A stretch of 64,000 nucleotides of DNA, taken from the NCBI GenBank assembly GCA_963782055.1, contig CAWAIF010000003.1:3456001-3520000 (forward strand), given 5' to 3'. A program made the position numbers and the translations under genes. Positions 1 to 64,000 of the stretch are shown one piece after another. This DNA is from an uncultured delta proteobacterium. Lineage in GTDB: Bacteria; Myxococcota_A; Polyangia; Polyangiales; Polyangiaceae. Each line of letters begins with the position of its first letter. The first letter of the stretch is position 1. Under the pieces are notes generated by a model, which made no database searches, was not told the origin of the DNA, and saw only the letters and a program-made list of their open reading frames with translations.

Positions 1-3000
1 CCTCGGTGAGCTGCGCGGGGTTGATGCCGGGCGGCGTCCACTGCGGCGCGAAGATCTTCAGCCACGCCCCGACGAGGATGGGCACGTCGCCCTGGCCGAC
101 GCGGGCGAACGCCGAGCCGTGCACCTGGATGAGCTTGAGCGCGCGCAGCAGCGCGAAGGAGCGCGCCTTCTCGCTGCTCGCCTTGAGCATCGGCTCGCCG
201 AACACGAGCGCCGGCGGGTTGGAACCGCCCGGCAGGCACACGTTGCCGAGCTGCGGCGAGACGAAGAGCTGCATGTTGGCCATGCCCACCGACTGGGCGA
301 TGCCCATCACCGCGCGGCCGAAGGCGTCGCCCGGGTCGAGCAGCGTGGCGCGGAGCTGGCGCGGGTCGAAGGGCGCCGCCGCGTCGAGCGCGTGGCCGGT
401 CCGCGCGAGCAGGCCGCGCGCGGCGGGCGTCATGGCCTCCGGCGCGATGAGCTCGTCCAGCCTGGGGTCGAGGGCGCGCGCCTCGGCGCCGGCGATGTCG
501 GCGGGCTCCCCGGTGAAGGCCGCGAGCGTCGCCGCCACCGCGCGCGCGGCGTCCGTCTTGCCGCGGATGTCGTGGACGGTGGCCATCGTCTCGAACAGGG
601 CAGGGGAGAAGCGGCCCGCGGCGAAGGCGCGGCGCGCGTCGCCGGCGGCGCGGTCGAGCAGGATGTTCACCGCCGGGGTCTGCTTGTGCCGCACGTAGAA
701 CTCGGCGAGCGCGCGCAGGATGTTGACGTCGCTCGGGAACTCGCGCCGCGCCGACTCCAGCGTCTGCTCCGCCTTGCGCAGGTCGTGCGAGACGGTCTCG
801 TAGATGCTGGCCAGGCCGATGGTGCGCAGCCGCTTGGTGGCCGGGTCCGACGCGGTGGCCAGGAGCTGCTGCTGGATCTCCATAGCCTGGGGGGCGTCGT
901 TCTGCCGCTTGTAGACCTCGACGAGCTGCTCCTTGGCGGCGACGTCCTCCGGCGCGCGCTTGAGCACCTCGCGCAGCGCCACCTCCGCCCGCGAGAGGTT
1001 GCCGATGTGACCTGCGTAGAGGTCCCCGAGGCGGCGGTAGATGGCGAGCTGCTCCTCCGGGGAGGCGACGAGACGAGCGAGGCGCACCCACGCCTGCTCG
1101 GCACCCTCCCAATCCTCCCGCTTGGCGCACATGTCGCCGAAGGCCGTGAGCGCGCCGACGTGGTCCGGCTGCACCGCCAGCGCCGCCTCGAAGGCCTCCT
1201 TCGCGACGGCGAACTCGCCCACCTCGGCGAGGGCGCTGCCGCGCTCCACCTCCAGCGCGACGCGCTCGTCGGGGTCGAGCACCGTCGAGATGCGTCGCTC
1301 CAGCAGCGAGGCGAGCTCGTTGCGCGCGCCGCGCGCGGCGTACAGCTTGGAGAGTCGGCCGAAGATGTCCTTGAAGGCGATGTTGATCGAGGCGGCCTGC
1401 TCGAACGCCGCGACGCCGCGACCCTGGTCCTTGGCCTCGTCCACCAGGATGCGGCCGGCCTCGTACCAGGCCTCCAGCCGGTGCTCGTCCACCGCGCTCG
1501 TCCGCGCGAGGCTCTCCAGCGCGTCGGCCGCCTGCGCGTGCTCTCCGCGGCGCGTGCGCAGCTGCGCCAGCGCGCGCCACGCCGTCACGTCCCCCGGGTC
1601 CTCGCGGGTCGCGCGCTCGAGCAGCTCCAGCGCGTCGTCCAGCTTGCCGACGCGCTCCGCCGCCTCCGCCCCACGCGCCAGCAGCGCCGCCAGCTCCACC
1701 GGGCGCGACGCCCGGGCGATGAGCGCGCGGGTGGACTCCAGCAGCGCCGCGTCGTCTTCCTTCGCGCGGGCGTGCGCGTTGCCGAGGCGCAGCGACCAGA
1801 GCGACGCCGCTGGCTGCCGGGCCCCGAGCTCGGCGAGATCGCGGGTGCCGTCCCAGTCGCCGTTGCGCATGCGCAGGCGCGCGGCCACCTCCGCGTGGGC
1901 CGACGCCTCGCCGCCCTTCTGGTCCAGCATCCGCGCGATCGCCGTGAGCACGGGCTCCAGCTCGTCGTCTCGCCGCTCGCCGAGCAGGGCGTGCTCGACG
2001 TAGCGGAGGCTCAGCGCGTGGTCGGGCGTCTCCTCCAGGATGGAGCGGTGCCAGAGCAGCGCGCTGCCGGGATCGTTGCGGGCGAGGGCGTCGAGCTCGG
2101 CGAGGCGCTCGTAGGCCTCGGTCCGCGCGCGCACGTCGGGGGCGGTGCGCGCCAGGGAGAGCAGCTCGTCGGCCAGCCGGGAGGCCTCGCCCGCGGCCAG
2201 CTCGGCGCGCTCGCGGGCGATGAGCGCCAGCGGCGGCCCCTTGCCCTCCGGCGTCGCGGCCTGCGCGGCGCGCAGCGCACCCTCGCGGTCCCCGCTGCGC
2301 TCGTACTCGTAGACCGCCTCGAGCAGCAGGGTCTCGCGCGCGTCGCCCGCGGCCGCGGCCGCGCGCTGCTCCCGCCAGGCGGCGCGGTCGGGCGGGGGCT
2401 CGGGGGCCATGCGCTCGTAGAGCTGGCGCAGCGCGACGTCCTCCGGACGGGCCCGGTGGGCCTCCTCCAGCCGCTCGCTCGCCAGCGCGGGCTCCTTGTC
2501 GGCGATGAGGAGGGCCTCGCGCACGTTGTCGAAGGCGCGCTCGATCGGGTCGGCGGAGGCCTTCTGCCGCTCGCGCAGCCAGCGGAGCACCTCGTCCAGA
2601 TCGCCGCGCTCGCGGGCGATGCGCTCGGCGAGGAACGCCGCCACCGGCACGCCCGGCGCGCCCTCGTGGACCTGCTCGAGGGCGGGGAGGCGCGCGTCCT
2701 CCTCCGGCGTACGCCGCAGGTAGGCCTCCAGCCGCAGCAGGGCCGCGCGTACGGGATCCTCCTCCTCCGCGGCGAGCCGCTGGATGTCCGCCACCGGATC
2801 GACCGAGCTGTCGACCGCCGCGAGGGCGCGCAGGGCGGCCTCGTTGGCGGCGTCGGCGTCCAGGGCGGATCGGTACGCCGCGGCGGCCCGCTCGGGGAGG
2901 CCGGCGCGCTCGGCGATGAGCGCGGAGGCCAGGTAGCGATCCGTCCGGCCGGACTCCGCGCCCTCGCCCCACGCAGAGAGCGTGGCGCTCACCTCGTCGT

Positions 3001-5002
3001 GGTGGCCCTCGCGCGCGGACTCGTCCAGGCGCAGGGCCCGGGTCGTCTGCGGCGCGTGCGCGGCGAGCGCCTCGATGGCGGCGTCGATCGCGGCGGGCGG
3101 CGCGTGCTGGCCGAGGAGCCGCGCGAGCTGTGAGGCCGCGCGCGCGCCGGGCGCGCCGGCGACGCGCTCGGCGAAGGAGGACAGCACCGCGACCTCGGCG
3201 CCCGCCCCGGGGCGCGCCACGATCGGCGTGGCCGCGGCGGCCAGGGTGACGCCGTCGTCGGTGGCGGCGAGTGCCTCCAGATCATGCAGGCGCCTGTCGT
3301 CCTCGAAGCCGGCGAGCGCCGCGAGAGCCACGCGCTCGGCCGGGGAGAAGGAGCTACCTCCAGCGACGGCGCGCGCGACGATGGCCGCGTCGCCGAGCTC
3401 CATGCCGCGGGCGGCCATGGCGCGCCGCGCCAGCTCGTCTCCCGCCTCCACCAGCGGGCCGAGCAGCTCCACCGCGCGGGCGCGGGCCGTGGTGCGCGTG
3501 GCCGCGAGCGTGGCGGCGAGCCAGCGCGCGCCGCCGGCGAGCGCGGCGTCCGACGTGATCTCGCCGACACGCTCGGCGGCCGCGACGACGTCGCCCTTCT
3601 CCACCGCGGCTCGTGCGCGCCTCATGGCGTCGTCGGCCGAGGTGCCCTCGCGCGCCTCGCCGCGCTCCACCCCGCGCAGGCGCAGCGCCGAGTCGATCGC
3701 CGTCGCGAGCGTCGGGAGGCTGTCCGGCGCGCGCAGCGCCGGGCTGTTCAGCTCCCCGCGCGAGAGGGCCCTGGCGGCCCGCGCGGTCACCACGCGCGCG
3801 TCGCCCGGCGCCATGCGCGTCGCCTGCTCCAGGCGCTTGGCGGCGCCCTCGTCGTCCCCGGAGGCGCCGAGCGCCTGCGACGCGAGCAGCGCGCCGTGCA
3901 GCTTCGCCGCGTGCACGGGCGCGTGCCGGAGCTCCTCGTCGATGCTGGACACGATCGCCTCTCCGTCGCGCGGGCCCAGGCCGCGGAGCTGACGGTGGGC
4001 GAGCGCCATGTGCGGCGCCAGCTCGATCGCCTCCCGGGCGAGCCGCTCGGCGTCCTCGGAGTCGCCGGCCATCGCGCGCAGCTCGCTGGCGACGAGGAGG
4101 GTCTGCGCGCTGCCCATCTTGTCGACGACGTTGTGCGCCTCCTCCTCCAGCCAGGTGGCGCGCTCGCGCACCGCCTCCAGCATCGTCTCGTCGAGAAGCT
4201 GGACGACGGGCAGCTCGTCCTCGAAGACGATGGCGTCGGCCGGGGCCGCGGGCGGCGCCGGCGGGACCGCCTCGACCTCCGCGGTGCTCGCGAGGGCCGG
4301 CACGTCCTCGGCCTCCTCGCTCTCGGGTACGACCGCCGGCGTGGGCGGCGCCTCCTCTGCTTCGTCGAACGCCGGCGCGGTCGGCTGCGCGGAGCGCGGC
4401 GGCGGGAGGTCCTTCGGCTCCTCCAGGCCGCCGAGCAGCTGCTCCAGCTCGTCGTCCTCGTTCGTCGGGGCGGCCGGTGCGGCTGGCCGGGGGGGCGGCG
4501 GCTTGCGCGGTCGGTCGTCGAAGGGGTCGAACATCGCTCCCTCCGGGATCTCCGGCTCCGACTCCCCGGGCACCTGCAGCGGCTCCGGCGGCCCGATGTC
4601 CGGCGGGGCCGCCACGTCCACCGCGCTCGTCACCACGCCTTCCTCGTCGTCCTCCGCGCGGTAGTGCTTGCGCTCGACCGGCGCCTCCAGCTCCACCTCG
4701 ATGTCGTCTTCCTTGCGGGCGGCGTCGCCCCGGGCGAAGAGCTGGCTCAGCCCACCGCGCCGCTTGGGGAGGGGCGGGGGCGCGGGCCTGCCGGCACGCG
4801 CGGCGATCTGGGCGCTGGCGGGGTCGATGGTGGGCGCCGGCGGGCGGTAGAGCGGCTTGGAGGCGGACGGCGCCGCGGGCGCGGCCGGTTCCTTCGGCGC
4901 GGCCTCCTTCTCCTCGTCCTCGGCCGGGTCCTTGTCCCACTCGGCCAGGGCGGCGTCCCAGTCGAAGTCCTGAAGGGGGCCCTTCTTGTCGTCGTCGGTC
5001 AT
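1..5002 (-). CDS. Giant TPR-repeat protein with acidic/Pro-rich N-terminus; runs off the left edge of the window
   Basis: Translated by hand from ATG at 5002: MTDDDKKGPLQDFDWDAALAEWDKDP..., then Ala/Leu/Glu-rich helical TPR-like repeats (e.g. AERLAREAIELAPHMALAHRQL). Long plus-strand shadow ORFs (119-3133, 3284-5113) are in the same codon register. Absent from the ORF track because it has no stop in the window. Resembles myxobacterial AgmK-type TPR proteins (inference). Confidence 0.8.
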   Translation of the reverse strand, partial: MTDDDKKGPLQDFDWDAALAEWDKDPAEDEEKEAAPKEPAAPAAPSASKPLYRPPAPTIDPASAQIAARAGRPAPPPLPKRRGGLSQLFARGDAARKEDDIEVELEAPVERKHYRAEDDEEGVVTSAVDVAAPPDIGPPEPLQVPGESEPEIPEGAMFDPFDDRPRKPPPPRPAAPAAPTNEDDELEQLLGGLEEPKDLPPPRSAQPTAPAFDEAEEAPPTPAVVPESEEAEDVPALASTAEVEAVPPAPPAAPADAIVFEDELPVVQLLDETMLEAVRERATWLEEEAHNVVDKMGSAQTLLVASELRAMAGDSEDAERLAREAIELAPHMALAHRQLRGLGPRDGEAIVSSIDEELRHAPVHAAKLHGALLASQALGASGDDEGAAKRLEQATRMAPGDARVVTARAARALSRGELNSPALRAPDSLPTLATAIDSALRLRGVERGEAREGTSADDAMRRARAAVEKGDVVAAAERVGEITSDAALAGGARWLAATLAATRTTARARAVELLGPLVEAGDELARRAMAARGMELGDAAIVARAVAGGSSFSPAERVALAALAGFEDDRRLHDLEALAATDDGVTLAAAATPIVARPGAGAEVAVLSSFAERVAGAPGARAASQLARLLGQHAPPAAIDAAIEALAAHAPQTTRALRLDESAREGHHDEVSATLSAWGEGAESGRTDRYLASALIAERAGLPERAAAAYRSALDADAANEAALRALAAVDSSVDPVADIQRLAAEEEDPVRAALLRLEAYLRRTPEEDARLPALEQVHEGAPGVPVAAFLAERIARERGDLDEVLRWLRERQKASADPIERAFDNVREALLIADKEPALASERLEEAHRARPEDVALRQLYERMAPEPPPDRAAWREQRAAAAAGDARETLLLEAVYEYERSGDREGALRAAQAATPEGKGPPLALIARERAELAAGEASRLADELLSLARTAPDVRARTEAYERLAELDALARNDPGSALLWHRSILEETPDHALSLRYVEHALLGERRDDELEPVLTAIARMLDQKGGEASAHAEVAARLRMRNGDWDGTRDLAELGARQPAASLWSLRLGNAHARAKEDDAALLESTRALIARASRPVELAALLARGAEAAERVGKLDDALELLERATREDPGDVTAWRALAQLRTRRGEHAQAADALESLARTSAVDEHRLEAWYEAGRILVDEAKDQGRGVAAFEQAASINIAFKDIFGRLSKLYAARGARNELASLLERRISTVLDPDERVALEVERGSALAEVGEFAVAKEAFEAALAVQPDHVGALTAFGDMCAKREDWEGAEQAWVRLARLVASPEEQLAIYRRLGDLYAGHIGNLSRAEVALREVLKRAPEDVAAKEQLVEVYKRQNDAPQAMEIQQQLLATASDPATKRLRTIGLASIYETVSHDLRKAEQTLESARREFPSDVNILRALAEFYVRHKQTPAVNILLDRAAGDARRAFAAGRFSPALFETMATVHDIRGKTDAARAVAATLAAFTGEPADIAGAEARALDPRLDELIAPEAMTPAARGLLARTGHALDAAAPFDPRQLRATLLDPGDAFGRAVMGIAQSVGMANMQLFVSPQLGNVCLPGGSNPPALVFGEPMLKASSEKARSFALLRALKLIQVHGSAFARVGQGDVPILVGAWLKIFAPQWTPPGINPAQLTE

Positions 5003-8000
5003 GATGGTCCCTCGAGGCCGAGGGCCCTGCGCACTTGCAGGTACGCCGGCGAGAGGACGAAGCGCAGCAGATCCTGCGCGCGCGGGTCGGCCGCCGCGGC
5101 GGGGGGCACCTGATCGGCGAGGACGGCGGAGGCGTCGCCGCACGCGACGACGGCGGCGCGCGCCTGCGACGCGAGCGCGCGCTGGGCGTAGAGCTTGGGG
5201 TCGAGCCGGCCCTGCGCGATGGGTCCGCAGAATCTCCGGGAGGGCCTTGCGCGTCCTGCGCGCGATGGCCTTGGAGACGAGCTTCTCCACCTCGGCCAGC
5301 ACCGCGTAGGGCGGAGCCTCAATCGGCACGTCTGCGATGCGGCACGCGGCGACGACGATCGCCGCCACGGTGGTCTCGTCGCGGGTGCGGAGCACGCTCG
5401 TCCCCCGCGCGAGGCCGAAGATCTCGCGCACGACGCGGGCGCGCGCCGCGACGTCGAAGGGCGCGTTGACGCTCGCTCCGACGACGATCGCCGGGGTGTC
5501 TCCGGGGACGCCCTGCACACCGAGCGGATCCTTGCCGCCCACGTAGAGGTCGAACTCCGGCAGGCCGAAGGTGCCCGCCCACGCGGCCATCTCGTTCCGC
5601 AGCGCGAGGCCCGCGCGCGGGTCGACGCGATCACGCTTGCCCACGCCGAGCGCCTGCAGCGACGGACCGAGCGCCTCCGCAAGCGTGGGCGCCAGCAGCG
5701 CGAAGAGGGCGGCGATCGGGCCGTCGTCCCCCACGCAGAGGAGCATCTGCAGGTGGCTGGGGCCGAGCGCGATCTGCGGCACCGTGCGCGGCTGCCGCGC
5801 ACGGAGCTGCGCCAGCGTCTGCTCGAGCACGGCGTCGCGGCCGGCGAGGGCGACCGCCACCGTCGCCGCGGTACCTTGCAGGCCCTGCTCGCCCAGCGCG
5901 CCGGCGACGCGGGCGAGGCGGCGGGCGGCGTCGGCGTCGGAGGGCTGCTTCTGCAGCGCCCCCAGCAGCGTGGCGCGCGCCGCGCCGAGCAGCGCTTGCT
6001 TGTCGGGCACGTCGATCTCCAGCAGCAGGTCGACCGCCTCGCCGTCGCCGGGAGCCTCCTCCAGGAGCTTGTGTACCACCACCGCGGCGCGCTCCTTGGC
6101 GCCGATGCGATCACGGTAGATCGCCATCGCCAGGCGCGCGGCCTCGATGCGGCCGGCCGCCTCCGGGCGCTCGCGCATCAGCTCCTCCAGGATGGAGGTG
6201 GCCTCTTCCCACGAGCCGGTCTTGGCGGCAGCCTTGGCGAGGCGCTCGCGCACGGGCAGGGTGGAGAGCTTGGCCTTGTGGAGCGACACCAGCACGCGCA
6301 GCGCCTGCTCCGGCTGGTCCAGCTTCTTCTCGTAGAGGTCTACCGCGGCGACACCGGCGGTCACCCGGTTCTTGGCGGGCGCCGCGTCCAGCGTGGCGAG
6401 CCGCGCGAGGCGGTCGGCGGCCTCGGCGTACATGCCGCGGCGGATGAAGATCTCGCCCGTGAGCGCCAGCGCGCCCACGTGGTCCGGCTCGATCATCGTG
6501 ACGTTCTCCAGGGCATGGAGCGCGCCGTCGGAGTCGCCCTTCTCGCGCAGCACGCGCGCCTGCTCCCAGAAGAGCTTCGCCACCTCCGGCGGGTCGTCGG
6601 TGTGCTCCAGCCGGACCTGCATCAGCTCGAGGAGGCGGTCACCATCCTTGCGCGCGCGCACGCGGCGGAAGAGCTTGTCGAAGGCCGTGGGCCTGCGGGC
6701 GTCACGCTGGAAGCTGGCGGCCAGGGCCTCCTCGCCCGCCTGCTCGTTGCCGATCTCCAGCCAGAGGTTGCCCGCCTCCTCCCAGAAGGTGGCGCCGCGC
6801 GTGGCCGCCCCGCAACGCCCGCCCAGCTCCTGCGCCGCCACGGCCTGCAGCTCCTTGTTGCCCTGCGCCTCCGCCGCCGTGCGCAGCCCCTCCCACGCGG
6901 TGAGGTCGTCGGGGTTGGCCTGCGTGACCGCGGTGAACGCCTCCACCGCGCCGTCGACATCGCCCGCGACGAGCAGCGACCAGCCGCCCATGCTCATCGC
7001 GTGCGCCTGCGCGTCCTCGCCGAGCACCGTGCCCAGGTTGCAGAGCGCGGTGGCGCGTCGCCGCGGGTCGCATCCTGGCGGCGCCAGCTCCAGGTTGGCT
7101 AGGCGCGCGGCGTTCGTCTCGCCGCCGAGCAGGTGAACGGCGGCGGGGGAGTCCGCGCGCAGCATCGCCGAGAGGGCGGCGCTCGCCTCGAGGGCGTCGT
7201 GCGCCTCCGGCTCGAGCGACGACGCCAGCGCGTGCCGCGCCGCCGCCTCCGCGACGGCGTCTCCGGAAGACGTCGCGCTCACCAGCCACTCCAGGGCGGC
7301 GCTCGCCCCGCCGCCCACGTCGAACCAGCCCTCTGCTGCGGCCGTCGCGGCCTCGGCGTCCTGCTCGCGCTCGGCGCGGTAGCGCTCGGCGCCGGCGAAG
7401 GCGGGCGCGCCGGCCTCGGCGATGCGGGCGAGGGCGCCTGTGAGCAGCGCAGGATCGGGCGAGGCCGGCGGCCAGAGCACGCGCGCCAGCGCGCCGGCGA
7501 TGGCGAGGTCGCGTCCGGGCATGCCCTCCTCCACCTCGGCGAGGGCGTCGGCCGCGGCGTCGGCGTCGGAGGCGGCGAGCTCGGTCGCGAAGCGCTCGAG
7601 CGCGAGCAGGCGCGTGTCCCCGCCACCCTCCTTCGCGCGGGCGATGGCCTTGCGGCGTCCCTCCACGCTGTCCGGCTCGATGGCGCGAGAGGCCCACCCG
7701 AGCAGCACGCGGGCCGGGTCCGGCCGCAGGGCATCGGGGTCGGCAGGGATCTTCTCCGCCGCCATCTCGAAGTCTTCCAGCCCGACGTGCTTGTCCCCCG
7801 CGCGCCAGCGCAGCAGGCCGGCGAAGAGGAGCTGCGAGGCCGCGGCCTGCGGGTCCTCCGTCGCCGCGGCCGCCTCCTCCGCCACGATGGCGGCGGCGGT
7901 CGGGTCGCCCGCGGCGAGCTCCATCTCCTGCAGCAGGCCCACGACGAGCAGGTCGTCCTTCTGCCCGGCGAACAGATCGCGCAGCACCTCGCGCGCGGTG

Positions 8001-9808
8001 TCGGCGTCGCCGCCGCGCTCGGCGCGCAGGGCGGCGATGAGCTTCAGCGCGCGGGCGAGGTCCGGGTCGGCGTCCAGCGCGGCGAGCTCACGCCACGCCG
8101 CGGCGCTCGCGGCGCCGTCGCCGCCGGGCAGGAGCGCTTCCAGCGCTTGGCCCAGCCACGCTCCGGACGGCAGCGCCGCCAGCTCGGCGAGCGCGCGCTT
8201 GGCTCCCTCCTGATCGTCGCGCGCCAGCCGGGAGCGCGCGATCTCGAACCAGAGCTGCGGCAGCTCGGCGTCCGTCGCCCCGCCCACCACCAGCCGGCGC
8301 GCCGCCTCGTCCTGCCAGGTGGCGTCGCCGGAGACCATCGCCAGCATGCGTCCGAAGCGGGCCACGGTGGCGGGCGCGACGCCGTACATCGCCGCCTGGC
8401 TGAGCGCCGCCTTTGCCGCCGCCACGTCCCCCGCGCGGATGCCCCACACGAAGGCGGAGAGCAGCAGCAGCTTGCCGCGCGCCTCGTCGGTCGCGAGCGC
8501 GTCGGCGGACGCCTCAATCTGCTCGGCGAAGCTCGTCGCGTCGCTCGAGCCGGCGAGCAGGTCGAGCTGCAGCGCGCGTGCCGGGATGCTGCCGGGGTCG
8601 GCCTTCGCTGCACGCGTCACGGCCTCCAGCGCCTTGCCGGCGTCGCCGTTGCCCGCGGCCTCCTCCGCGACGCGCATGGCGAGCGCGGCGATCGTCGGGC
8701 CGTCGGTCTCGGTGGCGAGCCGTCGCTCGGCGAGCGACGCGGCAACGGCCGAGTCCCCCACCGTCTCCGCGGCCCGGATGCGCGCGGCCAGCAGCGCGCG
8801 CACCACCAGCGGGTCGGCCTCGCCCTCCGGCTGCTCCGCGCCGGCGAGCAGCTCGAGCGCGCGATCCAGCACCGTCGCGGCGCGCCCGGCGTCACCGCTC
8901 AGCCGCCACACGTCCGCCGCGCGCAGGTACGCGTCAGCGATGAACGCGCGGTCCCGCAGCCACTGCGGCACGCCCAGCTCGTCGCCGCGCTCGGCGTTGC
9001 TCATCGCCTCGGCGATGAGCGCGGCCTGTGCCTCCAGCGCCTCCGCGTAGGCGGTCGCCCGCGTCCTGGCTTCGTCGGTGCCCGGCAGACCGGGCTCGGT
9101 GCGCGCCAGACGCTCCGCCGCGACGGCCGCGGCGAAGGTGGCCCCGGAGCCGAGCGCGCGCGCGTCCCCGAAGCGCTCGAGGGCGCGGTCCACCTCGCCG
9201 GCGGCGGCCGCCATGCGGCCGAGGTCCAGCAGAAGCAGCGCCTTCCAGCTGGCCGAGTCGGTGCGCTTGGCGCGCTCGGTCATCGCCTCCTCGCGCAGCG
9301 CGGCGTCGCCGAGGCGCGCGGCGACCAGCTCGAGGGCGAGGGCGGCCGTCGCCGTCTCGGGGAGCGCGGGATCCTGCTCGCCGACGCGCAGCGCCTCCAG
9401 CACCACGCCCTTGGCCGCGTCCACGTCGCCCTGCACGTCCTCCAGGTACGCCGCGCGCATCACCAGCGCGCGCGCCTTCTCCGCGGGCGTGACCGCGGCG
9501 CGGTCCAGCGCGTCGATCACCCGCCCGAGGTTCTTGAGCGAGCGACGTCGCTCCAGCAAGCGCACGAGCGCCTCCAGCGGCTCGCGGAAGGTGGGGTCCG
9601 CGTTGAACGCGGCGAGGTAGTCGCGCGCGGCCGCGGGCTCGTCGCCCTCGCGCTCCGCGACCTCCCCCGCCTCCCCGAGCAGGCGCGCCTGGCGTGCCTT
9701 GTCCGGCGCTCGCGTGATCTCCGCGCGGAGCCACTCGGCGTCGGCGGCGCTCGGGTCAGCAGCCCCGTCGTTCTCGGGAGTGCTCGGATTGTTTTCGGTG
9801 TCGGACAT
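4999..9808 (-). CDS. Giant TPR-repeat protein (~1600 aa) with a +1 frameshift near 5231
   Basis: ATG at 9808 gives MSDTENNPSTPENDGAADPSAADAEWLRAEI...AARDYLAAFNADPTFREPLEALVRLLERR (TPR-like). The plausible C-terminus ...DPRAQDLLRFVLSPAYLQVRRALGLEGPS* (stop 4999-5001, ATGA overlap with the next gene) lies in another frame and is joined by removing one base at 5231-5232. Confidence 0.75.
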
Positions 9809-9871
9809 GCGCTCGTCGTCGAGTCGTTCGGGCTGCACAAGCGTGCGGACCGACGACGGGGTGTTGGACCG

Positions 9872-10159
9872 TCACAGGAGCTGGTTCAGCTTCTCGTTGA
9901 TCTTGCCTTCAATCGTACCTTTCATGACGCGAAGCATGAAGGGGAGGTCGACCGTCACCCGGACCGCCTTGTCGCTGACGTGGACGTCCCCGCTGGTCCC
10001 CTTCGCCGCGCCGCTCGGCGCCTCGAAGCGAATGGTGTCCCCCGACCACCGCCAGGTGAGCCCGAGCTTCGCCTCCATGCTCTTGGCCAGCTCTTCTGCC
10101 TTCTGTCGGGCCGCGTCCTTGGAGAGGGTGTGTGCGCGCGTGATGTCGATCGTGGCCAT
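9872..10159 (-). CDS. Putative polyhydroxyalkanoic acid system protein (PHA_gran_rgn family)
   Basis: 95 aa, MATIDITRAHTLSKDAARQKAEELA...W.GDTIRF...VRVTVDLPFML...IEGKINEKL, matching the family pattern as I recall it. Confidence 0.8.
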   Translation of the reverse strand: MATIDITRAHTLSKDAARQKAEELAKSMEAKLGLTWRWSGDTIRFEAPSGAAKGTSGDVHVSDKAVRVTVDLPFMLRVMKGTIEGKINEKLNQLL

Positions 10160-10180
10160 TTCTCTACCTTGCTAGGAGTA

Positions 10181-10771
10181 TCATTCGAGGCGCTTGACGA
10201 TCCAGTACCCCCTCGGCGTGTCTATCGGGCCGCTCACGGCGCCAACGGGCAGTGTAAACAGGACATACTCCGGAGCCGGCTCCAGGATCCCGCGATAGAC
10301 GCGGCCCACGTCGTCGGTCGAGCCGTCGTCGCCGAGGCGCACCGCCGCGTGGAATTCCTTCTTCGCCGTCCCGGCGAGCTGCTTGGCCAGCTCGAGGGCG
10401 GCCTGCTTGCTGCGGCCGTGGCTGGGCGCGTCCTCGGCGCCGACGTAGGTGATCAGCACCACGCCGAAGCGCACGCGGCGCGGGGCGGAGTCGGGCAGGG
10501 GAGGCACGGGCGTGCCGTCCAGCATGTGGTAGCCGACGCCGCCGTCCATCCGCCGCTCCGGCGTCGTGAAGACGGGCAGGTCCAACAGGTCGGCGTCGGT
10601 CACGTCCGGCGGGGGCAGGTCGCCCGCCTCCAGCGCCAGCACCAGGCCCCCGTCCGCGCCGGCGTCCTGTGCGGCGGCCGACGGGTGCCAGCCCTTCATG
10701 GCCTGGGCGGCGAGCCCCACGGCGAGCACGACGACGGCGAGGCCGAGCAGGACCGAGAGCCAGCGCTGCAT
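10181..10771 (-). CDS. Parvulin-type peptidyl-prolyl cis-trans isomerase, membrane-anchored or exported
   Basis: N-terminal hydrophobic segment; rotamase-like C-terminus LPVGAVSGPIDTPRGYWIVKR. Confidence 0.8.
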   Translation of the reverse strand: MQRWLSVLLGLAVVVLAVGLAAQAMKGWHPSAAAQDAGADGGLVLALEAGDLPPPDVTDADLLDLPVFTTPERRMDGGVGYHMLDGTPVPPLPDSAPRRVRFGVVLITYVGAEDAPSHGRSKQAALELAKQLAGTAKKEFHAAVRLGDDGSTDDVGRVYRGILEPAPEYVLFTLPVGAVSGPIDTPRGYWIVKRLE

Positions 10772-10777
10772 CGACGG

Positions 10778-11311
10778 CTAGGTCCCCGAGCCTTCCGCCG
10801 GCGGGGGGATGTCCTCCTCCGCGGCGGGGGGCGGCGGGCCGTACTCTTCGTAAGGACGCATCGTGGCGGGCGGCGGGTCACCGTACAGCTCGAGCTGTGC
10901 GGCGAGCCAGTTCTCCCGCGCGATGAGCGTCTTCAGGCGGGCGGCCGCCTCGGTCGCGGTGGGCTCGGCGGCGTCGGTCATCGCCTTGGCGATGGCCTCC
11001 TGCACGTCGGCGAGGTCCTTGCGCACGATGACGGGATCGATCCCCGGCCGCTCGATGTACTCGTCGGCGAGCAAGAGCACCTTGTCGTGCCCTGCCTCCA
11101 CGAAGCCGCCGCCGACGGCGCACCGCTTCGTCTCCCCGCCTTGCTTGTAGCTGACGATGCCGGTCCGCAGCGCGGCGAGGATGGGCAGGTGGCCCGGCAG
11201 CACGCCGAACTCGCCCTCCACGCTCGGCGCGGTGATCTCGTCGGCCTTCGTCGCGAGGGCGCGCCCGCGCGGCGTGACGATCTCCAGCTCCAGCTTGCTC
11301 TCGTCGGCCAC
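10778..11311 (-). CDS. atpC: F1 ATP synthase epsilon subunit
   Basis: GTG start at 11311: (M)ADESKLELEIVTP...APSVEGEFGVLPGHLP...VGGGFVE; directly downstream of atpD. Confidence 0.95.
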   Translation of the reverse strand: MADESKLELEIVTPRGRALATKADEITAPSVEGEFGVLPGHLPILAALRTGIVSYKQGGETKRCAVGGGFVEAGHDKVLLLADEYIERPGIDPVIVRKDLADVQEAIAKAMTDAAEPTATEAAARLKTLIARENWLAAQLELYGDPPPATMRPYEEYGPPPPAAEEDIPPPAEGSGT

Positions 11312-11318
11312 GGCGCGC

Positions 11319-12863
<1,545 letters not shown>

Positions 12864-12959
12864 TCACGTCGGGTCCAGGGGAGGGTCTGCGGTCCGACCG
12901 AAGACCAGCCCACGGCCCGGAGGGCACGTAGGGTCAACGGAGGCTGATATGAATCGGTC

Positions 12960-13811
12960 ATGCGCCCCGGACGAGTCACCTTCGTGCTCCTCGCCGCGAC
13001 GGTCCTGCCCGCGCCCGCCCGCGCCCAGGTCGCCGCGCCGCTCGTGGTCGCCAACCACCCCCCCGACTGGGCGCCGGAGGTGCACGACCAGAACGAGGTG
13101 CAGGCGGGCGACGAGCTCCGCTTCACCCTGCGCGCCGTCGACCCCGACCACGACCCTTTGACCTACACGGTGTCCGGCCTGCCGATGGGCGCCAAGGCGG
13201 AGGCGGGCGACGGCTCGGTCGTCGTGACCTGGCACACCCGGGAGGCGGACGTCGGCGTCTACCCGCTCACCCTCGCCGTCACCGACGGCAGGACGCGCGT
13301 GGAGCGCCGCGTCGACATCGTGGTGGAGGAGAGCGAGGAGAGCTACGTCGTGCCCGGGGTCGGCTACAGCCTCTACCTCCCCAACAACCTGGACCGCCTG
13401 GGCGCGTTCAACGGATTCAGCATCGAGTTCGTGGGGCTGAGCTGGGTCCACCAGAACGAGCAGCACGGCCCGAGCCACGGTCGCGTCTACTTCGACCTGG
13501 ACGTCCTCTTCGCCGGCAAGACGGGGGTCGACTCCGCGTTCCTCCCGTACGCCGGTTTCGATCTCTCGGTGGAGCGAAACCCCGGTCGCCGCTTCCTCAT
13601 CCCCTACTTCGGCATGGAGGGCGGCGTCCTCTTCCAGGCCCAGACCGGCACGCTGGGCATGCTGGTGCCCTTCGCCGGCCTCGACTTCTACGCCCGCTCC
13701 AGCGTCCAGATCGGCATGAAGGCGGGCTACCTGCTGCCCTTCACCTCGGAGCAGTTCGAGGACGTGCGCGGCCTGCGGGCCAAGCTGACGCTGGACCTCT
13801 CCTTCTGGTGA
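12960..13811 (+). CDS. Exported protein: Ig/cadherin-like domain plus C-terminal outer-membrane beta-barrel
   Basis: Signal peptide; NHPP...FTLRAVDPDHDPLTYTVSGLPMGA (Ig/He_PIG-like); amphipathic strands ending in aromatic ...LTLDLSFW. Confidence 0.7.
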   Translation: MRPGRVTFVLLAATVLPAPARAQVAAPLVVANHPPDWAPEVHDQNEVQAGDELRFTLRAVDPDHDPLTYTVSGLPMGAKAEAGDGSVVVTWHTREADVGVYPLTLAVTDGRTRVERRVDIVVEESEESYVVPGVGYSLYLPNNLDRLGAFNGFSIEFVGLSWVHQNEQHGPSHGRVYFDLDVLFAGKTGVDSAFLPYAGFDLSVERNPGRRFLIPYFGMEGGVLFQAQTGTLGMLVPFAGLDFYARSSVQIGMKAGYLLPFTSEQFEDVRGLRAKLTLDLSFW

Positions 13812-13866
13812 CGCGCCTCTTGACCCCCGCCGCGACGCGGGCCATGCCACCTGGTCGCCTGAAGCC

Positions 13867-15816
13867 TTGATCCCTCCCGAGACCATCGCCCTCATCCGCG
13901 AGCGGACCAACATCGTCGCGGTCATCCAGGAGAGCGTCCCGTCGCTGAAGAAGCGCGGGCGCTCGTGGGTGGGCCTGTGTCCGTTCCACAAGGAGAAGAC
14001 ACCGAGCTTCCACGTCAACCCGGACCGCGGCTTCTTCCACTGCTTCGGCTGCAAGGAGGGCGGCAGCGCCATCGACTTCCTGATGAAGCACGACGGCCTG
14101 ACCTTCCCGGAGGCGGTGCGCGATCTGGCCGAGCGCTGCGGCATCGAGGTGCGCGAGGAGGACCGCCCCGCGCCGGAGGCGGACCGGCAGCGCAAGCACA
14201 AGGACGATCTGTACGGCGTGCTGCAGGTGGCGGCGACGTTCTACGAGCAGATGCTGCGCGAGCACCCCGACCGCGCCTATGCGGTGGAAGAGCTGGAGAA
14301 GCGCGGCGTGGCGGGCGCCGACGCCGCCGACACCCTGCAGGCCTTCCGGATGGGCTACGCCCCCGGCGCGTGGGACGCCCTCGCGCAACACTTGAGGGGT
14401 CAAGGGATCTCCCCCGCGCTCGCCGAGCAGGTCGGGCTGCTGGTGCCGCGGCAGCAGGGCAGCGGTCACTACGACCGCTTCCGCCACCGCCTCATGTTCG
14501 CGGTGGTGGATCCGCAGGGCAGGGTGGTCGCCTTCAGCGGGCGCGCCCTGCGCGATCTGCCCGCGGAGCCAGGGGCGGCGCCGCGCGACCCGCCCCCCAA
14601 GTACATCAACTCCCCGGAGAGCCCGATCTACACCAAGGGCAACCTGCTCTTCGGGCTCTTCCAGGCGCGCCACGCCATCCGTCACGAGGACCTGGCGGTG
14701 CTGGTGGAGGGCAACTTCGACGTGGTGAGCCTCCACGCGCGCGGGATGACGAACGTCGTCGCCCCGCTCGGCACCGCCTTCACCGACGAGCAGGCGAAGC
14801 TGCTCCGCCGCTACGCCGGCAACGTGGTGCTCTGCTTCGACGGCGACGCGGCGGGCCGCAAGGCCACCGCCCTCGCCCGCGGGCCGCTCCGGGCGGCGGG
14901 TCTCGGTGCGCGCGTGGCCGCCCTGCCCGCCGGCTCCGATCCCGACGACCTCGCCCGCACCCGCGGCATCGACGCGGTCAAGGACGCCGTGGCGCAGGCC
15001 CGAGGCCTGCTCGAGTTCTTGCTGGAGGACCTGCTCGACGCCAACTTCAACAACGCCGACGCCTACGAGAAGTCGGCGCGCGTCCAGCACGTCGGCCGCG
15101 TGCTCGCCGAGGAAGACGATCCGCTCGTCCGGAGCACCCTCAAGCTGTACGTGGACCAGCTCGCCGGCCGCCTGGACCTGGTGACCCGCGATCAGGGGGG
15201 CAGGGGAGAGCGCTCGCCGGAGACCTTCCGGGCGCTGGAGGGGGCGGTGAAGCGCGCCCTCGCCCAGGCGCAGGCGCGGGACGCGCAGCGGGCGCAGCAA
15301 CCTTCGGGCCAGCGGCCCATGGCCCCGCAGCACGCCCGCGTTTCGTCGAGAAACCCGGGGGGAGCGGCGCGCGGGGCAATCGTCGGCGCGCTCATCGAGT
15401 ACCCCGAGCTGCTGACTGACCCTGGGGTGGAGGTCGCCTGCCAGCTGCTCGAGGGCGACTCGGCCCGTACCGTGGCCGCCCTGGCGGCCTGTACGAAAAG
15501 TTCGCCAGAGGGGGAAAAAACGCTAGACAGTGCTGAGTTTCTTGCGCAAATGCCTCCCGCGATCCATGCCTTTGCGGCCCAAAGGCTCGCGGCACCGCGC
15601 CTCGAGTCGGTGGACGAAGCGCGTGAGGTCGTCCTCTCCAATGCGGACAAGCTCAAGAGCATGATGGTGGAACGGCAGGCGAGCGAGCTGTCTCGCGAGC
15701 AGCGTCAAGCGGCGGACTGGGAGGCGGAGATCGAGCTCGCGCGTGAGGCCGAGCTGCAGGCGAAGGGCGCCCGAGGGCTCGGGCGGAACGACAAGGGTGG
15801 AGGAAGCGCCGGCTGA
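13867..15816 (+). CDS. dnaG: DNA primase
   Basis: CHC2 zinc finger CPFHKEKTPSF...CFGC; KYINSPES; TOPRIM VEGNFD, LGTA, FDGDAAG, DPDD. Confidence 0.98.
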   Translation: MIPPETIALIRERTNIVAVIQESVPSLKKRGRSWVGLCPFHKEKTPSFHVNPDRGFFHCFGCKEGGSAIDFLMKHDGLTFPEAVRDLAERCGIEVREEDRPAPEADRQRKHKDDLYGVLQVAATFYEQMLREHPDRAYAVEELEKRGVAGADAADTLQAFRMGYAPGAWDALAQHLRGQGISPALAEQVGLLVPRQQGSGHYDRFRHRLMFAVVDPQGRVVAFSGRALRDLPAEPGAAPRDPPPKYINSPESPIYTKGNLLFGLFQARHAIRHEDLAVLVEGNFDVVSLHARGMTNVVAPLGTAFTDEQAKLLRRYAGNVVLCFDGDAAGRKATALARGPLRAAGLGARVAALPAGSDPDDLARTRGIDAVKDAVAQARGLLEFLLEDLLDANFNNADAYEKSARVQHVGRVLAEEDDPLVRSTLKLYVDQLAGRLDLVTRDQGGRGERSPETFRALEGAVKRALAQAQARDAQRAQQPSGQRPMAPQHARVSSRNPGGAARGAIVGALIEYPELLTDPGVEVACQLLEGDSARTVAALAACTKSSPEGEKTLDSAEFLAQMPPAIHAFAAQRLAAPRLESVDEAREVVLSNADKLKSMMVERQASELSREQRQAADWEAEIELAREAELQAKGARGLGRNDKGGGSAG

Positions 15817-15909
15817 AGGCCGGCATGCGTCCGCGTGCGCGCGGGCGGAGACGTGGCAAGGTCCGTGTGGAACGGACGTGCGGGGCGACCCCAGGGAGCA
15901 TCGAGAAGC

Positions 15910-17730
<1,821 letters not shown>

Positions 17731-17857
17731 GGCCGGTCAGGTCGCAGGTCCGAGGGGCGGCACGCGCCGCTCCTCGGAGCCCAGGTCCATCGGGCGGGGT
17801 GGGCCCGGCGCTACGCGTCGGGCCTGCGGTGTCCTCGGGAGCTGGCGCGCGTGGCGG

Positions 17858-18262
17858 TCAGTTGGTCTGGGGATTCGCTGCGGGCGGGGGCTTGGCGGCC
17901 TCGGCCTTGGCGCGGTCGCGCGCGCCCATGATGCGCTCGACCTCCGCGTCCATCGTGCCGCGCAGCATCTTCGACCACATCACGAAGTCCGCCATGAGCG
18001 ACCACGCCGGGTACTTGAAGGTGGCCGGGCGGTTGCGCTCGATGAAGAAGTGCGAGACCCACGCGGGCCCGTAGCCGGCGAGCGGGGCGATGGCGAGCAG
18101 CCAGCGCTTGCGCAGCAGCACCGACGCGGCGACCGTGCCCATGGCGAGGCTGGTGCCGACGAAGTGGAAGGTCCTCGTGCTCTTCTTGGAGTGCTCGCAC
18201 ACGTAGTACGGCCAGAAATCCTCGAACGAACCGATGCGCTCCTTGCTCATGGTCGCCAGCAT
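17858..18262 (-). CDS. DUF962 / Mpo1-like membrane protein
   Basis: FEDFWPYYVCEHS..TRTFHFVGT...GYGPAWVSHFFIERNRPATFKYPAWSLMADF. Confidence 0.9.
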   Translation of the reverse strand: MLATMSKERIGSFEDFWPYYVCEHSKKSTRTFHFVGTSLAMGTVAASVLLRKRWLLAIAPLAGYGPAWVSHFFIERNRPATFKYPAWSLMADFVMWSKMLRGTMDAEVERIMGARDRAKAEAAKPPPAANPQTN

Positions 18263-18298
18263 GGCCGCGGCCGCCGGCTTTGTCTACCGTCGGTGCTC

Positions 18299-18934
18299 GT
18301 GACACCCGCGCCCTCCCGTCCCGCCAGCCCGGGCCGCGCGCCGCCTGCGCGCGGGCGCAGGTGGCGCGGTGCACTCGTGCTCGCCGCGCTGGTGGTGGGC
18401 ACCGCCTCGTGCGAGCGGGGGTGTCTGTCGACGTGGCTGAAGCACAGGGGCGTGGGGGCCCCGAAGGAGGATCCCATCGCGCGCACCGACTGCCCTCCCG
18501 GGCTGGCACGGTGCGTCGAGTCGCCGGCGACCGGCGCACCGGGCGCGCGGGTGGGGAAGGTGGAGCTCTCCGAGGGAGAGTCGGTCTGCAGCACGTGCGC
18601 GTGCCCCTGGCACACCGCCGTCACCTGCGAGGGGGGGTGCGCAGCGGCAGGAGTGGTGCTGGTGCGCGAAGCCAGGGACGCCCGCGGTCTGTGCGCCAGC
18701 CGCCCCGGCGACGCCTTCTTCCGCACCCCCCCGGCGAGCGCGCCGCCGGTGCGCTGCGACGCCCACGGCGAACGCTTCGTCTGCCGCGGCGCGGTCGTCG
18801 CCGCCTGCCCGGGTGCCGAGGGCGTGCCGGTGGCCAACTGCGACTACGGGTGCGTCAGCGAAGGGGAGACCCTCGACGACCCTGCGGTCGACGTGCGCGC
18901 CGCCACCGCGCTCCTCTGCAAGCGATCGCCATGA
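18299..18934 (+). CDS. Cys-rich putative lipoprotein
   Basis: Hydrophobic stretch and lipobox-like LVVGTASC followed by many Cys; the start is uncertain (in-frame GTG at 18299). Confidence 0.6.
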   Translation: MTPAPSRPASPGRAPPARGRRWRGALVLAALVVGTASCERGCLSTWLKHRGVGAPKEDPIARTDCPPGLARCVESPATGAPGARVGKVELSEGESVCSTCACPWHTAVTCEGGCAAAGVVLVREARDARGLCASRPGDAFFRTPPASAPPVRCDAHGERFVCRGAVVAACPGAEGVPVANCDYGCVSEGETLDDPAVDVRAATALLCKRSP

Positions 18935-19480
18935 CGCAGGTGTCGCGGTGAGCGGTGGTGGAGGGTCCACCCCCGGCGCCCGGCGTCGATGACGCACTGC
19001 ACGAGCGCCGCGAAAGAGTGAAGCGGGCGACGCGCGTAGCGCGAGCCACACCGCCGCCGGCCGCAGGCCGCGCGCGTGCGAGCATCCGGTTCGCGCACCG
19101 AGCGCGGGGACGGGCGTTCGTTGCGCCCACGCGGTTTCGCGCTAGACTTCAAATCAAGAAGTCATTCCGGGTTTCTCTGCGGAATGACAGCGGCACGCGC
19201 GAAGCGCACGTCCAAAAAGGTGACGCGCGTGACCGCCGGATCCTACGATTCGTACTGGCCGTCTTTCGGCCGCGCCGGCGGGCGCGGCGGCGGACGGCTT
19301 CAGGAGCGATGTGCCCACGGATGAGCCGCTGGCGACGCCGCTCCCGGGCGGCCGGCCGGCGGTACGCGGTCGAGGGCCAGGGTTCGCCCTGCGCCCGCAA
19401 GCCCAGGCGTTGGCCGAGGACTTGCTTTGCATGAGAGCGATGCCCGAAAGGACGTGAGACCGCCAGGGAGGTGGCAGGCA

Positions 19481-20449
19481 ATGAGATGGGTAGGTTTCGG
19501 CGTTGTGGCGATCGCGGGCACGCTGGTCTTCGGCGTGGTCTCCGGCCACGCCAGTGAGCGGGGCTCGCGGGGACTGCCCTCGACGCCGGCCACCGTCGCG
19601 CCCGCCGCGCCCGCTGCGCCCGCCGCGCCCACCGCGCCTGCGCCCGACGCGTCCGTCGCGCCTGCACCCGCCACGCTCGCCAACGCGGGCGTCAAGACCA
19701 CCACCACGCCCTCCCTGGACGCCCCCGCTTCATGCCCGGCGGGCATGGTCGAGGTGGACGGGCAGTACTGCCCCTTCGTGGAGCAGAAGTGCCTTCGCTG
19801 GCTGGACCCGGAAACGCACATGCGCTGCGCGGAGTTCGAGCCGACGCCGCACTGCGCCACCCGCACGCTGCGCCGGCACTTCTGCATCGACGAGTACGAG
19901 TACCCCAATCAAGCGGGCGCCAAGCCGCAGGTGATGGTCACCTGGACACAGGCGCGCGACGCCTGCGAGGCCGAGGGCAAGCGCCTCTGCAACGAGAGCG
20001 AGTGGACGCTGGCCTGCGAGGGTCAGGAGCACCTGCCGTACCCGTACGGCTACGCGCGGAACGCGGACGCCTGCAACATCGACCGGCCGCACCCGGTGCC
20101 CAACGAGCGCGCCCTCGTCAACCCCAGGACGCGTGACGCGGAGATCGCGCGGCTGGACCAGCGCGATCCGTCGGGCTCGCGTGAGTCGTGCGTGAGCCCC
20201 TATGGCGTGCACGACATGACCGGCAACGTGGACGAGTGGGTCGTCAACCAGAGCGGCCATCCGTACAGGAGCGGCCTCAAGGGCGGCTACTGGGGCCCGG
20301 TGCGTGATCGCTGCCGGCCGATGACCGTCGCCCACGACGAGAATTTCGCCTTCTACCAGATCGGCTTCCGCTGCTGCGGCGACCCCGGCGTGCACACCGG
20401 CGGCAACGGGAAGGCCGCGGCCGCGGTCACCAGCCTGGCCGGCACCTGA
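19481..20449 (+). CDS. FGE-sulfatase (SUMF1/EgtB/PvdO-like) domain protein, exported
   Basis: CPAGMVEV, FCIDEYEYP, ARDACEAEGKRLCNESEWTLAC, PYGVHDMTGNVDEW, GFRCC; N-terminal signal or TM segment and Pro/Ala linker. Confidence 0.9.
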   Translation: MRWVGFGVVAIAGTLVFGVVSGHASERGSRGLPSTPATVAPAAPAAPAAPTAPAPDASVAPAPATLANAGVKTTTTPSLDAPASCPAGMVEVDGQYCPFVEQKCLRWLDPETHMRCAEFEPTPHCATRTLRRHFCIDEYEYPNQAGAKPQVMVTWTQARDACEAEGKRLCNESEWTLACEGQEHLPYPYGYARNADACNIDRPHPVPNERALVNPRTRDAEIARLDQRDPSGSRESCVSPYGVHDMTGNVDEWVVNQSGHPYRSGLKGGYWGPVRDRCRPMTVAHDENFAFYQIGFRCCGDPGVHTGGNGKAAAAVTSLAGT

Positions 20450-20550
20450 GGTCGCCACCCCGAGGGGCCACTCCGCCGACGGGGCGCGTGGCCTTTGCGC
20501 GCGCCGTTTCCACCCGATCGCGCTACACTTTCGTCGGCGGAGGTGTGCCG

Positions 20551-22383
20551 ATGAATCGCTTGCTTTGGGGGCTGGGCTGCGTCGCCGCCCTGGCGCTGGT
20601 GGCGTGTGGTGGGGACGACAGCCGGTTCGACCAGGACGGCGGCGGCATGGATGGCGGCGGCATGGATGGTGGCGTCCCCCCCGACGACGGTGGCTTCAAC
20701 TTCGGCGACGCGACGCCAGGTGACGGCGGCGGCGTCACCAACGGCTGCAGCCCCGACCTGCGCAACGTCATCGACGGCAACGGCCAGATCCTGAAGACGT
20801 GCCCGCCCGACGAGGGGTGCTCGGGAGGCCAGTGCGTGCCGGCGTGCCAGGCCGCGGGCGAGGCGAAGGGGAGCGTCGGCTGCGACTTCATGGTCGCGAC
20901 GCCCTCCTTCTTCGCCGACCTCTACCCCTCGTACTTCTCGCCGTGCCTCACCGTCTTCATCGCCAACAACTGGCCGAAGGACGTGACGCTCACGGTCTCG
21001 CGCGCGGGCACCAGCTACGACATCAGCAAGTTCGGCCGGATCTCGCAGACGGGCGTCGCCCCCGCGCAATGGGCCGCCATCCCGACGACGGGCATCCCGC
21101 CGGGCAAGGTGGGCGTGCTCTTCATGGAGAGCAATCCGTCCAGCAACTACAAGTGTCCGGCGGGCCCGGCCCTGCTGCAGGGCACGGAGGTGAAGGGTAC
21201 CGGCCGCGGCCAGGCGTGGCACATCGCCACCAGCCTCCCGGTGAGCGGCTACGACATCCTTCCCTTCGGTGGCGCCAGCTCCTTCCTCCCCGGCGCCACG
21301 CTCCTGCTGCCGACGACGGCGTGGGGCAACAACTACGTCGGCGTCGTGCCGAAGCTGGGGAGCGGCAGCCAGGCCAACTCCGGCGGCCCGCACTGGGGAC
21401 AGGTGGTGGCGACGGAGGACAACACGCAGGTGGACATCGTTCCGACGGTCGCGCTGCCTGCCGGCACCAACGTCGTCGCGGCCCCCAAGAACGTGAAGAC
21501 CACCTACACGCTCAACGCGGGGGAGTACATCCAGTGGCAGGCCGCCTTCAGCTACGGCGGCAACCCGGCCAGCCAGCCGATGGATATGTCCGGCAGCATC
21601 ATCGCCAGCAGCAAGCCGGTCGCCTTCAACGGCGGCAACGGCTACCTGTGTCTCGGGTCGCAGACCTCCACCGGCGGCGGGTGCGACTCCGACCACGAGC
21701 AGATCCCGCCGGTCAGCGCGCTCGGCTCGGAGTACGCGGTGCTGCCGTACGAGAGCCGGTCCAACAGCGGCTTCGAGTCGGTCCCGTACCGGTTCGTCGG
21801 CACCGTGGACGGCACCACGCTCACCTACGATCCGCAGGTCAGCGGCGCTCCCACCACGCTGAAGCTGGGGCAGATGGTGGAGTTCGAGGCGAAGGGGCCC
21901 TTCGTCGTGAAGAGCCAGGACGCGCAGCACCCGTTTTACATCGGCATGATGATGACCGGCTGCTTCGTCACCAACAGCAACGGCTGCCTCGGCGACGAGG
22001 ACTACGTGAACGTGCTGCCGCCCGCGCAGTTCCTGTCCAAGTACGTCTTTTACTCCGACGTCACCTACTCGACGACGGTCTTCCCCATCGTGCGCGTCAA
22101 GACGCCGAGTGGCTTCAAGGACGTCGACGTGGACTGCATCGGCAACGTGACGGGGTGGAAGCCCATCGGCAGCGGCGGTCAGTACGAGTATGCCTACGCC
22201 GACATCGTCAAGGGCGGCCAGCCGCAGGGCAACAACTGCCAGAACGGCCCGCACACCGCGTCGAGCGACGGCCCCTTCGGCCTGACGGTCTGGGGCCTGG
22301 ACTCGGCCGCGTCGTACGGCTACCCGGCGGGCGGGAACGTGGCGTCGATCAACACGGTGTACATCCCGCCGACCCCGCACTGA
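20551..22383 (+). CDS. IgGFc-binding-domain lipoprotein
   Basis: Lipobox ALVAC, DGG linker, ATLLLPTTAWGNNY, VVATEDNTQV, SSKPVAFNGG, QIPPVSALGSEY, SYGYPAG. Confidence 0.85.
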   Translation: MNRLLWGLGCVAALALVACGGDDSRFDQDGGGMDGGGMDGGVPPDDGGFNFGDATPGDGGGVTNGCSPDLRNVIDGNGQILKTCPPDEGCSGGQCVPACQAAGEAKGSVGCDFMVATPSFFADLYPSYFSPCLTVFIANNWPKDVTLTVSRAGTSYDISKFGRISQTGVAPAQWAAIPTTGIPPGKVGVLFMESNPSSNYKCPAGPALLQGTEVKGTGRGQAWHIATSLPVSGYDILPFGGASSFLPGATLLLPTTAWGNNYVGVVPKLGSGSQANSGGPHWGQVVATEDNTQVDIVPTVALPAGTNVVAAPKNVKTTYTLNAGEYIQWQAAFSYGGNPASQPMDMSGSIIASSKPVAFNGGNGYLCLGSQTSTGGGCDSDHEQIPPVSALGSEYAVLPYESRSNSGFESVPYRFVGTVDGTTLTYDPQVSGAPTTLKLGQMVEFEAKGPFVVKSQDAQHPFYIGMMMTGCFVTNSNGCLGDEDYVNVLPPAQFLSKYVFYSDVTYSTTVFPIVRVKTPSGFKDVDVDCIGNVTGWKPIGSGGQYEYAYADIVKGGQPQGNNCQNGPHTASSDGPFGLTVWGLDSAASYGYPAGGNVASINTVYIPPTPH

Positions 22384-22942
22384 GCCCACCGGTGGGACCG
22401 CGGCGCCCCTCGCGGCGCCGCGCCCGGCGCGCCGTCTCTTGATCTCGCACCCACCAGAGGCTCCCGAGGCGGTCCAGGTCGGCCGCGTCGCCGAAGCCGT
22501 CTCGAATGCGCAGGCAGAGCACCTGGAGGTGCCGGCGGGCGCGGACGCACGCGCGTTGTGCGGGCCAGCGCCGCTCGCCGGGGGCGAGCGCGCCGTCGAG
22601 CGCCAGCCCGACGTGGCCGACCAGCACGAGCCCGTAGAAGGCGCGGCGCACGCGGCCGCGCCCCTCCGGCGTCAGCGCGACCAGGATGTCGCGCCCGTCA
22701 CGCCGCCGCGTCACGAGCCCCAGCCGCTCGAGCGACCGCATCATCACGCTGATGGTGGAGCGCGCGACGCCGAGTCCGCGTCGAAGGTTGCTCTGAAGGT
22801 GAACGCGGCGCGCCCCGAGCCGGTACATCGCGTCGAGAAGGTCGAACCGCGCTGCGGTGAGCCCCATCGCCGCCAGCGCCCGCCGCGTGAGCTTCAGCGT
22901 CGCGTAGTAAGCCCGCTTGATGGTGAAGAACACAGGGTCCAT
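22349..22942 (-). CDS. MarR-family winged-helix regulator
   Basis: MDPVFFTIKRAY...GLTAARFDLL...LGVARSTISVMMRSLERLGLVTR...VALTPEGR; its 3' end overlaps the convergent gene by 35 bp. Confidence 0.75.
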   Translation of the reverse strand: MDPVFFTIKRAYYATLKLTRRALAAMGLTAARFDLLDAMYRLGARRVHLQSNLRRGLGVARSTISVMMRSLERLGLVTRRRDGRDILVALTPEGRGRVRRAFYGLVLVGHVGLALDGALAPGERRWPAQRACVRARRHLQVLCLRIRDGFGDAADLDRLGSLWWVRDQETARRARRREGRRGPTGGLSAGSAGCTPC

Positions 22943-22997
22943 CCCCTCACCATCAGCACACCCCATGCCACCCCCCCCTCTCTCCAGATTCCCGCTG

Positions 22998-23035
22998 AAA
23001 CGTCGAATTGCAAGCATGCCTGCCGTTCGACGTTT
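22998..23035. repeat. 38-bp imperfect palindrome (dispersed family, copy 1)
   Basis: aaacgtcgaattgcaagca|tgcctgccgttcgacgttt; 16 of 19 arm positions pair. Related copies at 30909, 40935 and 54413. Confidence 0.75.
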
Positions 23036-23152
23036 GGTGTCCGGGGACAGGAAGGGGGGACAGGGGGGACAGGGGGGCGGGTCGTCGAAGGCGGGGCGGC
23101 TGGGGGCCTCGCCTGGCCTCGCGCGCAGGAGGAGGTCAGGGGGAGGGGAAGA

Positions 23153-25759
23153 TCAATCCCACCGCACGAGGGAGGTCTCGTACGGGTGGCTCATCGCCGC
23201 GTTCCACGGCATCACGCGCACCGCGAAGGCGTGGGCCCCGCTCTCCTGCGTCGGGATGTGGCCCGCGTACCGGTAGCGCCCGGGGCTCTCGGCGCTCTGG
23301 ACCTTCATCCGGACGAGCTCCCCGTGCGACAGCTCGTGCGAGCCCCCGGTCGGGCCGTGATAGAGCTCCACCACCACGTCCTCCGGCGCGAGCTTGCCGA
23401 GCTCCACGATCGCCGTCACCGGCACGTCGTCGCCCACCATCACCTGGTCGGCCGACTCCTTGGTCACCTGCGTGATGCGCACGCCCTCCCACCCGGCGTG
23501 CACACGCTCCTTCCACGCCGTCAGCTCCCGCGCGCCGCGCAGGTCCTCGTCGATCATGCGATGCCACAGCTTGTGGGAAGGTACGTAGTAGCGCTCGGTG
23601 TACTGCCGCACCATGCGCGCGGTGTTGTAGGCGGGCGTGAGCATGGCGATGGCGTGCTTCATCTTGCGGATCCACGCGCGCGGCAGGTCGTCCACGTCGC
23701 GCTCGCGGGCCGGCTGCGGGTGCACCATGCTTCGAGGCTCGCGCCGGAAGAAGAGGGGGACCACCTCGCGCTCCAGCAGGTCGTAGAGTAGCTCGGCCTC
23801 CACGGCGTCGCCGGTGCCGTCGGGATACTCCTCGCCGCGGCCGATCGCCCAGCCGACGTCGCGGCCATGGTCCCGCCAGGCCTCCGCCCACCAGCCGTCC
23901 AGCACGCTCGCGTTGAGCGCCCCGTTGGCTGCCGCCTTCATGCCGCTGGTGCCGCTGGCCTCGTGCGGGCGGCGCGGCGTATTCAGCCACACGTCCACCC
24001 CGGACACCATGGTGCGAGCGATGCGCATGTCGTAGTCCTCGATGAACACGACGCGCCCCGTGAGGCCCTCCTTGCGTGCGGCGTGGACGATCGTCCGGAT
24101 GAGCTCCTTGCCGCCCTTGTCCTGCGGATGGGCCTTGCCGGCGAAGACGAGCTGCACGGGGTGGTGCGGGTCGCCCAGCAGCCGCTTCACCCTGTCCAGG
24201 TCGGAGAAGAGCAGCGCCGCGCGCTTGTAGGTCGCGAACCGCCGGGCGAAGCCGATGGTCAGCGCCCCCGGGTCCAGCACCTCCTCGGCCGCGGAGATCT
24301 CCTCACGCGACTGCCCGCGCCGCTCGGCCGCGTTGCGCAGCCACCGCCGGCACAGCTTCACCAGCCGGTGGCGCCTGTGCTCGTGCACCTGCCACAGCTC
24401 CGCGTCGGGGATCTCGTAGGTGCGCGCCCAGATGTTCGCGTCGTCCGGCGTCTCCTGCCAGCGCGGGCCGAGGTAGCGCGAGTAGAGGGCGCCCATCTCG
24501 TCGGAGACCCACGAGGCGATGTGCACCCCGTTGGTGACGGCCTGGATGGGGATCTCGTGCTCCGGCACGTCCGGCCAGAGGTCCTTCCACATCCGGCGCG
24601 AGATGTCCCCGTGGAGCGCGCTCACGCCGTTGTAGTGGTCGGAGGCATGGATGGCGAGCACCGGCATCTGGAACTGCGAGGCGGTGTCCGCGGGGTCCAC
24701 GCGGCCCAGGGCGAGGAGCTGGTCCTCGGTGATGCCGAGCGCCGCGCGGTACGGCTCCAGGTACTTGCACACCAGGTCCGGGGCGAAGCTATCGTTGCCC
24801 GCGGGCACCGGCGTGTGCGTCGTGAAGACGTTCTGCGCGGTGCACGCCTCGCTCGCCACGGCGAAGCTCGCGCCGCGGTCGCGCACCAGCCGGCCGATAC
24901 GCTCGATGGCGAGAAACGCCGAGTGCCCCTCGTTCATGTGGCAGACCGTGGGGGAGAGGCCCATCGCCTCCAGCGCGTGCACGCCGCCGATGCCCAGCAT
25001 GATCTCCTGCCGGACGCGGAACTCCTGATCGCCGCCGTAGAGCGGTCCGGTGATCGCGCGGTCCTCCTCCGCGTTCTGCGCCAGGTTGGCGTCCAGCAAG
25101 AAGAGCGGCACCCGCCCCACCTGCACCCGCCAGAGCTGCGCGAACACCGTGCGATCGGGGTACGCCACGCGGATGACCAGCCGCTGCTTACCCGTGCCGT
25201 CCATCACCGGCTGGACCGGAAGGCGGTGCCAGTCGTTGATGGGGTAGCGCTCCTGCTGCCAGCCGTCCTCGTTGAGCGCCTGGCGGAAGTAGCCCTCGGC
25301 GTAGGCCAGGCCCACGCCCACCAGCGGTAGCCCCAGGTCGCTGGCCGTCTTGAGGTGGTCGCCCGCGAGCACGCCGAGGCCTCCGGAGTAGACGGGGAGC
25401 GACTCGTGCAGGCCGTATTCCATCGAGAAGTAGGCGATGCGCGCGCCGGCCGCCTCCGGGAAGTGCTTGGCGAACCAGCCCTCCCTCGAGAGGTAGCGGT
25501 CGAGAGCCTGGTAGGCCATGTCCAGGTGGGCCAGGAAGGCGTCGTCGGTCGCCATCTCGTCCAGCCGCTTCTGCTCCACGCGGGTGAGCAGCTCGATGGG
25601 GTTGCCGTGGACCTGCTCCCAGAGCTCTCCGTCGATGCGCAGGAACAGCTCCCGGGCCTCGAGCGACCAGGCCCACCACAGGTTGGTGGAGAGGGTGCGG
25701 AGCCGCTCCAGGGCGGCGGGCAGCTTCGGAATTACTGTGTACGTACGCAGGGTCGGCAT
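23153..25759 (-). CDS. glgP: Alpha-glucan (glycogen/starch) phosphorylase
   Basis: AYFSMEYG...YSGGLGVLAGD, HMNEGH, FTTHTPVPAG, FARRFATYKR, PLP motif EASGTSGMK. Confidence 0.97.
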   Translation of the reverse strand: MPTLRTYTVIPKLPAALERLRTLSTNLWWAWSLEARELFLRIDGELWEQVHGNPIELLTRVEQKRLDEMATDDAFLAHLDMAYQALDRYLSREGWFAKHFPEAAGARIAYFSMEYGLHESLPVYSGGLGVLAGDHLKTASDLGLPLVGVGLAYAEGYFRQALNEDGWQQERYPINDWHRLPVQPVMDGTGKQRLVIRVAYPDRTVFAQLWRVQVGRVPLFLLDANLAQNAEEDRAITGPLYGGDQEFRVRQEIMLGIGGVHALEAMGLSPTVCHMNEGHSAFLAIERIGRLVRDRGASFAVASEACTAQNVFTTHTPVPAGNDSFAPDLVCKYLEPYRAALGITEDQLLALGRVDPADTASQFQMPVLAIHASDHYNGVSALHGDISRRMWKDLWPDVPEHEIPIQAVTNGVHIASWVSDEMGALYSRYLGPRWQETPDDANIWARTYEIPDAELWQVHEHRRHRLVKLCRRWLRNAAERRGQSREEISAAEEVLDPGALTIGFARRFATYKRAALLFSDLDRVKRLLGDPHHPVQLVFAGKAHPQDKGGKELIRTIVHAARKEGLTGRVVFIEDYDMRIARTMVSGVDVWLNTPRRPHEASGTSGMKAAANGALNASVLDGWWAEAWRDHGRDVGWAIGRGEEYPDGTGDAVEAELLYDLLEREVVPLFFRREPRSMVHPQPARERDVDDLPRAWIRKMKHAIAMLTPAYNTARMVRQYTERYYVPSHKLWHRMIDEDLRGARELTAWKERVHAGWEGVRITQVTKESADQVMVGDDVPVTAIVELGKLAPEDVVVELYHGPTGGSHELSHGELVRMKVQSAESPGRYRYAGHIPTQESGAHAFAVRVMPWNAAMSHPYETSLVRWD

Positions 25760-25904
25760 CGCGCGCAGCATAGAGCACCTGCCTCGCCACGAGCCAGGGG
25801 AAACGTAACTCAGGTCTGAGTGACGAATGTGCGGCGGCCCTCAGTTTCGCGCCCGACGCCCCGGCGGGAAGAGTGCGATCGCAGGCGGCGCGTACCCCCC
25901 GTGA

Positions 25905-26696
25905 TCAGAGGCAGACGCCGAACTCCACGCCGTTGACCACGACGGGCGTGCCGAGGCTGGTGCAGGTGCCGGTGTTGCAGTCGCTGCCGTTGACGTGACA
26001 CCACTGCTTGCACAGGGTGTTGTTGTTGCCGTCGATGATGCACTCGTAGCCAGGCGCGCAGAAGGTGGTGGAGCTGCACGTCATGGCGGTGCCCGTCGTG
26101 TAGCAGTCGGTGTCCTGGTTGGTGCTGTCGTAGACGCAGCCGACGCCCCCGCCGCCGCACGAGTTCGGGTCGGTGAGGCTGCAGTCCACCGAGCACACCA
26201 GCAGGTTCTGGATGGGGGTCTGCGCCTGGCCCTGCGTGAGCTGCTTGCAGTGGCCGGTGCCCGGGTCGCTGCAGGAGGCGCCGTCGCTCCCGCAGTACGG
26301 GCGGCACACGCCGAAGATGCAGGTCAGACCCTGGGCGCACTCGCCGGCGGTCTTGGAGCAGGCGTCGCCGATCTGCTTGCTGCCGGCGGTGACGCACGAC
26401 GAGCTGCCGTCCAGCTTCTGCTGGTCCACCTCGCACGTGCCGCCGCTGCACCCGCACTGCGGGTAGACGCCGCAGACGCTGCTCGGGGGGCTGGTGGTGC
26501 AGTTGCCGTTGTTGCCGGAGTCGCTCCCGTTGTTGCCGGAGTCGCTCCCGTTGTTGCCGGAGTCGTTGCCGCCGCCGGCGTCACCCTTGGTGATCACGCC
26601 GCCATCGTTGCCGTTCACCGGCAGGGTCACGCCCTGGGCGCAGCCGCCCACCACCACGACCAGCGCCACACTCCAGAAAGCAAGTCCGCGAACCAT
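25905..26696 (-). CDS. Cys-rich lipoprotein
   Basis: MVRGLAFWSVALVVVVGGC lipobox, (NNGSDSG)n linker, then a long Cys-rich region. Confidence 0.8.
   Translation of the reverse strand: MVRGLAFWSVALVVVVGGCAQGVTLPVNGNDGGVITKGDAGGGNDSGNNGSDSGNNGSDSGNNGNCTTSPPSSVCGVYPQCGCSGGTCEVDQQKLDGSSSCVTAGSKQIGDACSKTAGECAQGLTCIFGVCRPYCGSDGASCSDPGTGHCKQLTQGQAQTPIQNLLVCSVDCSLTDPNSCGGGGVGCVYDSTNQDTDCYTTGTAMTCSSTTFCAPGYECIIDGNNNTLCKQWCHVNGSDCNTGTCTSLGTPVVVNGVEFGVCL
26506..26568. repeat. Coding 21-bp tandem repeat x3
   Basis: ccgttgttgccggagtcgctc x2 plus a variant third copy; encodes the DSGNNG(S) linker. Confidence 0.85.
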
Positions 26697-26804
26697 CTCC
26701 AACCTCACACCCCGGGAAAACGCCACGTGCCCGGCCACGAGGCCACCCCAGGCACCTGGGGCGGCTTAGCACCTCGAGCATGCCCGCGCGAGGCGCTTCA
26801 TCAC

Positions 26805-27250
26805 GGCTGTCGGCCGGCCTTCGGCCGGGCCTCAGGTGACGTGCCCTTCGGGCTGTCGGCCGGCCTTCGGCCGGGCCTCAGGTGACGTGCCCTTCGGGCT
26901 GTCGGCCGGCCTTCGGCCGGGCCTCAGGTGACGTGCCCTTCGGGCTGTCGGCCGGCCTTCGGCCGGGCCTCAGGTGACGTGCCCTTCGGGCTGTCGGCCG
27001 GCCTTCGGCCGGGCCTCAGGTGACGTGCCCTTCGGGCTGTCGGCCGGCCTTCGGCCGGGCCTCAGGCGACGTGCCCTTCGGGCTGTCGGCCGGCCTTCGG
27101 CCGGGCCTCAGGTGACGTGCCCTTCGGGCTGTCGGCCGGCCTTCGGCCGGGCCTCTGGCGACGTGCCCTTCGGGCTGTCGGCCGGCCTTCGGCCGGGCCT
27201 CAGGTGACGTGCCCTTCGGGCTGTCGGCCGGCCTTCGGCCGGGCCTCAGG
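26805..27250. repeat. 46-bp tandem repeat array, ~9.7 copies, two hairpins per unit
   Basis: Unit gtgacgtgcccttcgggctgtcggccggccttcggccgggcctcag starts at 26836, 26882, 26928, 26974, 27020, 27066, 27112, 27158 and 27204, with a partial unit at 26805. Only the junctions near 27067 and 27156-27159 vary. No spacers. Confidence 0.97.
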
Positions 27251-28274
27251 CCTCGACGAGCGTGACCTCGTGGACGAGTGTGCCGAGGCCGTCAATTTCC
27301 AGCTCGACGACATCTCCCGGCTTCAGCCACTGGTTGTCGGTGATCTTGGAGCCGTTGAGCTCGAGGAAGCAGCCCGTGCCGCACGTGCCGGAGCCGATGA
27401 CGTCGCCCGGATAGAGCGTCACGCCATAGCTCGCGCGCTCCATGATCTGGGCGAAGGTCCACGTCATGTCCTGCGCGTTGCCCTTGGAGACCTGCACCCC
27501 GTTCACCCGCGCGGTCATCTCCAGCGAGAAGCGGTTGCCGCTCTGGGTGTGGATGGTCTTGGTGGCGAGCTCGTCCATCGTGACCAGGTGGGGGCCGAGG
27601 CCGGTCGCGAAGTCCTTGCCCTTGGTCGGGCCGAGCGACAGCTTCATCTCCTCCATCTGCATCGCGCGCGCGGAGAAGTCGTTCATCACCGTCATGCCGA
27701 AGATGGCGGCATCGGCCTGCTGCACGCTCAGGTTCCTCCCGCGCTTGCCGACGACGATCGCCACCTCCAGCTCGAAGTCCAGCCGCTCCAGGTGGCGCTT
27801 CTGGACCTGCAGCTTGCCCGGGCCGATGACCGCCTGGTGGTTGGTGAAGTAGAACACCGGGAACTGGTCGAACTCGGGGATCATCTCCACGCCGCGGTTG
27901 CGGCGCGCCGTCTCCACGTGCTGGCGGAAGGCGTAGCCGTCGCGCATCGACGGCGGCCGCGGCAGCGGGGCCTCCAGCGTGACGGTGGACAGCAGGTGCA
28001 CCAGCGACATGCCGTCGAAGGATGAGGGGAGCTTGCCTTCGGTCAGGGTGGCGAGGATGGCGTCGGCGGCCGGGCGGGCGACGTCGGCGTGCTCGATGAA
28101 GCCGAGCACCCCGCTCCCGTACCGGGCCTCCAGCGCCGCCGTGTGGCACGGACGGCCGTGCGTGTGCTCGAACCAGGCGAAGGCATGCGCCAGATCGACC
28201 ACCACCGGGCTGGGGCCTGTGACGACGACGCCCGCGCGCGGGTGGGCGTCGATGCGGAAGGTGACGAGCTTCAT
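27246..28274 (-). CDS. Fumarylacetoacetate hydrolase family protein
   Basis: RDGYAFRQHV, PVFYFTN, LDFELEVA, NDFSARAMQ, KGKDFATGLGP, PGDVIGSGT; start MKLVTF at 28274. Confidence 0.95.
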   Translation of the reverse strand: MKLVTFRIDAHPRAGVVVTGPSPVVVDLAHAFAWFEHTHGRPCHTAALEARYGSGVLGFIEHADVARPAADAILATLTEGKLPSSFDGMSLVHLLSTVTLEAPLPRPPSMRDGYAFRQHVETARRNRGVEMIPEFDQFPVFYFTNHQAVIGPGKLQVQKRHLERLDFELEVAIVVGKRGRNLSVQQADAAIFGMTVMNDFSARAMQMEEMKLSLGPTKGKDFATGLGPHLVTMDELATKTIHTQSGNRFSLEMTARVNGVQVSKGNAQDMTWTFAQIMERASYGVTLYPGDVIGSGTCGTGCFLELNGSKITDNQWLKPGDVVELEIDGLGTLVHEVTLVEA

Positions 28275-28369
28275 CCGGGGGGGATCCTTTCCGTGCGCCC
28301 GCGGGCTCCTGGGGGGGGCTGGGGGACGCGGGCTTGTATCGCAGGCCCCCATGGGACTAGCAAGGGCTG

Positions 28370-28849
28370 GTGTACTTACGGCTTCCGCGCGCGGCGCTGG
28401 GCGTTCTCTACGAGGTCTCGCGGCATCTGCTGCGCCGGCCGGTGGTGGGAATCGCCGCCGCAGCGCGGGTCGACGACGGCCGCTTCGTGCTGATCCGGCG
28501 GGCGGACACGGGCACGTGGTGCCTGCCCGGCGGCACCCTGGAGTGGGGCGAGACGCTGCGGTCATGCCTGCTCCGCGAGTTGCAGGAGGAGGCGGGGATC
28601 ACCTCCGGGGTGCGCGATGTGCGTGTCCTGGGCGTCTTCTCCGACCCCGGGCGCGATCCGCGCTTCCACGCGGTGACCGTGCTGGTGGCGTGCCGGGTGG
28701 ACCCGCCCTCCCGCGCGCCGGAAAATCCCCTGGAAATCCGCGAGGCGAGGCTCTTTGGCCCCGACGAGGCCCCGCGGCCGCTGGCGATGGGGATGGACGA
28801 CCTCTGGGAGCGGGCGCGCACCGGGCGGACCGACGTGGCCCTCGAGTAG
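28370..28849 (+). CDS. NUDIX hydrolase
   Basis: Nudix box PGGTLEWGETLRSCLLRELQEEAG; DPGRDPRFH. Confidence 0.9.
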   Translation: MYLRLPRAALGVLYEVSRHLLRRPVVGIAAAARVDDGRFVLIRRADTGTWCLPGGTLEWGETLRSCLLRELQEEAGITSGVRDVRVLGVFSDPGRDPRFHAVTVLVACRVDPPSRAPENPLEIREARLFGPDEAPRPLAMGMDDLWERARTGRTDVALE

Positions 28850-28881
28850 ATCCTCGGCCGCGCTGGCCCGTACCGAGCCCC

Positions 28882-30072
28882 ATGGAACGGATCGGGGAGT
28901 ACCTCATCAAGCGGATGGTCGGCGAGGGCGGGATGGGTCGCGTGTACGAGGCGGAGGAGCGTCTCTCCAAGCGCCGCGTCGCCCTGAAGGTCCTGCGGCA
29001 GGAGCTGCTGCGCGACGAGGACGGCCGGCGGCTGTTCCAGAGCGAGATGCAGATCCTGGCGCACCTGGAGCACCCCAACCTGGTGCGGAGCCTGGCCTCG
29101 GTGGAGGAGGACGGGCAGCTGGTGCTGGTGCTCGAGTACCTGGAAGGCAAGACGCTGCGCGAGGTGCTCAACGACCGCGGCGCGCTGCCCTGGCAGGAGG
29201 CGGTGGAGATCGTCGCGCAGATGGCGGCGGCGCTGGGCGTCGCGCACGCGCAGACGCCGCCCATCGTGCACCGCGACCTGAAGCCGGAGAACGTGATGGT
29301 GTGCGACGACGGCGTCGTGAAGGTGATGGACTTCGGCATCGCCAAGGTGCTGGAGCAGGCCCACGCGCCGAGCACGCAGAGCATCGGGACGCTGCAGTAC
29401 ATGAGCCCGGAGCAGATCGACGCGCGCCCCATCGACGCGCGGAGCGACCTGTACGCGCTGGGGCTGGTGCTCTACGAGCTGCTGGCGGGGGAGCCGCCGT
29501 TCCGCTCGGCGTCGCCGCGCGAGCTGCTCAACCTGCAGTGCACCGCCGAGCCCTCGGCGATGGAGGACGTGGAGGTGCCGGCGGGCGTCGAGGACCTGGT
29601 GTTCGACCTGCTCGCCAAGGACCCGGCGGAGCGGCCGGAGTCGGCGGAGACCGTGCTGGACGCGCTCGCCCCCCTGCGCGCGGGACGCAAGACCAAGAAG
29701 ACGCGCGGGGCGAGCTCCGGCAAGCCGGGCCGCGCGGAGAAGACGCTCCCCGCGGAGGAGGCCGACGACGCAGAGCCAGCGCCGCGCGCGGTGGCCGAGT
29801 CGCGCACGGGGGGCACCCTGGACTCGTCGCCGCCCCGCAAGAACGACACGGTGGCGCTGGTGGAGAAGGCGACCGCCCCGCGGCGGATCTCCATGCGCTG
29901 GGGCGTCGGGCTCATCGTCGCCGCCTCGCTCCTCTCCGGGCTGGCAACCTACGGCGTGCGCACCCACTACTGGGGCAAGAGCAAGACCGCGGCGAGCGTG
30001 AACGCCGACGACACGCCGGGCGGAGACGACGGCACGCCGCGCGGCGACCACGGCGCCTCGCGGGCGCGCTGA
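28882..30072 (+). CDS. Membrane-anchored Hanks-type Ser/Thr protein kinase
   Basis: GEGGMGRVY, VALK, HRDLKPEN, DFG, GTLQYMSPEQ, SDLYALG; C-terminal TM WGVGLIVAASLLSGLATYGV with a short tail. Confidence 0.95.
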   Translation: MERIGEYLIKRMVGEGGMGRVYEAEERLSKRRVALKVLRQELLRDEDGRRLFQSEMQILAHLEHPNLVRSLASVEEDGQLVLVLEYLEGKTLREVLNDRGALPWQEAVEIVAQMAAALGVAHAQTPPIVHRDLKPENVMVCDDGVVKVMDFGIAKVLEQAHAPSTQSIGTLQYMSPEQIDARPIDARSDLYALGLVLYELLAGEPPFRSASPRELLNLQCTAEPSAMEDVEVPAGVEDLVFDLLAKDPAERPESAETVLDALAPLRAGRKTKKTRGASSGKPGRAEKTLPAEEADDAEPAPRAVAESRTGGTLDSSPPRKNDTVALVEKATAPRRISMRWGVGLIVAASLLSGLATYGVRTHYWGKSKTAASVNADDTPGGDDGTPRGDHGASRAR

Positions 30073-30085
30073 TTGGGGCACGGCG

Positions 30086-33007
30086 ATGAGCGCGCAGGTC
30101 GCCACCGTCCTGGGGCGCGTGGGCCGCGCCGAGAGGGTGCTGCTGCAGGATGGCCGCGAGGCCTGGGTGCTCGACGCCGCCGACGCCTCGCTCGCGCGCC
30201 GGCTGGCGCGTCTGGGGCGGCGCCGCCTGGGAGGCTTCACCGCCGCGCGCGGGCTGCTCCCTTCGCGGGGCGACGCGCCGGTGCTCGTGCGCGCGCAGGG
30301 TCGGACCGTCGACGCGCTGGTCCGGGGGGAGCGCTTGCCCTGGCGCGAGGTGCTGGCGTGTGTCCGCGATCTGGCCAGCGCCCTCGCCGAGTGCGAGCGG
30401 CGCGGCTGGTTCCCCGGCCCGCTGGGCCCGGGCCAGCTCGGGCTGGAGCCGGAGGCGCACGTGCGGGCTGATGCGCTGGTGGGCGCGTGGCTGGGGGAGG
30501 GGACGAAGGACAGGCCGCACTCCCTCCCGTCGCCGCGCTGGACGCCGCCGGAGCAGAGCGAGGGGGCGCCCTGGGACGGCGCCGCCAACCGCTACGTGCT
30601 CGGCCTGCTGGCCTACCGGCTGATCGCCGGCGCGATGCCCTTCGCCGGGGAGAGCCTGCGCGACGACCTCGGTGAACGCAGCGAGGCAGGGGCGCCGCCC
30701 TTCGACGAGGCGATCGCCCGGGAGCTGGAGCCGGGTGTGCAGAGCCTGGTGCTCTCCATGCTCGCGCCTCGCGCGCAGGACCGACCGGCGAACGCCGCGG
30801 CGATCGTCGCGGCCTGCGCGGCGCTGCTCTCCCCGCCACGCGCCGGCGTGGCCAGTGCAACCGTCGCCGGGGCCGCCCCGGCCGCGCCCGCCGCCCAGCG
30901 GGAGGTGGCGTCGGATCGCAAGCGTGCTGGCAATCCGCCGGGGCCCGCGGCCGCGCGGCTGGGTCTCCCGCAGCTCGGCCGCCGTGGGGTCTGGTCGGTC
31001 GCGGCGGGGCTGCTCATCGCCGCCGGCGCCCTCGCCGCCCCCGGCCCGCGGACGACGCCGCGCCGCACGCCCAGGGCAGCCCCCCTGCGCGACACCGGGG
31101 TCTCGGCGTGCGCGTCGTGCCACCCGAGCGAGGTGGCGCAGTGGAAGCGCTCGGTGATGGCGCACGCATCGAAGAGCCCGCTGTTCGGCGCGCTGGAGAG
31201 CGCGGTGGAGGAGCAGGTCGGGCGCAGCTTCACCTGCCCCAACGGCGCGGGCGTCCTGCGGCGGCCCGCGACGGACGCGTGCCGCGACGAGCGCACCGGG
31301 CTGGTGGTGACCGGCACCGGCGGCGAGGGCTGGTGCATCAACTGCCACGCCCCGGGGGAGAACCTGCGCGCGAGCGCGCCGGCGTGGAGCGCGGTGCGCC
31401 AGGACGGCTCGCGCGAGCCGCTGGTCGACCTGCTGGCGCGGCCCTCGCTGGAGGGCATCTCGTGCGCGGTCTGCCACCAGACGGTGGGGCCGGTGGGCGA
31501 GCACGGCCGGCACACCGGCGCCTACGAGGGCAACCCCACCTGGACGAGTCCCTTGACGGGTCAAGTGTTTGCCTCCCGGCCGGAGGACCTCGCGGGCACG
31601 CCGGGGATCGCCAACAGCGGCTACGATCTGGAGGCGGGCCTGCTGCTCGACCGCGCGCGCCCCGGCGACCCGACGCCGCACGGCCACGCCGACGCGGCGG
31701 CGGAGAGCTACCTGCGCTCGAGCGAGTTCTGCGGCGCGTGCCACGACGTGCGCCTCTTCGGCACCGACGCGGTGGGGGTGGTGCAGCGCGGCGAGCACTT
31801 CAAGCGGCTGCGCAACGCGTATTCGGAGTGGCGGACGTGGGCGGACGGGGAGCGGCGCGCGGGGCGAAAGCCGGCGACGTGCCAGGGGTGTCACATGAGC
31901 CGCTACCCCGGCGTGTGCGTGCCCGCCCCCGGCGCGGCCGGCGACGCCGACTGCCCCTCCGGGACGCGCTTCGAGGCGCGCGCGCCAGGCGCGGGCGGCA
32001 CCACGCACTACTTCACCAGCGTCGACGTGCCCCTCACCACGTCGTACCCGGACGTCTTCGCCGACGACGCGGCCCTGGACGGCGCCGGCACGCCGGTGGG
32101 GCTGCGCGCGCGGCGCGACATGATGCTGCGCCACACCTTCCGCTTCTCCATCGACGGCGCGAGGCGCGCGGGCGGCACGCTGCAGATCCCCGTGGTCGTA
32201 CAGAACGTGGGCGCCGGCCACCGCGTGCCGGCCGGCTTCAGCCAGGAGCGAGAGATCTGGGTGGAGATGCGCGTGAGCGACGCGCGCGGGCAGACGGTCT
32301 ACGAGGTGGGGCACCTGGCTTCGCCGAGCGCGGACCTGGGGGACAAGCGCTTCCTGCGGGTGACCACCCGCGACGGGCTGGAGGACGGCCTGGGGCGGCC
32401 GCAGGGCGTGTTCGGCGCCGACGTCGCCGACGGCTCGGACGTCCCGCGATGGTCGCCGCCGCCGTCGCTCGGCGGCACCTTCTTCCGCGGCTCCGGGCTC
32501 ATCAACTTCCAGAACGGCTTCTTGCGGTGCGTGCGCTGCATCGGCGTGATCGACGACGCCGGGGAGTGTCAGCCGGGACCGGGGCAGGGCTTCACGCGCG
32601 CCGACCGCTTCGACGACGGCGGCTACGACATCGACACCGGCGAGTGCCGCTCCAACCTCTCCGGCGGGCACGAGCTCTTCGAGACGTACTTCCCGGTGGG
32701 ATCACTGGACGCCGAGCGCGGCGTGGCGAAGGCGCCCGACGCCATCATCGACACGCGCTCCGCGCCCCCGGGCGTGCCCATCACCTACACCTACGAGCTG
32801 CCCGCCGGTGGGCACCCCGCGCCCTTCCACGTGCGCGCCACGCTCCACTTCCGGTCCTTCCCGCCGTACCTGGTGCGGGCGTTCGCGGACTACGAGGCGC
32901 GGCAGGCGGCGCGGGGACTGCGGCCGAGCGGCCCGCAGGTGACAGAGGACATGCTGCGCCGGCTGGACGTGCTCGACCTGGCGACGGCCGAGGCGGAGCT
33001 GAAATGA
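30086..33007 (+). CDS. Degenerate kinase-like domain - TM - five-heme cytochrome c fusion
   Basis: The N-terminus keeps kinase C-lobe traces (WTPPEQ...WDGAANRYVLGLLAYRLIAGAMPF...MLAPRAQDRP) but no HRD or DFG. TM VWSVAAGLLIAAGALA. CxxCH motifs CASCH, CINCH, CAVCH, CGACH, CQGCH, then a GHRVPAG-containing beta-rich C-terminal domain. Confidence 0.85.
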   Translation: MSAQVATVLGRVGRAERVLLQDGREAWVLDAADASLARRLARLGRRRLGGFTAARGLLPSRGDAPVLVRAQGRTVDALVRGERLPWREVLACVRDLASALAECERRGWFPGPLGPGQLGLEPEAHVRADALVGAWLGEGTKDRPHSLPSPRWTPPEQSEGAPWDGAANRYVLGLLAYRLIAGAMPFAGESLRDDLGERSEAGAPPFDEAIARELEPGVQSLVLSMLAPRAQDRPANAAAIVAACAALLSPPRAGVASATVAGAAPAAPAAQREVASDRKRAGNPPGPAAARLGLPQLGRRGVWSVAAGLLIAAGALAAPGPRTTPRRTPRAAPLRDTGVSACASCHPSEVAQWKRSVMAHASKSPLFGALESAVEEQVGRSFTCPNGAGVLRRPATDACRDERTGLVVTGTGGEGWCINCHAPGENLRASAPAWSAVRQDGSREPLVDLLARPSLEGISCAVCHQTVGPVGEHGRHTGAYEGNPTWTSPLTGQVFASRPEDLAGTPGIANSGYDLEAGLLLDRARPGDPTPHGHADAAAESYLRSSEFCGACHDVRLFGTDAVGVVQRGEHFKRLRNAYSEWRTWADGERRAGRKPATCQGCHMSRYPGVCVPAPGAAGDADCPSGTRFEARAPGAGGTTHYFTSVDVPLTTSYPDVFADDAALDGAGTPVGLRARRDMMLRHTFRFSIDGARRAGGTLQIPVVVQNVGAGHRVPAGFSQEREIWVEMRVSDARGQTVYEVGHLASPSADLGDKRFLRVTTRDGLEDGLGRPQGVFGADVADGSDVPRWSPPPSLGGTFFRGSGLINFQNGFLRCVRCIGVIDDAGECQPGPGQGFTRADRFDDGGYDIDTGECRSNLSGGHELFETYFPVGSLDAERGVAKAPDAIIDTRSAPPGVPITYTYELPAGGHPAPFHVRATLHFRSFPPYLVRAFADYEARQAARGLRPSGPQVTEDMLRRLDVLDLATAEAELK
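30909..30940. repeat. Palindrome family copy inside a coding linker
   Basis: cgtcggatcgcaagcg|tgctggcaatccgccg; the right arm is the exact reverse complement (16/16) of 54415-54430. Confidence 0.7.
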
Positions 33008-35178
33008 GCGGGTGGGGCGCGCACGTCTTCGAACACCCGCTGCTGCGCGGCCTGGACGCCCGCGCGCGGGGGGAGATCGAGCTGGCGGGCGCGGTGCGCG
33101 AGCTCGCCGCGGGGGCGAGGCTCTTCGGCGCGGGCGACCCGGCCGACGCCCTCTTCGTGGTCGACCGCGGCACCTTCTCGCTGCGCGCGCGGCGCCGGGG
33201 CGAGGAGGTGCCGGAGGAGATCCGGCGGGCGGGGGCGGGCGACGCGCTGGGCGAGGACGCCGTCGCGCGGTCCTTCGGCGCGCGGAGGGCGGAGGCCACC
33301 TGTCTCGAGGCCGGCGCGGTGTGGGTCATCCCGGCGCCCATCCTGCGGCGCGCGCTGGAGCGTCTCGGCCGCGACGAGGCCGCGCTGCGGCGCGAGCGCA
33401 TCGCGCGGAGGGCGGCGCTGGGCGACGTGCTGCGCACCGTGGCGTTCGCGCGGGACCTGCCGGCGGCGGACCTGGAGGCGCTGCTCGACGTCGCCGAGTC
33501 GCGGGAGCTGCGGCGGGGAGAGGTGCTCTGGCGCGAGGGAGAGCGCGCGAACGCCGTCGCCTTCGTCGCCGACGGCTCGGTGCAGCTCCAGCGGGAGGAG
33601 GGCGAGCGGGTGCGGGTGGTGGCGTACCTCGGCGCGGGGGACATGCTGGGGGACGAGGACGCGCTCGCCGGGACGGCGCGCTCGCTGGCGGCGGTGGCCG
33701 CGGGCGAGGCGTGGGTCGTCCAGGTGCCGGCGCGGGCCTTCGCACCCGTCGCCGCGCGGCACCCGGAGGTGGCGGAGCGCGCGCGGCGCGTGCGCAAGGA
33801 CGCGATGGACGTGCAGCGGCAGCTCTCCGCCCGCGCGACGCGGCACGTGCTGGGCGATCTCCACCGCTTCGAGACCGCGCGCTCGCTGCTGGTGATCGAT
33901 CAGGAGGCCTGCGTGCGCTGCGGGCACTGCTCCGCCGCGTGCGGCGCGGCGCACGGGGACGGCATCTCCCGCCTGCTGCGGCAGGGCGACACGGTGCGTA
34001 CCCACGTGTCCGGCGCGCCGGTGACCCTGCTCCTGCCGAGCAGCTGCCAGCATTGCCAGCACCCGGCGTGCATGATCGATTGCCCGACGGGGGCGATCGG
34101 GCGCGACGAGCAGGGCGACGTCTTCATCCGCGAGGACCTCTGCACCGGGTGCGGGAGCTGCGCGAAGGCGTGCCCGTGGGAGAACATCGCGATGGCGCCC
34201 CTCGGGGTCGAGGGCGCGCAGGTGGCGGTCAAGTGCGACCTCTGCGCAGGGATGGAGGGCGGGCCGGCGTGCGTCGCGTCGTGCCCGACGCAGGCCATCG
34301 CGCGCATCGAGCCGCAGCGCACGCTGGACGACGTGCGCGCCGCGCTGGGCGACGAGCGCGCGCCGGTGCCGCTGCCCGCGCGCGCCGCGGCGTGGCCTCA
34401 CGTGGCCGCGGCGGCGGTGGCGGCGCTAAGCGTCGGGTGGGCGGGCCGCGCCTGGCCGAAGACGCTGACGGGTCTGCTCGCGCTGGCGTGCGTCGTCGCG
34501 CTCGTCGCCTACGCCGTGCTCAAGCGGCGCGGTGGCCGCGCGGCCGCCCCGGCGCCTCGCGCGTCGCGGGTACGCGCCCACTTCATCGCGCACCTCGCGC
34601 TCGGCGCGCTCTGCCTCGGGTTCGTCGCCGCGCACGCGGGGATGCGCTATCGGGCCGACCTGGCCGGTGCGCTGGCGATCGCCTTCTGGACGACCGGCTC
34701 GCTGGGCGTCCTGGCGGCCGCCGCGTACGCCCTGGCTCCCCGCGTGCTGGCCCGGCTGGAGCGCTTCGTGCGGATGCCGGAGGATCTCGCGGACCACGCC
34801 CGCGACCTGGACGCGCGCGTGTTCCGCGGCCTCACCGGCCGGAGCGACGCGGTGAAGGTGATCTACGCCCGGGTGCTGGTGCCGTACCGCAAGGGGCCGG
34901 CGAGCGCGTTGCGCCTGCTCTGCGGCGCGCGGCTGGGTGACGAGGAGCGCAGGCTGCGCGCGCGCATCGACGGGATGCTGGGCGCGGACAGGACGGGAGG
35001 CGAACGGCTCGCCGGGCTGGAAGAGCTGATCCGCCTGGTCGTGGAGCAGCGGGCCCTGCCGCTGGTGCGCTGGCTGAACCGCGCGCTGCGCGGTCTCTCC
35101 GGCGCGCACGCCGCGCTCACGGTGGCGACGGTGATCCTGCTCGCCGCGCACGTCCTCGTCGCCCTGAGGTACCGGTGA
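33004..35178 (+). CDS. 2x cNMP-binding + four-cluster [4Fe-4S] ferredoxin + membrane domain (putative di-heme b)
   Basis: ATG at 33004 overlaps the upstream TGA. Two CAP-like domains (LFGAGDPADALFVVDRG...GDALGE; LWREGERANAVAFVADG...GDMLGDE). Cys motifs CVRCGHCSAAC, CQHCQHPACMIDCP, CTGCGSCAKACP, KCDLC..PACVASCP. TM helices with two H-X13-H pairs. Confidence 0.88.
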   Translation: MSGWGAHVFEHPLLRGLDARARGEIELAGAVRELAAGARLFGAGDPADALFVVDRGTFSLRARRRGEEVPEEIRRAGAGDALGEDAVARSFGARRAEATCLEAGAVWVIPAPILRRALERLGRDEAALRRERIARRAALGDVLRTVAFARDLPAADLEALLDVAESRELRRGEVLWREGERANAVAFVADGSVQLQREEGERVRVVAYLGAGDMLGDEDALAGTARSLAAVAAGEAWVVQVPARAFAPVAARHPEVAERARRVRKDAMDVQRQLSARATRHVLGDLHRFETARSLLVIDQEACVRCGHCSAACGAAHGDGISRLLRQGDTVRTHVSGAPVTLLLPSSCQHCQHPACMIDCPTGAIGRDEQGDVFIREDLCTGCGSCAKACPWENIAMAPLGVEGAQVAVKCDLCAGMEGGPACVASCPTQAIARIEPQRTLDDVRAALGDERAPVPLPARAAAWPHVAAAAVAALSVGWAGRAWPKTLTGLLALACVVALVAYAVLKRRGGRAAAPAPRASRVRAHFIAHLALGALCLGFVAAHAGMRYRADLAGALAIAFWTTGSLGVLAAAAYALAPRVLARLERFVRMPEDLADHARDLDARVFRGLTGRSDAVKVIYARVLVPYRKGPASALRLLCGARLGDEERRLRARIDGMLGADRTGGERLAGLEELIRLVVEQRALPLVRWLNRALRGLSGAHAALTVATVILLAAHVLVALRYR

Positions 35179-37265
35179 GCGCGCCGCGCCGGAGGTCCGC
35201 GCGGCAGGCGGTGCGCACGAGCGACGCCACCCGCGCGCGCGACGTGCTGGTGGCGGGGGTGGCGGGCGCGGCCGGGCTCACCGCCGCGGCGCTCGGCCTT
35301 CGAGGGCCGACCGGCGCGGCCTCCCCCGGAGCGCTCAGCGGACCGCACGCCACGGCGAAGCTGGCGTGCGCGGCGTGCCATCACGACGGCCAGTCCGCGG
35401 CGGCGAGCTGCGCCGGGTGCCACGGCAAGGAGGCGCACGCCTCCACCCGCGCCGCGCACCGGGCGCTCGCCGCGAGCGGGCAGCTCCGGTGCACGACGTG
35501 CCACCCCGCGCATGGCGACGCGCAGACGGTCGCGCTGCACGAGGACGGCACCTTCGTGCGGACCGGTGGCGGGGCGGCGGCGACGGGTCAGCTCTCCGGA
35601 GGGGCGCCTCGGGCGACCGTGCCGCTGGTGACCGTGGAGGCGTGCCGCGGCTGCCACAATCCCTCCTCGCCGACCGACCCCGCGGCCCGCTGCATCGCCG
35701 CCGGCGACCCGCACGACGCGCACGCCCTTTTGCTGTGCATGGACGAGCACCAGCGCGCCGACGCCGAGACCGCCAGGCGCCCCACCGCGTCCGGTCACGC
35801 GAGCGTGTGCGCGCGCCAGCACGGACCGGCGCGCTTCGCCGCGTGGGACGCGGCGAAGGAGGCGGCCGCGAAGTCCGGATGGGTGGAGGCGCCACGCGCG
35901 CGCACCGGTCCGGTCGCGTGGACGGGCGCCGGCGTGCTCGGCTCGGTGGGGGCGCTGGCCGGCCTGCGCCTCTTCGGGCGGCGTGGTCGCGGCGCGCCAG
36001 GCGGACCGCTCCCCGGATCGGGAGGTGGCGCGCGCAAGCTGCCCGTCATCGACACCTCCACGTGCCTGGGGTGCTACGCGTGCGTCGACGCGTGTCCCTT
36101 CGACGTGCTGGAGGTGCGGCGCTTCGTCGCCGTCGTCGCGCGTCCGGACGACTGCTGCGGGGTCGTGCTCTGCGAGCAGGCGTGCCCGAACGGTTCGCTC
36201 GGGATCGGCGACGCGCAGCAGGAAGACGAGGCCGTGGAGCCCTGGGTGAGCGCGTCGCAGGAGTCGGCGGAGGTGCCCGGCCTCTACGTGGCGGGCGATC
36301 TCACCGGCCTGCCGCTCATCAAGAACGCCATCGCCCAGGGCTCGCGGGCGATCGACGCCATCGGCGCTTCGCTCAAGGGCAAGCGCAAGCACGGCTGCGA
36401 TCTGGACGTCGTCGTGGTGGGGGCCGGGCCCGCGGGGCTGGCCGCGTCGCTCCGCGCGAAGGAGCTCGGCCTGAAGTACCTGACGCTGGAGCAGCACACC
36501 TTCGCCGCGAGCATCCAGAGCTTCCCGCGCAACAAGCTGGTCTACGACGCCCCGCTGCAGGTCCCGGTGGAGGGGGAGCTCTGGCTGGAGCAGAGCACCA
36601 AGGAGCAGCTCCTCGCCGCCTGGACGCGCGTGGTGCGCAAGCACGCGCTGCGACTGCGGGAGCACCAGCGCGTGGTGGGCATCGAGCGCGATCCGGGGGA
36701 GGCCGGCGGCTTCCGCATCACCGCCAAAGGAGAAGGGGAGAGCGCGACGCGGTCATGGACCGCCGCGCGGGTGCTGGTGGCGATCGGCAAGCGAGGGACC
36801 CCCCGCCGCCTGGAGGCACCCATCGACGCCGACGCGGAGGCCAAGGTGAGCTACTCCCTCGCCGACGCCCGGTCCTTCGCCGGAGCGCGGGTGGTGGTGG
36901 TGGGGCTCGGCGACGCCGCCATGGAGGCGGCCGTGGCGCTCTCGCGCCAGCCGGGCACCGAGGTGACGGTCGTCCACCGCGGTGCCGGCTTCCAGCGCGG
37001 CAAGGCGCGCAACATCGAGGAGCTGCAGGGCCTCGTCGGGCGCGGCAAGGTGCGCCTGCTCTTCGACGCGCAGGTGGTGAGGGTGCGTCGCGCCTCGGTC
37101 GGCATCCGCCAGGCCGGGAAGGAGCGGGAAGCGCCAAACGACGTCATCCTCGCCCTCATCGGCGGGGTACCTAGCTGGGAGCTGCTGCGCGGGGCAGGGG
37201 TCATGGGGGGGCCACACGGGGAGCGGGGTCGAACCGGGCAGATCCTTTCGGATGCCGGGCCGTAA
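35175..37265 (+). CDS. TM - four-heme cytochrome c - TM - 2x[4Fe-4S] - FAD/NADPH oxidoreductase (thioredoxin-reductase-like fold) fusion
   Basis: CAACH, CAGCH, CTTCH, CRGCH; CLGCYACVDACP and CCGVVLCEQACP; PGLYVAGD, VVVVGAGPAG, AIGKRGTPR, VVGLGDAA, VHR. Confidence 0.88.
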   Translation: MSAPRRRSARQAVRTSDATRARDVLVAGVAGAAGLTAAALGLRGPTGAASPGALSGPHATAKLACAACHHDGQSAAASCAGCHGKEAHASTRAAHRALAASGQLRCTTCHPAHGDAQTVALHEDGTFVRTGGGAAATGQLSGGAPRATVPLVTVEACRGCHNPSSPTDPAARCIAAGDPHDAHALLLCMDEHQRADAETARRPTASGHASVCARQHGPARFAAWDAAKEAAAKSGWVEAPRARTGPVAWTGAGVLGSVGALAGLRLFGRRGRGAPGGPLPGSGGGARKLPVIDTSTCLGCYACVDACPFDVLEVRRFVAVVARPDDCCGVVLCEQACPNGSLGIGDAQQEDEAVEPWVSASQESAEVPGLYVAGDLTGLPLIKNAIAQGSRAIDAIGASLKGKRKHGCDLDVVVVGAGPAGLAASLRAKELGLKYLTLEQHTFAASIQSFPRNKLVYDAPLQVPVEGELWLEQSTKEQLLAAWTRVVRKHALRLREHQRVVGIERDPGEAGGFRITAKGEGESATRSWTAARVLVAIGKRGTPRRLEAPIDADAEAKVSYSLADARSFAGARVVVVGLGDAAMEAAVALSRQPGTEVTVVHRGAGFQRGKARNIEELQGLVGRGKVRLLFDAQVVRVRRASVGIRQAGKEREAPNDVILALIGGVPSWELLRGAGVMGGPHGERGRTGQILSDAGP

Positions 37266-37273
37266 CAAGGCCC

Positions 37274-38788
37274 ATGAAGCTCCGGAACGCCCTCTTTCTC
37301 GCCGCCCTGGGCATGGCTGGTTCCAGCGCGGGCGCCCTCGCGCTGCCCGTCCCCCACGACGCCTGGAAGCCCGCGGTCACCACGCAGGCACCCGTCGCGG
37401 TGAGCGACATGTCGCACTTCGTCGCCGGGCAGACCCTCACGGTGGACGCCCGCCTGGGACACGCGTCGCTCGCGCGGGGCGGCGACGGAGAGACGTACCT
37501 GTTCGCGTCGGTGAGCGGCGTGGACGCCCCGAGCGCGGCGCCTCCGCTCCACCTGGCGGTGGTGATCGACCGCTCCGGGTCCATGAAGGGGGAGCGCATC
37601 GCCCGCGCCATCGACGCGGCCAGCGCCATCGTGGAGCGGATGCGCGAGGGCGACTCCATCACGGTGGTGAGCTTCGACACGACCTCGCGCGTGGTGGTGC
37701 CCCCGACCACGGTCGGCGCCGGATCGCGCGCGAGCATCGAGGCGGCGATCCGGTCCATCCGGCTGGGCGGCGACACCTGCATCTCGTGTGGCCTCAGGAC
37801 CGCCATGACCGAGCTGGACACGCTCCCGCTCTCCGGCGACCACGTCACGCGGATGATCCTGCTCTCCGACGGCGCGACCAACCACGGCATCACCGACATG
37901 GGCGGCCTGCGCGCCATGGCGGGTCACATGCGCGACCAGGGCGTGTCCATCACCACCATGGGCGTGGACGTGGACTTCGACGAGAAGGTGATGGCCGCGC
38001 TGGCGATCGAGTCCAACGGCCGCCACTACTTCGTCGAGAACGCGGCGTCGCTGCCCGCCATCTTCTCGCAGGAGTTCGACTCCCTGCTCGCCAGCGTGGC
38101 GAGCGACGGCGAGATGACGGTGGAGCTGCCCGAGGGCGTGGAGGTGGAGCAGGTCTTCGATCGCTCCTTCCGCCGCGAGGTCTCCGGCGGCAAGACGCGG
38201 GTCATCGTGCCCTTCGGCACCTTCAGCGCGAAGCAGCAGAAGACGGTGCTGATGAAGCTCCGCGTGCCGGTGGACCGCGACGGCACGCAGCCGGTCGCCG
38301 CCGTCTCGCTGGCGTACCGCGACCTGCTCTCGCGCCGCGACGGCTCCTGCGCCGGGGATCTCGCCCTGGCGGTCAAGAGCGACGGCACCGCGCAGCGGGA
38401 GCTGGATCCCTTCGTGGCGACGCGCCTGGAGCGCAGCCGCACCGGGGAGTCGCTCACCGCCGCCAACGATCTCTTCGAGCAAGGGAAGGTGGCGCAGGCG
38501 CAGGAGGTGCTCGCCACCCGCGAGACCGAGCTGCGGCGCCGCAGCGCGCGCATCGGCCACCACGCGTCCCCCATGGCGAGCGATCGGCTGAACGCCGACT
38601 TCGACAAGCAGCTCGCCTTCGTGGACGAGGCGGAGAAGAACTTCGCGCCGGCCGCCGCGGCGCCCATGGGCGGCGGCGGTGTCGGTGGGACGACGACCAC
38701 GGCCACGCCGGCCCCGGTGCAGGACACCCGCGCGGGACGCGCGCAGGTCCGGGCCAACCAGCAGAACGCCGCCGACATGGGCTTCTGA
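37274..38788 (+). CDS. Exported VWA (von Willebrand factor A) domain protein
   Basis: Signal peptide; MIDAS VVIDRSGSM; GGDT; ILLSDG; TTMGVDVDFDE...LA...GRHYFVE. Confidence 0.92.
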   Translation: MKLRNALFLAALGMAGSSAGALALPVPHDAWKPAVTTQAPVAVSDMSHFVAGQTLTVDARLGHASLARGGDGETYLFASVSGVDAPSAAPPLHLAVVIDRSGSMKGERIARAIDAASAIVERMREGDSITVVSFDTTSRVVVPPTTVGAGSRASIEAAIRSIRLGGDTCISCGLRTAMTELDTLPLSGDHVTRMILLSDGATNHGITDMGGLRAMAGHMRDQGVSITTMGVDVDFDEKVMAALAIESNGRHYFVENAASLPAIFSQEFDSLLASVASDGEMTVELPEGVEVEQVFDRSFRREVSGGKTRVIVPFGTFSAKQQKTVLMKLRVPVDRDGTQPVAAVSLAYRDLLSRRDGSCAGDLALAVKSDGTAQRELDPFVATRLERSRTGESLTAANDLFEQGKVAQAQEVLATRETELRRRSARIGHHASPMASDRLNADFDKQLAFVDEAEKNFAPAAAAPMGGGGVGGTTTTATPAPVQDTRAGRAQVRANQQNAADMGF

Positions 38789-38792
38789 GAGG

Positions 38793-39043
38793 ATGTGAAC
38801 TTCGTTCACATCCCTCTCAGTGATGTCCTGGCAGGGGCGGCACGCGCCGCCCCTCCCCGCCCAAGTAAATTGGGCGGGGCCCCTCCCCACGCGGGCCCTC
38901 CGCTACGCGTCGGGCGAGCATGTGAACTTCGTTCACATCCCTCTCAGTGATGTCCTGGCAGGGGCGGCACGCGCCGCCCCTGGGCGGGGAGGAAGATTGG
39001 GCGGGGCCCCTCCCCACGCGGGCCCTCCGCTACGCGTCGGGCG
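38793..39043. repeat. Tandem duplication of a 124-bp hairpin-rich element (period 127)
   Basis: Copies at 38793-38916 and 38920-39043 are identical except for a ~14-nt patch. They contain hairpins atgtgaac-ttc-gttcacat and ggggcggc-acgc-gccgcccc. Confidence 0.93.
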
Positions 39044-39123
39044 TCCCCACCTCGGGACTTCCTCACACACTCTGAGGAACGCCCGCTGTACGTCCGGCGT
39101 CGGGCGCGCATACTCTGAGGTGC

Positions 39124-40929
39124 GTGGCCACGCCGCTGCCCCTCGCCGCCCACTCGGAGGACGCCGCCCCGGCGCGGCCCGGCGCGAGGGGGCGCGCGCC
39201 CCGCGTGCTGGAGCGCGCGCCGGCCGACGCGCCCATGTCGGGCTTCCGGCGCGGCCGCCGCAGCCCGCGCGCCATCGCGTGGTTCGGCTTCAGCGCCTTC
39301 TGGGGGCACCTGCGCCACCTCCTCGCGTCTGCCATCGCGACCGAGAACATCGACTCGCGACAGTGGATGATGCCGGAGACACCGGAGGAGCTCCTGGCGC
39401 GCGCCACCACCCTCCTCGCCGAGCGCGGGGCGAAGCCCGCGCCGACCCTCGCCGCGTCGCTCGGCGGGGAGGTGTGGATCGACTTCGTCGCCGACACCGG
39501 CGACGACCTGGAGGTGAGCGAGCGCACGGGGGAGCTGATCGCCGGCGAGTACGAGGTGGACGACCCCGACGGTGGCGGCCGGCTGCTGCTGCCGCGCGGG
39601 CACGTGCTCTTCCACGGCGGCGACCTCGCGTACCCGGTCGCGACGGTGCGCGAGATCACGCGCCGGCTGCTCGACCCCTGGAACCGCGTCTTCGAGCGCG
39701 AGGGCGACGGCGTGCCGCGGCTGTTGCTGGGCGTGCCGGGCAACCACGACTGGTACGACGGCCTGGATGGCTTCGCGCGCCTCTGCCAGGCGCCGTGCGA
39801 GTTCGAGCGCCGGCTGGATCGCGAGTCGCGCCCCAACGAGCACCCGGTGCTCGCGTGGGCGGAGGCGTTCGTCGGCGGTGAGGCGGTGCGCAAGCCGGAC
39901 GCGCTCGCGCTCTTCGGTTACTACCCGGTGCAGCGCACCAGCTACTTCCGTCTGCCGCTCGCGCGCGGGCTGGAGCTGTGGGGCGTGGACCGGCAGCTGA
40001 AGCAGATCGACCCGCGGCAGGGGCAGTTCTTCCACCAGCAAGAGGGGCCGGTGCTGGTGGTGCTGCCCGACCCGGCGCGCTCGTGGGGCGAGGACAGGCC
40101 CAACGGCAAGGCCTCGCTGGAGGCGCTCGGACTCGATCCGGCGCGCCGTCGGGCCTACGTGCTCTGCGGCGACATCCACCACTACGAGCGCTCGGCGGAG
40201 GGGGAGGGCAGCCTGCACGTCGTGGCAGGGGGCGGGGGGGCCTTCATGCAGGGCTCGCGCATGGCCGGCGGCGCGACCTACCGCATCGACGCGGAGTTCC
40301 CCGGACCGCGAGCGTCGTGGTCCCTGCTCGAGGGATTGCCGCTGCACGTCGCGCGCGGCGGCGCGGGGTGGCTCATCACGGCGGCCTTCGCGCTGATGCT
40401 CGCCGTCGAGCTGGGCGCGCGGCTGGTGTACGGGCGCGGAGCGGCGCTGCCCTTCGCGGTCTTTCACAGCGCGGTGGTCGCCGTCGGCACGGCGGCGCTC
40501 GTCGGCTGGCGGCGGCACCGCATGTGGCGCGTGTGGCCCTTCGCCATCGCCTTCGGGCTCTTCATCGGCATCCTGCCGCTGGCGATGGGCATCTTCGTCG
40601 ACCATGTCGGCATGCGTGCACTCGGCCGCACGCTGCTCGCGCGTGGATGCGCGATCGGCGCGGGCTGGCTGGCGGCCACGCTCGCCACCGGCGCGGCCTT
40701 CGGGGCGATGCTCGCGCTCATCGCGCGCCTGGGGCTCAATCACGCGCAGCCCTTCGCCGCGCTGGGGCTACCGACGCACAAGCACTTCGTCCGGCTGCGG
40801 GTGCGGGAGGGGGAAGAGGGGACCGTCGTCGACTCTTTCGTGGTGGGGCAGGTGGATCCGCTCGGGGGGAGCCCGCCGGTCCTGGTGGACCACTTCCGGT
40901 GGGTCCCAGACGCCCCCCGCCGGCGGTAG
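39124..40929 (+). CDS. Calcineurin-like metallophosphoesterase with C-terminal TM helices
   Basis: DFVADTGD, GGDLAYP, PGNHDWYDG, GDIHHY; several hydrophobic helices; start uncertain (39124 GTG or 39235 ATG). Confidence 0.8.
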   Translation: MATPLPLAAHSEDAAPARPGARGRAPRVLERAPADAPMSGFRRGRRSPRAIAWFGFSAFWGHLRHLLASAIATENIDSRQWMMPETPEELLARATTLLAERGAKPAPTLAASLGGEVWIDFVADTGDDLEVSERTGELIAGEYEVDDPDGGGRLLLPRGHVLFHGGDLAYPVATVREITRRLLDPWNRVFEREGDGVPRLLLGVPGNHDWYDGLDGFARLCQAPCEFERRLDRESRPNEHPVLAWAEAFVGGEAVRKPDALALFGYYPVQRTSYFRLPLARGLELWGVDRQLKQIDPRQGQFFHQQEGPVLVVLPDPARSWGEDRPNGKASLEALGLDPARRRAYVLCGDIHHYERSAEGEGSLHVVAGGGGAFMQGSRMAGGATYRIDAEFPGPRASWSLLEGLPLHVARGGAGWLITAAFALMLAVELGARLVYGRGAALPFAVFHSAVVAVGTAALVGWRRHRMWRVWPFAIAFGLFIGILPLAMGIFVDHVGMRALGRTLLARGCAIGAGWLAATLATGAAFGAMLALIARLGLNHAQPFAALGLPTHKHFVRLRVREGEEGTVVDSFVVGQVDPLGGSPPVLVDHFRWVPDAPRRR

Positions 40930-40934
40930 CGGCC

Positions 40935-40969
40935 AAACGCTCCATTGCAAGCACGCGCGCAATGCGACG
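40935..40969. repeat. Degenerate palindrome family copy
   Basis: aaacgctccattgcaagca|cgcgcgcaatgcgacg, compared with consensus aaacgtcgaattgcaagca|tgcttgcaattcgacg. Confidence 0.55.
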
Positions 40970-41033
40970 AATCGCGCAGGATCCTGCGTGGAGGGCCTGG
41001 CGGCACTGCACGCATGTATCGTATGCTCGGCGG

Positions 41034-42290
41034 GTGGCACTCCGGGACAAGCTCGCTCGCCTGAGCACGAGAGGGGCCGCCGCGCCGGCGGCGACCACCC
41101 CCGCCCGGGAGCAGACGATCGACGATCTGCGCCGCCGGATGCGCGCGGTGCTCGAGCGGACGGTCACCCGCCCGGCGCCCCGCCCGGTGGAGGGTCCGGC
41201 GCTGCCCTTCGTCACCCACGACACCCCGCTCGGCCCCCTGCACGTGCGCCGTCTCCGCCTGCCTCCGTCCCACCGCACCGGCCGGGCGCCGGTCCGCGCC
41301 GCACGCGACGCCGACGCGCGCCTGCTGTCCCTGCTGGCGCTCGACCCGTCCCTCGCCGCCTGCGACCTCACCCGCGCGCTCTACCTGGACACCGAGACCA
41401 CCGGCCTGTCCGGCGGCACAGGCACCGTCGCCTTCCTCGTCGGCCTCGCTTTCTTCGAGGAGGGCGATCTGGTGGTGGAGCAGCTCTTGGTGCGCAACCT
41501 CGGCGAGGAAGCGCCCATGCTCGCCCACACGCGCGCGCGCATCGAGGCCGCGTCGATGCTCGTCACCTTCAACGGCAAGTCCTTCGACATGCCGCTGCTT
41601 CGCACGCGCTTGGTCATGGCGCGCATCGAGGCCGCGCCCGATCGCCCCCACCTCGATCTGCTCCACGTCGCGCGGCGGGTGCACCGCGCGTCGGGGATGC
41701 CGTGCCGCCTGGTCGGCCTGGAGGAGCGGGTGCTCGGCTTCGTCCGCCACGACGACGTCCCCTCCGGGGAGGTGAGCGCGGCGTACCTGCACTTTCTCCG
41801 CACCGGCGAGACGCGCGCGCTGCTCGGCGTCGTGGAGCACAACGCGTGGGACGTCGTCACCATGGCCTCGCTCGTCGGCCTCTACGGCGAGCCGCCGGAG
41901 GGGAGCGCCCTCGCGGCGCGGGATCTGGTCGGGGTGGCCCGCACGCTCCGGCGCGCCGGCGCCCACGACGAGGCCTTCGCCGCCGCGTCCCTCGCCGGGG
42001 AGCGCGGCGCCGGGCCGGAGTCGCTGCGCGCCCGGGCAGAGATCGCGCGCGCCCGCGGGGACAGGGACCGCGCCCTCGCCGACCTGGAGGCCTTGCTGCG
42101 GGAGGTGGACTGCGACGACGCGCGCCTCGCCCTCGCCAAGCTCTACGAGCACCACGTCAAGGAGCCCGCCCGCGCCCTGGCGCTGGTGGAGCAGGGCGTG
42201 GCGGAGGACCCCGCCCGCACCCAGAAGCGCCGCGCGAGGCTGGAGCGCAAGGTCGCCCGCGTCCGGCAGACCAAGCTCTTTCGCCCCTGA
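41034..42290 (+). CDS. YprB/MrfB-like DEDD exonuclease (RNase_H_2) with C-terminal TPR
   Basis: LYLDTETTGLSGG.GTVAFLVG, LVTFNGKSFDMPLL, HLDLLH, HNAWDV, LAKLYEH; GTG start at 41034. Confidence 0.88.
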   Translation: MALRDKLARLSTRGAAAPAATTPAREQTIDDLRRRMRAVLERTVTRPAPRPVEGPALPFVTHDTPLGPLHVRRLRLPPSHRTGRAPVRAARDADARLLSLLALDPSLAACDLTRALYLDTETTGLSGGTGTVAFLVGLAFFEEGDLVVEQLLVRNLGEEAPMLAHTRARIEAASMLVTFNGKSFDMPLLRTRLVMARIEAAPDRPHLDLLHVARRVHRASGMPCRLVGLEERVLGFVRHDDVPSGEVSAAYLHFLRTGETRALLGVVEHNAWDVVTMASLVGLYGEPPEGSALAARDLVGVARTLRRAGAHDEAFAAASLAGERGAGPESLRARAEIARARGDRDRALADLEALLREVDCDDARLALAKLYEHHVKEPARALALVEQGVAEDPARTQKRRARLERKVARVRQTKLFRP

Positions 42291-42344
42291 CACGCGTCCG
42301 GCCGCCGCGCCCGCGCGCGTCTTTCGTGGTAAGTCGGAGGGCCG

Positions 42345-45032
42345 ATGAGCGAAGACGATCGTGAGCGTTACGACCCCGCCGCCATCGAGCGGAAGTGGCA
42401 GGACTTCTGGGAGAAGGAGGGGACCTTCAAGGCCGAGCGCCACGCCGGCAAGCCCAAGTACTACGTCCTCGACATGTTCCCGTACCCCTCCGGCGCGGGC
42501 CTCCACGTCGGCCACCCCGAGGGCTACACCGCGACCGACATCGTCGCCCGCTACAAGCGCATGCGCGGCTTCGACGTGCTCCACCCCATGGGCTGGGACG
42601 CCTTCGGCCTGCCGGCGGAGCAGCACGCCATCCGCACCGGCACCCACCCGCGCGATACCACCCTCTCCAACATCAACACCTTCCGCCGCCAGCTCAAGAT
42701 GCTGGGCTTCAGCTTCGACTGGTCGCGCGAGGTGGACACCACCGATCCGCGCTACGTCCGCTGGACGCAGTGGATCTTCCTGCAGCTCTTCCGCCGCGGC
42801 CTCGCCTACCAGTCGGAGATCCCGGTCAACTGGTGCGCCGGGCTGGGCACCGTGCTGGCCAACGAGGAGGTCATCGACGGCAAGAGCGAGATCGGCAGCT
42901 TCCCCGTGGAACGCCTGCCGCTGCGGCAGTGGCTGCTGCGCATCACCGAGTACGCCGACCGCCTCGACGCCGATCTCGCCAGCCTGGACTGGCCGGAGAC
43001 GAAGGACAAGCAGCACCACTGGATCGGCCGCAGCGAGGGCGCGCTGGTCGACTTCGCCGTCAAGGGCGCGGCCGACGCGACCATCAGCGTCTTCACCACC
43101 CGAGTCGACACGCTCCCCGGCGCCACCTACGTCGTGCTCGCGCCGGAGCACCCGCTCACCGCGCGCCTCACCGTGCCCGCGCAGCGCGCCGCGGTGGACA
43201 CGTACGTGGCCCAGACGAAGAGGAAGAGCGACATCGATCGCGCGGACGCCACCCGCAAGAAGACGGGCGTCCCGCTCGGCACCTTCGCGGTGAACCCGGT
43301 CAACGGCGACGCCATCCCCATCTACATCGCCGACTACGTCATCGGCACCTACGGCACCGGCGCCGTCATGGCGGTGCCCGCGCACGACGAGCGCGATCAC
43401 GCCTTCGCGAAGACCTACGACCTGCCCATCGTGCAGGTCGTCGCCCCCACCGACGGTTCAGCGATCGACGTCGCGGCGTCCGCCTACACCGACGATGGCC
43501 TCGCCTTCCACTGCCGCGCCGAGCTCGCCATCGCCGACGGCACCCCCAGCGCCGAGGTGCGCAAGCAGGTGACCGCGTGGCTCACGTCGAGGGGGCAGGG
43601 GAGCGCCAAGGTCACCTACCGCCTGCGCGACTGGGTCTTCTCCCGGCAGCGCTACTGGGGCGAGCCCATCCCCATCTACTTCCCGGTGGAGTGCGCGGGG
43701 GACCCGCGGGAAGAAGGTGCAGAGTACAAGGTTCGCTACGACCAGCCCATCGCGATGGAGGAGTCGGAGCTGCCCCTGCGCCTGCCCGACCTGGAGGACT
43801 TCAAGCCCTCCGGCGATCCCGAGGGCCCGCTCGCCCGCGTGCTCGACTGGCGCTTCTTTCAGAAGGACGGCGAGTGGTTCGCCCGCGAGACCAACACGAT
43901 GCCGCAGTGGGCGGGCTCCTGCTGGTACTACCTGCGCTACCTCGACCCCCGCAACGACGAGCGCATCTTCTCCGAGGCGGCGTACGACGCCTGGATGCCC
44001 GTCAACCTCTACGTCGGCGGCTCCGAGCACGCCGTGCTGCACCTGCTCTACGCCCGCTTCTGGCACAAGGTGCTCTACGACGCGGGCGTGGTGAAGCACC
44101 CTGAGCCCTTCCAGAAGCTGGTGCACCAGGGGATCATCCTGGGCACCTCCTACCGCTACTACGCGAAGAAGGAGGGCGGCGCGCTGCTCGGCGGCGACAC
44201 CAGGGTGCACAAGGACGAGGAGACCGGCGAGCTGCGGCTGGACGGCACGACGGAGGTCGTGGAGGAGCGCTGGGCGGCGGAGGCCGACGTGGAGTCGCGC
44301 GGCAACGAGGTCGTGCACAAAACGCTCGGCGTGAAGGTCGTGATGGTCGCCGAGAAGATGAGCAAGTCGCGCGGCAATGTCGTCAACCCGGACGACATCG
44401 TGAAGGCCTACGGCGCCGACGCGCTGCGCCTGTACGAGATGTTCATGGGCCCGCTCGAGCAGACCAAGCCCTGGCAGACGAGCGCCATCGAGGGCGTGCG
44501 CCGCTTTCTGGATCGCGTCTTTTACATCGCGACCGGCAAGCTCGCCGACGAGCCCGCCGCGTACGACGTGGAGACGCGCCGCGCGGTCCACAAGACGGTC
44601 AAGAAGGTGACCGAGGACATCGAGAGCCTGCGCTTCAACACGGCGATCAGCGCCATGATGATCCTGGTCAAGCACCTGGGCGGTCTGCCCGCCGTGCCGC
44701 GCGAGGCGGCGAGCGCGCTGGTGCGGATGGTCTCGCCGTTCGCCCCGCACCTGGGGGAGGAGCTGTGGCGGCGCCTGGGCGGGAAGGAGTCCCTGGCCCG
44801 CGCGCCCTGGCCCACCTTCGATCCCGCGCTGGTGAAGGACCAGGTCATCGAGATGGGCGTGCAGGTCAACGGCAAGCTGCGCGGCGTGGTGCAGCTCGCG
44901 GTGGACGCCAGCGAGGCCGCGGCGCGCGCCGAGGCGCTCAAGGACGCCAAGGTCGCCGGCTACGTCGAGGGCAAGACGCTGCGCAAGGTGGTCTACGTGC
45001 CCGGCAAGATCCTCAACTTCATCGTGGCGTGA
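42345..45032 (+). CDS. leuS: Leucine--tRNA ligase
   Basis: MFPYPSGAGLHVGH, GWDAFGLPAE, GTGAVMAVPAHDERD, RDWVFSRQRYWGEPIP, KMSKS. Confidence 0.99.
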   Translation: MSEDDRERYDPAAIERKWQDFWEKEGTFKAERHAGKPKYYVLDMFPYPSGAGLHVGHPEGYTATDIVARYKRMRGFDVLHPMGWDAFGLPAEQHAIRTGTHPRDTTLSNINTFRRQLKMLGFSFDWSREVDTTDPRYVRWTQWIFLQLFRRGLAYQSEIPVNWCAGLGTVLANEEVIDGKSEIGSFPVERLPLRQWLLRITEYADRLDADLASLDWPETKDKQHHWIGRSEGALVDFAVKGAADATISVFTTRVDTLPGATYVVLAPEHPLTARLTVPAQRAAVDTYVAQTKRKSDIDRADATRKKTGVPLGTFAVNPVNGDAIPIYIADYVIGTYGTGAVMAVPAHDERDHAFAKTYDLPIVQVVAPTDGSAIDVAASAYTDDGLAFHCRAELAIADGTPSAEVRKQVTAWLTSRGQGSAKVTYRLRDWVFSRQRYWGEPIPIYFPVECAGDPREEGAEYKVRYDQPIAMEESELPLRLPDLEDFKPSGDPEGPLARVLDWRFFQKDGEWFARETNTMPQWAGSCWYYLRYLDPRNDERIFSEAAYDAWMPVNLYVGGSEHAVLHLLYARFWHKVLYDAGVVKHPEPFQKLVHQGIILGTSYRYYAKKEGGALLGGDTRVHKDEETGELRLDGTTEVVEERWAAEADVESRGNEVVHKTLGVKVVMVAEKMSKSRGNVVNPDDIVKAYGADALRLYEMFMGPLEQTKPWQTSAIEGVRRFLDRVFYIATGKLADEPAAYDVETRRAVHKTVKKVTEDIESLRFNTAISAMMILVKHLGGLPAVPREAASALVRMVSPFAPHLGEELWRRLGGKESLARAPWPTFDPALVKDQVIEMGVQVNGKLRGVVQLAVDASEAAARAEALKDAKVAGYVEGKTLRKVVYVPGKILNFIVA

Positions 45033-45559
45033 CCGTGCGGCGCGCGGCGCTCCTGGCGCTCCTCTGCGCGGGCTGCGGCTACCACGCCCTGTACGCCGAG
45101 CCCGCCGCGGCGCGCTATCACGTGCACCTGGGGCGCGTCGGCGTGGCGAGCGCCGCCGTCGCGGACGAGGTGGCACGCGGCGCGCGCGACGAGCTCGCCC
45201 GCGAGGGCGCCCTCTCCGCGGGCGACGGCTTCCCGCGGCTGGAGATCGACGTGCTGCGCCTGGACGAGACGAGCGAGGGCATCGCGCGCGCGACGGGCGA
45301 CGTACCCCTCGCCCGCGGCACGCAGCTCGGCGTGCTGGCTCGAGCGTACGTCGTGCGCGCGGAAGGGGCCGCGCCGGAGCTGGATACGGGCGATCTGCGC
45401 GCCCTCGACCTCGTGGAGGCCCCCGCGGACCCGCGGCGCGAGGTATTTTTGCGCGAGGACGCCTTGCGCGCGGTCGCCCGGCGGCTGGGCCACACCCTCG
45501 CCGCCCGCGTGCTCGGCCACCCGACGACGACCGAATCGCTGGGGCGCGAGCCGCCGTAG
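45029..45559 (+). CDS. lptE: LPS-assembly lipoprotein LptE-like
   Basis: Lipobox LLCAGC followed by GYH; lies directly after leuS, the established leuS-lptE arrangement. Confidence 0.65.
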   Translation: MTVRRAALLALLCAGCGYHALYAEPAAARYHVHLGRVGVASAAVADEVARGARDELAREGALSAGDGFPRLEIDVLRLDETSEGIARATGDVPLARGTQLGVLARAYVVRAEGAAPELDTGDLRALDLVEAPADPRREVFLREDALRAVARRLGHTLAARVLGHPTTTESLGREPP

Positions 45560-45586
45560 GGCGAAACGTGGTAACCTCGCCGCGCC

Positions 45587-46258
45587 ATGCCGAAAGAGGG
45601 GACGAGCTCCATCATCGTCGGCTGCGCCGGCTTCGCGGTGCCCGCCACGAGGTACTTCAAGGAGTTCCTCTTCGTGGAGATCCAGGAGACGCACGTGGCG
45701 CTCCCGGGCACGGGCACGGTGCGCCGCTGGCGGCGGGAGGCGCCCCCCGGCTTCCGCTTCGCCATGCTCGCCCCGCGCGAGATCGGCCAGGAGGGCTTCC
45801 GCGCCGGGAAGGTCACCGAGACCGCGCTGAAGAACCTCGTGGAGGTGGGGAAGGAGCTGAGCGCCACCACCGCCGTCTTCGTCGCCCCCGCGGACTTCAC
45901 CGCCTCGCGCCCCAACAAGGCCATCGTGAAGGAGTTTTTGCACGGGGTGCGGAAGAAGTTCGATCGCGTCGTCTGGGAGGCTCCCCCCGCCTGGAACGCC
46001 GACGACGCCGAAGCCGTCGCCAAGGACACGCAGGCCCTCGCCGCGCGCGACCCCCTGCGTGACGGCCTCTCCAAGGCGCCCGTCGCCTACTACCGCCTCC
46101 CGGGCCCGGCCGGCCACAAGAGCCGCTACGAGGACCCGGCCATCGAGCGGCTCGCCGACCTGGCGCGCGGCGCGCAGCACAAGGAGGTCACCTACGTGTT
46201 CACCAACGTGGACATGTTCGCCGACGCCAAGCGCTTCAAGAAGGCGATGAAGCTCTGA
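45587..46258 (+). CDS. DUF72 family protein
   Basis: VGCAGF, VEIQET, TVRRWRREAPPGFRF, YYRL.G, YVFTNVDMFADAKRF. Confidence 0.8.
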   Translation: MPKEGTSSIIVGCAGFAVPATRYFKEFLFVEIQETHVALPGTGTVRRWRREAPPGFRFAMLAPREIGQEGFRAGKVTETALKNLVEVGKELSATTAVFVAPADFTASRPNKAIVKEFLHGVRKKFDRVVWEAPPAWNADDAEAVAKDTQALAARDPLRDGLSKAPVAYYRLPGPAGHKSRYEDPAIERLADLARGAQHKEVTYVFTNVDMFADAKRFKKAMKL

Positions 46259-46364
46259 GACCCGGCCGCAGGCCCGAAGGGCGCGTGGACTGACGCCAAA
46301 TGCGCCGAGGGCGCGCGACCGGGAAGGCCGCGCGCCCCGAGGACGCCGCGAGATCGAGCCGGCC

Positions 46365-46844
46365 CTACTGGCAGGCGCTGTCGCAGTTGGTGGTCAGGCA
46401 GTCCGCCTGGGCCTTCCACATGGCCGTCGACGCGGAGTGGGCGGCGTTGCACGCGTCCACGCAGGTCTGGTCGATGCCGCCGTCGGGGGCGACGCAATTC
46501 GAGAGGCACTGGTCGAGCTGGTAGCAATCGCTGTCGCCGCCGTCCACGCTGGCGAAGCAGGCGGTCACCTGGCTGCAGCAGCTCGCCGACATGCAGGTGT
46601 CGCACGTGCCGCCGTTGTCGAAGGTGATGGAGGCGGGAGGCTGCGTTGTGCCGATGGCCTCGCAGACAGGGCCGGCGTCGACGCCGGTGTCGGGCGTGGC
46701 ATCCATGTCGCCGCTGTCGCCGCCGCCAGCGTCAGAGCCTGCGTCGTCGAAGATGCCGCTGTCGTCGCCGTTGACGGAAACCGTACAGGCGGCGGCGCCC
46801 ATGGCCAGGACGGCCGCAGTGAAGAGCGTGCTACGAATGTTCAT
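46365..46844 (-). CDS. Cys-rich lipoprotein
   Basis: GGAGG-like RBS; MNIRSTLFTAAVLAMGAAAC lipobox; Asp/Gly linker; C-x2-C...CC helical Cys-rich domain. Confidence 0.8.
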   Translation of the reverse strand: MNIRSTLFTAAVLAMGAAACTVSVNGDDSGIFDDAGSDAGGGDSGDMDATPDTGVDAGPVCEAIGTTQPPASITFDNGGTCDTCMSASCCSQVTACFASVDGGDSDCYQLDQCLSNCVAPDGGIDQTCVDACNAAHSASTAMWKAQADCLTTNCDSACQ

Positions 46845-46997
46845 CGTCTCCCTCCGAAGGATCGAAAAGCCGGTAAGCCCAATGTGCCCGGCGCGGGGCG
46901 GATCGGTCAAATATTCCGGACATGCCCGGGCCTGGTGACCGCACGCCGTTGGACGTGGCACCAGACGTATCATTCAAGAGCCACCGGGGCAGCCGGT

Positions 46998-48575
46998 TTA
47001 CGGGGCCTTTACACGCCGGCGCCGCACGAAGGCCCCCACCGCGGTGAGGGCGGCGAGGGCCCAGAGGGGCCAGTCACCCACCACCTCGTACACCGTCTTG
47101 CCCCGCATCAGGTGGACGACGGCGTCGCGCGCCTCGATGCGGAAGGTGGGCGTCTGCACCAGGACGCGCCCCACCGGGTCGACGACGGCGCTCACCCCGG
47201 TGTTGGTCGCCCGCACCATGTAGCGGCGGTGCTCCACCGAGCGCATCGTCGCGAGGGCGAGGTGCTCGCGCGGCTCCGACGAGTCGCCGAACCAGGCGTC
47301 GTTGGTCATGTTGACCAGCAGCTCCGGGTCGGCGTGGCGCACCATCGCGTTGGTGTACGCCGGGAGGATGTCCTCGTAGCAGATGAGGACCGAGACCGGA
47401 TGGATGCCCGTCGCCGTGGGGACGGGGAGCGGGTCGAGGCTGGTGCCGGGGCTGAGCTGCCCGCTGTTGGGCGACCACCGGTAGAGCGAGGGAAACTCGT
47501 CGCCGAACGGGATGTACTCGCCGAAGGCGAGGAGGTAGTGCTTGTCGTAGCGGCCGGTGATGGCCCCCTTGGCGTCGCTGGAGAGCGCGGTGTTGAACGC
47601 GCGGAACTTGGCGGGGTCGGGGTCGTCGTGGAGCACCACCGCGCCGAAGATGGCCGGCACGCCGAGCTGCGCCGCGACGGTGTGCCCGTAGAAGGAGCGA
47701 TACAGGTTCTCGGTGACGCCGATGGTCACCGACGACTCGCTCCACACGACGAGCTGCGCGCCGCGCGCGCGGAGCTGGTGGGTGAGGCTCACCTGCCGGC
47801 GTAGCGCCACGCCGGCGTCGGTCATGTTCTGCATCAACCCCAGGTTGGCCTGCACCATCCCCACGTGGAGCGGCTCCGACGCGAGAGCGCGGGCGTCCAC
47901 CTGCCGGATGCGGACGTACCCGTACCCCGCCGAGAGCGCGAGCGCCCCGAAGCCGCCCAGCACCACGCGCCGGTCCATCGGCCGGCGGTCGACGAGGCGC
48001 GCCAGCACGATCTCGGTGAGCGCGAGGTTGGCGCCGAGCAGCACCAGGCCCACCAGCACCGGCCCGCCCAGGTCGGCGATCTGCTCCAGCGCCACGGCGT
48101 TGTGGACCGTGGCGCCGAAGTACCAGGGGAAGAGGAGGGGGTAGGCGAGCTCGCTCGCGGCGAAGGCGCCGAGCGCCACCAGCGCGGGCGGCCAGCCGCG
48201 CTGCGACGCGCGCGCGTAGAGCCAGCCCATCAGCCCGACGCGCCCGCCCTGGTAGGTGCAGAGCAGCGTCATGAACAGGATGTTGAGCGCGAGGGGGAAG
48301 CCGGCGAAGGTGTCCAGCAGGCCGATGAGCCAGAAGAAGCCGGTGACGTTCATCGTCAGGCCGGCGAGCAGTCCGAGCCAGAGCGCGCGCCGCGGGCGCT
48401 GGCCGCGCAGGGCCACCAGCAAGGGGACGAAGGCGACCAGCGACAGCGGCCAGAGGTCCCTGCCGGGGAAGGCCAGCCAGTAGAGCAGACCGGAGAGGAT
48501 CGCGAGCGGCGCCGCCCAGACCGCGCCCAGAGGCCTTCGCCCCGCGTCGGTACCCGCGGCGGTGGTGGCCTCCAT
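46998..48575 (-). CDS. lnt: Apolipoprotein N-acyltransferase
   Basis: TM N-terminus; VQAN, VVWSES, YDKHYLLAFGEYIP, LICYE, NMTNDAWFG, RATNTGVS. Confidence 0.96.
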   Translation of the reverse strand: MEATTAAGTDAGRRPLGAVWAAPLAILSGLLYWLAFPGRDLWPLSLVAFVPLLVALRGQRPRRALWLGLLAGLTMNVTGFFWLIGLLDTFAGFPLALNILFMTLLCTYQGGRVGLMGWLYARASQRGWPPALVALGAFAASELAYPLLFPWYFGATVHNAVALEQIADLGGPVLVGLVLLGANLALTEIVLARLVDRRPMDRRVVLGGFGALALSAGYGYVRIRQVDARALASEPLHVGMVQANLGLMQNMTDAGVALRRQVSLTHQLRARGAQLVVWSESSVTIGVTENLYRSFYGHTVAAQLGVPAIFGAVVLHDDPDPAKFRAFNTALSSDAKGAITGRYDKHYLLAFGEYIPFGDEFPSLYRWSPNSGQLSPGTSLDPLPVPTATGIHPVSVLICYEDILPAYTNAMVRHADPELLVNMTNDAWFGDSSEPREHLALATMRSVEHRRYMVRATNTGVSAVVDPVGRVLVQTPTFRIEARDAVVHLMRGKTVYEVVGDWPLWALAALTAVGAFVRRRRVKAP

Positions 48576-48946
48576 CTACTTGAGGGCCTTGGCCACCTTG
48601 TCGAGCAGGTCCTTCATGTTGAAGGGCTTCGTGATGTAGTGGCGCGCGCCGGCGTTGATGCCGTCGATGACGTCCAGCGCGCCGGTCTTGGCGGTCAGGA
48701 AGATGACCGGGATGTGCTTGTAGACCTCCTGCGTCTTGAGCTTGCGGATGAGCTGCGTGCCCGTCATCCCCGGCATCATGACGTCGCACAGGAGCAGGTC
48801 GGGGGGGGGATGGTGCCGAGCAGACGCATCGCCGCCTGGGCGTTCTCCGCGGCCTGCACGACGTACGTCCCGGAGAGCTGCCGAACGAGCAACGTGCGCA
48901 CCGATTCGTCGTCTTCTACGACGAGGATCGTCTTCTTCTGGGCCAT
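48576..48946 (-). pseudogene. Single-domain response regulator, frameshifted in a G9 tract (pseudogene, phase-variable or sequencing error)
   Basis: MAQKKTILVVEDDESVRTLL...AMRLLGTIPP | DLLLCDVMMPGMTG...IPVIFLTA...YITKPF. The halves are one base out of register across 48801-48809. Confidence 0.85.
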
Positions 48947-48956
48947 GCCGTCCGAC

Positions 48957-49484
48957 TCACTTCGATTGGATGCTCACGAGCTTGATGTCGAACACCAGCG
49001 TCGCGCGCGGGGGGATCCTGGGGGGAGCGCCGCGCTCGCCGTAGCCCAGTGTGTACGGGATCGTCAGCTTGCGCTCGCCGCCCACCTTCATCCCGGGCAC
49101 GCCGCGGTTCCACCCGGCGATGAAGCGGCCGCCGATGGTGAAGCTGAAGGGCTTGTCGCCCGAGGCGTCGAACTTCTTCCCGTTGGGGAAGGTGCCGACG
49201 TACTGCACCTGGACCGTATCGCCCATCTTGGCTTCGGGGCCGGTGCCCACCTTGATGTCCTCCACCTTGAGGTTGATCGGCGGGGCGATCGCCGTCGTGT
49301 CGGAGGGCATCGGGTGCGCGGAGCCGGTGACCGAGCCGGCGGCGCGGACCACAGCCGAGGTGACCGGCGTGTCGGAGGCGATGGGCTCCGGCGTGGGCGG
49401 GGAGGTGAGGGCGGTGCAAGCGAGGAGGGCGCCCGCCGCGAAGGCAGCGCCGAGAAAGAGCGGGGTCGGGAGCGTGCGTCGCAT
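48957..49484 (-). CDS. FKBP-type peptidyl-prolyl isomerase
   Basis: GDTVQVQYVGTFPNGKKFDAS, GWNRGVPGMKVGGERKLTIP..LGYG, IPPRATLVFDIKL. Confidence 0.95.
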   Translation of the reverse strand: MRRTLPTPLFLGAAFAAGALLACTALTSPPTPEPIASDTPVTSAVVRAAGSVTGSAHPMPSDTTAIAPPINLKVEDIKVGTGPEAKMGDTVQVQYVGTFPNGKKFDASGDKPFSFTIGGRFIAGWNRGVPGMKVGGERKLTIPYTLGYGERGAPPRIPPRATLVFDIKLVSIQSK

Positions 49485-49561
49485 TTGGGACTGGAAAGCT
49501 AGTCCACGGCGAACGGATGTAAAGGAGGAACGGGCCGCCGGGATGCTAGGCTACGCGGGCG

Positions 49562-50785
49562 ATGTCGCGTGTGCTTCACATCGAGGATGACCCGCGGAAC
49601 CGGCTGCTGGTCCGCAAGCTCCTCACCGCCGAAGGCATGGAAGTGCTGGACGCCGCCGACGGCCTGAGCGGGGTGCGCATGGCGCTCGCGCAGCCGCCGG
49701 ATCTGGTGCTGGTCGACCTGAACATCCCCGGCCTGGATGGCTACGAGGTGACGCTGCGCTTGCGCAGCGAGGCGACCCTCTCCGGCGTGCCGATCGTCGC
49801 CATCACCGCCGAGGGCGACCGCGATACCAGCGCGGCCGTGGGGTGCGACGGCTTCGTCCAGAAGCCGATCGACGCGCGCGTCTTCGCCGGCGTCATCAAG
49901 GGCTTCCTGCGAGGGCAGCGCCCGCCCTTCGCCTCGTCGCCGGACGCGACGGGCGAGCGGCTCCGCCTGCAGAGCGGGCGCATCGTCGCCCACCTGGAAG
50001 AGAAGGTGGCCGAGCTCTCCGCCGCCAACGAGCGGCTGCGCGATCTGGACCGGCTGCGCACCGAATTCTACCGCAACATCTCGCACGAGCTCGCCACGCC
50101 GCTCACGCCCATCGTCGGCTACCTGCGGATGATGGTGGACGGGGAGCTCGGCCCGGTGACGCGCCCGCAGGTGAAGGCGCTGCGGGCGATGGACGACTGC
50201 GTGCGACGCCTGCGCGCGACGCTGGACAACCTCATCGACGTGACCGGCCTGGAGACGGGGAAGATGAAGTTCTTCCACCGCGACTACGACTTCCTCGACA
50301 CCGTGCGTCGCGCGGTGGCGAGCCAGGCGGACAAGTTCGCCGAGCGCAAGCTCACGCTGCTCGAGCAGCTCCCGCGCGGGCCGCTGCCCGGCTTCGGCGA
50401 TCCGGACCGTCTCGGCCGCGCGCTCGTGCAGCTCCTGGACAACGCGGGCAAGTTCACTCCGGAGCGCGGCGTGGTGGGCGTCGCCGTCCGGGCCGAGGCC
50501 GGCCGCTACGGCGTGGTGGTCGCCGACAGCGGGCCGGGTGTGGCGCCGGAGCTCGGCGAGCGCGTGTTCGAGCCCTTCCTGCAGCTTGACGGCTCGCCCA
50601 CGCGTGCGCACGGCGGCGTGGGCGTGGGCCTCGCCGTCGCCCGCCGCGTCGCGCGCGGGCTGGGCGGGGACGTGGTCCTCCTGCAGGGCGCGACGGTGGA
50701 GGGGCAGCGCCTCACCGGGGCCGCCTTCGCCCTCTCGGTGGCGGTGCGTGCGCCCACCGTCATGCGCGAGGGCAAGAAGGGCTGA
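49562..50785 (+). CDS. Hybrid response regulator / histidine kinase (REC-HisKA-HATPase)
   Basis: VLHIEDD...PDLVLVD...KP; H-box SHELATPLT; N-box LLDNAGKFT; DSGPG; GGVGVGLA. Confidence 0.93.
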   Translation: MSRVLHIEDDPRNRLLVRKLLTAEGMEVLDAADGLSGVRMALAQPPDLVLVDLNIPGLDGYEVTLRLRSEATLSGVPIVAITAEGDRDTSAAVGCDGFVQKPIDARVFAGVIKGFLRGQRPPFASSPDATGERLRLQSGRIVAHLEEKVAELSAANERLRDLDRLRTEFYRNISHELATPLTPIVGYLRMMVDGELGPVTRPQVKALRAMDDCVRRLRATLDNLIDVTGLETGKMKFFHRDYDFLDTVRRAVASQADKFAERKLTLLEQLPRGPLPGFGDPDRLGRALVQLLDNAGKFTPERGVVGVAVRAEAGRYGVVVADSGPGVAPELGERVFEPFLQLDGSPTRAHGGVGVGLAVARRVARGLGGDVVLLQGATVEGQRLTGAAFALSVAVRAPTVMREGKKG

Positions 50786-50882
50786 AGCGCGAGGCGTCGC
50801 GAGGGATCGCGGCGCCTCGCGGGTGGATCGCCAGAGGCCCCGCGGAAAAGCCGCGTGACGGCGCGGCGTCCGTCTTGCAGTG

Positions 50883-52277
50883 ATGCTTCGCATGCGAAGG
50901 GTCGTCCTGCTCGCGCTTCCGCTTCTCGCGCTCGCTTGCTCCGCCGCCGATGAGGGGGGCTCGCAGGCGCTGCCTCCTCCGCCAGGCACGACCGCCGACG
51001 CGGGCGGTGGCGGCGACGCGGGCGGCCCGGTCCTCGGGCCCGCGCAGCCCCCGGGCGGCGTGCTGCTGGAGGCCGATGGCACCATCGTCGCCTTCGGCGG
51101 CGTGAAGCTGGACACCAGCGGCGCGCCCTCGTGGCCGGGCAAGGACGTGGCGCGCTCGCTGGTGGTGCGCGTCGACGGCTCGGGCGGCTGGGTCCTCGAC
51201 GCCTTCGGCGACGCCCACGCCTTCGGCGCGGCGAAGCCGATCACCACCAGCTACCAGACCGCCGGCCAGGACACCGCGCGCGCCCTCGTGGTGCTCGCCG
51301 ACGAGGCGAGCGGGTACGTGCTCGACAAGGACGGCGGCATCCACGCCTTCGGCGCGGCCCTCGCGCTCACCTCGCCCTGGACGAAGGCGGACCAGGCCGA
51401 GGGCCTGGACGTGCACGTGAGCGGCGGGAAGGTCGACGGCGGCTGGCTGCTCGACGGCTTCGGCGCGGTGCATCCCTTCGGCGCGGCGCAGGACTACGGC
51501 GACGCGCCCACCTACCACGGCTACGATCTCTGGGAGAAGATCCACGTCGTCTCCGGCGGTGCGTACGTTATCGGCCGCTTCGGCATCATCCAGCCGCTCG
51601 GCACGCCGGAGGGCATCCCGCTGACGGGCTTGCCCGACACCGCCGACGCCGACATCGTGCGCGACATCGTCCCCGTCAGCGCGTCGGGCGATTTCGACGC
51701 CTCGCACGCGCTCGCCTGCCCGGGCGTGGGCACGTACTGCGGCGCCAACGGGATCCCCGGGTCGACCGCCGTGCTCTACACGTGCTCCACCAAGGGGCAG
51801 CCGCCCGCGGCGAAGGTGTGCAGCCACGGCTGCAGCGCGGAGGCGCCAGGCACCCCGGACTTCTGCGTGGGGGTGCTCTCGTGCAACAACGAGCAGTGGT
51901 GGAACACCGCGCTCACCTACGGGCCGTACATGAGCGGCGGCTGGTGGGACACCGATCTGGCCGTCTCCCACGACACGCCGGTGATCCTCCGCCACGACTC
52001 CAAGCTCTACAAGACGGGCGTCTACGGGTGGGGCTACATGCCGGAGTTCGTCGACCAGGTCACCGGCAAGAAGTTCCGCTTCCTGCACCTGCGCCCGCAG
52101 AAGCAGCTCGCCACCAGCGTGGGCCAGGTCTACCCGGCCGGCACCGTCGTGGGGTACTCCGGCGGCGACACGGCGGACACGGGCCTTGGCACCTACTCGA
52201 CGGGCGCGCACCTGTGCGTGCAGACGCTGGACACCTACCGGAACGTCTTCCCGAAGGGGAAGGACCCCTGCGAGTGA
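50883..52277 (+). CDS. Lipoprotein: beta-propeller-like repeats + Cys-rich linker + atypical M23-like domain
   Basis: Lipobox LALAC; repeats G(W/Y)(V/L)LD..G..H.FGAA x3; C-terminus FLHL...VGQV..GTVVGYSGG...STGAHL. Confidence 0.7.
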   Translation: MLRMRRVVLLALPLLALACSAADEGGSQALPPPPGTTADAGGGGDAGGPVLGPAQPPGGVLLEADGTIVAFGGVKLDTSGAPSWPGKDVARSLVVRVDGSGGWVLDAFGDAHAFGAAKPITTSYQTAGQDTARALVVLADEASGYVLDKDGGIHAFGAALALTSPWTKADQAEGLDVHVSGGKVDGGWLLDGFGAVHPFGAAQDYGDAPTYHGYDLWEKIHVVSGGAYVIGRFGIIQPLGTPEGIPLTGLPDTADADIVRDIVPVSASGDFDASHALACPGVGTYCGANGIPGSTAVLYTCSTKGQPPAAKVCSHGCSAEAPGTPDFCVGVLSCNNEQWWNTALTYGPYMSGGWWDTDLAVSHDTPVILRHDSKLYKTGVYGWGYMPEFVDQVTGKKFRFLHLRPQKQLATSVGQVYPAGTVVGYSGGDTADTGLGTYSTGAHLCVQTLDTYRNVFPKGKDPCE

Positions 52278-52352
52278 TCCGCTCACGCCGCCCGGCCGCG
52301 CGATCGCGAGCAGGCCAACAGTCCGACGTGCGGCCCCTCGCTCGCGGGAGCC

Positions 52353-53876
52353 TCAGGGGTGGGCCGCCGCCACCGTCGCCGTCAGCGTCTTGCCCATCAC
52401 GTCGCGCGCGCGCACCGAGCGCGCCTTCGCGAGCGGCGCGTCAGGGACCCAGAGCGTGCCGCCGGGGAGGTGGTCGTACGGGAAGAAGTACCCCGTACGC
52501 GTCGCGAGCGTCGCCCCATCCACCGAGACGTAATCGACAGGGTGCGGCTCGCCCTGCAGCAGCCAGGGCTCGCGCGTCCTCGCCGGGCCGAGGGAGGCGT
52601 CGCCGCCCGCCTCCACCTGCACCGCGTGGTAGACGCTGGTCAGGTTGGTCACGCCCCGCTGGATGCGGTCGGCGTAGTAGTACTGGTTGTCCGTCTTCAC
52701 GCGGTTGTACAGGCGCCCGTAGCTGAAGTCGCTCGTCCAGGGCGGCGAGCAGTAGCTCATGAGATCGTGCGCGCCGTCGGGGCGTATGAGCACCTCGTTG
52801 ATCGAGTCGTAGCCCCAGACGCCGATGAGCGCCTGCTGGTGGGCGGCGTCCTGCGGCCACTGCGGGTCGGTGCCCGCGGCGCCGCCGCACGGGGTGTGAT
52901 TGAGGCCGTGGGCGTGGCCGACCTCGTGGGCCATCGTCCCCGCGGAGCTCTCGCCCTCGCCCGGACCGCCGTAGCCCAGCCCGACGCTGTTGGGCGTGCC
53001 GACGAAGCTCAGGCCGGTGACGCACCCGCCGCCGCAGAAGGTGCCGAGGTTGGAGGTCGGCTCGAACGCGGCGTAGTAGTACACGTCGGGATCGGGCTGG
53101 TCCTGCCCGCGCAGGTTCTGGATCGCCTGCAGGATGGGCCCGAAGCCCGCGCCGGAGCCGCCGATGGGCTGGTTCCACGGGAACGGCTGATCGCGCACGG
53201 TGATCTCCACCGTCGCCGCGGGGTAGAGCTGGTAGATGCGCTGCCGGTAGCGCTCGAGCTGCTCGTCGCTGGTGTCGGGGAGGCGCCCGGAGCCATCCGC
53301 GTCGTACTGCACCGGCACCACCTCCACGCGCACCACGTCGGCGCCGGGGCGCACGTCCAGATCCTCGGTGGAGCCATCTTGCGGGTAGCGCGCGTCGCTC
53401 GGTGAGGAGGTCGGCGCGGGGCCGCCTGCCTCGTTGAGCACCACCGTGTAGCTCTCCCCGGGCTCTAGCATATCGCCGGGCACCGGGATGTTGATGGTCG
53501 AGTCCAGGTCCTCGTCGTCGGAGGGGCCGATCACCGTCTTGGACGCGGAGAGCACCCGGGCGAAGGATCCGGTCGGGGTGGTGGTGACCAGCTTGATGCG
53601 GGCGGTGACGAGGTGCGGGGAGAAGCCATCGCCGGGGGTGACGTAGACGCGCAGCAAGCCGTCGCGCTTCGCGATGAGGGGGATGGTGCCCCTGTCGGCG
53701 GCCTGCCCGTTCTGCATCACGGGGACCTTCAGCACCTGCATGATCGCGATCTCCGAGATGGAGATGTTCTGCGCGAGGCCGTCGCTCAGGGCGGTGGGAT
53801 CGGGCTTGTCCTGCCCGTCGGAACTGCACGAGGCGGCGAGGGGAACGACGAGCAGGGCCAGGAGGGTCTTGCGCAT
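52353..53876 (-). CDS. Zinc metalloprotease lipoprotein (metzincin, M66-like)
   Basis: Lipobox LAASC; HEVGHAHGLNHTPCG (HExxHxxGxxH); Met-turn DLMSYC. Confidence 0.88.
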   Translation of the reverse strand: MRKTLLALLVVPLAASCSSDGQDKPDPTALSDGLAQNISISEIAIMQVLKVPVMQNGQAADRGTIPLIAKRDGLLRVYVTPGDGFSPHLVTARIKLVTTTPTGSFARVLSASKTVIGPSDDEDLDSTINIPVPGDMLEPGESYTVVLNEAGGPAPTSSPSDARYPQDGSTEDLDVRPGADVVRVEVVPVQYDADGSGRLPDTSDEQLERYRQRIYQLYPAATVEITVRDQPFPWNQPIGGSGAGFGPILQAIQNLRGQDQPDPDVYYYAAFEPTSNLGTFCGGGCVTGLSFVGTPNSVGLGYGGPGEGESSAGTMAHEVGHAHGLNHTPCGGAAGTDPQWPQDAAHQQALIGVWGYDSINEVLIRPDGAHDLMSYCSPPWTSDFSYGRLYNRVKTDNQYYYADRIQRGVTNLTSVYHAVQVEAGGDASLGPARTREPWLLQGEPHPVDYVSVDGATLATRTGYFFPYDHLPGGTLWVPDAPLAKARSVRARDVMGKTLTATVAAAHP

Positions 53877-53878
53877 GA

Positions 53879-54337
53879 CTAGTCTCCTCCCGCTTCGGGC
53901 TCGGGGGCCGGGCCGCCGTCCGTCTGGCCGACGCACCGAGCCACCTCGGCGCACTCCTCGGACGAGTACAAAAAGAGGGCGCACACGTCGGTCGCCTGCT
54001 TCTTCATGCACGCCTCCCACTCGGTCACCGACACGGTGTTGCAGCCGCCCAGGAAGGAGCCCAGGCAGGCGGACTGGTCGGCGAAGTTGGTCACCACCAG
54101 GCCGCCGTCGCAGACGGTCTGCTGGCCGTAGCCGCCGAGCTCGAGGGCGCTCCAGTCGCAGAGCTGCTTGCGCTCGTTGAGGGTGAGGTCGGTGAGGAAG
54201 CGATCGTAGCCGGCGTCGGGATCTCCGGCGTCGACGCCGGAGGTTGGACCTGCCTGCTGCGGCGGCTCCGTCGACGATCCGCAGGCGAGGGCCAGGGCGG
54301 CGGCCCCTGCGACCGTCAAGCAAACGACACGACGCAT
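53879..54337 (-). CDS. Cys-rich lipoprotein
   Basis: Lipobox LALAC; LT..ERKQLCDW and further Cys; ends 2 bp upstream of the protease start. Confidence 0.75.
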   Translation of the reverse strand: MRRVVCLTVAGAAALALACGSSTEPPQQAGPTSGVDAGDPDAGYDRFLTDLTLNERKQLCDWSALELGGYGQQTVCDGGLVVTNFADQSACLGSFLGGCNTVSVTEWEACMKKQATDVCALFLYSSEECAEVARCVGQTDGGPAPEPEAGGD

Positions 54338-54412
54338 CTTCTCGAGAAATATCAGCTCGCCGCCACTGCCGCAACGCCGGTCCAGGGGTCTGCTCCGCCG
54401 GGGCGAGAGGCA

Positions 54413-54503
54413 GGCGGCGGATTGCCAGCATGCTCGCGGTCCGTCGCCCCGCCGGCCGTCGGCCCTGGAGGGGGGGAGGCGGGCAGTGGACCGCGAGCAT
54501 GCT
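54413..54503. repeat. Palindrome family copy plus partial inverted second copy
   Basis: ggcggcggattgccagca|tgctcgcggtccgtcgcc (54413-54448); 54427-54442 and 54488-54503 form a perfect 16-bp inverted repeat. Confidence 0.75.
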
Positions 54504-54515
54504 AACGATGGGCCG

Positions 54516-55628
54516 ATGGAGCGCGTCTACCTTGACTGGAACGCCACGGCGCCCCCCCACCCGGATGTCCTCGCCGCCATGAGCGAGGCGACCCGCGTCG
54601 GCTGGGCGAACCCGTCCAGTGTCCACGCCGATGGCAGAGCTGCGCGCGCGTTCGTCGAGCAGGCGCGTGAGGCCCTCGCCGCGCTCACCGCCGCCGACGC
54701 CCGCGACGTGGTCTTCACCGGGGGAGGGACGGAGGCGAACAACCTGGCCGTCCTCTCGGCGATGCGCCGGCCGGGCAAGCTGGTGACGAGCCGCCTGGAG
54801 CATCCGTCCATCACGCGACTCGCCGAGCGCTTCGAGGCCGAGGACAGGACCCGCTGGCTGCGCGTGGCCCCCGATGGCCGCGTGGACCTGGAGGATCTGG
54901 CTCGCGCCCTGGAGGAGTCGGAGGTGGCGTGCGTGGCGATCCAGGCGGTCAACCACGAGACCGGCGTGCTGCAGCCCTTCGCCGAGGCAGCGGGGGCGGC
55001 CCGCGTCAAGGGCGCCTGGGTCCATGTGGACGCCGTGCAGGCGTGGGGGCGCCTGCCGGCCGAGCGCTTGCAGAGTGCACCTATCGATTCGGCCTCGGTC
55101 GCGGCGCACAAGATGCGAGGGCCGAAGGGCATCGGCGCGCTGGTGATCCGCACCGGCGCCACGGTGCACCCGGTGCTGCTGGGGGGCGCGCAGGAGCGCG
55201 GGCTGCGCCCGGGAACCGTGGACGCCGTCGCCGCGGCGGGCTTCGGCGCGGCCGCGCGGCGTGCGGCCGAGGGTGCGGCGGCGTACGAGCGCATTCGCGC
55301 CTTGCGCGACCAGCTGGAGGCGGAGCTCGTGGCGCTGGGCGGGGCGCGCAACGGCGCCGGTCCGCGCGCCCCTCACGTGTCCAACGTGGCCTTCGCCGCG
55401 TGGAGCGCGCCGGAGCTGGTGGCCGCGATGGACCTGGAGGGCGTGTCCATCTCCGGAGGGAGCGCGTGCAGCGCGGGCACGATGGAGCCCTCGCCGGTGA
55501 TCGGCGCGATGGCGGGGGCGAGTCGGGCGCGCGGGAGCATCCGCGTCTCCCTCGGCGAGAGCACCAGCCCCGCCGAGGTGATCCGCGCGGTGGCCGCCTT
55601 TCGTTTGGTGCTCGCACGTATCAGGTGA
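54516..55628 (+). CDS. Cysteine desulfurase (IscS/NifS family)
   Basis: YLDWNATAP, NPSSVH, FTGGGTEANN, NHETG, HVDAVQ, HKMRGPKG (PLP Lys), SGGSAC (catalytic Cys). Confidence 0.95.
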   Translation: MERVYLDWNATAPPHPDVLAAMSEATRVGWANPSSVHADGRAARAFVEQAREALAALTAADARDVVFTGGGTEANNLAVLSAMRRPGKLVTSRLEHPSITRLAERFEAEDRTRWLRVAPDGRVDLEDLARALEESEVACVAIQAVNHETGVLQPFAEAAGAARVKGAWVHVDAVQAWGRLPAERLQSAPIDSASVAAHKMRGPKGIGALVIRTGATVHPVLLGGAQERGLRPGTVDAVAAAGFGAAARRAAEGAAAYERIRALRDQLEAELVALGGARNGAGPRAPHVSNVAFAAWSAPELVAAMDLEGVSISGGSACSAGTMEPSPVIGAMAGASRARGSIRVSLGESTSPAEVIRAVAAFRLVLARIR

Positions 55629-55803
55629 GGGGTGAGCCGTCTTTCTCACCCAGCCGGTGAGCGATGACGCGCAAGTGCGCGTGGTGTCAGGCGTTATGGC
55701 GGCGCCCGATCGCGGCGCACCCGTTCCATTGAATGGAAAAGGCGCGCCGTGACTCCGCCCATCCGTTCAGGATCCCGGGGAAGACCTCACCTGGAAGGTG
55801 AGC

Positions 55804-57477
55804 TCAACGCCAGGCGGCGCGGGGCTGCGGATCGCCTCCGGACACCCGGATGGGGAGCCAGAGCGCCTTGACGTAGGAGGCGGTGGCGGTCCGCTCGTAG
55901 CCGGCCAGACCGAAGAGCACGTTCCAGTAGTAGCCGTCGGGGCTCTCCCCGTAGGAGAAGAAGGGCAGGACGTGGAACGCCCAGTCCATGCCGCCCGCCA
56001 CGCGCCTCTGCGTGTACAGGGTGTTGCCCGCGACCTGCACCACCGCGTCGTGCTTGTGGTCGGCGAAGCGCCAGTACAGCGGGAAGCCGACGGTGACCCT
56101 GTCGTCCGGCGTAGCCAGGTCGAAGTAGAAGGGCAGCAGCACGTTGTGGCGCGTCTTGTCGTGCCGCCCGAAGTACGCGACGGGATGCAGGTCCGTCTCC
56201 CACCCGTGCTGATCGAAGCTGACCACCAGCGAGGGGAACGCCCAGTAGGTGCGCGAGACGCCGATGTTCTCGAACCGGCCGAAGAGCGGGGTGAGGAAGT
56301 CGTTCCGCGTCTCGCTGGTGTTCCGGTAATAGAAGGGGATCAGACCCCAGCTGCTCTGCCGCACGTCGCGGTCGGTGTAGTGGAAGAAGAGCGGAACGAT
56401 GGGCCCCACCGTCGTGAGCTCCGCCGCGCCCTTGCGCGTGGTCGCGTGGGCGTAGACCGGCGTGATGAGGGTATCGACCCCCGGCGCCTTGCGCCGCAGG
56501 TACACCGGCGTGACGAAGAGCGACTCGGTGTCGGTGTAGCCGTAGTGAAAGAAGGGGAAGACGGTGGTGTGCGATTCGTGGATGCCGCCCGTCTCCGGCG
56601 TGCCGTGGATGTGGAAGAAGAAGGGCGCCAGGTGGAAGAAGGTGCGCTCCGGCGTGGACCCGAAGATGACCGGCCCGGCCACCGTGAGGCTGGAGGCGTT
56701 GAGCTCGTCGGAGCGGTGGTAAAAGAGCAGCGGCGGGATGAGCGTGTAGGTCTTGCGCGCGCCGTTGTCGTTGCCGTTGTCGCCGTGGAAGTAGATGGGG
56801 ACGATCCCCGCGTCCACGTCGGTGCCGGTGCGGTTGCGGAAGTAGGGGCCCGCCAGGGTGAAGGCGCCCTCGTTGTTCCAGTGTGAGGAGGTCAGCAGCA
56901 GGGGCGCGTGGAAGTAGCCGCCGTCCTTGCGCTTGCCCTGGAAGAAGAGGGGCGCGAGCCAGTTGTCGTTCTCCCCCGGGGCCTGACGGTGGAGCATCGG
57001 GCCGACGACGGTGAGGTAGCTCTGCTCGTCGCGGACGTGCCAGAAGAGGGGGAAGAGCACATCGGCGTCCAGCTTCAGCGAGCGGCGCTGGTAGTACATG
57101 AGGCCGAAGAGCGACTGCCGGTCCGGGTGCGAGGGAAGGCCGCGCGTGTGCTCGAAGAAGAAGGGCGGCAGCATCCGGAAGCGGTAGTCGCCGCGCGACT
57201 CCTCGTAGATGCCGTAGAAGCGCCGCTTGAGCTTCCCCTGCGGGGGTGGCGGCCTGTCCAGGCCGTAGTCGCTGCCGATCTGCTTGCGCAGCGCGGGGTC
57301 GATGGCGAGCGGGTCGGCCGGCGCCTGCGGCAACGGCTCGGCGCGCTGGGTCACGGTGGGTGCGTCGCCCTGATCGCCCTGGCCGGGGTTTTGACCCCCG
57401 TGGTCGTCCTGGGCGAGCGCGCCGTGGGCGGCGAGCACGGTGGCGAGCAAGAGCAGCGTGGTGGGGAGGGGCTTCAT
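55804..57477 (-). CDS. Exported aromatic-rich beta-repeat protein
   Basis: Signal peptide; many repeated P-(L/F/Y/V)-(F/Y) strands; start overlaps the hisS stop (ATGA). Confidence 0.75.
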   Translation of the reverse strand: MKPLPTTLLLLATVLAAHGALAQDDHGGQNPGQGDQGDAPTVTQRAEPLPQAPADPLAIDPALRKQIGSDYGLDRPPPPQGKLKRRFYGIYEESRGDYRFRMLPPFFFEHTRGLPSHPDRQSLFGLMYYQRRSLKLDADVLFPLFWHVRDEQSYLTVVGPMLHRQAPGENDNWLAPLFFQGKRKDGGYFHAPLLLTSSHWNNEGAFTLAGPYFRNRTGTDVDAGIVPIYFHGDNGNDNGARKTYTLIPPLLFYHRSDELNASSLTVAGPVIFGSTPERTFFHLAPFFFHIHGTPETGGIHESHTTVFPFFHYGYTDTESLFVTPVYLRRKAPGVDTLITPVYAHATTRKGAAELTTVGPIVPLFFHYTDRDVRQSSWGLIPFYYRNTSETRNDFLTPLFGRFENIGVSRTYWAFPSLVVSFDQHGWETDLHPVAYFGRHDKTRHNVLLPFYFDLATPDDRVTVGFPLYWRFADHKHDAVVQVAGNTLYTQRRVAGGMDWAFHVLPFFSYGESPDGYYWNVLFGLAGYERTATASYVKALWLPIRVSGGDPQPRAAWR

Positions 57478-58763
57478 GCCGGCTCCTCGCGACGGACCGC
57501 GCCGGACGCGGCCAGACAATCGACGACGATCTCCACCACCCTGTCGCGCGCCATCTCTTCTTGCGCGTGGGCGGCGAGGTCCTTGATGGTGACCATCCCC
57601 TTGGCGATCTCCGCCTCGCCCACGATGAGCACCAGTCGCGCGCCCAGGGTGTTGGCGCGGCGGAGCTGCGACTTGAGCGAGCCGCCGCGCGTCTCGGCGA
57701 GGGACGCGACGCCGCGCTGCCGGAGCTCCCGGGCGAGCTGCAGCGCGGGCGCCATGGCCGTCTCGCCGAGCGGGGCGACGAAGGCGTCCACCACCGAGCC
57801 CTGCACCTCCGGCTCGGAGGCGATGATCAGGCGGTCGAGGCCGGCGGCGAAGCCGATGGCGGGGACGGAGGGGCCGCCGAGATCCTGCACCATGCCGTCG
57901 TAGCGCCCGCCGCCGACGAGGGTGTCGCCGGCGCCGAGCTTCTGCCGCGCGCCTTTGATCTCGAAGAGGGTGCGCGTGTAGTAGTCCAGGCCGCGGACGA
58001 GGCGCGTGTCGACGCGGTAGGCGATGCCCAGGGCGTCCAGCAGCCGCCGCAGGCCGTCAAAATGGGCGCGGTCCTCCTCGCCCAGGAGGTCCAGGATGGT
58101 GGGCGCGTCGGCGAGCATGAGCTGATCCCGCTCGTCCTTGGAGTCCAGGATGCGCAGCGGGTTGGTCTCCAGCCGCCGCTGCGAGTCCTCGCTCAGCGCG
58201 GCGCGCCGCGGCTCGAGGTGCGCGCGGACCGCCTCCCGGAAGCGCGCGCGGGTGTCGCCGCTGCCGATGGAGTTGACGAGCACCTCCACGTCGGGCACGC
58301 CGATGGCGCCGAGGAACGTCACCAGCATGTCGATCAGCTCGGCGTCGCAGCCAGGGCCCGGGTCACCGAAGATCTCCCCGCCGGCCTGGGAGAACTGCCG
58401 GTAGCGCCCGCGCTGGGGTCGCTCGGCGCGGAACATCGGCCCGAGGTAGTACCACCGCGTCACCGGCTCCCGCGCGTGCACCTTGTGCTCCACGTAGGCG
58501 CGCGCCGCCCCGGCGGTGCCCTCGGGCCGCAGCGTCAGGTCGTCGTCGTGGTGCCGGAAGGAGTACATCTCCTTCTCCACGATGTCGGTCGTCTCGCCGA
58601 CGGTGCGCACGAACAGGCGCGTCGGCTCCACGTAGGGCGTGCGCACCTCCCGGAAGCCATAGAGGGTGGCCGTCCGGACGAAGGTGCTCTCCACCTTCTG
58701 CCAGGCCCCGACCTCCTCGGGCAGCACGTCGTTCATGCCTTTGACGGCGCGGAGCGGTTCCAT
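57474..58763 (-). CDS. hisS: Histidine--tRNA ligase
   Basis: [42 protein letters not shown]. Confidence 0.99.
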
Positions 58764-58864
58764 CGACGGGGCGACCTTATCGCCCCCGGACCGGGTGCGG
58801 TCAAGCCGACCCTGCCATTGGCGAGGTTTTGCATCCCCGGCCGGCCCGCGCTAAACGCGCGAGG

Positions 58865-59314
58865 GTGAAGCCCCGGCGGAGGACCTGCGCCCTCGATCTC
58901 GGGGAAGCGCGCGTCGGCGTGGCCATCGACGACGAGCTCGGCATGCTCGCCCATCCCCGCGGGATCATCCCGGCGCGGCCGGAGAATGCCATGCTGGCGG
59001 CGATCGCCGAGCTGGCGCGCGCCGAGGACGTCGGCCGGTTCGTGGTAGGACTCCCCCTGGACATGAAGGGCGGGGAAGGGGAGGCGGCGCGCAAGGCGCG
59101 GAGGCTCGCGCAGGCCATCGCCGACGCGACGGGGCTCCCCGTCGAGCTGTGGGACGAGCGTCTGTCCACGGTGCAGGCGCGCCGGGCCCTGGCGGAGGCG
59201 GGCGTGCCCGAGCGAGCGCGCGGCAAGCGCAGCCGCTCGGCCAAGACGCACATCGACGAGGCCGCAGCGGCCACCATCCTTCAGGCCTGGCTGGAGCGCA
59301 GGAGCGCGCCGTGA
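58865..59314 (+). CDS. ruvX: YqgF/RuvX pre-16S rRNA nuclease
   Basis: ALDLGEARVGVAI, VVGLP, WDERLST, IDEAAAATILQAWL. Confidence 0.95.
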   Translation: MKPRRRTCALDLGEARVGVAIDDELGMLAHPRGIIPARPENAMLAAIAELARAEDVGRFVVGLPLDMKGGEGEAARKARRLAQAIADATGLPVELWDERLSTVQARRALAEAGVPERARGKRSRSAKTHIDEAAAATILQAWLERRSAP

Positions 59315-60471
59315 GTCCGCCGCGGAAGCGCAAGAGCGGCGCGCGGAAGAAGCGCAAGCCGGATGCGGAGGCGCCGAAGGCCGCCGCGCCGGCGCCGGAG
59401 GACGCCGCCCGGGTCGGCCCGCTGCTGCGCTGGACGCTCGGCGTGGCCGGCCTCTTCGTGGTCCTCGCCCTGCTGCTGCTGCTCCTGGTCTACCCCACGA
59501 CGAAGGGGCCCATGTTCGGCCGCTCCGCCGACATCGAGGTGGGCGGCCAGTCCGCCGGGGAGCTGGCCGATCTGCTCGCCGACCGCGGCCTGGTGGACAA
59601 CCCTCGCTACTTCGCCATCTACCTGAGGGCGCGCGGCGGGGTCGCCTCCCTCGCCAAGGGCTCGCACTTCCTGCCCGACCACCTTTCCCCGCGCGAGCTC
59701 GTCAACCGTCTGCAGCGTCACGACGCCGAGCGCGTCAAGGTGGCGATCCCGGAGGGCTGGACGCGCTTCGACATCGCCCGGAGGCTGGAGGCGCTCTGGG
59801 TGTGCCGGTCGGCGAAGTTCCTCGCCGCCACCGAGGACCCGGCGCTGCGCGAGTCGCTCCACGTCGAGGGGCCCACGCTGGAGGGCTACCTCTTCCCCGC
59901 GACCTACGACCTGCCGCGTGACGGCGACCCGCGAGAGCTGGTCAAGCGCATGGTGACCACCTTCCAGAAGCGCTACATGGCGCTGGAGGAGAAGCACCAG
60001 TCCGGCCTGGCGGACCTGACGACATCGCTCGGGTGGGGCCGCAGGGAGATCGTCATCCTCGCGTCGATGGTGGAGAAGGAGGCCGCGGTCGACGAGGAGC
60101 GCCCCCTCATCGCCAGCGTCTTCCTCAACCGGATGCGCGACGCCAGCTTCACCCCCAAGCTGCTGCAGTGCGATCCGACGGCCGGGTACGGCTGCCTGGT
60201 GGGCGACCCGCCCGGCTGCGCGGAATACGACGGCAAGGTCACCCACGCCCTCGTCGCCGACGCGCAGAACCCCTACAACACCTACAAGCACGAGGGGCTG
60301 CCGCCCGGACCCATCTGCAGCCCCGGGGCGCGCTCGCTCGAGGCGGTGATGGATCCCGCCATCACCAGCTACCTGTACTTCGTCGCGAAGGGCGCCAGGC
60401 GGCACACCTTCTCCGCCACGCTCTCGGCGCACAACGCCGCCGTGCACAAGGACGCGGGCGTGGCCCCCTAG
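59311..60471 (+). CDS. mltG: Endolytic transglycosylase MltG (YceG)
   Basis: TM; IPEG, LEGYLFPATY, LASMVEKEA, VFLNR, LQCDPT, PYNTY..EGLPPGPI.SPG, YLYFVA. Confidence 0.95.
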   Translation: MSPPRKRKSGARKKRKPDAEAPKAAAPAPEDAARVGPLLRWTLGVAGLFVVLALLLLLLVYPTTKGPMFGRSADIEVGGQSAGELADLLADRGLVDNPRYFAIYLRARGGVASLAKGSHFLPDHLSPRELVNRLQRHDAERVKVAIPEGWTRFDIARRLEALWVCRSAKFLAATEDPALRESLHVEGPTLEGYLFPATYDLPRDGDPRELVKRMVTTFQKRYMALEEKHQSGLADLTTSLGWGRREIVILASMVEKEAAVDEERPLIASVFLNRMRDASFTPKLLQCDPTAGYGCLVGDPPGCAEYDGKVTHALVADAQNPYNTYKHEGLPPGPICSPGARSLEAVMDPAITSYLYFVAKGARRHTFSATLSAHNAAVHKDAGVAP

Positions 60472-60475
60472 CGGG

Positions 60476-60715
60476 TCACTCGGTGGCGGCGTCGAACGGG
60501 CTGCCGGCGTCGAAGGGCGCGTCGAAGCCGGTCGAGCTGTCGTTGCTCCCGGTGTCCGGCTGCGAGGCGGTGCCGGCGTCGTTGCTCAGCGTGACGTTGT
60601 AGTTGCGGCCGCCGCCCTGCCAGCCATCGCCGCCGGAGCAGGCGAGGGGGCCGGCGGCGCCGGCGAGCAGCAGCACGGCGCCGCACAGGGCGCGCTTGAG
60701 CTTCGTCACGGGCAT
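60476..60715 (-). CDS. Small putative lipoprotein
   Basis: Basic N-terminus, hydrophobic core, PLAC lipobox, acidic tail. Confidence 0.55.
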   Translation of the reverse strand: MPVTKLKRALCGAVLLLAGAAGPLACSGGDGWQGGGRNYNVTLSNDAGTASQPDTGSNDSSTGFDAPFDAGSPFDAATE

Positions 60716-61287
60716 TGCCACGTGCTCCCGTCGCAGACGCACGACTTGTTGTAGTCATCGGCCGAGTGCGGGCAGGTCGCTCCCGCGGGGAAGTAGGTCG
60801 CGCAGTTCTGCCCGGGTGTCGCCACGCCGGCCGCGGGACACGGTGGGTCGGGGTAGACGACCTTGAAGGGCGCGCTGCCCGCCGACACCCCGTTGACCGA
60901 GACGTCACAGGTGTAGTTGCCCACCGGGTAGCCGACCTGCACGCCATCGGCGTTGGTGGGCTGGGTCCAGGTGAAGGCCACGACACCCTGGGTGGTGCCG
61001 GAGGCGTTCTCCCCCGCCGCCAGGATGGCCTCCGGGCCGTTGCCGTCGGAGTAACGGTGGATCTGCGCCTGCACCGTGGTGTCCGGCTTGGTGCCGACGT
61101 AGTCGGCGTCGCAGTAGATGGCGACTGTGTCGGGGTAGAACTCGACCCGCTTGCGGTCGCCCTGGCCGTCCAGCGCCATGTAGACGTGGCGAACCTCGCT
61201 CCCGGCGCTGCAGCCAGTGGGGAGGGCGCTCACCGCCAGCGGCGTGCACACCAGAAGGAGCTTCACTGCGCGAGAAAGGATGCTCAT
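60706..61287 (-). CDS. Secreted or lipoprotein: Ig-like region plus Cys-rich tail
   Basis: Signal ending PTGC; YPVGNYTCDVSVNG; C-terminal CVCDGSTWQCP. Confidence 0.7.
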   Translation of the reverse strand: MSILSRAVKLLLVCTPLAVSALPTGCSAGSEVRHVYMALDGQGDRKRVEFYPDTVAIYCDADYVGTKPDTTVQAQIHRYSDGNGPEAILAAGENASGTTQGVVAFTWTQPTNADGVQVGYPVGNYTCDVSVNGVSAGSAPFKVVYPDPPCPAAGVATPGQNCATYFPAGATCPHSADDYNKSCVCDGSTWQCP

Positions 61288-61385
61288 CCTTGCTACCGAA
61301 CAACGTACGGGCAGAGGGCGCCGCTGGTCAATCGGGTCCTCGCGGTCCCGCTGCCCCCGCGCACGAAGGGTGGTAAAGGCCGACC

Positions 61386-61811
61386 ATGCAGCCCTGGGCC
61401 TACCCCGCCGTCCTCGCCGCCGGTTTCATCGCCGTGCACTACCTGCTGCTGCGCGCGGCCTCCGGGCGCCTCGCCGATGCGCTCGGGGCCCTCTTGCTGG
61501 AGGCGACGGCGGCCGCGGGCATCCTCGTCTACTACCTCGTCTCGCGCAGGTCGGACCTCCCGACCTCGCGCGCGGGGATCGGCTTCTCCATGGCGAGCGG
61601 CCTGGCCATCTCGGTCGCGAGCGTCCTCATCTTCACCGCGCTGCGCAAGGGCGGGCCGGTGGCGTCCACCGGGACCATCGTGCTGGGCGGCGGGGTGGCC
61701 CTCAGCGCGCTGCTGGCGCCTGTGTTCTTCGCCGAGGGGCTGACGATCCGCCGCGTGGCGGGGGTGGCGCTAGGCGCCGCGGCCATGGTCCTGCTCGCCA
61801 CCGAGCGTTGA
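61386..61811 (+). CDS. EamA/DMT-like small membrane protein
   Basis: 141 aa, about 5 hydrophobic helices, FFAEGLTIRRVAGVAL. Confidence 0.75.
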   Translation: MQPWAYPAVLAAGFIAVHYLLLRAASGRLADALGALLLEATAAAGILVYYLVSRRSDLPTSRAGIGFSMASGLAISVASVLIFTALRKGGPVASTGTIVLGGGVALSALLAPVFFAEGLTIRRVAGVALGAAAMVLLATER

Positions 61812-61879
61812 GCGCACCTTTCGCCGAAAGGGCCGTTGGGGCTTCCCGTTTGCGAGCGCCCGAGTACCCTGCGCGCACC

Positions 61880-63877
61880 ATGCCCCGTGACCATGACACC
61901 AGGACGACCCAGCTCGTCGTCGACACCATCAAGACCCTCTCCATCGACGCCGTCCAGAAGGCCAACAGCGGACACCCCGGCACGCCGATGGGTCTGGCCA
62001 ACATCGCCTTCGAGCTCTGGACCCGCTACATGCGCTACGACCCGACGGATCCTGGCTGGGTCGGCCGCGACCGCTTCGTGCTCTCGTGCGGCCACGCGTC
62101 GATGCTGCTCTACAGCATGCTCCACCTCTCCGGCTACGATCTGCCCCTCGCGCAGCTCGAGCAGTTCCGCCAGTGGGGCTCGCGCACGCCGGGGCACCCC
62201 GAGCACGGGCACACCGTCGGCGTGGAGACGACGACCGGCCCGCTCGGCCAGGGCGTGGGCAACGCCGTCGGCTTCGCGCTGGCGCAGCGGATGATGGGGG
62301 CCCGCTTCGGCGAGCCCTTCGCCGAGCAGCGCGTCTTCTGCATCGCCTCCGACGGCGACATGATGGAGGGCGTGAGCGGGGAGGCGTCGAGCATCGCCGG
62401 GCACCTGGGCCTCTCCAACCTCATCGTCTTCTACGACGACAACCGGATCACCATCGAGGGCGAGACGCACCTGGCGTTCAGCGAGGACGTCGGCACGCGC
62501 TACGAGGGCTACGGCTGGAGCGTGCAGCGCATCAACGGGCACGACCACAAGGAGATCCGCGAGGCGGTGGACCGCGCGCTGACGCTCAGGGACCGGCCGA
62601 GCTTCATCGTGTGCCGCACCCACATCGCCAACGGCGCCCCGCACGCGCACGACACCTCCGAGGCGCACGGCTCCCCGCTGGGCGAGCAGGAGATCGCCGA
62701 GACGAAGCAGGCGATGGGCTGGGACCCGGCGCGGAAGTTCTACGTGCCCGACGAGGTCCGCGCCCTCTTCGCCGCGCGCGCCGAGGATCTCGCCCGCGAC
62801 CACGCCGCCTGGAACGAGCGCTACCAGGCGTGGCGCAAGGCCAACACCGGCCTCGCCGGCGAGCTGGACACCTTCCTGCGCAAGGAGATCCCCGCCGACC
62901 TATTCGAGAAGCTCCTCGCCGCGGTACCCGAAAAGGTGGACGCCACGCGCAACACCTCCAACGCCATCCAGCAGGTGGCGGCCAAGCTCGTCCCCCAGCT
63001 CGTCGGCGGCTCCGCCGACCTGGCGCCCTCCACCAAGACCCTCATCAAGGGCTCGGAGGCGGTGGAGGCCGATCGCTACGCGGGGCGCAACATGCACTTC
63101 GGCATCCGCGAGCACGGCATGGGCGCGGTGTGCAACGCCCTCGCGCTCGCCGGCGGCTTCATCCCCTACGGCGCCACCTTCCTCATCTTCAGCGACTACA
63201 TGCGGCCGGCGGTGCGCCTCTCCGCGCTGATGAAGCAGCAGTGCCTGTGGATCTACACCCACGACTCCATCTTCCTCGGGGAGGACGGCCCCACGCACCA
63301 GTCGATCGAGCAGCTCTGGGCGCTTCGGCTGATCCCCGGCCTGCACGTCGTGCGGCCGGCGGACGGCATGGAGACCGCCGCGGCCTGGGCGCTCGCCCTG
63401 CGCCGCAAGGACGGCCCCACCGCCTTCGCCCTCACCCGGCAGAAGGTGCCGACCATCGCGCGGGACGCGGGCTTCGACCCGAAGAGCATGCTGCGCGGCG
63501 CCTACGTGGTGCAGGAGGCGAAGGGCGGCCCGGCCGACCTGGTGATCGTCGCCACCGGGAGCGAGCTGCAGCTCGCTGTCGGCGCCAAGGCGAAGCTTGA
63601 GGCGGCGGGCCGCAAGGTGCGCGTCGTCAGCGGCCTGTGCCTCGAGGCCTTCGCCGAGCAGGACGCGGCGTACCGCGAGAGCGTCCTCCCGCGCGGCGTG
63701 CGCAAGGTCTCCATCGAGGCCGGGTGCACCGCCCCGTGGCTCGGCCTGCTCGGGGAGGGCGGCGTCGCCATCGGCCTGGACCACTACGGCGCCAGCGCGC
63801 CCGCCTCCGTCCTCGCCGAGAAGTTCGGCTTCACGGTGGACGCGGTGGTCGCGCGCGTCACCGCCGCCGATCGTTGA
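61880..63877 (+). CDS. tkt: Transketolase
   Basis: ANSGHPGTPMG, RDRFVLSCGH, TTGPLGQG, SDGDMMEG, FGIREHGMG, GEDGPTHQ. Confidence 0.98.
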   Translation: MPRDHDTRTTQLVVDTIKTLSIDAVQKANSGHPGTPMGLANIAFELWTRYMRYDPTDPGWVGRDRFVLSCGHASMLLYSMLHLSGYDLPLAQLEQFRQWGSRTPGHPEHGHTVGVETTTGPLGQGVGNAVGFALAQRMMGARFGEPFAEQRVFCIASDGDMMEGVSGEASSIAGHLGLSNLIVFYDDNRITIEGETHLAFSEDVGTRYEGYGWSVQRINGHDHKEIREAVDRALTLRDRPSFIVCRTHIANGAPHAHDTSEAHGSPLGEQEIAETKQAMGWDPARKFYVPDEVRALFAARAEDLARDHAAWNERYQAWRKANTGLAGELDTFLRKEIPADLFEKLLAAVPEKVDATRNTSNAIQQVAAKLVPQLVGGSADLAPSTKTLIKGSEAVEADRYAGRNMHFGIREHGMGAVCNALALAGGFIPYGATFLIFSDYMRPAVRLSALMKQQCLWIYTHDSIFLGEDGPTHQSIEQLWALRLIPGLHVVRPADGMETAAAWALALRRKDGPTAFALTRQKVPTIARDAGFDPKSMLRGAYVVQEAKGGPADLVIVATGSELQLAVGAKAKLEAAGRKVRVVSGLCLEAFAEQDAAYRESVLPRGVRKVSIEAGCTAPWLGLLGEGGVAIGLDHYGASAPASVLAEKFGFTVDAVVARVTAADR

Positions 63878-63881
63878 CCCG

Positions 63882-64000
63882 TCAAGCGTTCGGCGCCAGG
63901 GGCGTCACCGCCGCCGGGCCGAGCGCCTTCGCCAGCGCCAGGGCCAGCCGTGGGCCGACGCCGGCGTCCTCGTGCTTGAAGAAGACGTAGGCCTCCTTCC
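63882..64000 (-). CDS. 3' end of a probable DUF72 family gene (partial)
   Basis: Hand translation KEAYVFFKHEDAGVGPRLALALAKAL...NA*; YVFFKHED resembles DUF72 C-termini. Confidence 0.6.
   Translation of the reverse strand, partial: KEAYVFFKHEDAGVGPRLALALAKALGPAAVTPLAPNA

Follow-up and report, generated by a model that had tools for sequence, protein, structure and literature searches.

What is a bacterium likely to do with a gene cluster that brings together a protein kinase, cyclic-nucleotide-binding domains, iron-sulfur motifs and multiheme cytochromes? The question is raised by a locus of an uncultured myxobacterium of the Polyangiaceae, located within the 64,000-nucleotide stretch of genomic DNA analysed here (the window; Table 1). 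The first-pass annotation read the locus as a six-gene operon for a transmembrane electron conduit coupled to cyclic nucleotides and phosphorylation. The six co-oriented ORFs, the gaps between them (32, 13, -4, -4 and 8 bp from g1 to g6) and the motifs are indeed as claimed, Pfam domains agree with them, and the motifs are kept across homologues; GC3 of the ORFs is 0.91-0.98. Features not noted in that annotation are the C-terminal membrane helix of g2, the pair of membrane helices around the g5 hemes, the circular permutation of the g5 flavin domain and the CxxC of g6. Taken as a whole, the locus is in our view best explained by regulated export of NADPH electrons for redox switching or signalling in the envelope, not respiration, a reading to which we give an even chance.

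Table 1. Genes of the locus, with positions in the window
Gene and product	Position	Strand	Basis
g1, NUDIX hydrolase, 159 aa	28370..28849	+	PF00293 E 3.5e-21
g2, Hanks-type Ser/Thr kinase, 396 aa	28882..30072	+	PF00069 E 5e-57
g3, pseudokinase-TM-pentaheme, 973 aa, PHC / PtdA-type	30086..33007	+	motifs, hhalign, Foldseek
g4, 2x cNMP + four-cluster ferredoxin + membrane domain, 724 aa	33004..35178	+	Pfam cNMP_binding + Fer4
g5, tetraheme + ferredoxin + flavin domain, 696 aa	35175..37265	+	Pfam Fer4 + Pyr_redox_3
g6, exported or membrane-anchored VWA protein, 504 aa	37274..38788	+	PF00092 E 5e-19

The conserved unit comprises five genes, g2-g6, rather than six: the NUDIX gene g1 is co-oriented but lineage-specific, occurring at 16/17 loci within a single clade (clade A) and at none of the 30 others, and it travels with an opposite-strand FAH gene. 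The remaining genes, kinase and VWA included, do co-occur in other genomes. Around g3 the order is kept in most loci, with g2 upstream in 45/47 (it was not found there in the other two), g4 and g5 each in 42/43, and g6 downstream in 36/43; the VWA gene is absent near the other seven, and in some loci inserted genes separate it from the rest of the cluster. The cluster was found in 66 of 150 sampled genomes of the host's family (~44%) and is present in the cultured Sorangium cellulosum So ce56, which together offer a bench model. The genes may be co-transcribed. Contigs from RNA runs that carry the Sorangium locus are metagenomic and come from one study; they are evenly covered in 30/30 bins, inserted genes included, and are indistinguishable from DNA. 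Neither a sigma-70 promoter nor an intrinsic terminator was detected in 27800-39300, as chance predicts for such GC-rich DNA. In accordance with the original reading, Pfam analysis of the six genes revealed no molybdopterin or oxidase subunit, and no molybdopterin catalytic subunit was found among these genes or the recurring neighbour families. The six genes also include no porin or decaheme (all are assigned to other families, with at most five CxxCH), nor do the neighbour families recurring in at least 4 of 91 loci, as judged by first residues and lengths.

The g4 protein combines two cNMP-binding folds, a four-cluster ferredoxin (aa ~295-435) and a five-helix membrane domain. All 16 Fe-S cysteines are invariant in 48 aligned homologues, which upholds the four [4Fe-4S] motifs originally proposed, and the ferredoxin part gives sub-cut-off matches to NrfC, DmsB and HydN. 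Four membrane histidines, His530/His544 and His702/His716, are likewise invariant (120/120); the residues of each pair are 14 positions apart on two parallel membrane helices and are predicted to fit two b-hemes. Two cNMP domains had been claimed and both are recognised, but only the first has a canonical pocket. Domain A possesses Gly83-Glu84 (120/120) and Arg94 (119/120), followed by an unusual residue (Gln in 77/120), while domain B is degenerate (Gly-Asp; Arg in 100/120, His in 20/120); the ligand may therefore not be cAMP or cGMP. The host genome has six domains of class III cyclases, together with three genes for cytochrome c assembly. When the loci were searched with the membrane domain, its matches were membrane proteins encoded on their own in Sphingobium and in other Myxococcota (E 6e-10 to 2e-16); three of five relatives give sub-cut-off matches to cytochrome b561. 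Pfam yielded no match for the g4 domain at E 0.05, ferric reductase included, and when the complete g4 model was used for fold searches, cNMP domains alone came back.

In g5, two membrane helices (the second at ~248-268) flank an exported tetraheme (CxxCH at 65, 79, 106 and 157); on the cytoplasmic side a ferredoxin (290-340) is followed by a TrxR/YpdA-fold flavin domain without the redox dithiol. The four CxxCH motifs reported earlier are kept in 56/61 orthologues, and decaheme-type cytochromes begin with a region that the heme part matches. Two finer points of the first-pass annotation stood only in part. The ferredoxin motif is confirmed, but the second Fe-S motif is non-canonical (CC-x4-C-x3-CP in 58/58), which renders the count of two [4Fe-4S] clusters uncertain; in the NADPH motif given as HR the Arg is conserved, but the orthologue consensus is YR and the His is not kept. 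The flavin domain is circularly permuted, an order preserved in 50/51 scorable orthologues, and the displaced segment finds its match at the C-terminus of relatives that are not permuted. It is fused to a multiheme in 57/57 loci with both parts and to cNMP-FeS modules in three others (L024, L026 and L027). Together with the cNMP-FeS-membrane fusion, these flavin-multiheme and flavin-cNMP-FeS fusions link the modules in a closed loop and, along with the invariant His pairs, support the NADPH-FAD-FeS-heme b-heme c chain that had been postulated. That g4 and g5 have the architecture of an inner-membrane conduit is highly probable.

The g3 protein consists of a cytoplasmic pseudokinase (aa ~10-250), a membrane helix (301-319) and an exported part with CxxCH at 342, 417, 460, 549 and 599, and all five motifs, as first described, are kept in 105/105 long homologues. 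Sequence comparison of the heme part with the PDB gave nothing significant, and its match came from fold search only: the best PDB match of the g3 model, whose heme domain has a pLDDT <50, is the penta-heme c552 5ZE8 (Foldseek E 1.8e-8, Z 13.5, rmsd 3.5, 194 aligned). Judged by this model, the pentaheme is a member of the c552/MccSep fold family; MccSep structures themselves, in which heme 2 has His/Cys ligation, were not among the matches of the PDB sequence and fold searches. The C-terminal Ig-like β-sandwich carries a non-heme CxxC (815-818) that is invariant in 120/120 g3 homologues versus only 5/57 distant pentahemes, and that may form a metal site with two further invariant cysteines. 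A second CxxC occurs in g6, where the MIDAS residues are intact and residues 169-172 directly follow the MIDAS Thr; this TCxxC is present in 48/48 orthologue matches versus 0/6 VWA paralogues in the same genome. Both CxxC motifs may also be plain structural disulfides.

The kinase encoded by g2 is intact, as originally stated: the Gly loop, Lys36, HRDLKPEN and DFG are invariant in 63 aligned rows, and the activation segment is present along with other Hanks-type features. It ends in a membrane helix (aa 336-354; found in 81/81 orthologues) followed by a tail of <70 aa in 79/81, with no extracellular sensor domain, and a juxtamembrane D-T motif is kept in 77/81. The pseudokinase assignment of the g3 N-terminus also holds, HRD and DFG being absent from 105/105 homologues and present in 1/76 segments from loci. 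This region matches the g2 profile (hhalign E 1e-29), groups with g2 in a FastTree phylogeny (support 0.88, 104 columns) and has g2 as the top of 96 other matches in the genome (87 vs 80 bits), suggesting that it is a dead duplicate of g2. The pseudokinase has been deleted, in at least two independent losses, in 13/94 loci, leaving g3 there almost without a cytoplasmic part. Fusion of an active kinase to the pentaheme was considered for some loci and rejected: in the 8 inspected each of the two is encoded by an ORF of its own and no pseudokinase is present. Complex prediction for g2 and the g3 pseudokinase scored 0.47 (best control 0.00; contact agreement of at least 72% and partner pLDDT of at least 87). 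The mark it passed was reached by 116/157 solved and 2/215 mismatched pairs, of which only 18 solved pairs and both mismatches score <=0.60. Kinase pairs resemble complexes already solved, and this weak pass may thus stem from structures memorised by the predictor; it hints at binding between the two proteins.

In the mechanism that we propose, the dithiol-less flavin domain of g5 would oxidise NADPH and deliver single electrons to its own ferredoxin, which would pass them to the four clusters of g4 and on to an inner (His530/His702) and an outer (His544/His716) b-heme; from the latter they would reach the g5 tetraheme and then the membrane-anchored g3 pentaheme. With no porin, decaheme or terminal catalytic subunit, the chain would stop in the periplasm; instead of conserving energy it would switch envelope proteins between redox states in a regulated way, its most promising candidate target being the CxxC beside the g6 metal site, possibly approached through g3's own CxxC. 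Two cytoplasmic controls are envisaged: binding of a nucleotide-type ligand by cNMP domain A, and phosphorylation by g2, paired with its dead duplicate on g3. In relatives that lack a kinase, the same modules are often equipped with FHA domains, which bind phosphothreonine (L022 and L027); this connects the wire to phosphorylation independently. Whereas domains, invariant cofactor ligands, gene order and module fusions are observed, the binding of cofactors, the formation of a complex, the direction and gating of the flow (cyclic-nucleotide gating included), its targets and the role of phosphorylation are what we infer. Outward electron flow appears likely; envelope redox switching with the VWA CxxC as target is a tentative proposal for the specific output.

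The same components could instead constitute a receptor with a reset, in which the pentaheme is an ectodomain sensing an outside oxidant or gas by oxidation or binding. The output would then be phosphorylation, not electrons: the signal would travel along the g3 membrane helix, reach the pseudokinase and from there g2, which has no sensor of its own, leaving re-reduction of the pentaheme as the only task of the g4-g5 wire. The division of labour between g2, a membrane helix without an ectodomain, and g3, an ectodomain with a dead kinase grouping with g2, accords with this, as do the weakly supported predicted complex and the presence of Phe at the catalytic Sec/Cys position of MccSep. However, in the 13 loci where g3 has almost no cytoplasmic part, signalling would have to proceed from helix to helix, and in the wider family the wire occurs with no kinase at all, so we regard a receptor as possible but doubtful. 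The same Phe speaks against the pentaheme being itself a terminal enzyme that reduces a small periplasmic sulfur, nitrogen or metal substrate for detoxification or as an electron sink. The architecture of g3 is that of MccSep, which the accessible text of a preprint describes as a five-heme polysulfide reductase whose stem is Ig-like (bioRxiv 10.1101/2025.11.18.688581), and, as expected of an active site, no part of the cluster is better conserved than the heme domain (62-71% identity vs 44-51% for g4), with an invariant loop after the AGHxxPxG motif. Yet the position of Sec325, taken from the peptide printed in that paper, is Phe in 88/88 loci with the motif and in 118/118 such homologues (6 further loci gave no motif match), while the U325A and U325C variants of MccSep are there stated to lose activity; moreover, heme motif 5 is followed by Met (119/120), presumably the equivalent of MccSep Cys239. 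A terminal reductase is accordingly improbable.

Electrons might also flow inwards, gathered by low-potential periplasmic hemes and used by the flavin domain to reduce NADP+. Dithiol-less TrxR-fold flavoenzymes can be reversible ferredoxin-NADP+ reductases, a point in favour of this direction; b- and c-hemes, however, usually lie above NADPH in potential, which favours outward flow. Although 5ZE8 is named a low-potential cytochrome in the title of its paper, the cluster has no donor-oxidising subunit, and inward flow is very improbable. A nucleotide-gated NADPH oxidase would use the NADPH-fed di-heme membrane domain to make superoxide from O2 outside, with the nucleotide in the gating role that calcium has in eukaryotic NOX5. 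His spacing and helix layout in g4 resemble the familiar ferric-reductase/NOX pattern, and the Atlas cluster with the name ferric reductase-like reaches a score of 0.92. Against this, every variant seen encodes exported multiheme cytochromes beside the membrane domain, which would take the electrons, and the FNR-type NOX dehydrogenase domain is missing; such an oxidase is hardly credible. The core shared with ptdABCDEFG, an uncharacterised gene cluster of marine proteobacteria for which the available text of a preprint suggests porin-cytochrome extracellular electron transfer (bioRxiv 10.1101/2023.11.21.568154), would invite the same reading here; since neither a porin nor a decaheme was found in the six genes or the recurring neighbours and the pentaheme is tethered to the inner membrane, its likelihood is negligible.

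The locus differs from ptd in having no porin or decaheme, in its circularly permuted flavoenzyme, in the CxxC beside the VWA metal site and in a sensorless membrane kinase beside a dead duplicate that bears a pentaheme as ectodomain. One may imagine, as an unlikely extension, that this pentaheme is the ectodomain of a receptor pseudokinase steering the sensorless kinase (a HER3/HER2-like split), its heme oxidation being set by a nucleotide-gated NADPH wire that also flips the VWA dithiol; electron transfer would then be the signal through which a social bacterium connects cyclic nucleotides and phosphorylation with its cell surface. If the kinase link is real, a multiheme cytochrome would serve as a kinase ectodomain, for which, as for this myxobacterial system, our literature search found no paper; the cluster is not described in the accessible parts of PMC7159879 and bioRxiv 2025.01.14.632903. 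The ptd-type wire is widespread and without known function (no second paper naming ptdABCDEFG was found), and the myxobacterial loci add clues beyond the marine ones: the wire can do without a porin, links to phosphorylation turn up repeatedly (as kinases here, as FHA elsewhere), and the VWA CxxC is a candidate target.

Among characterised systems, complex iron-sulfur molybdoenzymes share the DmsB/NrfC-type four-cluster part of g4 with its 16 invariant cysteines, but the cluster lacks their molybdopterin catalytic subunit. MsrPQ, DsbD/CcdA and NOX/ferric reductases transfer reducing power from the cytoplasm to the far side of the membrane, in the case of MsrQ and NOX by bis-His b-hemes; to our knowledge, all of them do so without Fe-S wires, cNMP domains, multihemes of the c type or kinases. 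The two His pairs of g4 recall the spacing of 13-14 residues on parallel helices in NOX/ferric reductases, whereas Pfam finds no FNR-type dehydrogenase domain in g4 or g5. The flavin domain of g5 has its best PDB sequence matches in YpdA/Bdr (7A76, E 7e-21; 7A7B, E 1e-18) and an Arg-type NADPH motif, but scores only 131.9 bits against the TIGR04018 cut-off of 339.9, is permuted, and is fused to a ferredoxin and a membrane tetraheme. The Cys beside FAD is important in Bdr; the Bdr Cys after the first Gly motif is Ala in g5.

With the PHC family (5ZE8, Geobacter MccSep/ExtKL and cable-bacteria PHCs, as described in the accessible text of bioRxiv 10.1101/2025.11.18.688581 and PMC11976967), g3 shares five c-hemes and an Ig-like C-terminal domain. 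The AGHxxPxG loop that precedes Sec in MccSep is recognisable, with Phe replacing the catalytic selenocysteine, and g3 differs further in its membrane anchor, cytoplasmic pseudokinase, larger inserts with extra Cys and dedicated adjacent wire. The modules of Sphingobium plasmids and other Myxococcota, also uncharacterised, contain the same TrxR-fold flavin family, cNMP-FeS and membrane domains, and the start of their FHA-multiheme matches the g5 tetraheme. They are, however, joined at other fusion points (flavin-2xcNMP-4xFeS, with an unpermuted flavin domain), FHA domains replace the kinases, and their neighbours are an HbpS-like protein and an LVIVD multiheme. Five distant Myxococcota with the flavin-cNMP-FeS module have no adjacent pentaheme, which in three of the five lies on other contigs; nor was a PtdA-type pentaheme found adjoining ptdC-G-like genes, plasmids yielding Sphingobium-type loci only.

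The nearest relative of the core appears to be ptdABCDEFG, whose proteins we compared by description from the accessible preprint text. The match means that the system has a precedent, although, ptd being uncharacterised too, the initial statement of no characterised equivalent stands. PtdA, a pentaheme with a C-terminal β-sandwich akin to T. tepidum c552, would correspond to g3 (the link being 5ZE8). PtdE (cNMP + 4Fe-4S) corresponds to part of g4, with a profile match of E 4e-53 to the ptd-like locus L025, and the ferric-reductase-like membrane protein PtdF to the g4 membrane domain, which matches stand-alone versions and is here fused to the PtdE-like part. The FAD/NAD(P) oxidoreductase and the tetraheme of ptd may have their counterparts in g5. 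PtdC is described as flavohemoprotein-like, and L025 encodes an FNR+2Fe-2S protein in place of the flavoenzyme, whereas the FAD/NAD(P) domain of g5 has a permuted Pyr_redox_3 fold; PtdD is a separate periplasmic tetraheme, and the four hemes of g5 match decaheme-type starts. The PtdB porin and PtdG decaheme have no counterpart here; conversely, the Polyangiaceae-type myxobacteria, as opposed to the marine proteobacteria that host ptd, have added a kinase, a pseudokinase and a CxxC-bearing VWA protein to the wire.

The first-pass annotation read these genes as a candidate transmembrane electron conduit coupled to cyclic nucleotides and a kinase, and the conduit in this view is largely right and is strengthened by invariant His and Cys ligands and by fusions joining all of the modules. 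All six open reading frames were recovered on a common strand with gaps of 32, 13, -4, -4 and 8 bp; the number of motifs was confirmed, and Pfam annotation was concordant with the domain calls. The starts of the Ser/Thr kinase g2 (28882) and of the cNMP-ferredoxin membrane protein g4 (33004) are internal to longer open frames and are backed by orthologue alignments. The host is a GC-rich myxobacterium with one copy of the cluster, and the nearest named relatives of g4 belong to Sorangium, Labilithrix and Polyangiaceae.

Genes flanking the cluster in the window
Feature	Position	Strand	Remark
FAH-family (fumarylacetoacetate hydrolase) gene	27246-28268	-	divergent from the NUDIX gene, ~100 bp between; co-travels with NUDIX in one clade
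601-aa protein, calcineurin-like metallophosphoesterase motifs (by eye), C-terminal membrane helices	39124-40929	+	
Alpha-glucan phosphorylase	23153-25771	-	housekeeping neighbour, by eye
Leucyl-tRNA synthetase	42345-45032	+	housekeeping neighbour, by eye

The core of the conduit would be formed by g4 and g5. The former combines two cNMP folds, a four-cluster ferredoxin with 16 invariant Cys and a membrane domain of five helices (model pLDDT 85), in which His530, 544, 702 and 716 are conserved in 120/120 homologues; they make up two pairs, each with a spacing of 14 residues, on helices running in the same direction. Such spacing on parallel helices is the pattern of a two-b-heme conduit, which the g4 pairs would fit. 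In g5, four CxxCH motifs with a membrane helix on either side are followed by a ferredoxin and a flavin domain nearest to YpdA/Bdr. The order of the latter is circularly permuted: what forms the C-terminal end of unpermuted relatives comes ahead of the first Gly motif (50 of 51 scorable orthologues). Since this domain contains no conserved Cys, it should work as an NADPH:ferredoxin reductase and not on disulfides. The N-terminal tail of g5 (35220-35240 region) carries a conserved Thr/Ser-rich motif just ahead of the first membrane helix, detected in 41 of 61 orthologues with a pattern of our own; it is a candidate phosphorylation site for g2.

A different arrangement is found in Sphingobium (L026) and in two Myxococcota besides the host (L024, L027), where the flavin, cNMP and FeS parts share one chain and the membrane protein and an FHA-multiheme follow as separate proteins. 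The g4 membrane domain matches these separate membrane proteins, and the g5 tetraheme matches the start of the multihemes. Because the two layouts jointly connect all four modules, there is good evidence that the flavin, cNMP-FeS, membrane and multiheme modules would form one complex. The Sphingobium-type module adjoins genes for an HbpS-like heme protein, for what is probably a barrel protein and for a large multiheme with LVIVD repeats (L026 17614-24927, L027 7889-16537), a neighbourhood common to one alphaproteobacterium and one myxococcotan. Locus L021 (G090:C25:9000-23616) has the cNMP-FeS-membrane fusion and permuted flavoprotein as in the window; its multiheme genes are divergent and encode at least 8, 15 and 16 CxxCH, and neither a pentaheme nor a kinase match lies nearby.

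We gathered 94 loci with the g3 heme domain, 72 of which remained in the tree once identical, short and edge-cut rows were dropped; neighbours were counted in tree loci with sufficient flank. These loci were picked via g3 and are related by descent, so that the counts reflect conservation, not independence: g2 lies upstream in 45/47, g4 and g5 downstream in 42/43 each, and the VWA gene (g6) downstream in 36/43. NUDIX (g1) occurs in 16/47, namely 16/17 of one clade and 0/30 elsewhere, much as the opposite-strand FAH gene (12/17 and 0/30), and is therefore local synteny; the proposed six-gene unit holds for the other five genes. Starting from g4, all nine close loci had g2-g3 upstream, and five distant ones lacked a g3 match nearby. 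Among other genomes of the host's family g4 is present in 66/150, and full-length g3 in 8/23 family genomes sampled vs 0/127 from the rest of the order. Insertions occur in Sorangium L002 (8634-9455 and 12589-17396), where the inserted genes encode secreted proteins, one between g3 and g4 and a Cys-rich VWA-like and a DUF4215/PPC protein between g4 and g5, and in L018-L019 and L036, with RimK-like and protease-like genes (by eye) between g5 and the VWA gene. The last is followed 3' by a FecR-VIT-VWA-TPR gene in 4 loci and by the 601-aa protein gene in 5/17 loci of the NUDIX clade and 0/26 others. This protein, which had zero Pfam matches at E 0.01, is possibly a nucleotide phosphodiesterase outside the core.

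In g4, cNMP domain A keeps Gly-Glu in 120/120 and Arg in 119/120 homologues; in domain B the corresponding residues are Gly-Asp, with either Arg or His. Gating by a putative nucleotide ligand is plausible. Outside the cluster, the host genome encodes six domains of class III cyclases and three proteins for cytochrome c assembly. The kinase g2 is intact and membrane-anchored, without an ectodomain, and the N-terminus of g3 keeps a kinase C-lobe, the catalytic loop and DFG being lost. Compared with 60 kinases of the genome, this pseudokinase clusters with g2 orthologues (support 0.88, 104 columns), suggesting that the two arose by duplication. Complex prediction weakly supports a g2-pseudokinase complex, which scored 0.47, the highest of three controls scoring 0.00; contact agreement was 72% or more and partner pLDDT 87 or more. 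The mark used is reached by 116/157 solved and 2/215 mismatched pairs, but at 0.60 or under by just 18 solved pairs plus both mismatches, and the predictor may be reproducing kinase dimers from solved structures. The pseudokinase is present in 76 of the 94 loci, absent from 13 and cut by a contig end in 5; these absences, at least two separate losses in the g3 tree, and two loci that keep it with g2 not found in 10 kb upstream count against an essential role of the kinase pair.

We hold it about as likely as not that the conduit would export reducing power in a regulated way, for redox switching in the envelope. In g6, the MIDAS residues are present and a CxxC immediately follows the MIDAS Thr; the motif occurs in 48/48 orthologue matches (46 whole, 2 cut) and in 0/6 VWA paralogues of this genome and 0/1 in the loci. 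A dithiol at this site could switch metal-dependent binding, or the CxxC could be a structural disulfide. A redox receptor for which the wire serves as reset is possible, though doubtful. That the wire feeds a terminal enzyme is still less probable. The g3 pentaheme is the best-conserved part of the cluster and may for this reason be an enzyme. For the model of its exported part (mean pLDDT 56, heme part <50), the T. tepidum penta-heme c552 (5ZE8) was the sole Foldseek match under E 0.001 and led a wide structural search (Z 13.5, rmsd 3.5, 194 residues; runner-up 9.4). MccSep, a Geobacter polysulfide reductase of the pentaheme family, requires Sec325 and Cys239 (bioRxiv 10.1101/2025.11.18.688581). 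In g3 the loop preceding Sec325 can be recognised, but it is followed by Phe in 88/88 loci showing the motif, which rules out g3 as MccSep. The non-heme CxxC of g3 is found in 120/120 close homologues vs 5/57 distant ones. The genome holds a second, stand-alone pentaheme of this family (543 aa; G000:C3:3589327-3590958, minus strand), and a minimum of 18 of its ORFs carry at least three CxxCH, with 13 in two of them. Little weight is left for inward electron flow, oxidant production or extracellular transfer.

The first-pass annotation knew of no characterised equivalent; the core does have a published counterpart, itself uncharacterised. A 2024 preprint names the ptdABCDEFG operon of marine Alphaproteobacteria and other phyla, encoding a pentaheme with a beta-sandwich (a named homologue of PtdA being T. 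tepidum c552), a porin, an FAD/NAD(P) oxidoreductase, a tetraheme, a cNMP-4Fe-4S protein, a ferric-reductase-like membrane protein and a decaheme, with a function its authors call 'completely unknown' (bioRxiv 10.1101/2023.11.21.568154). Three Ptd parts, the pentaheme, the cNMP-4Fe-4S protein and the membrane protein, are matched in the window cluster. For the oxidoreductase and the tetraheme the comparison points neither way, the flavin domain of g5 being of the Pyr_redox_3 fold and its four hemes matching the start of decaheme-type proteins. The porin and decaheme are absent, and the cluster is therefore a variant of ptd rather than a member.
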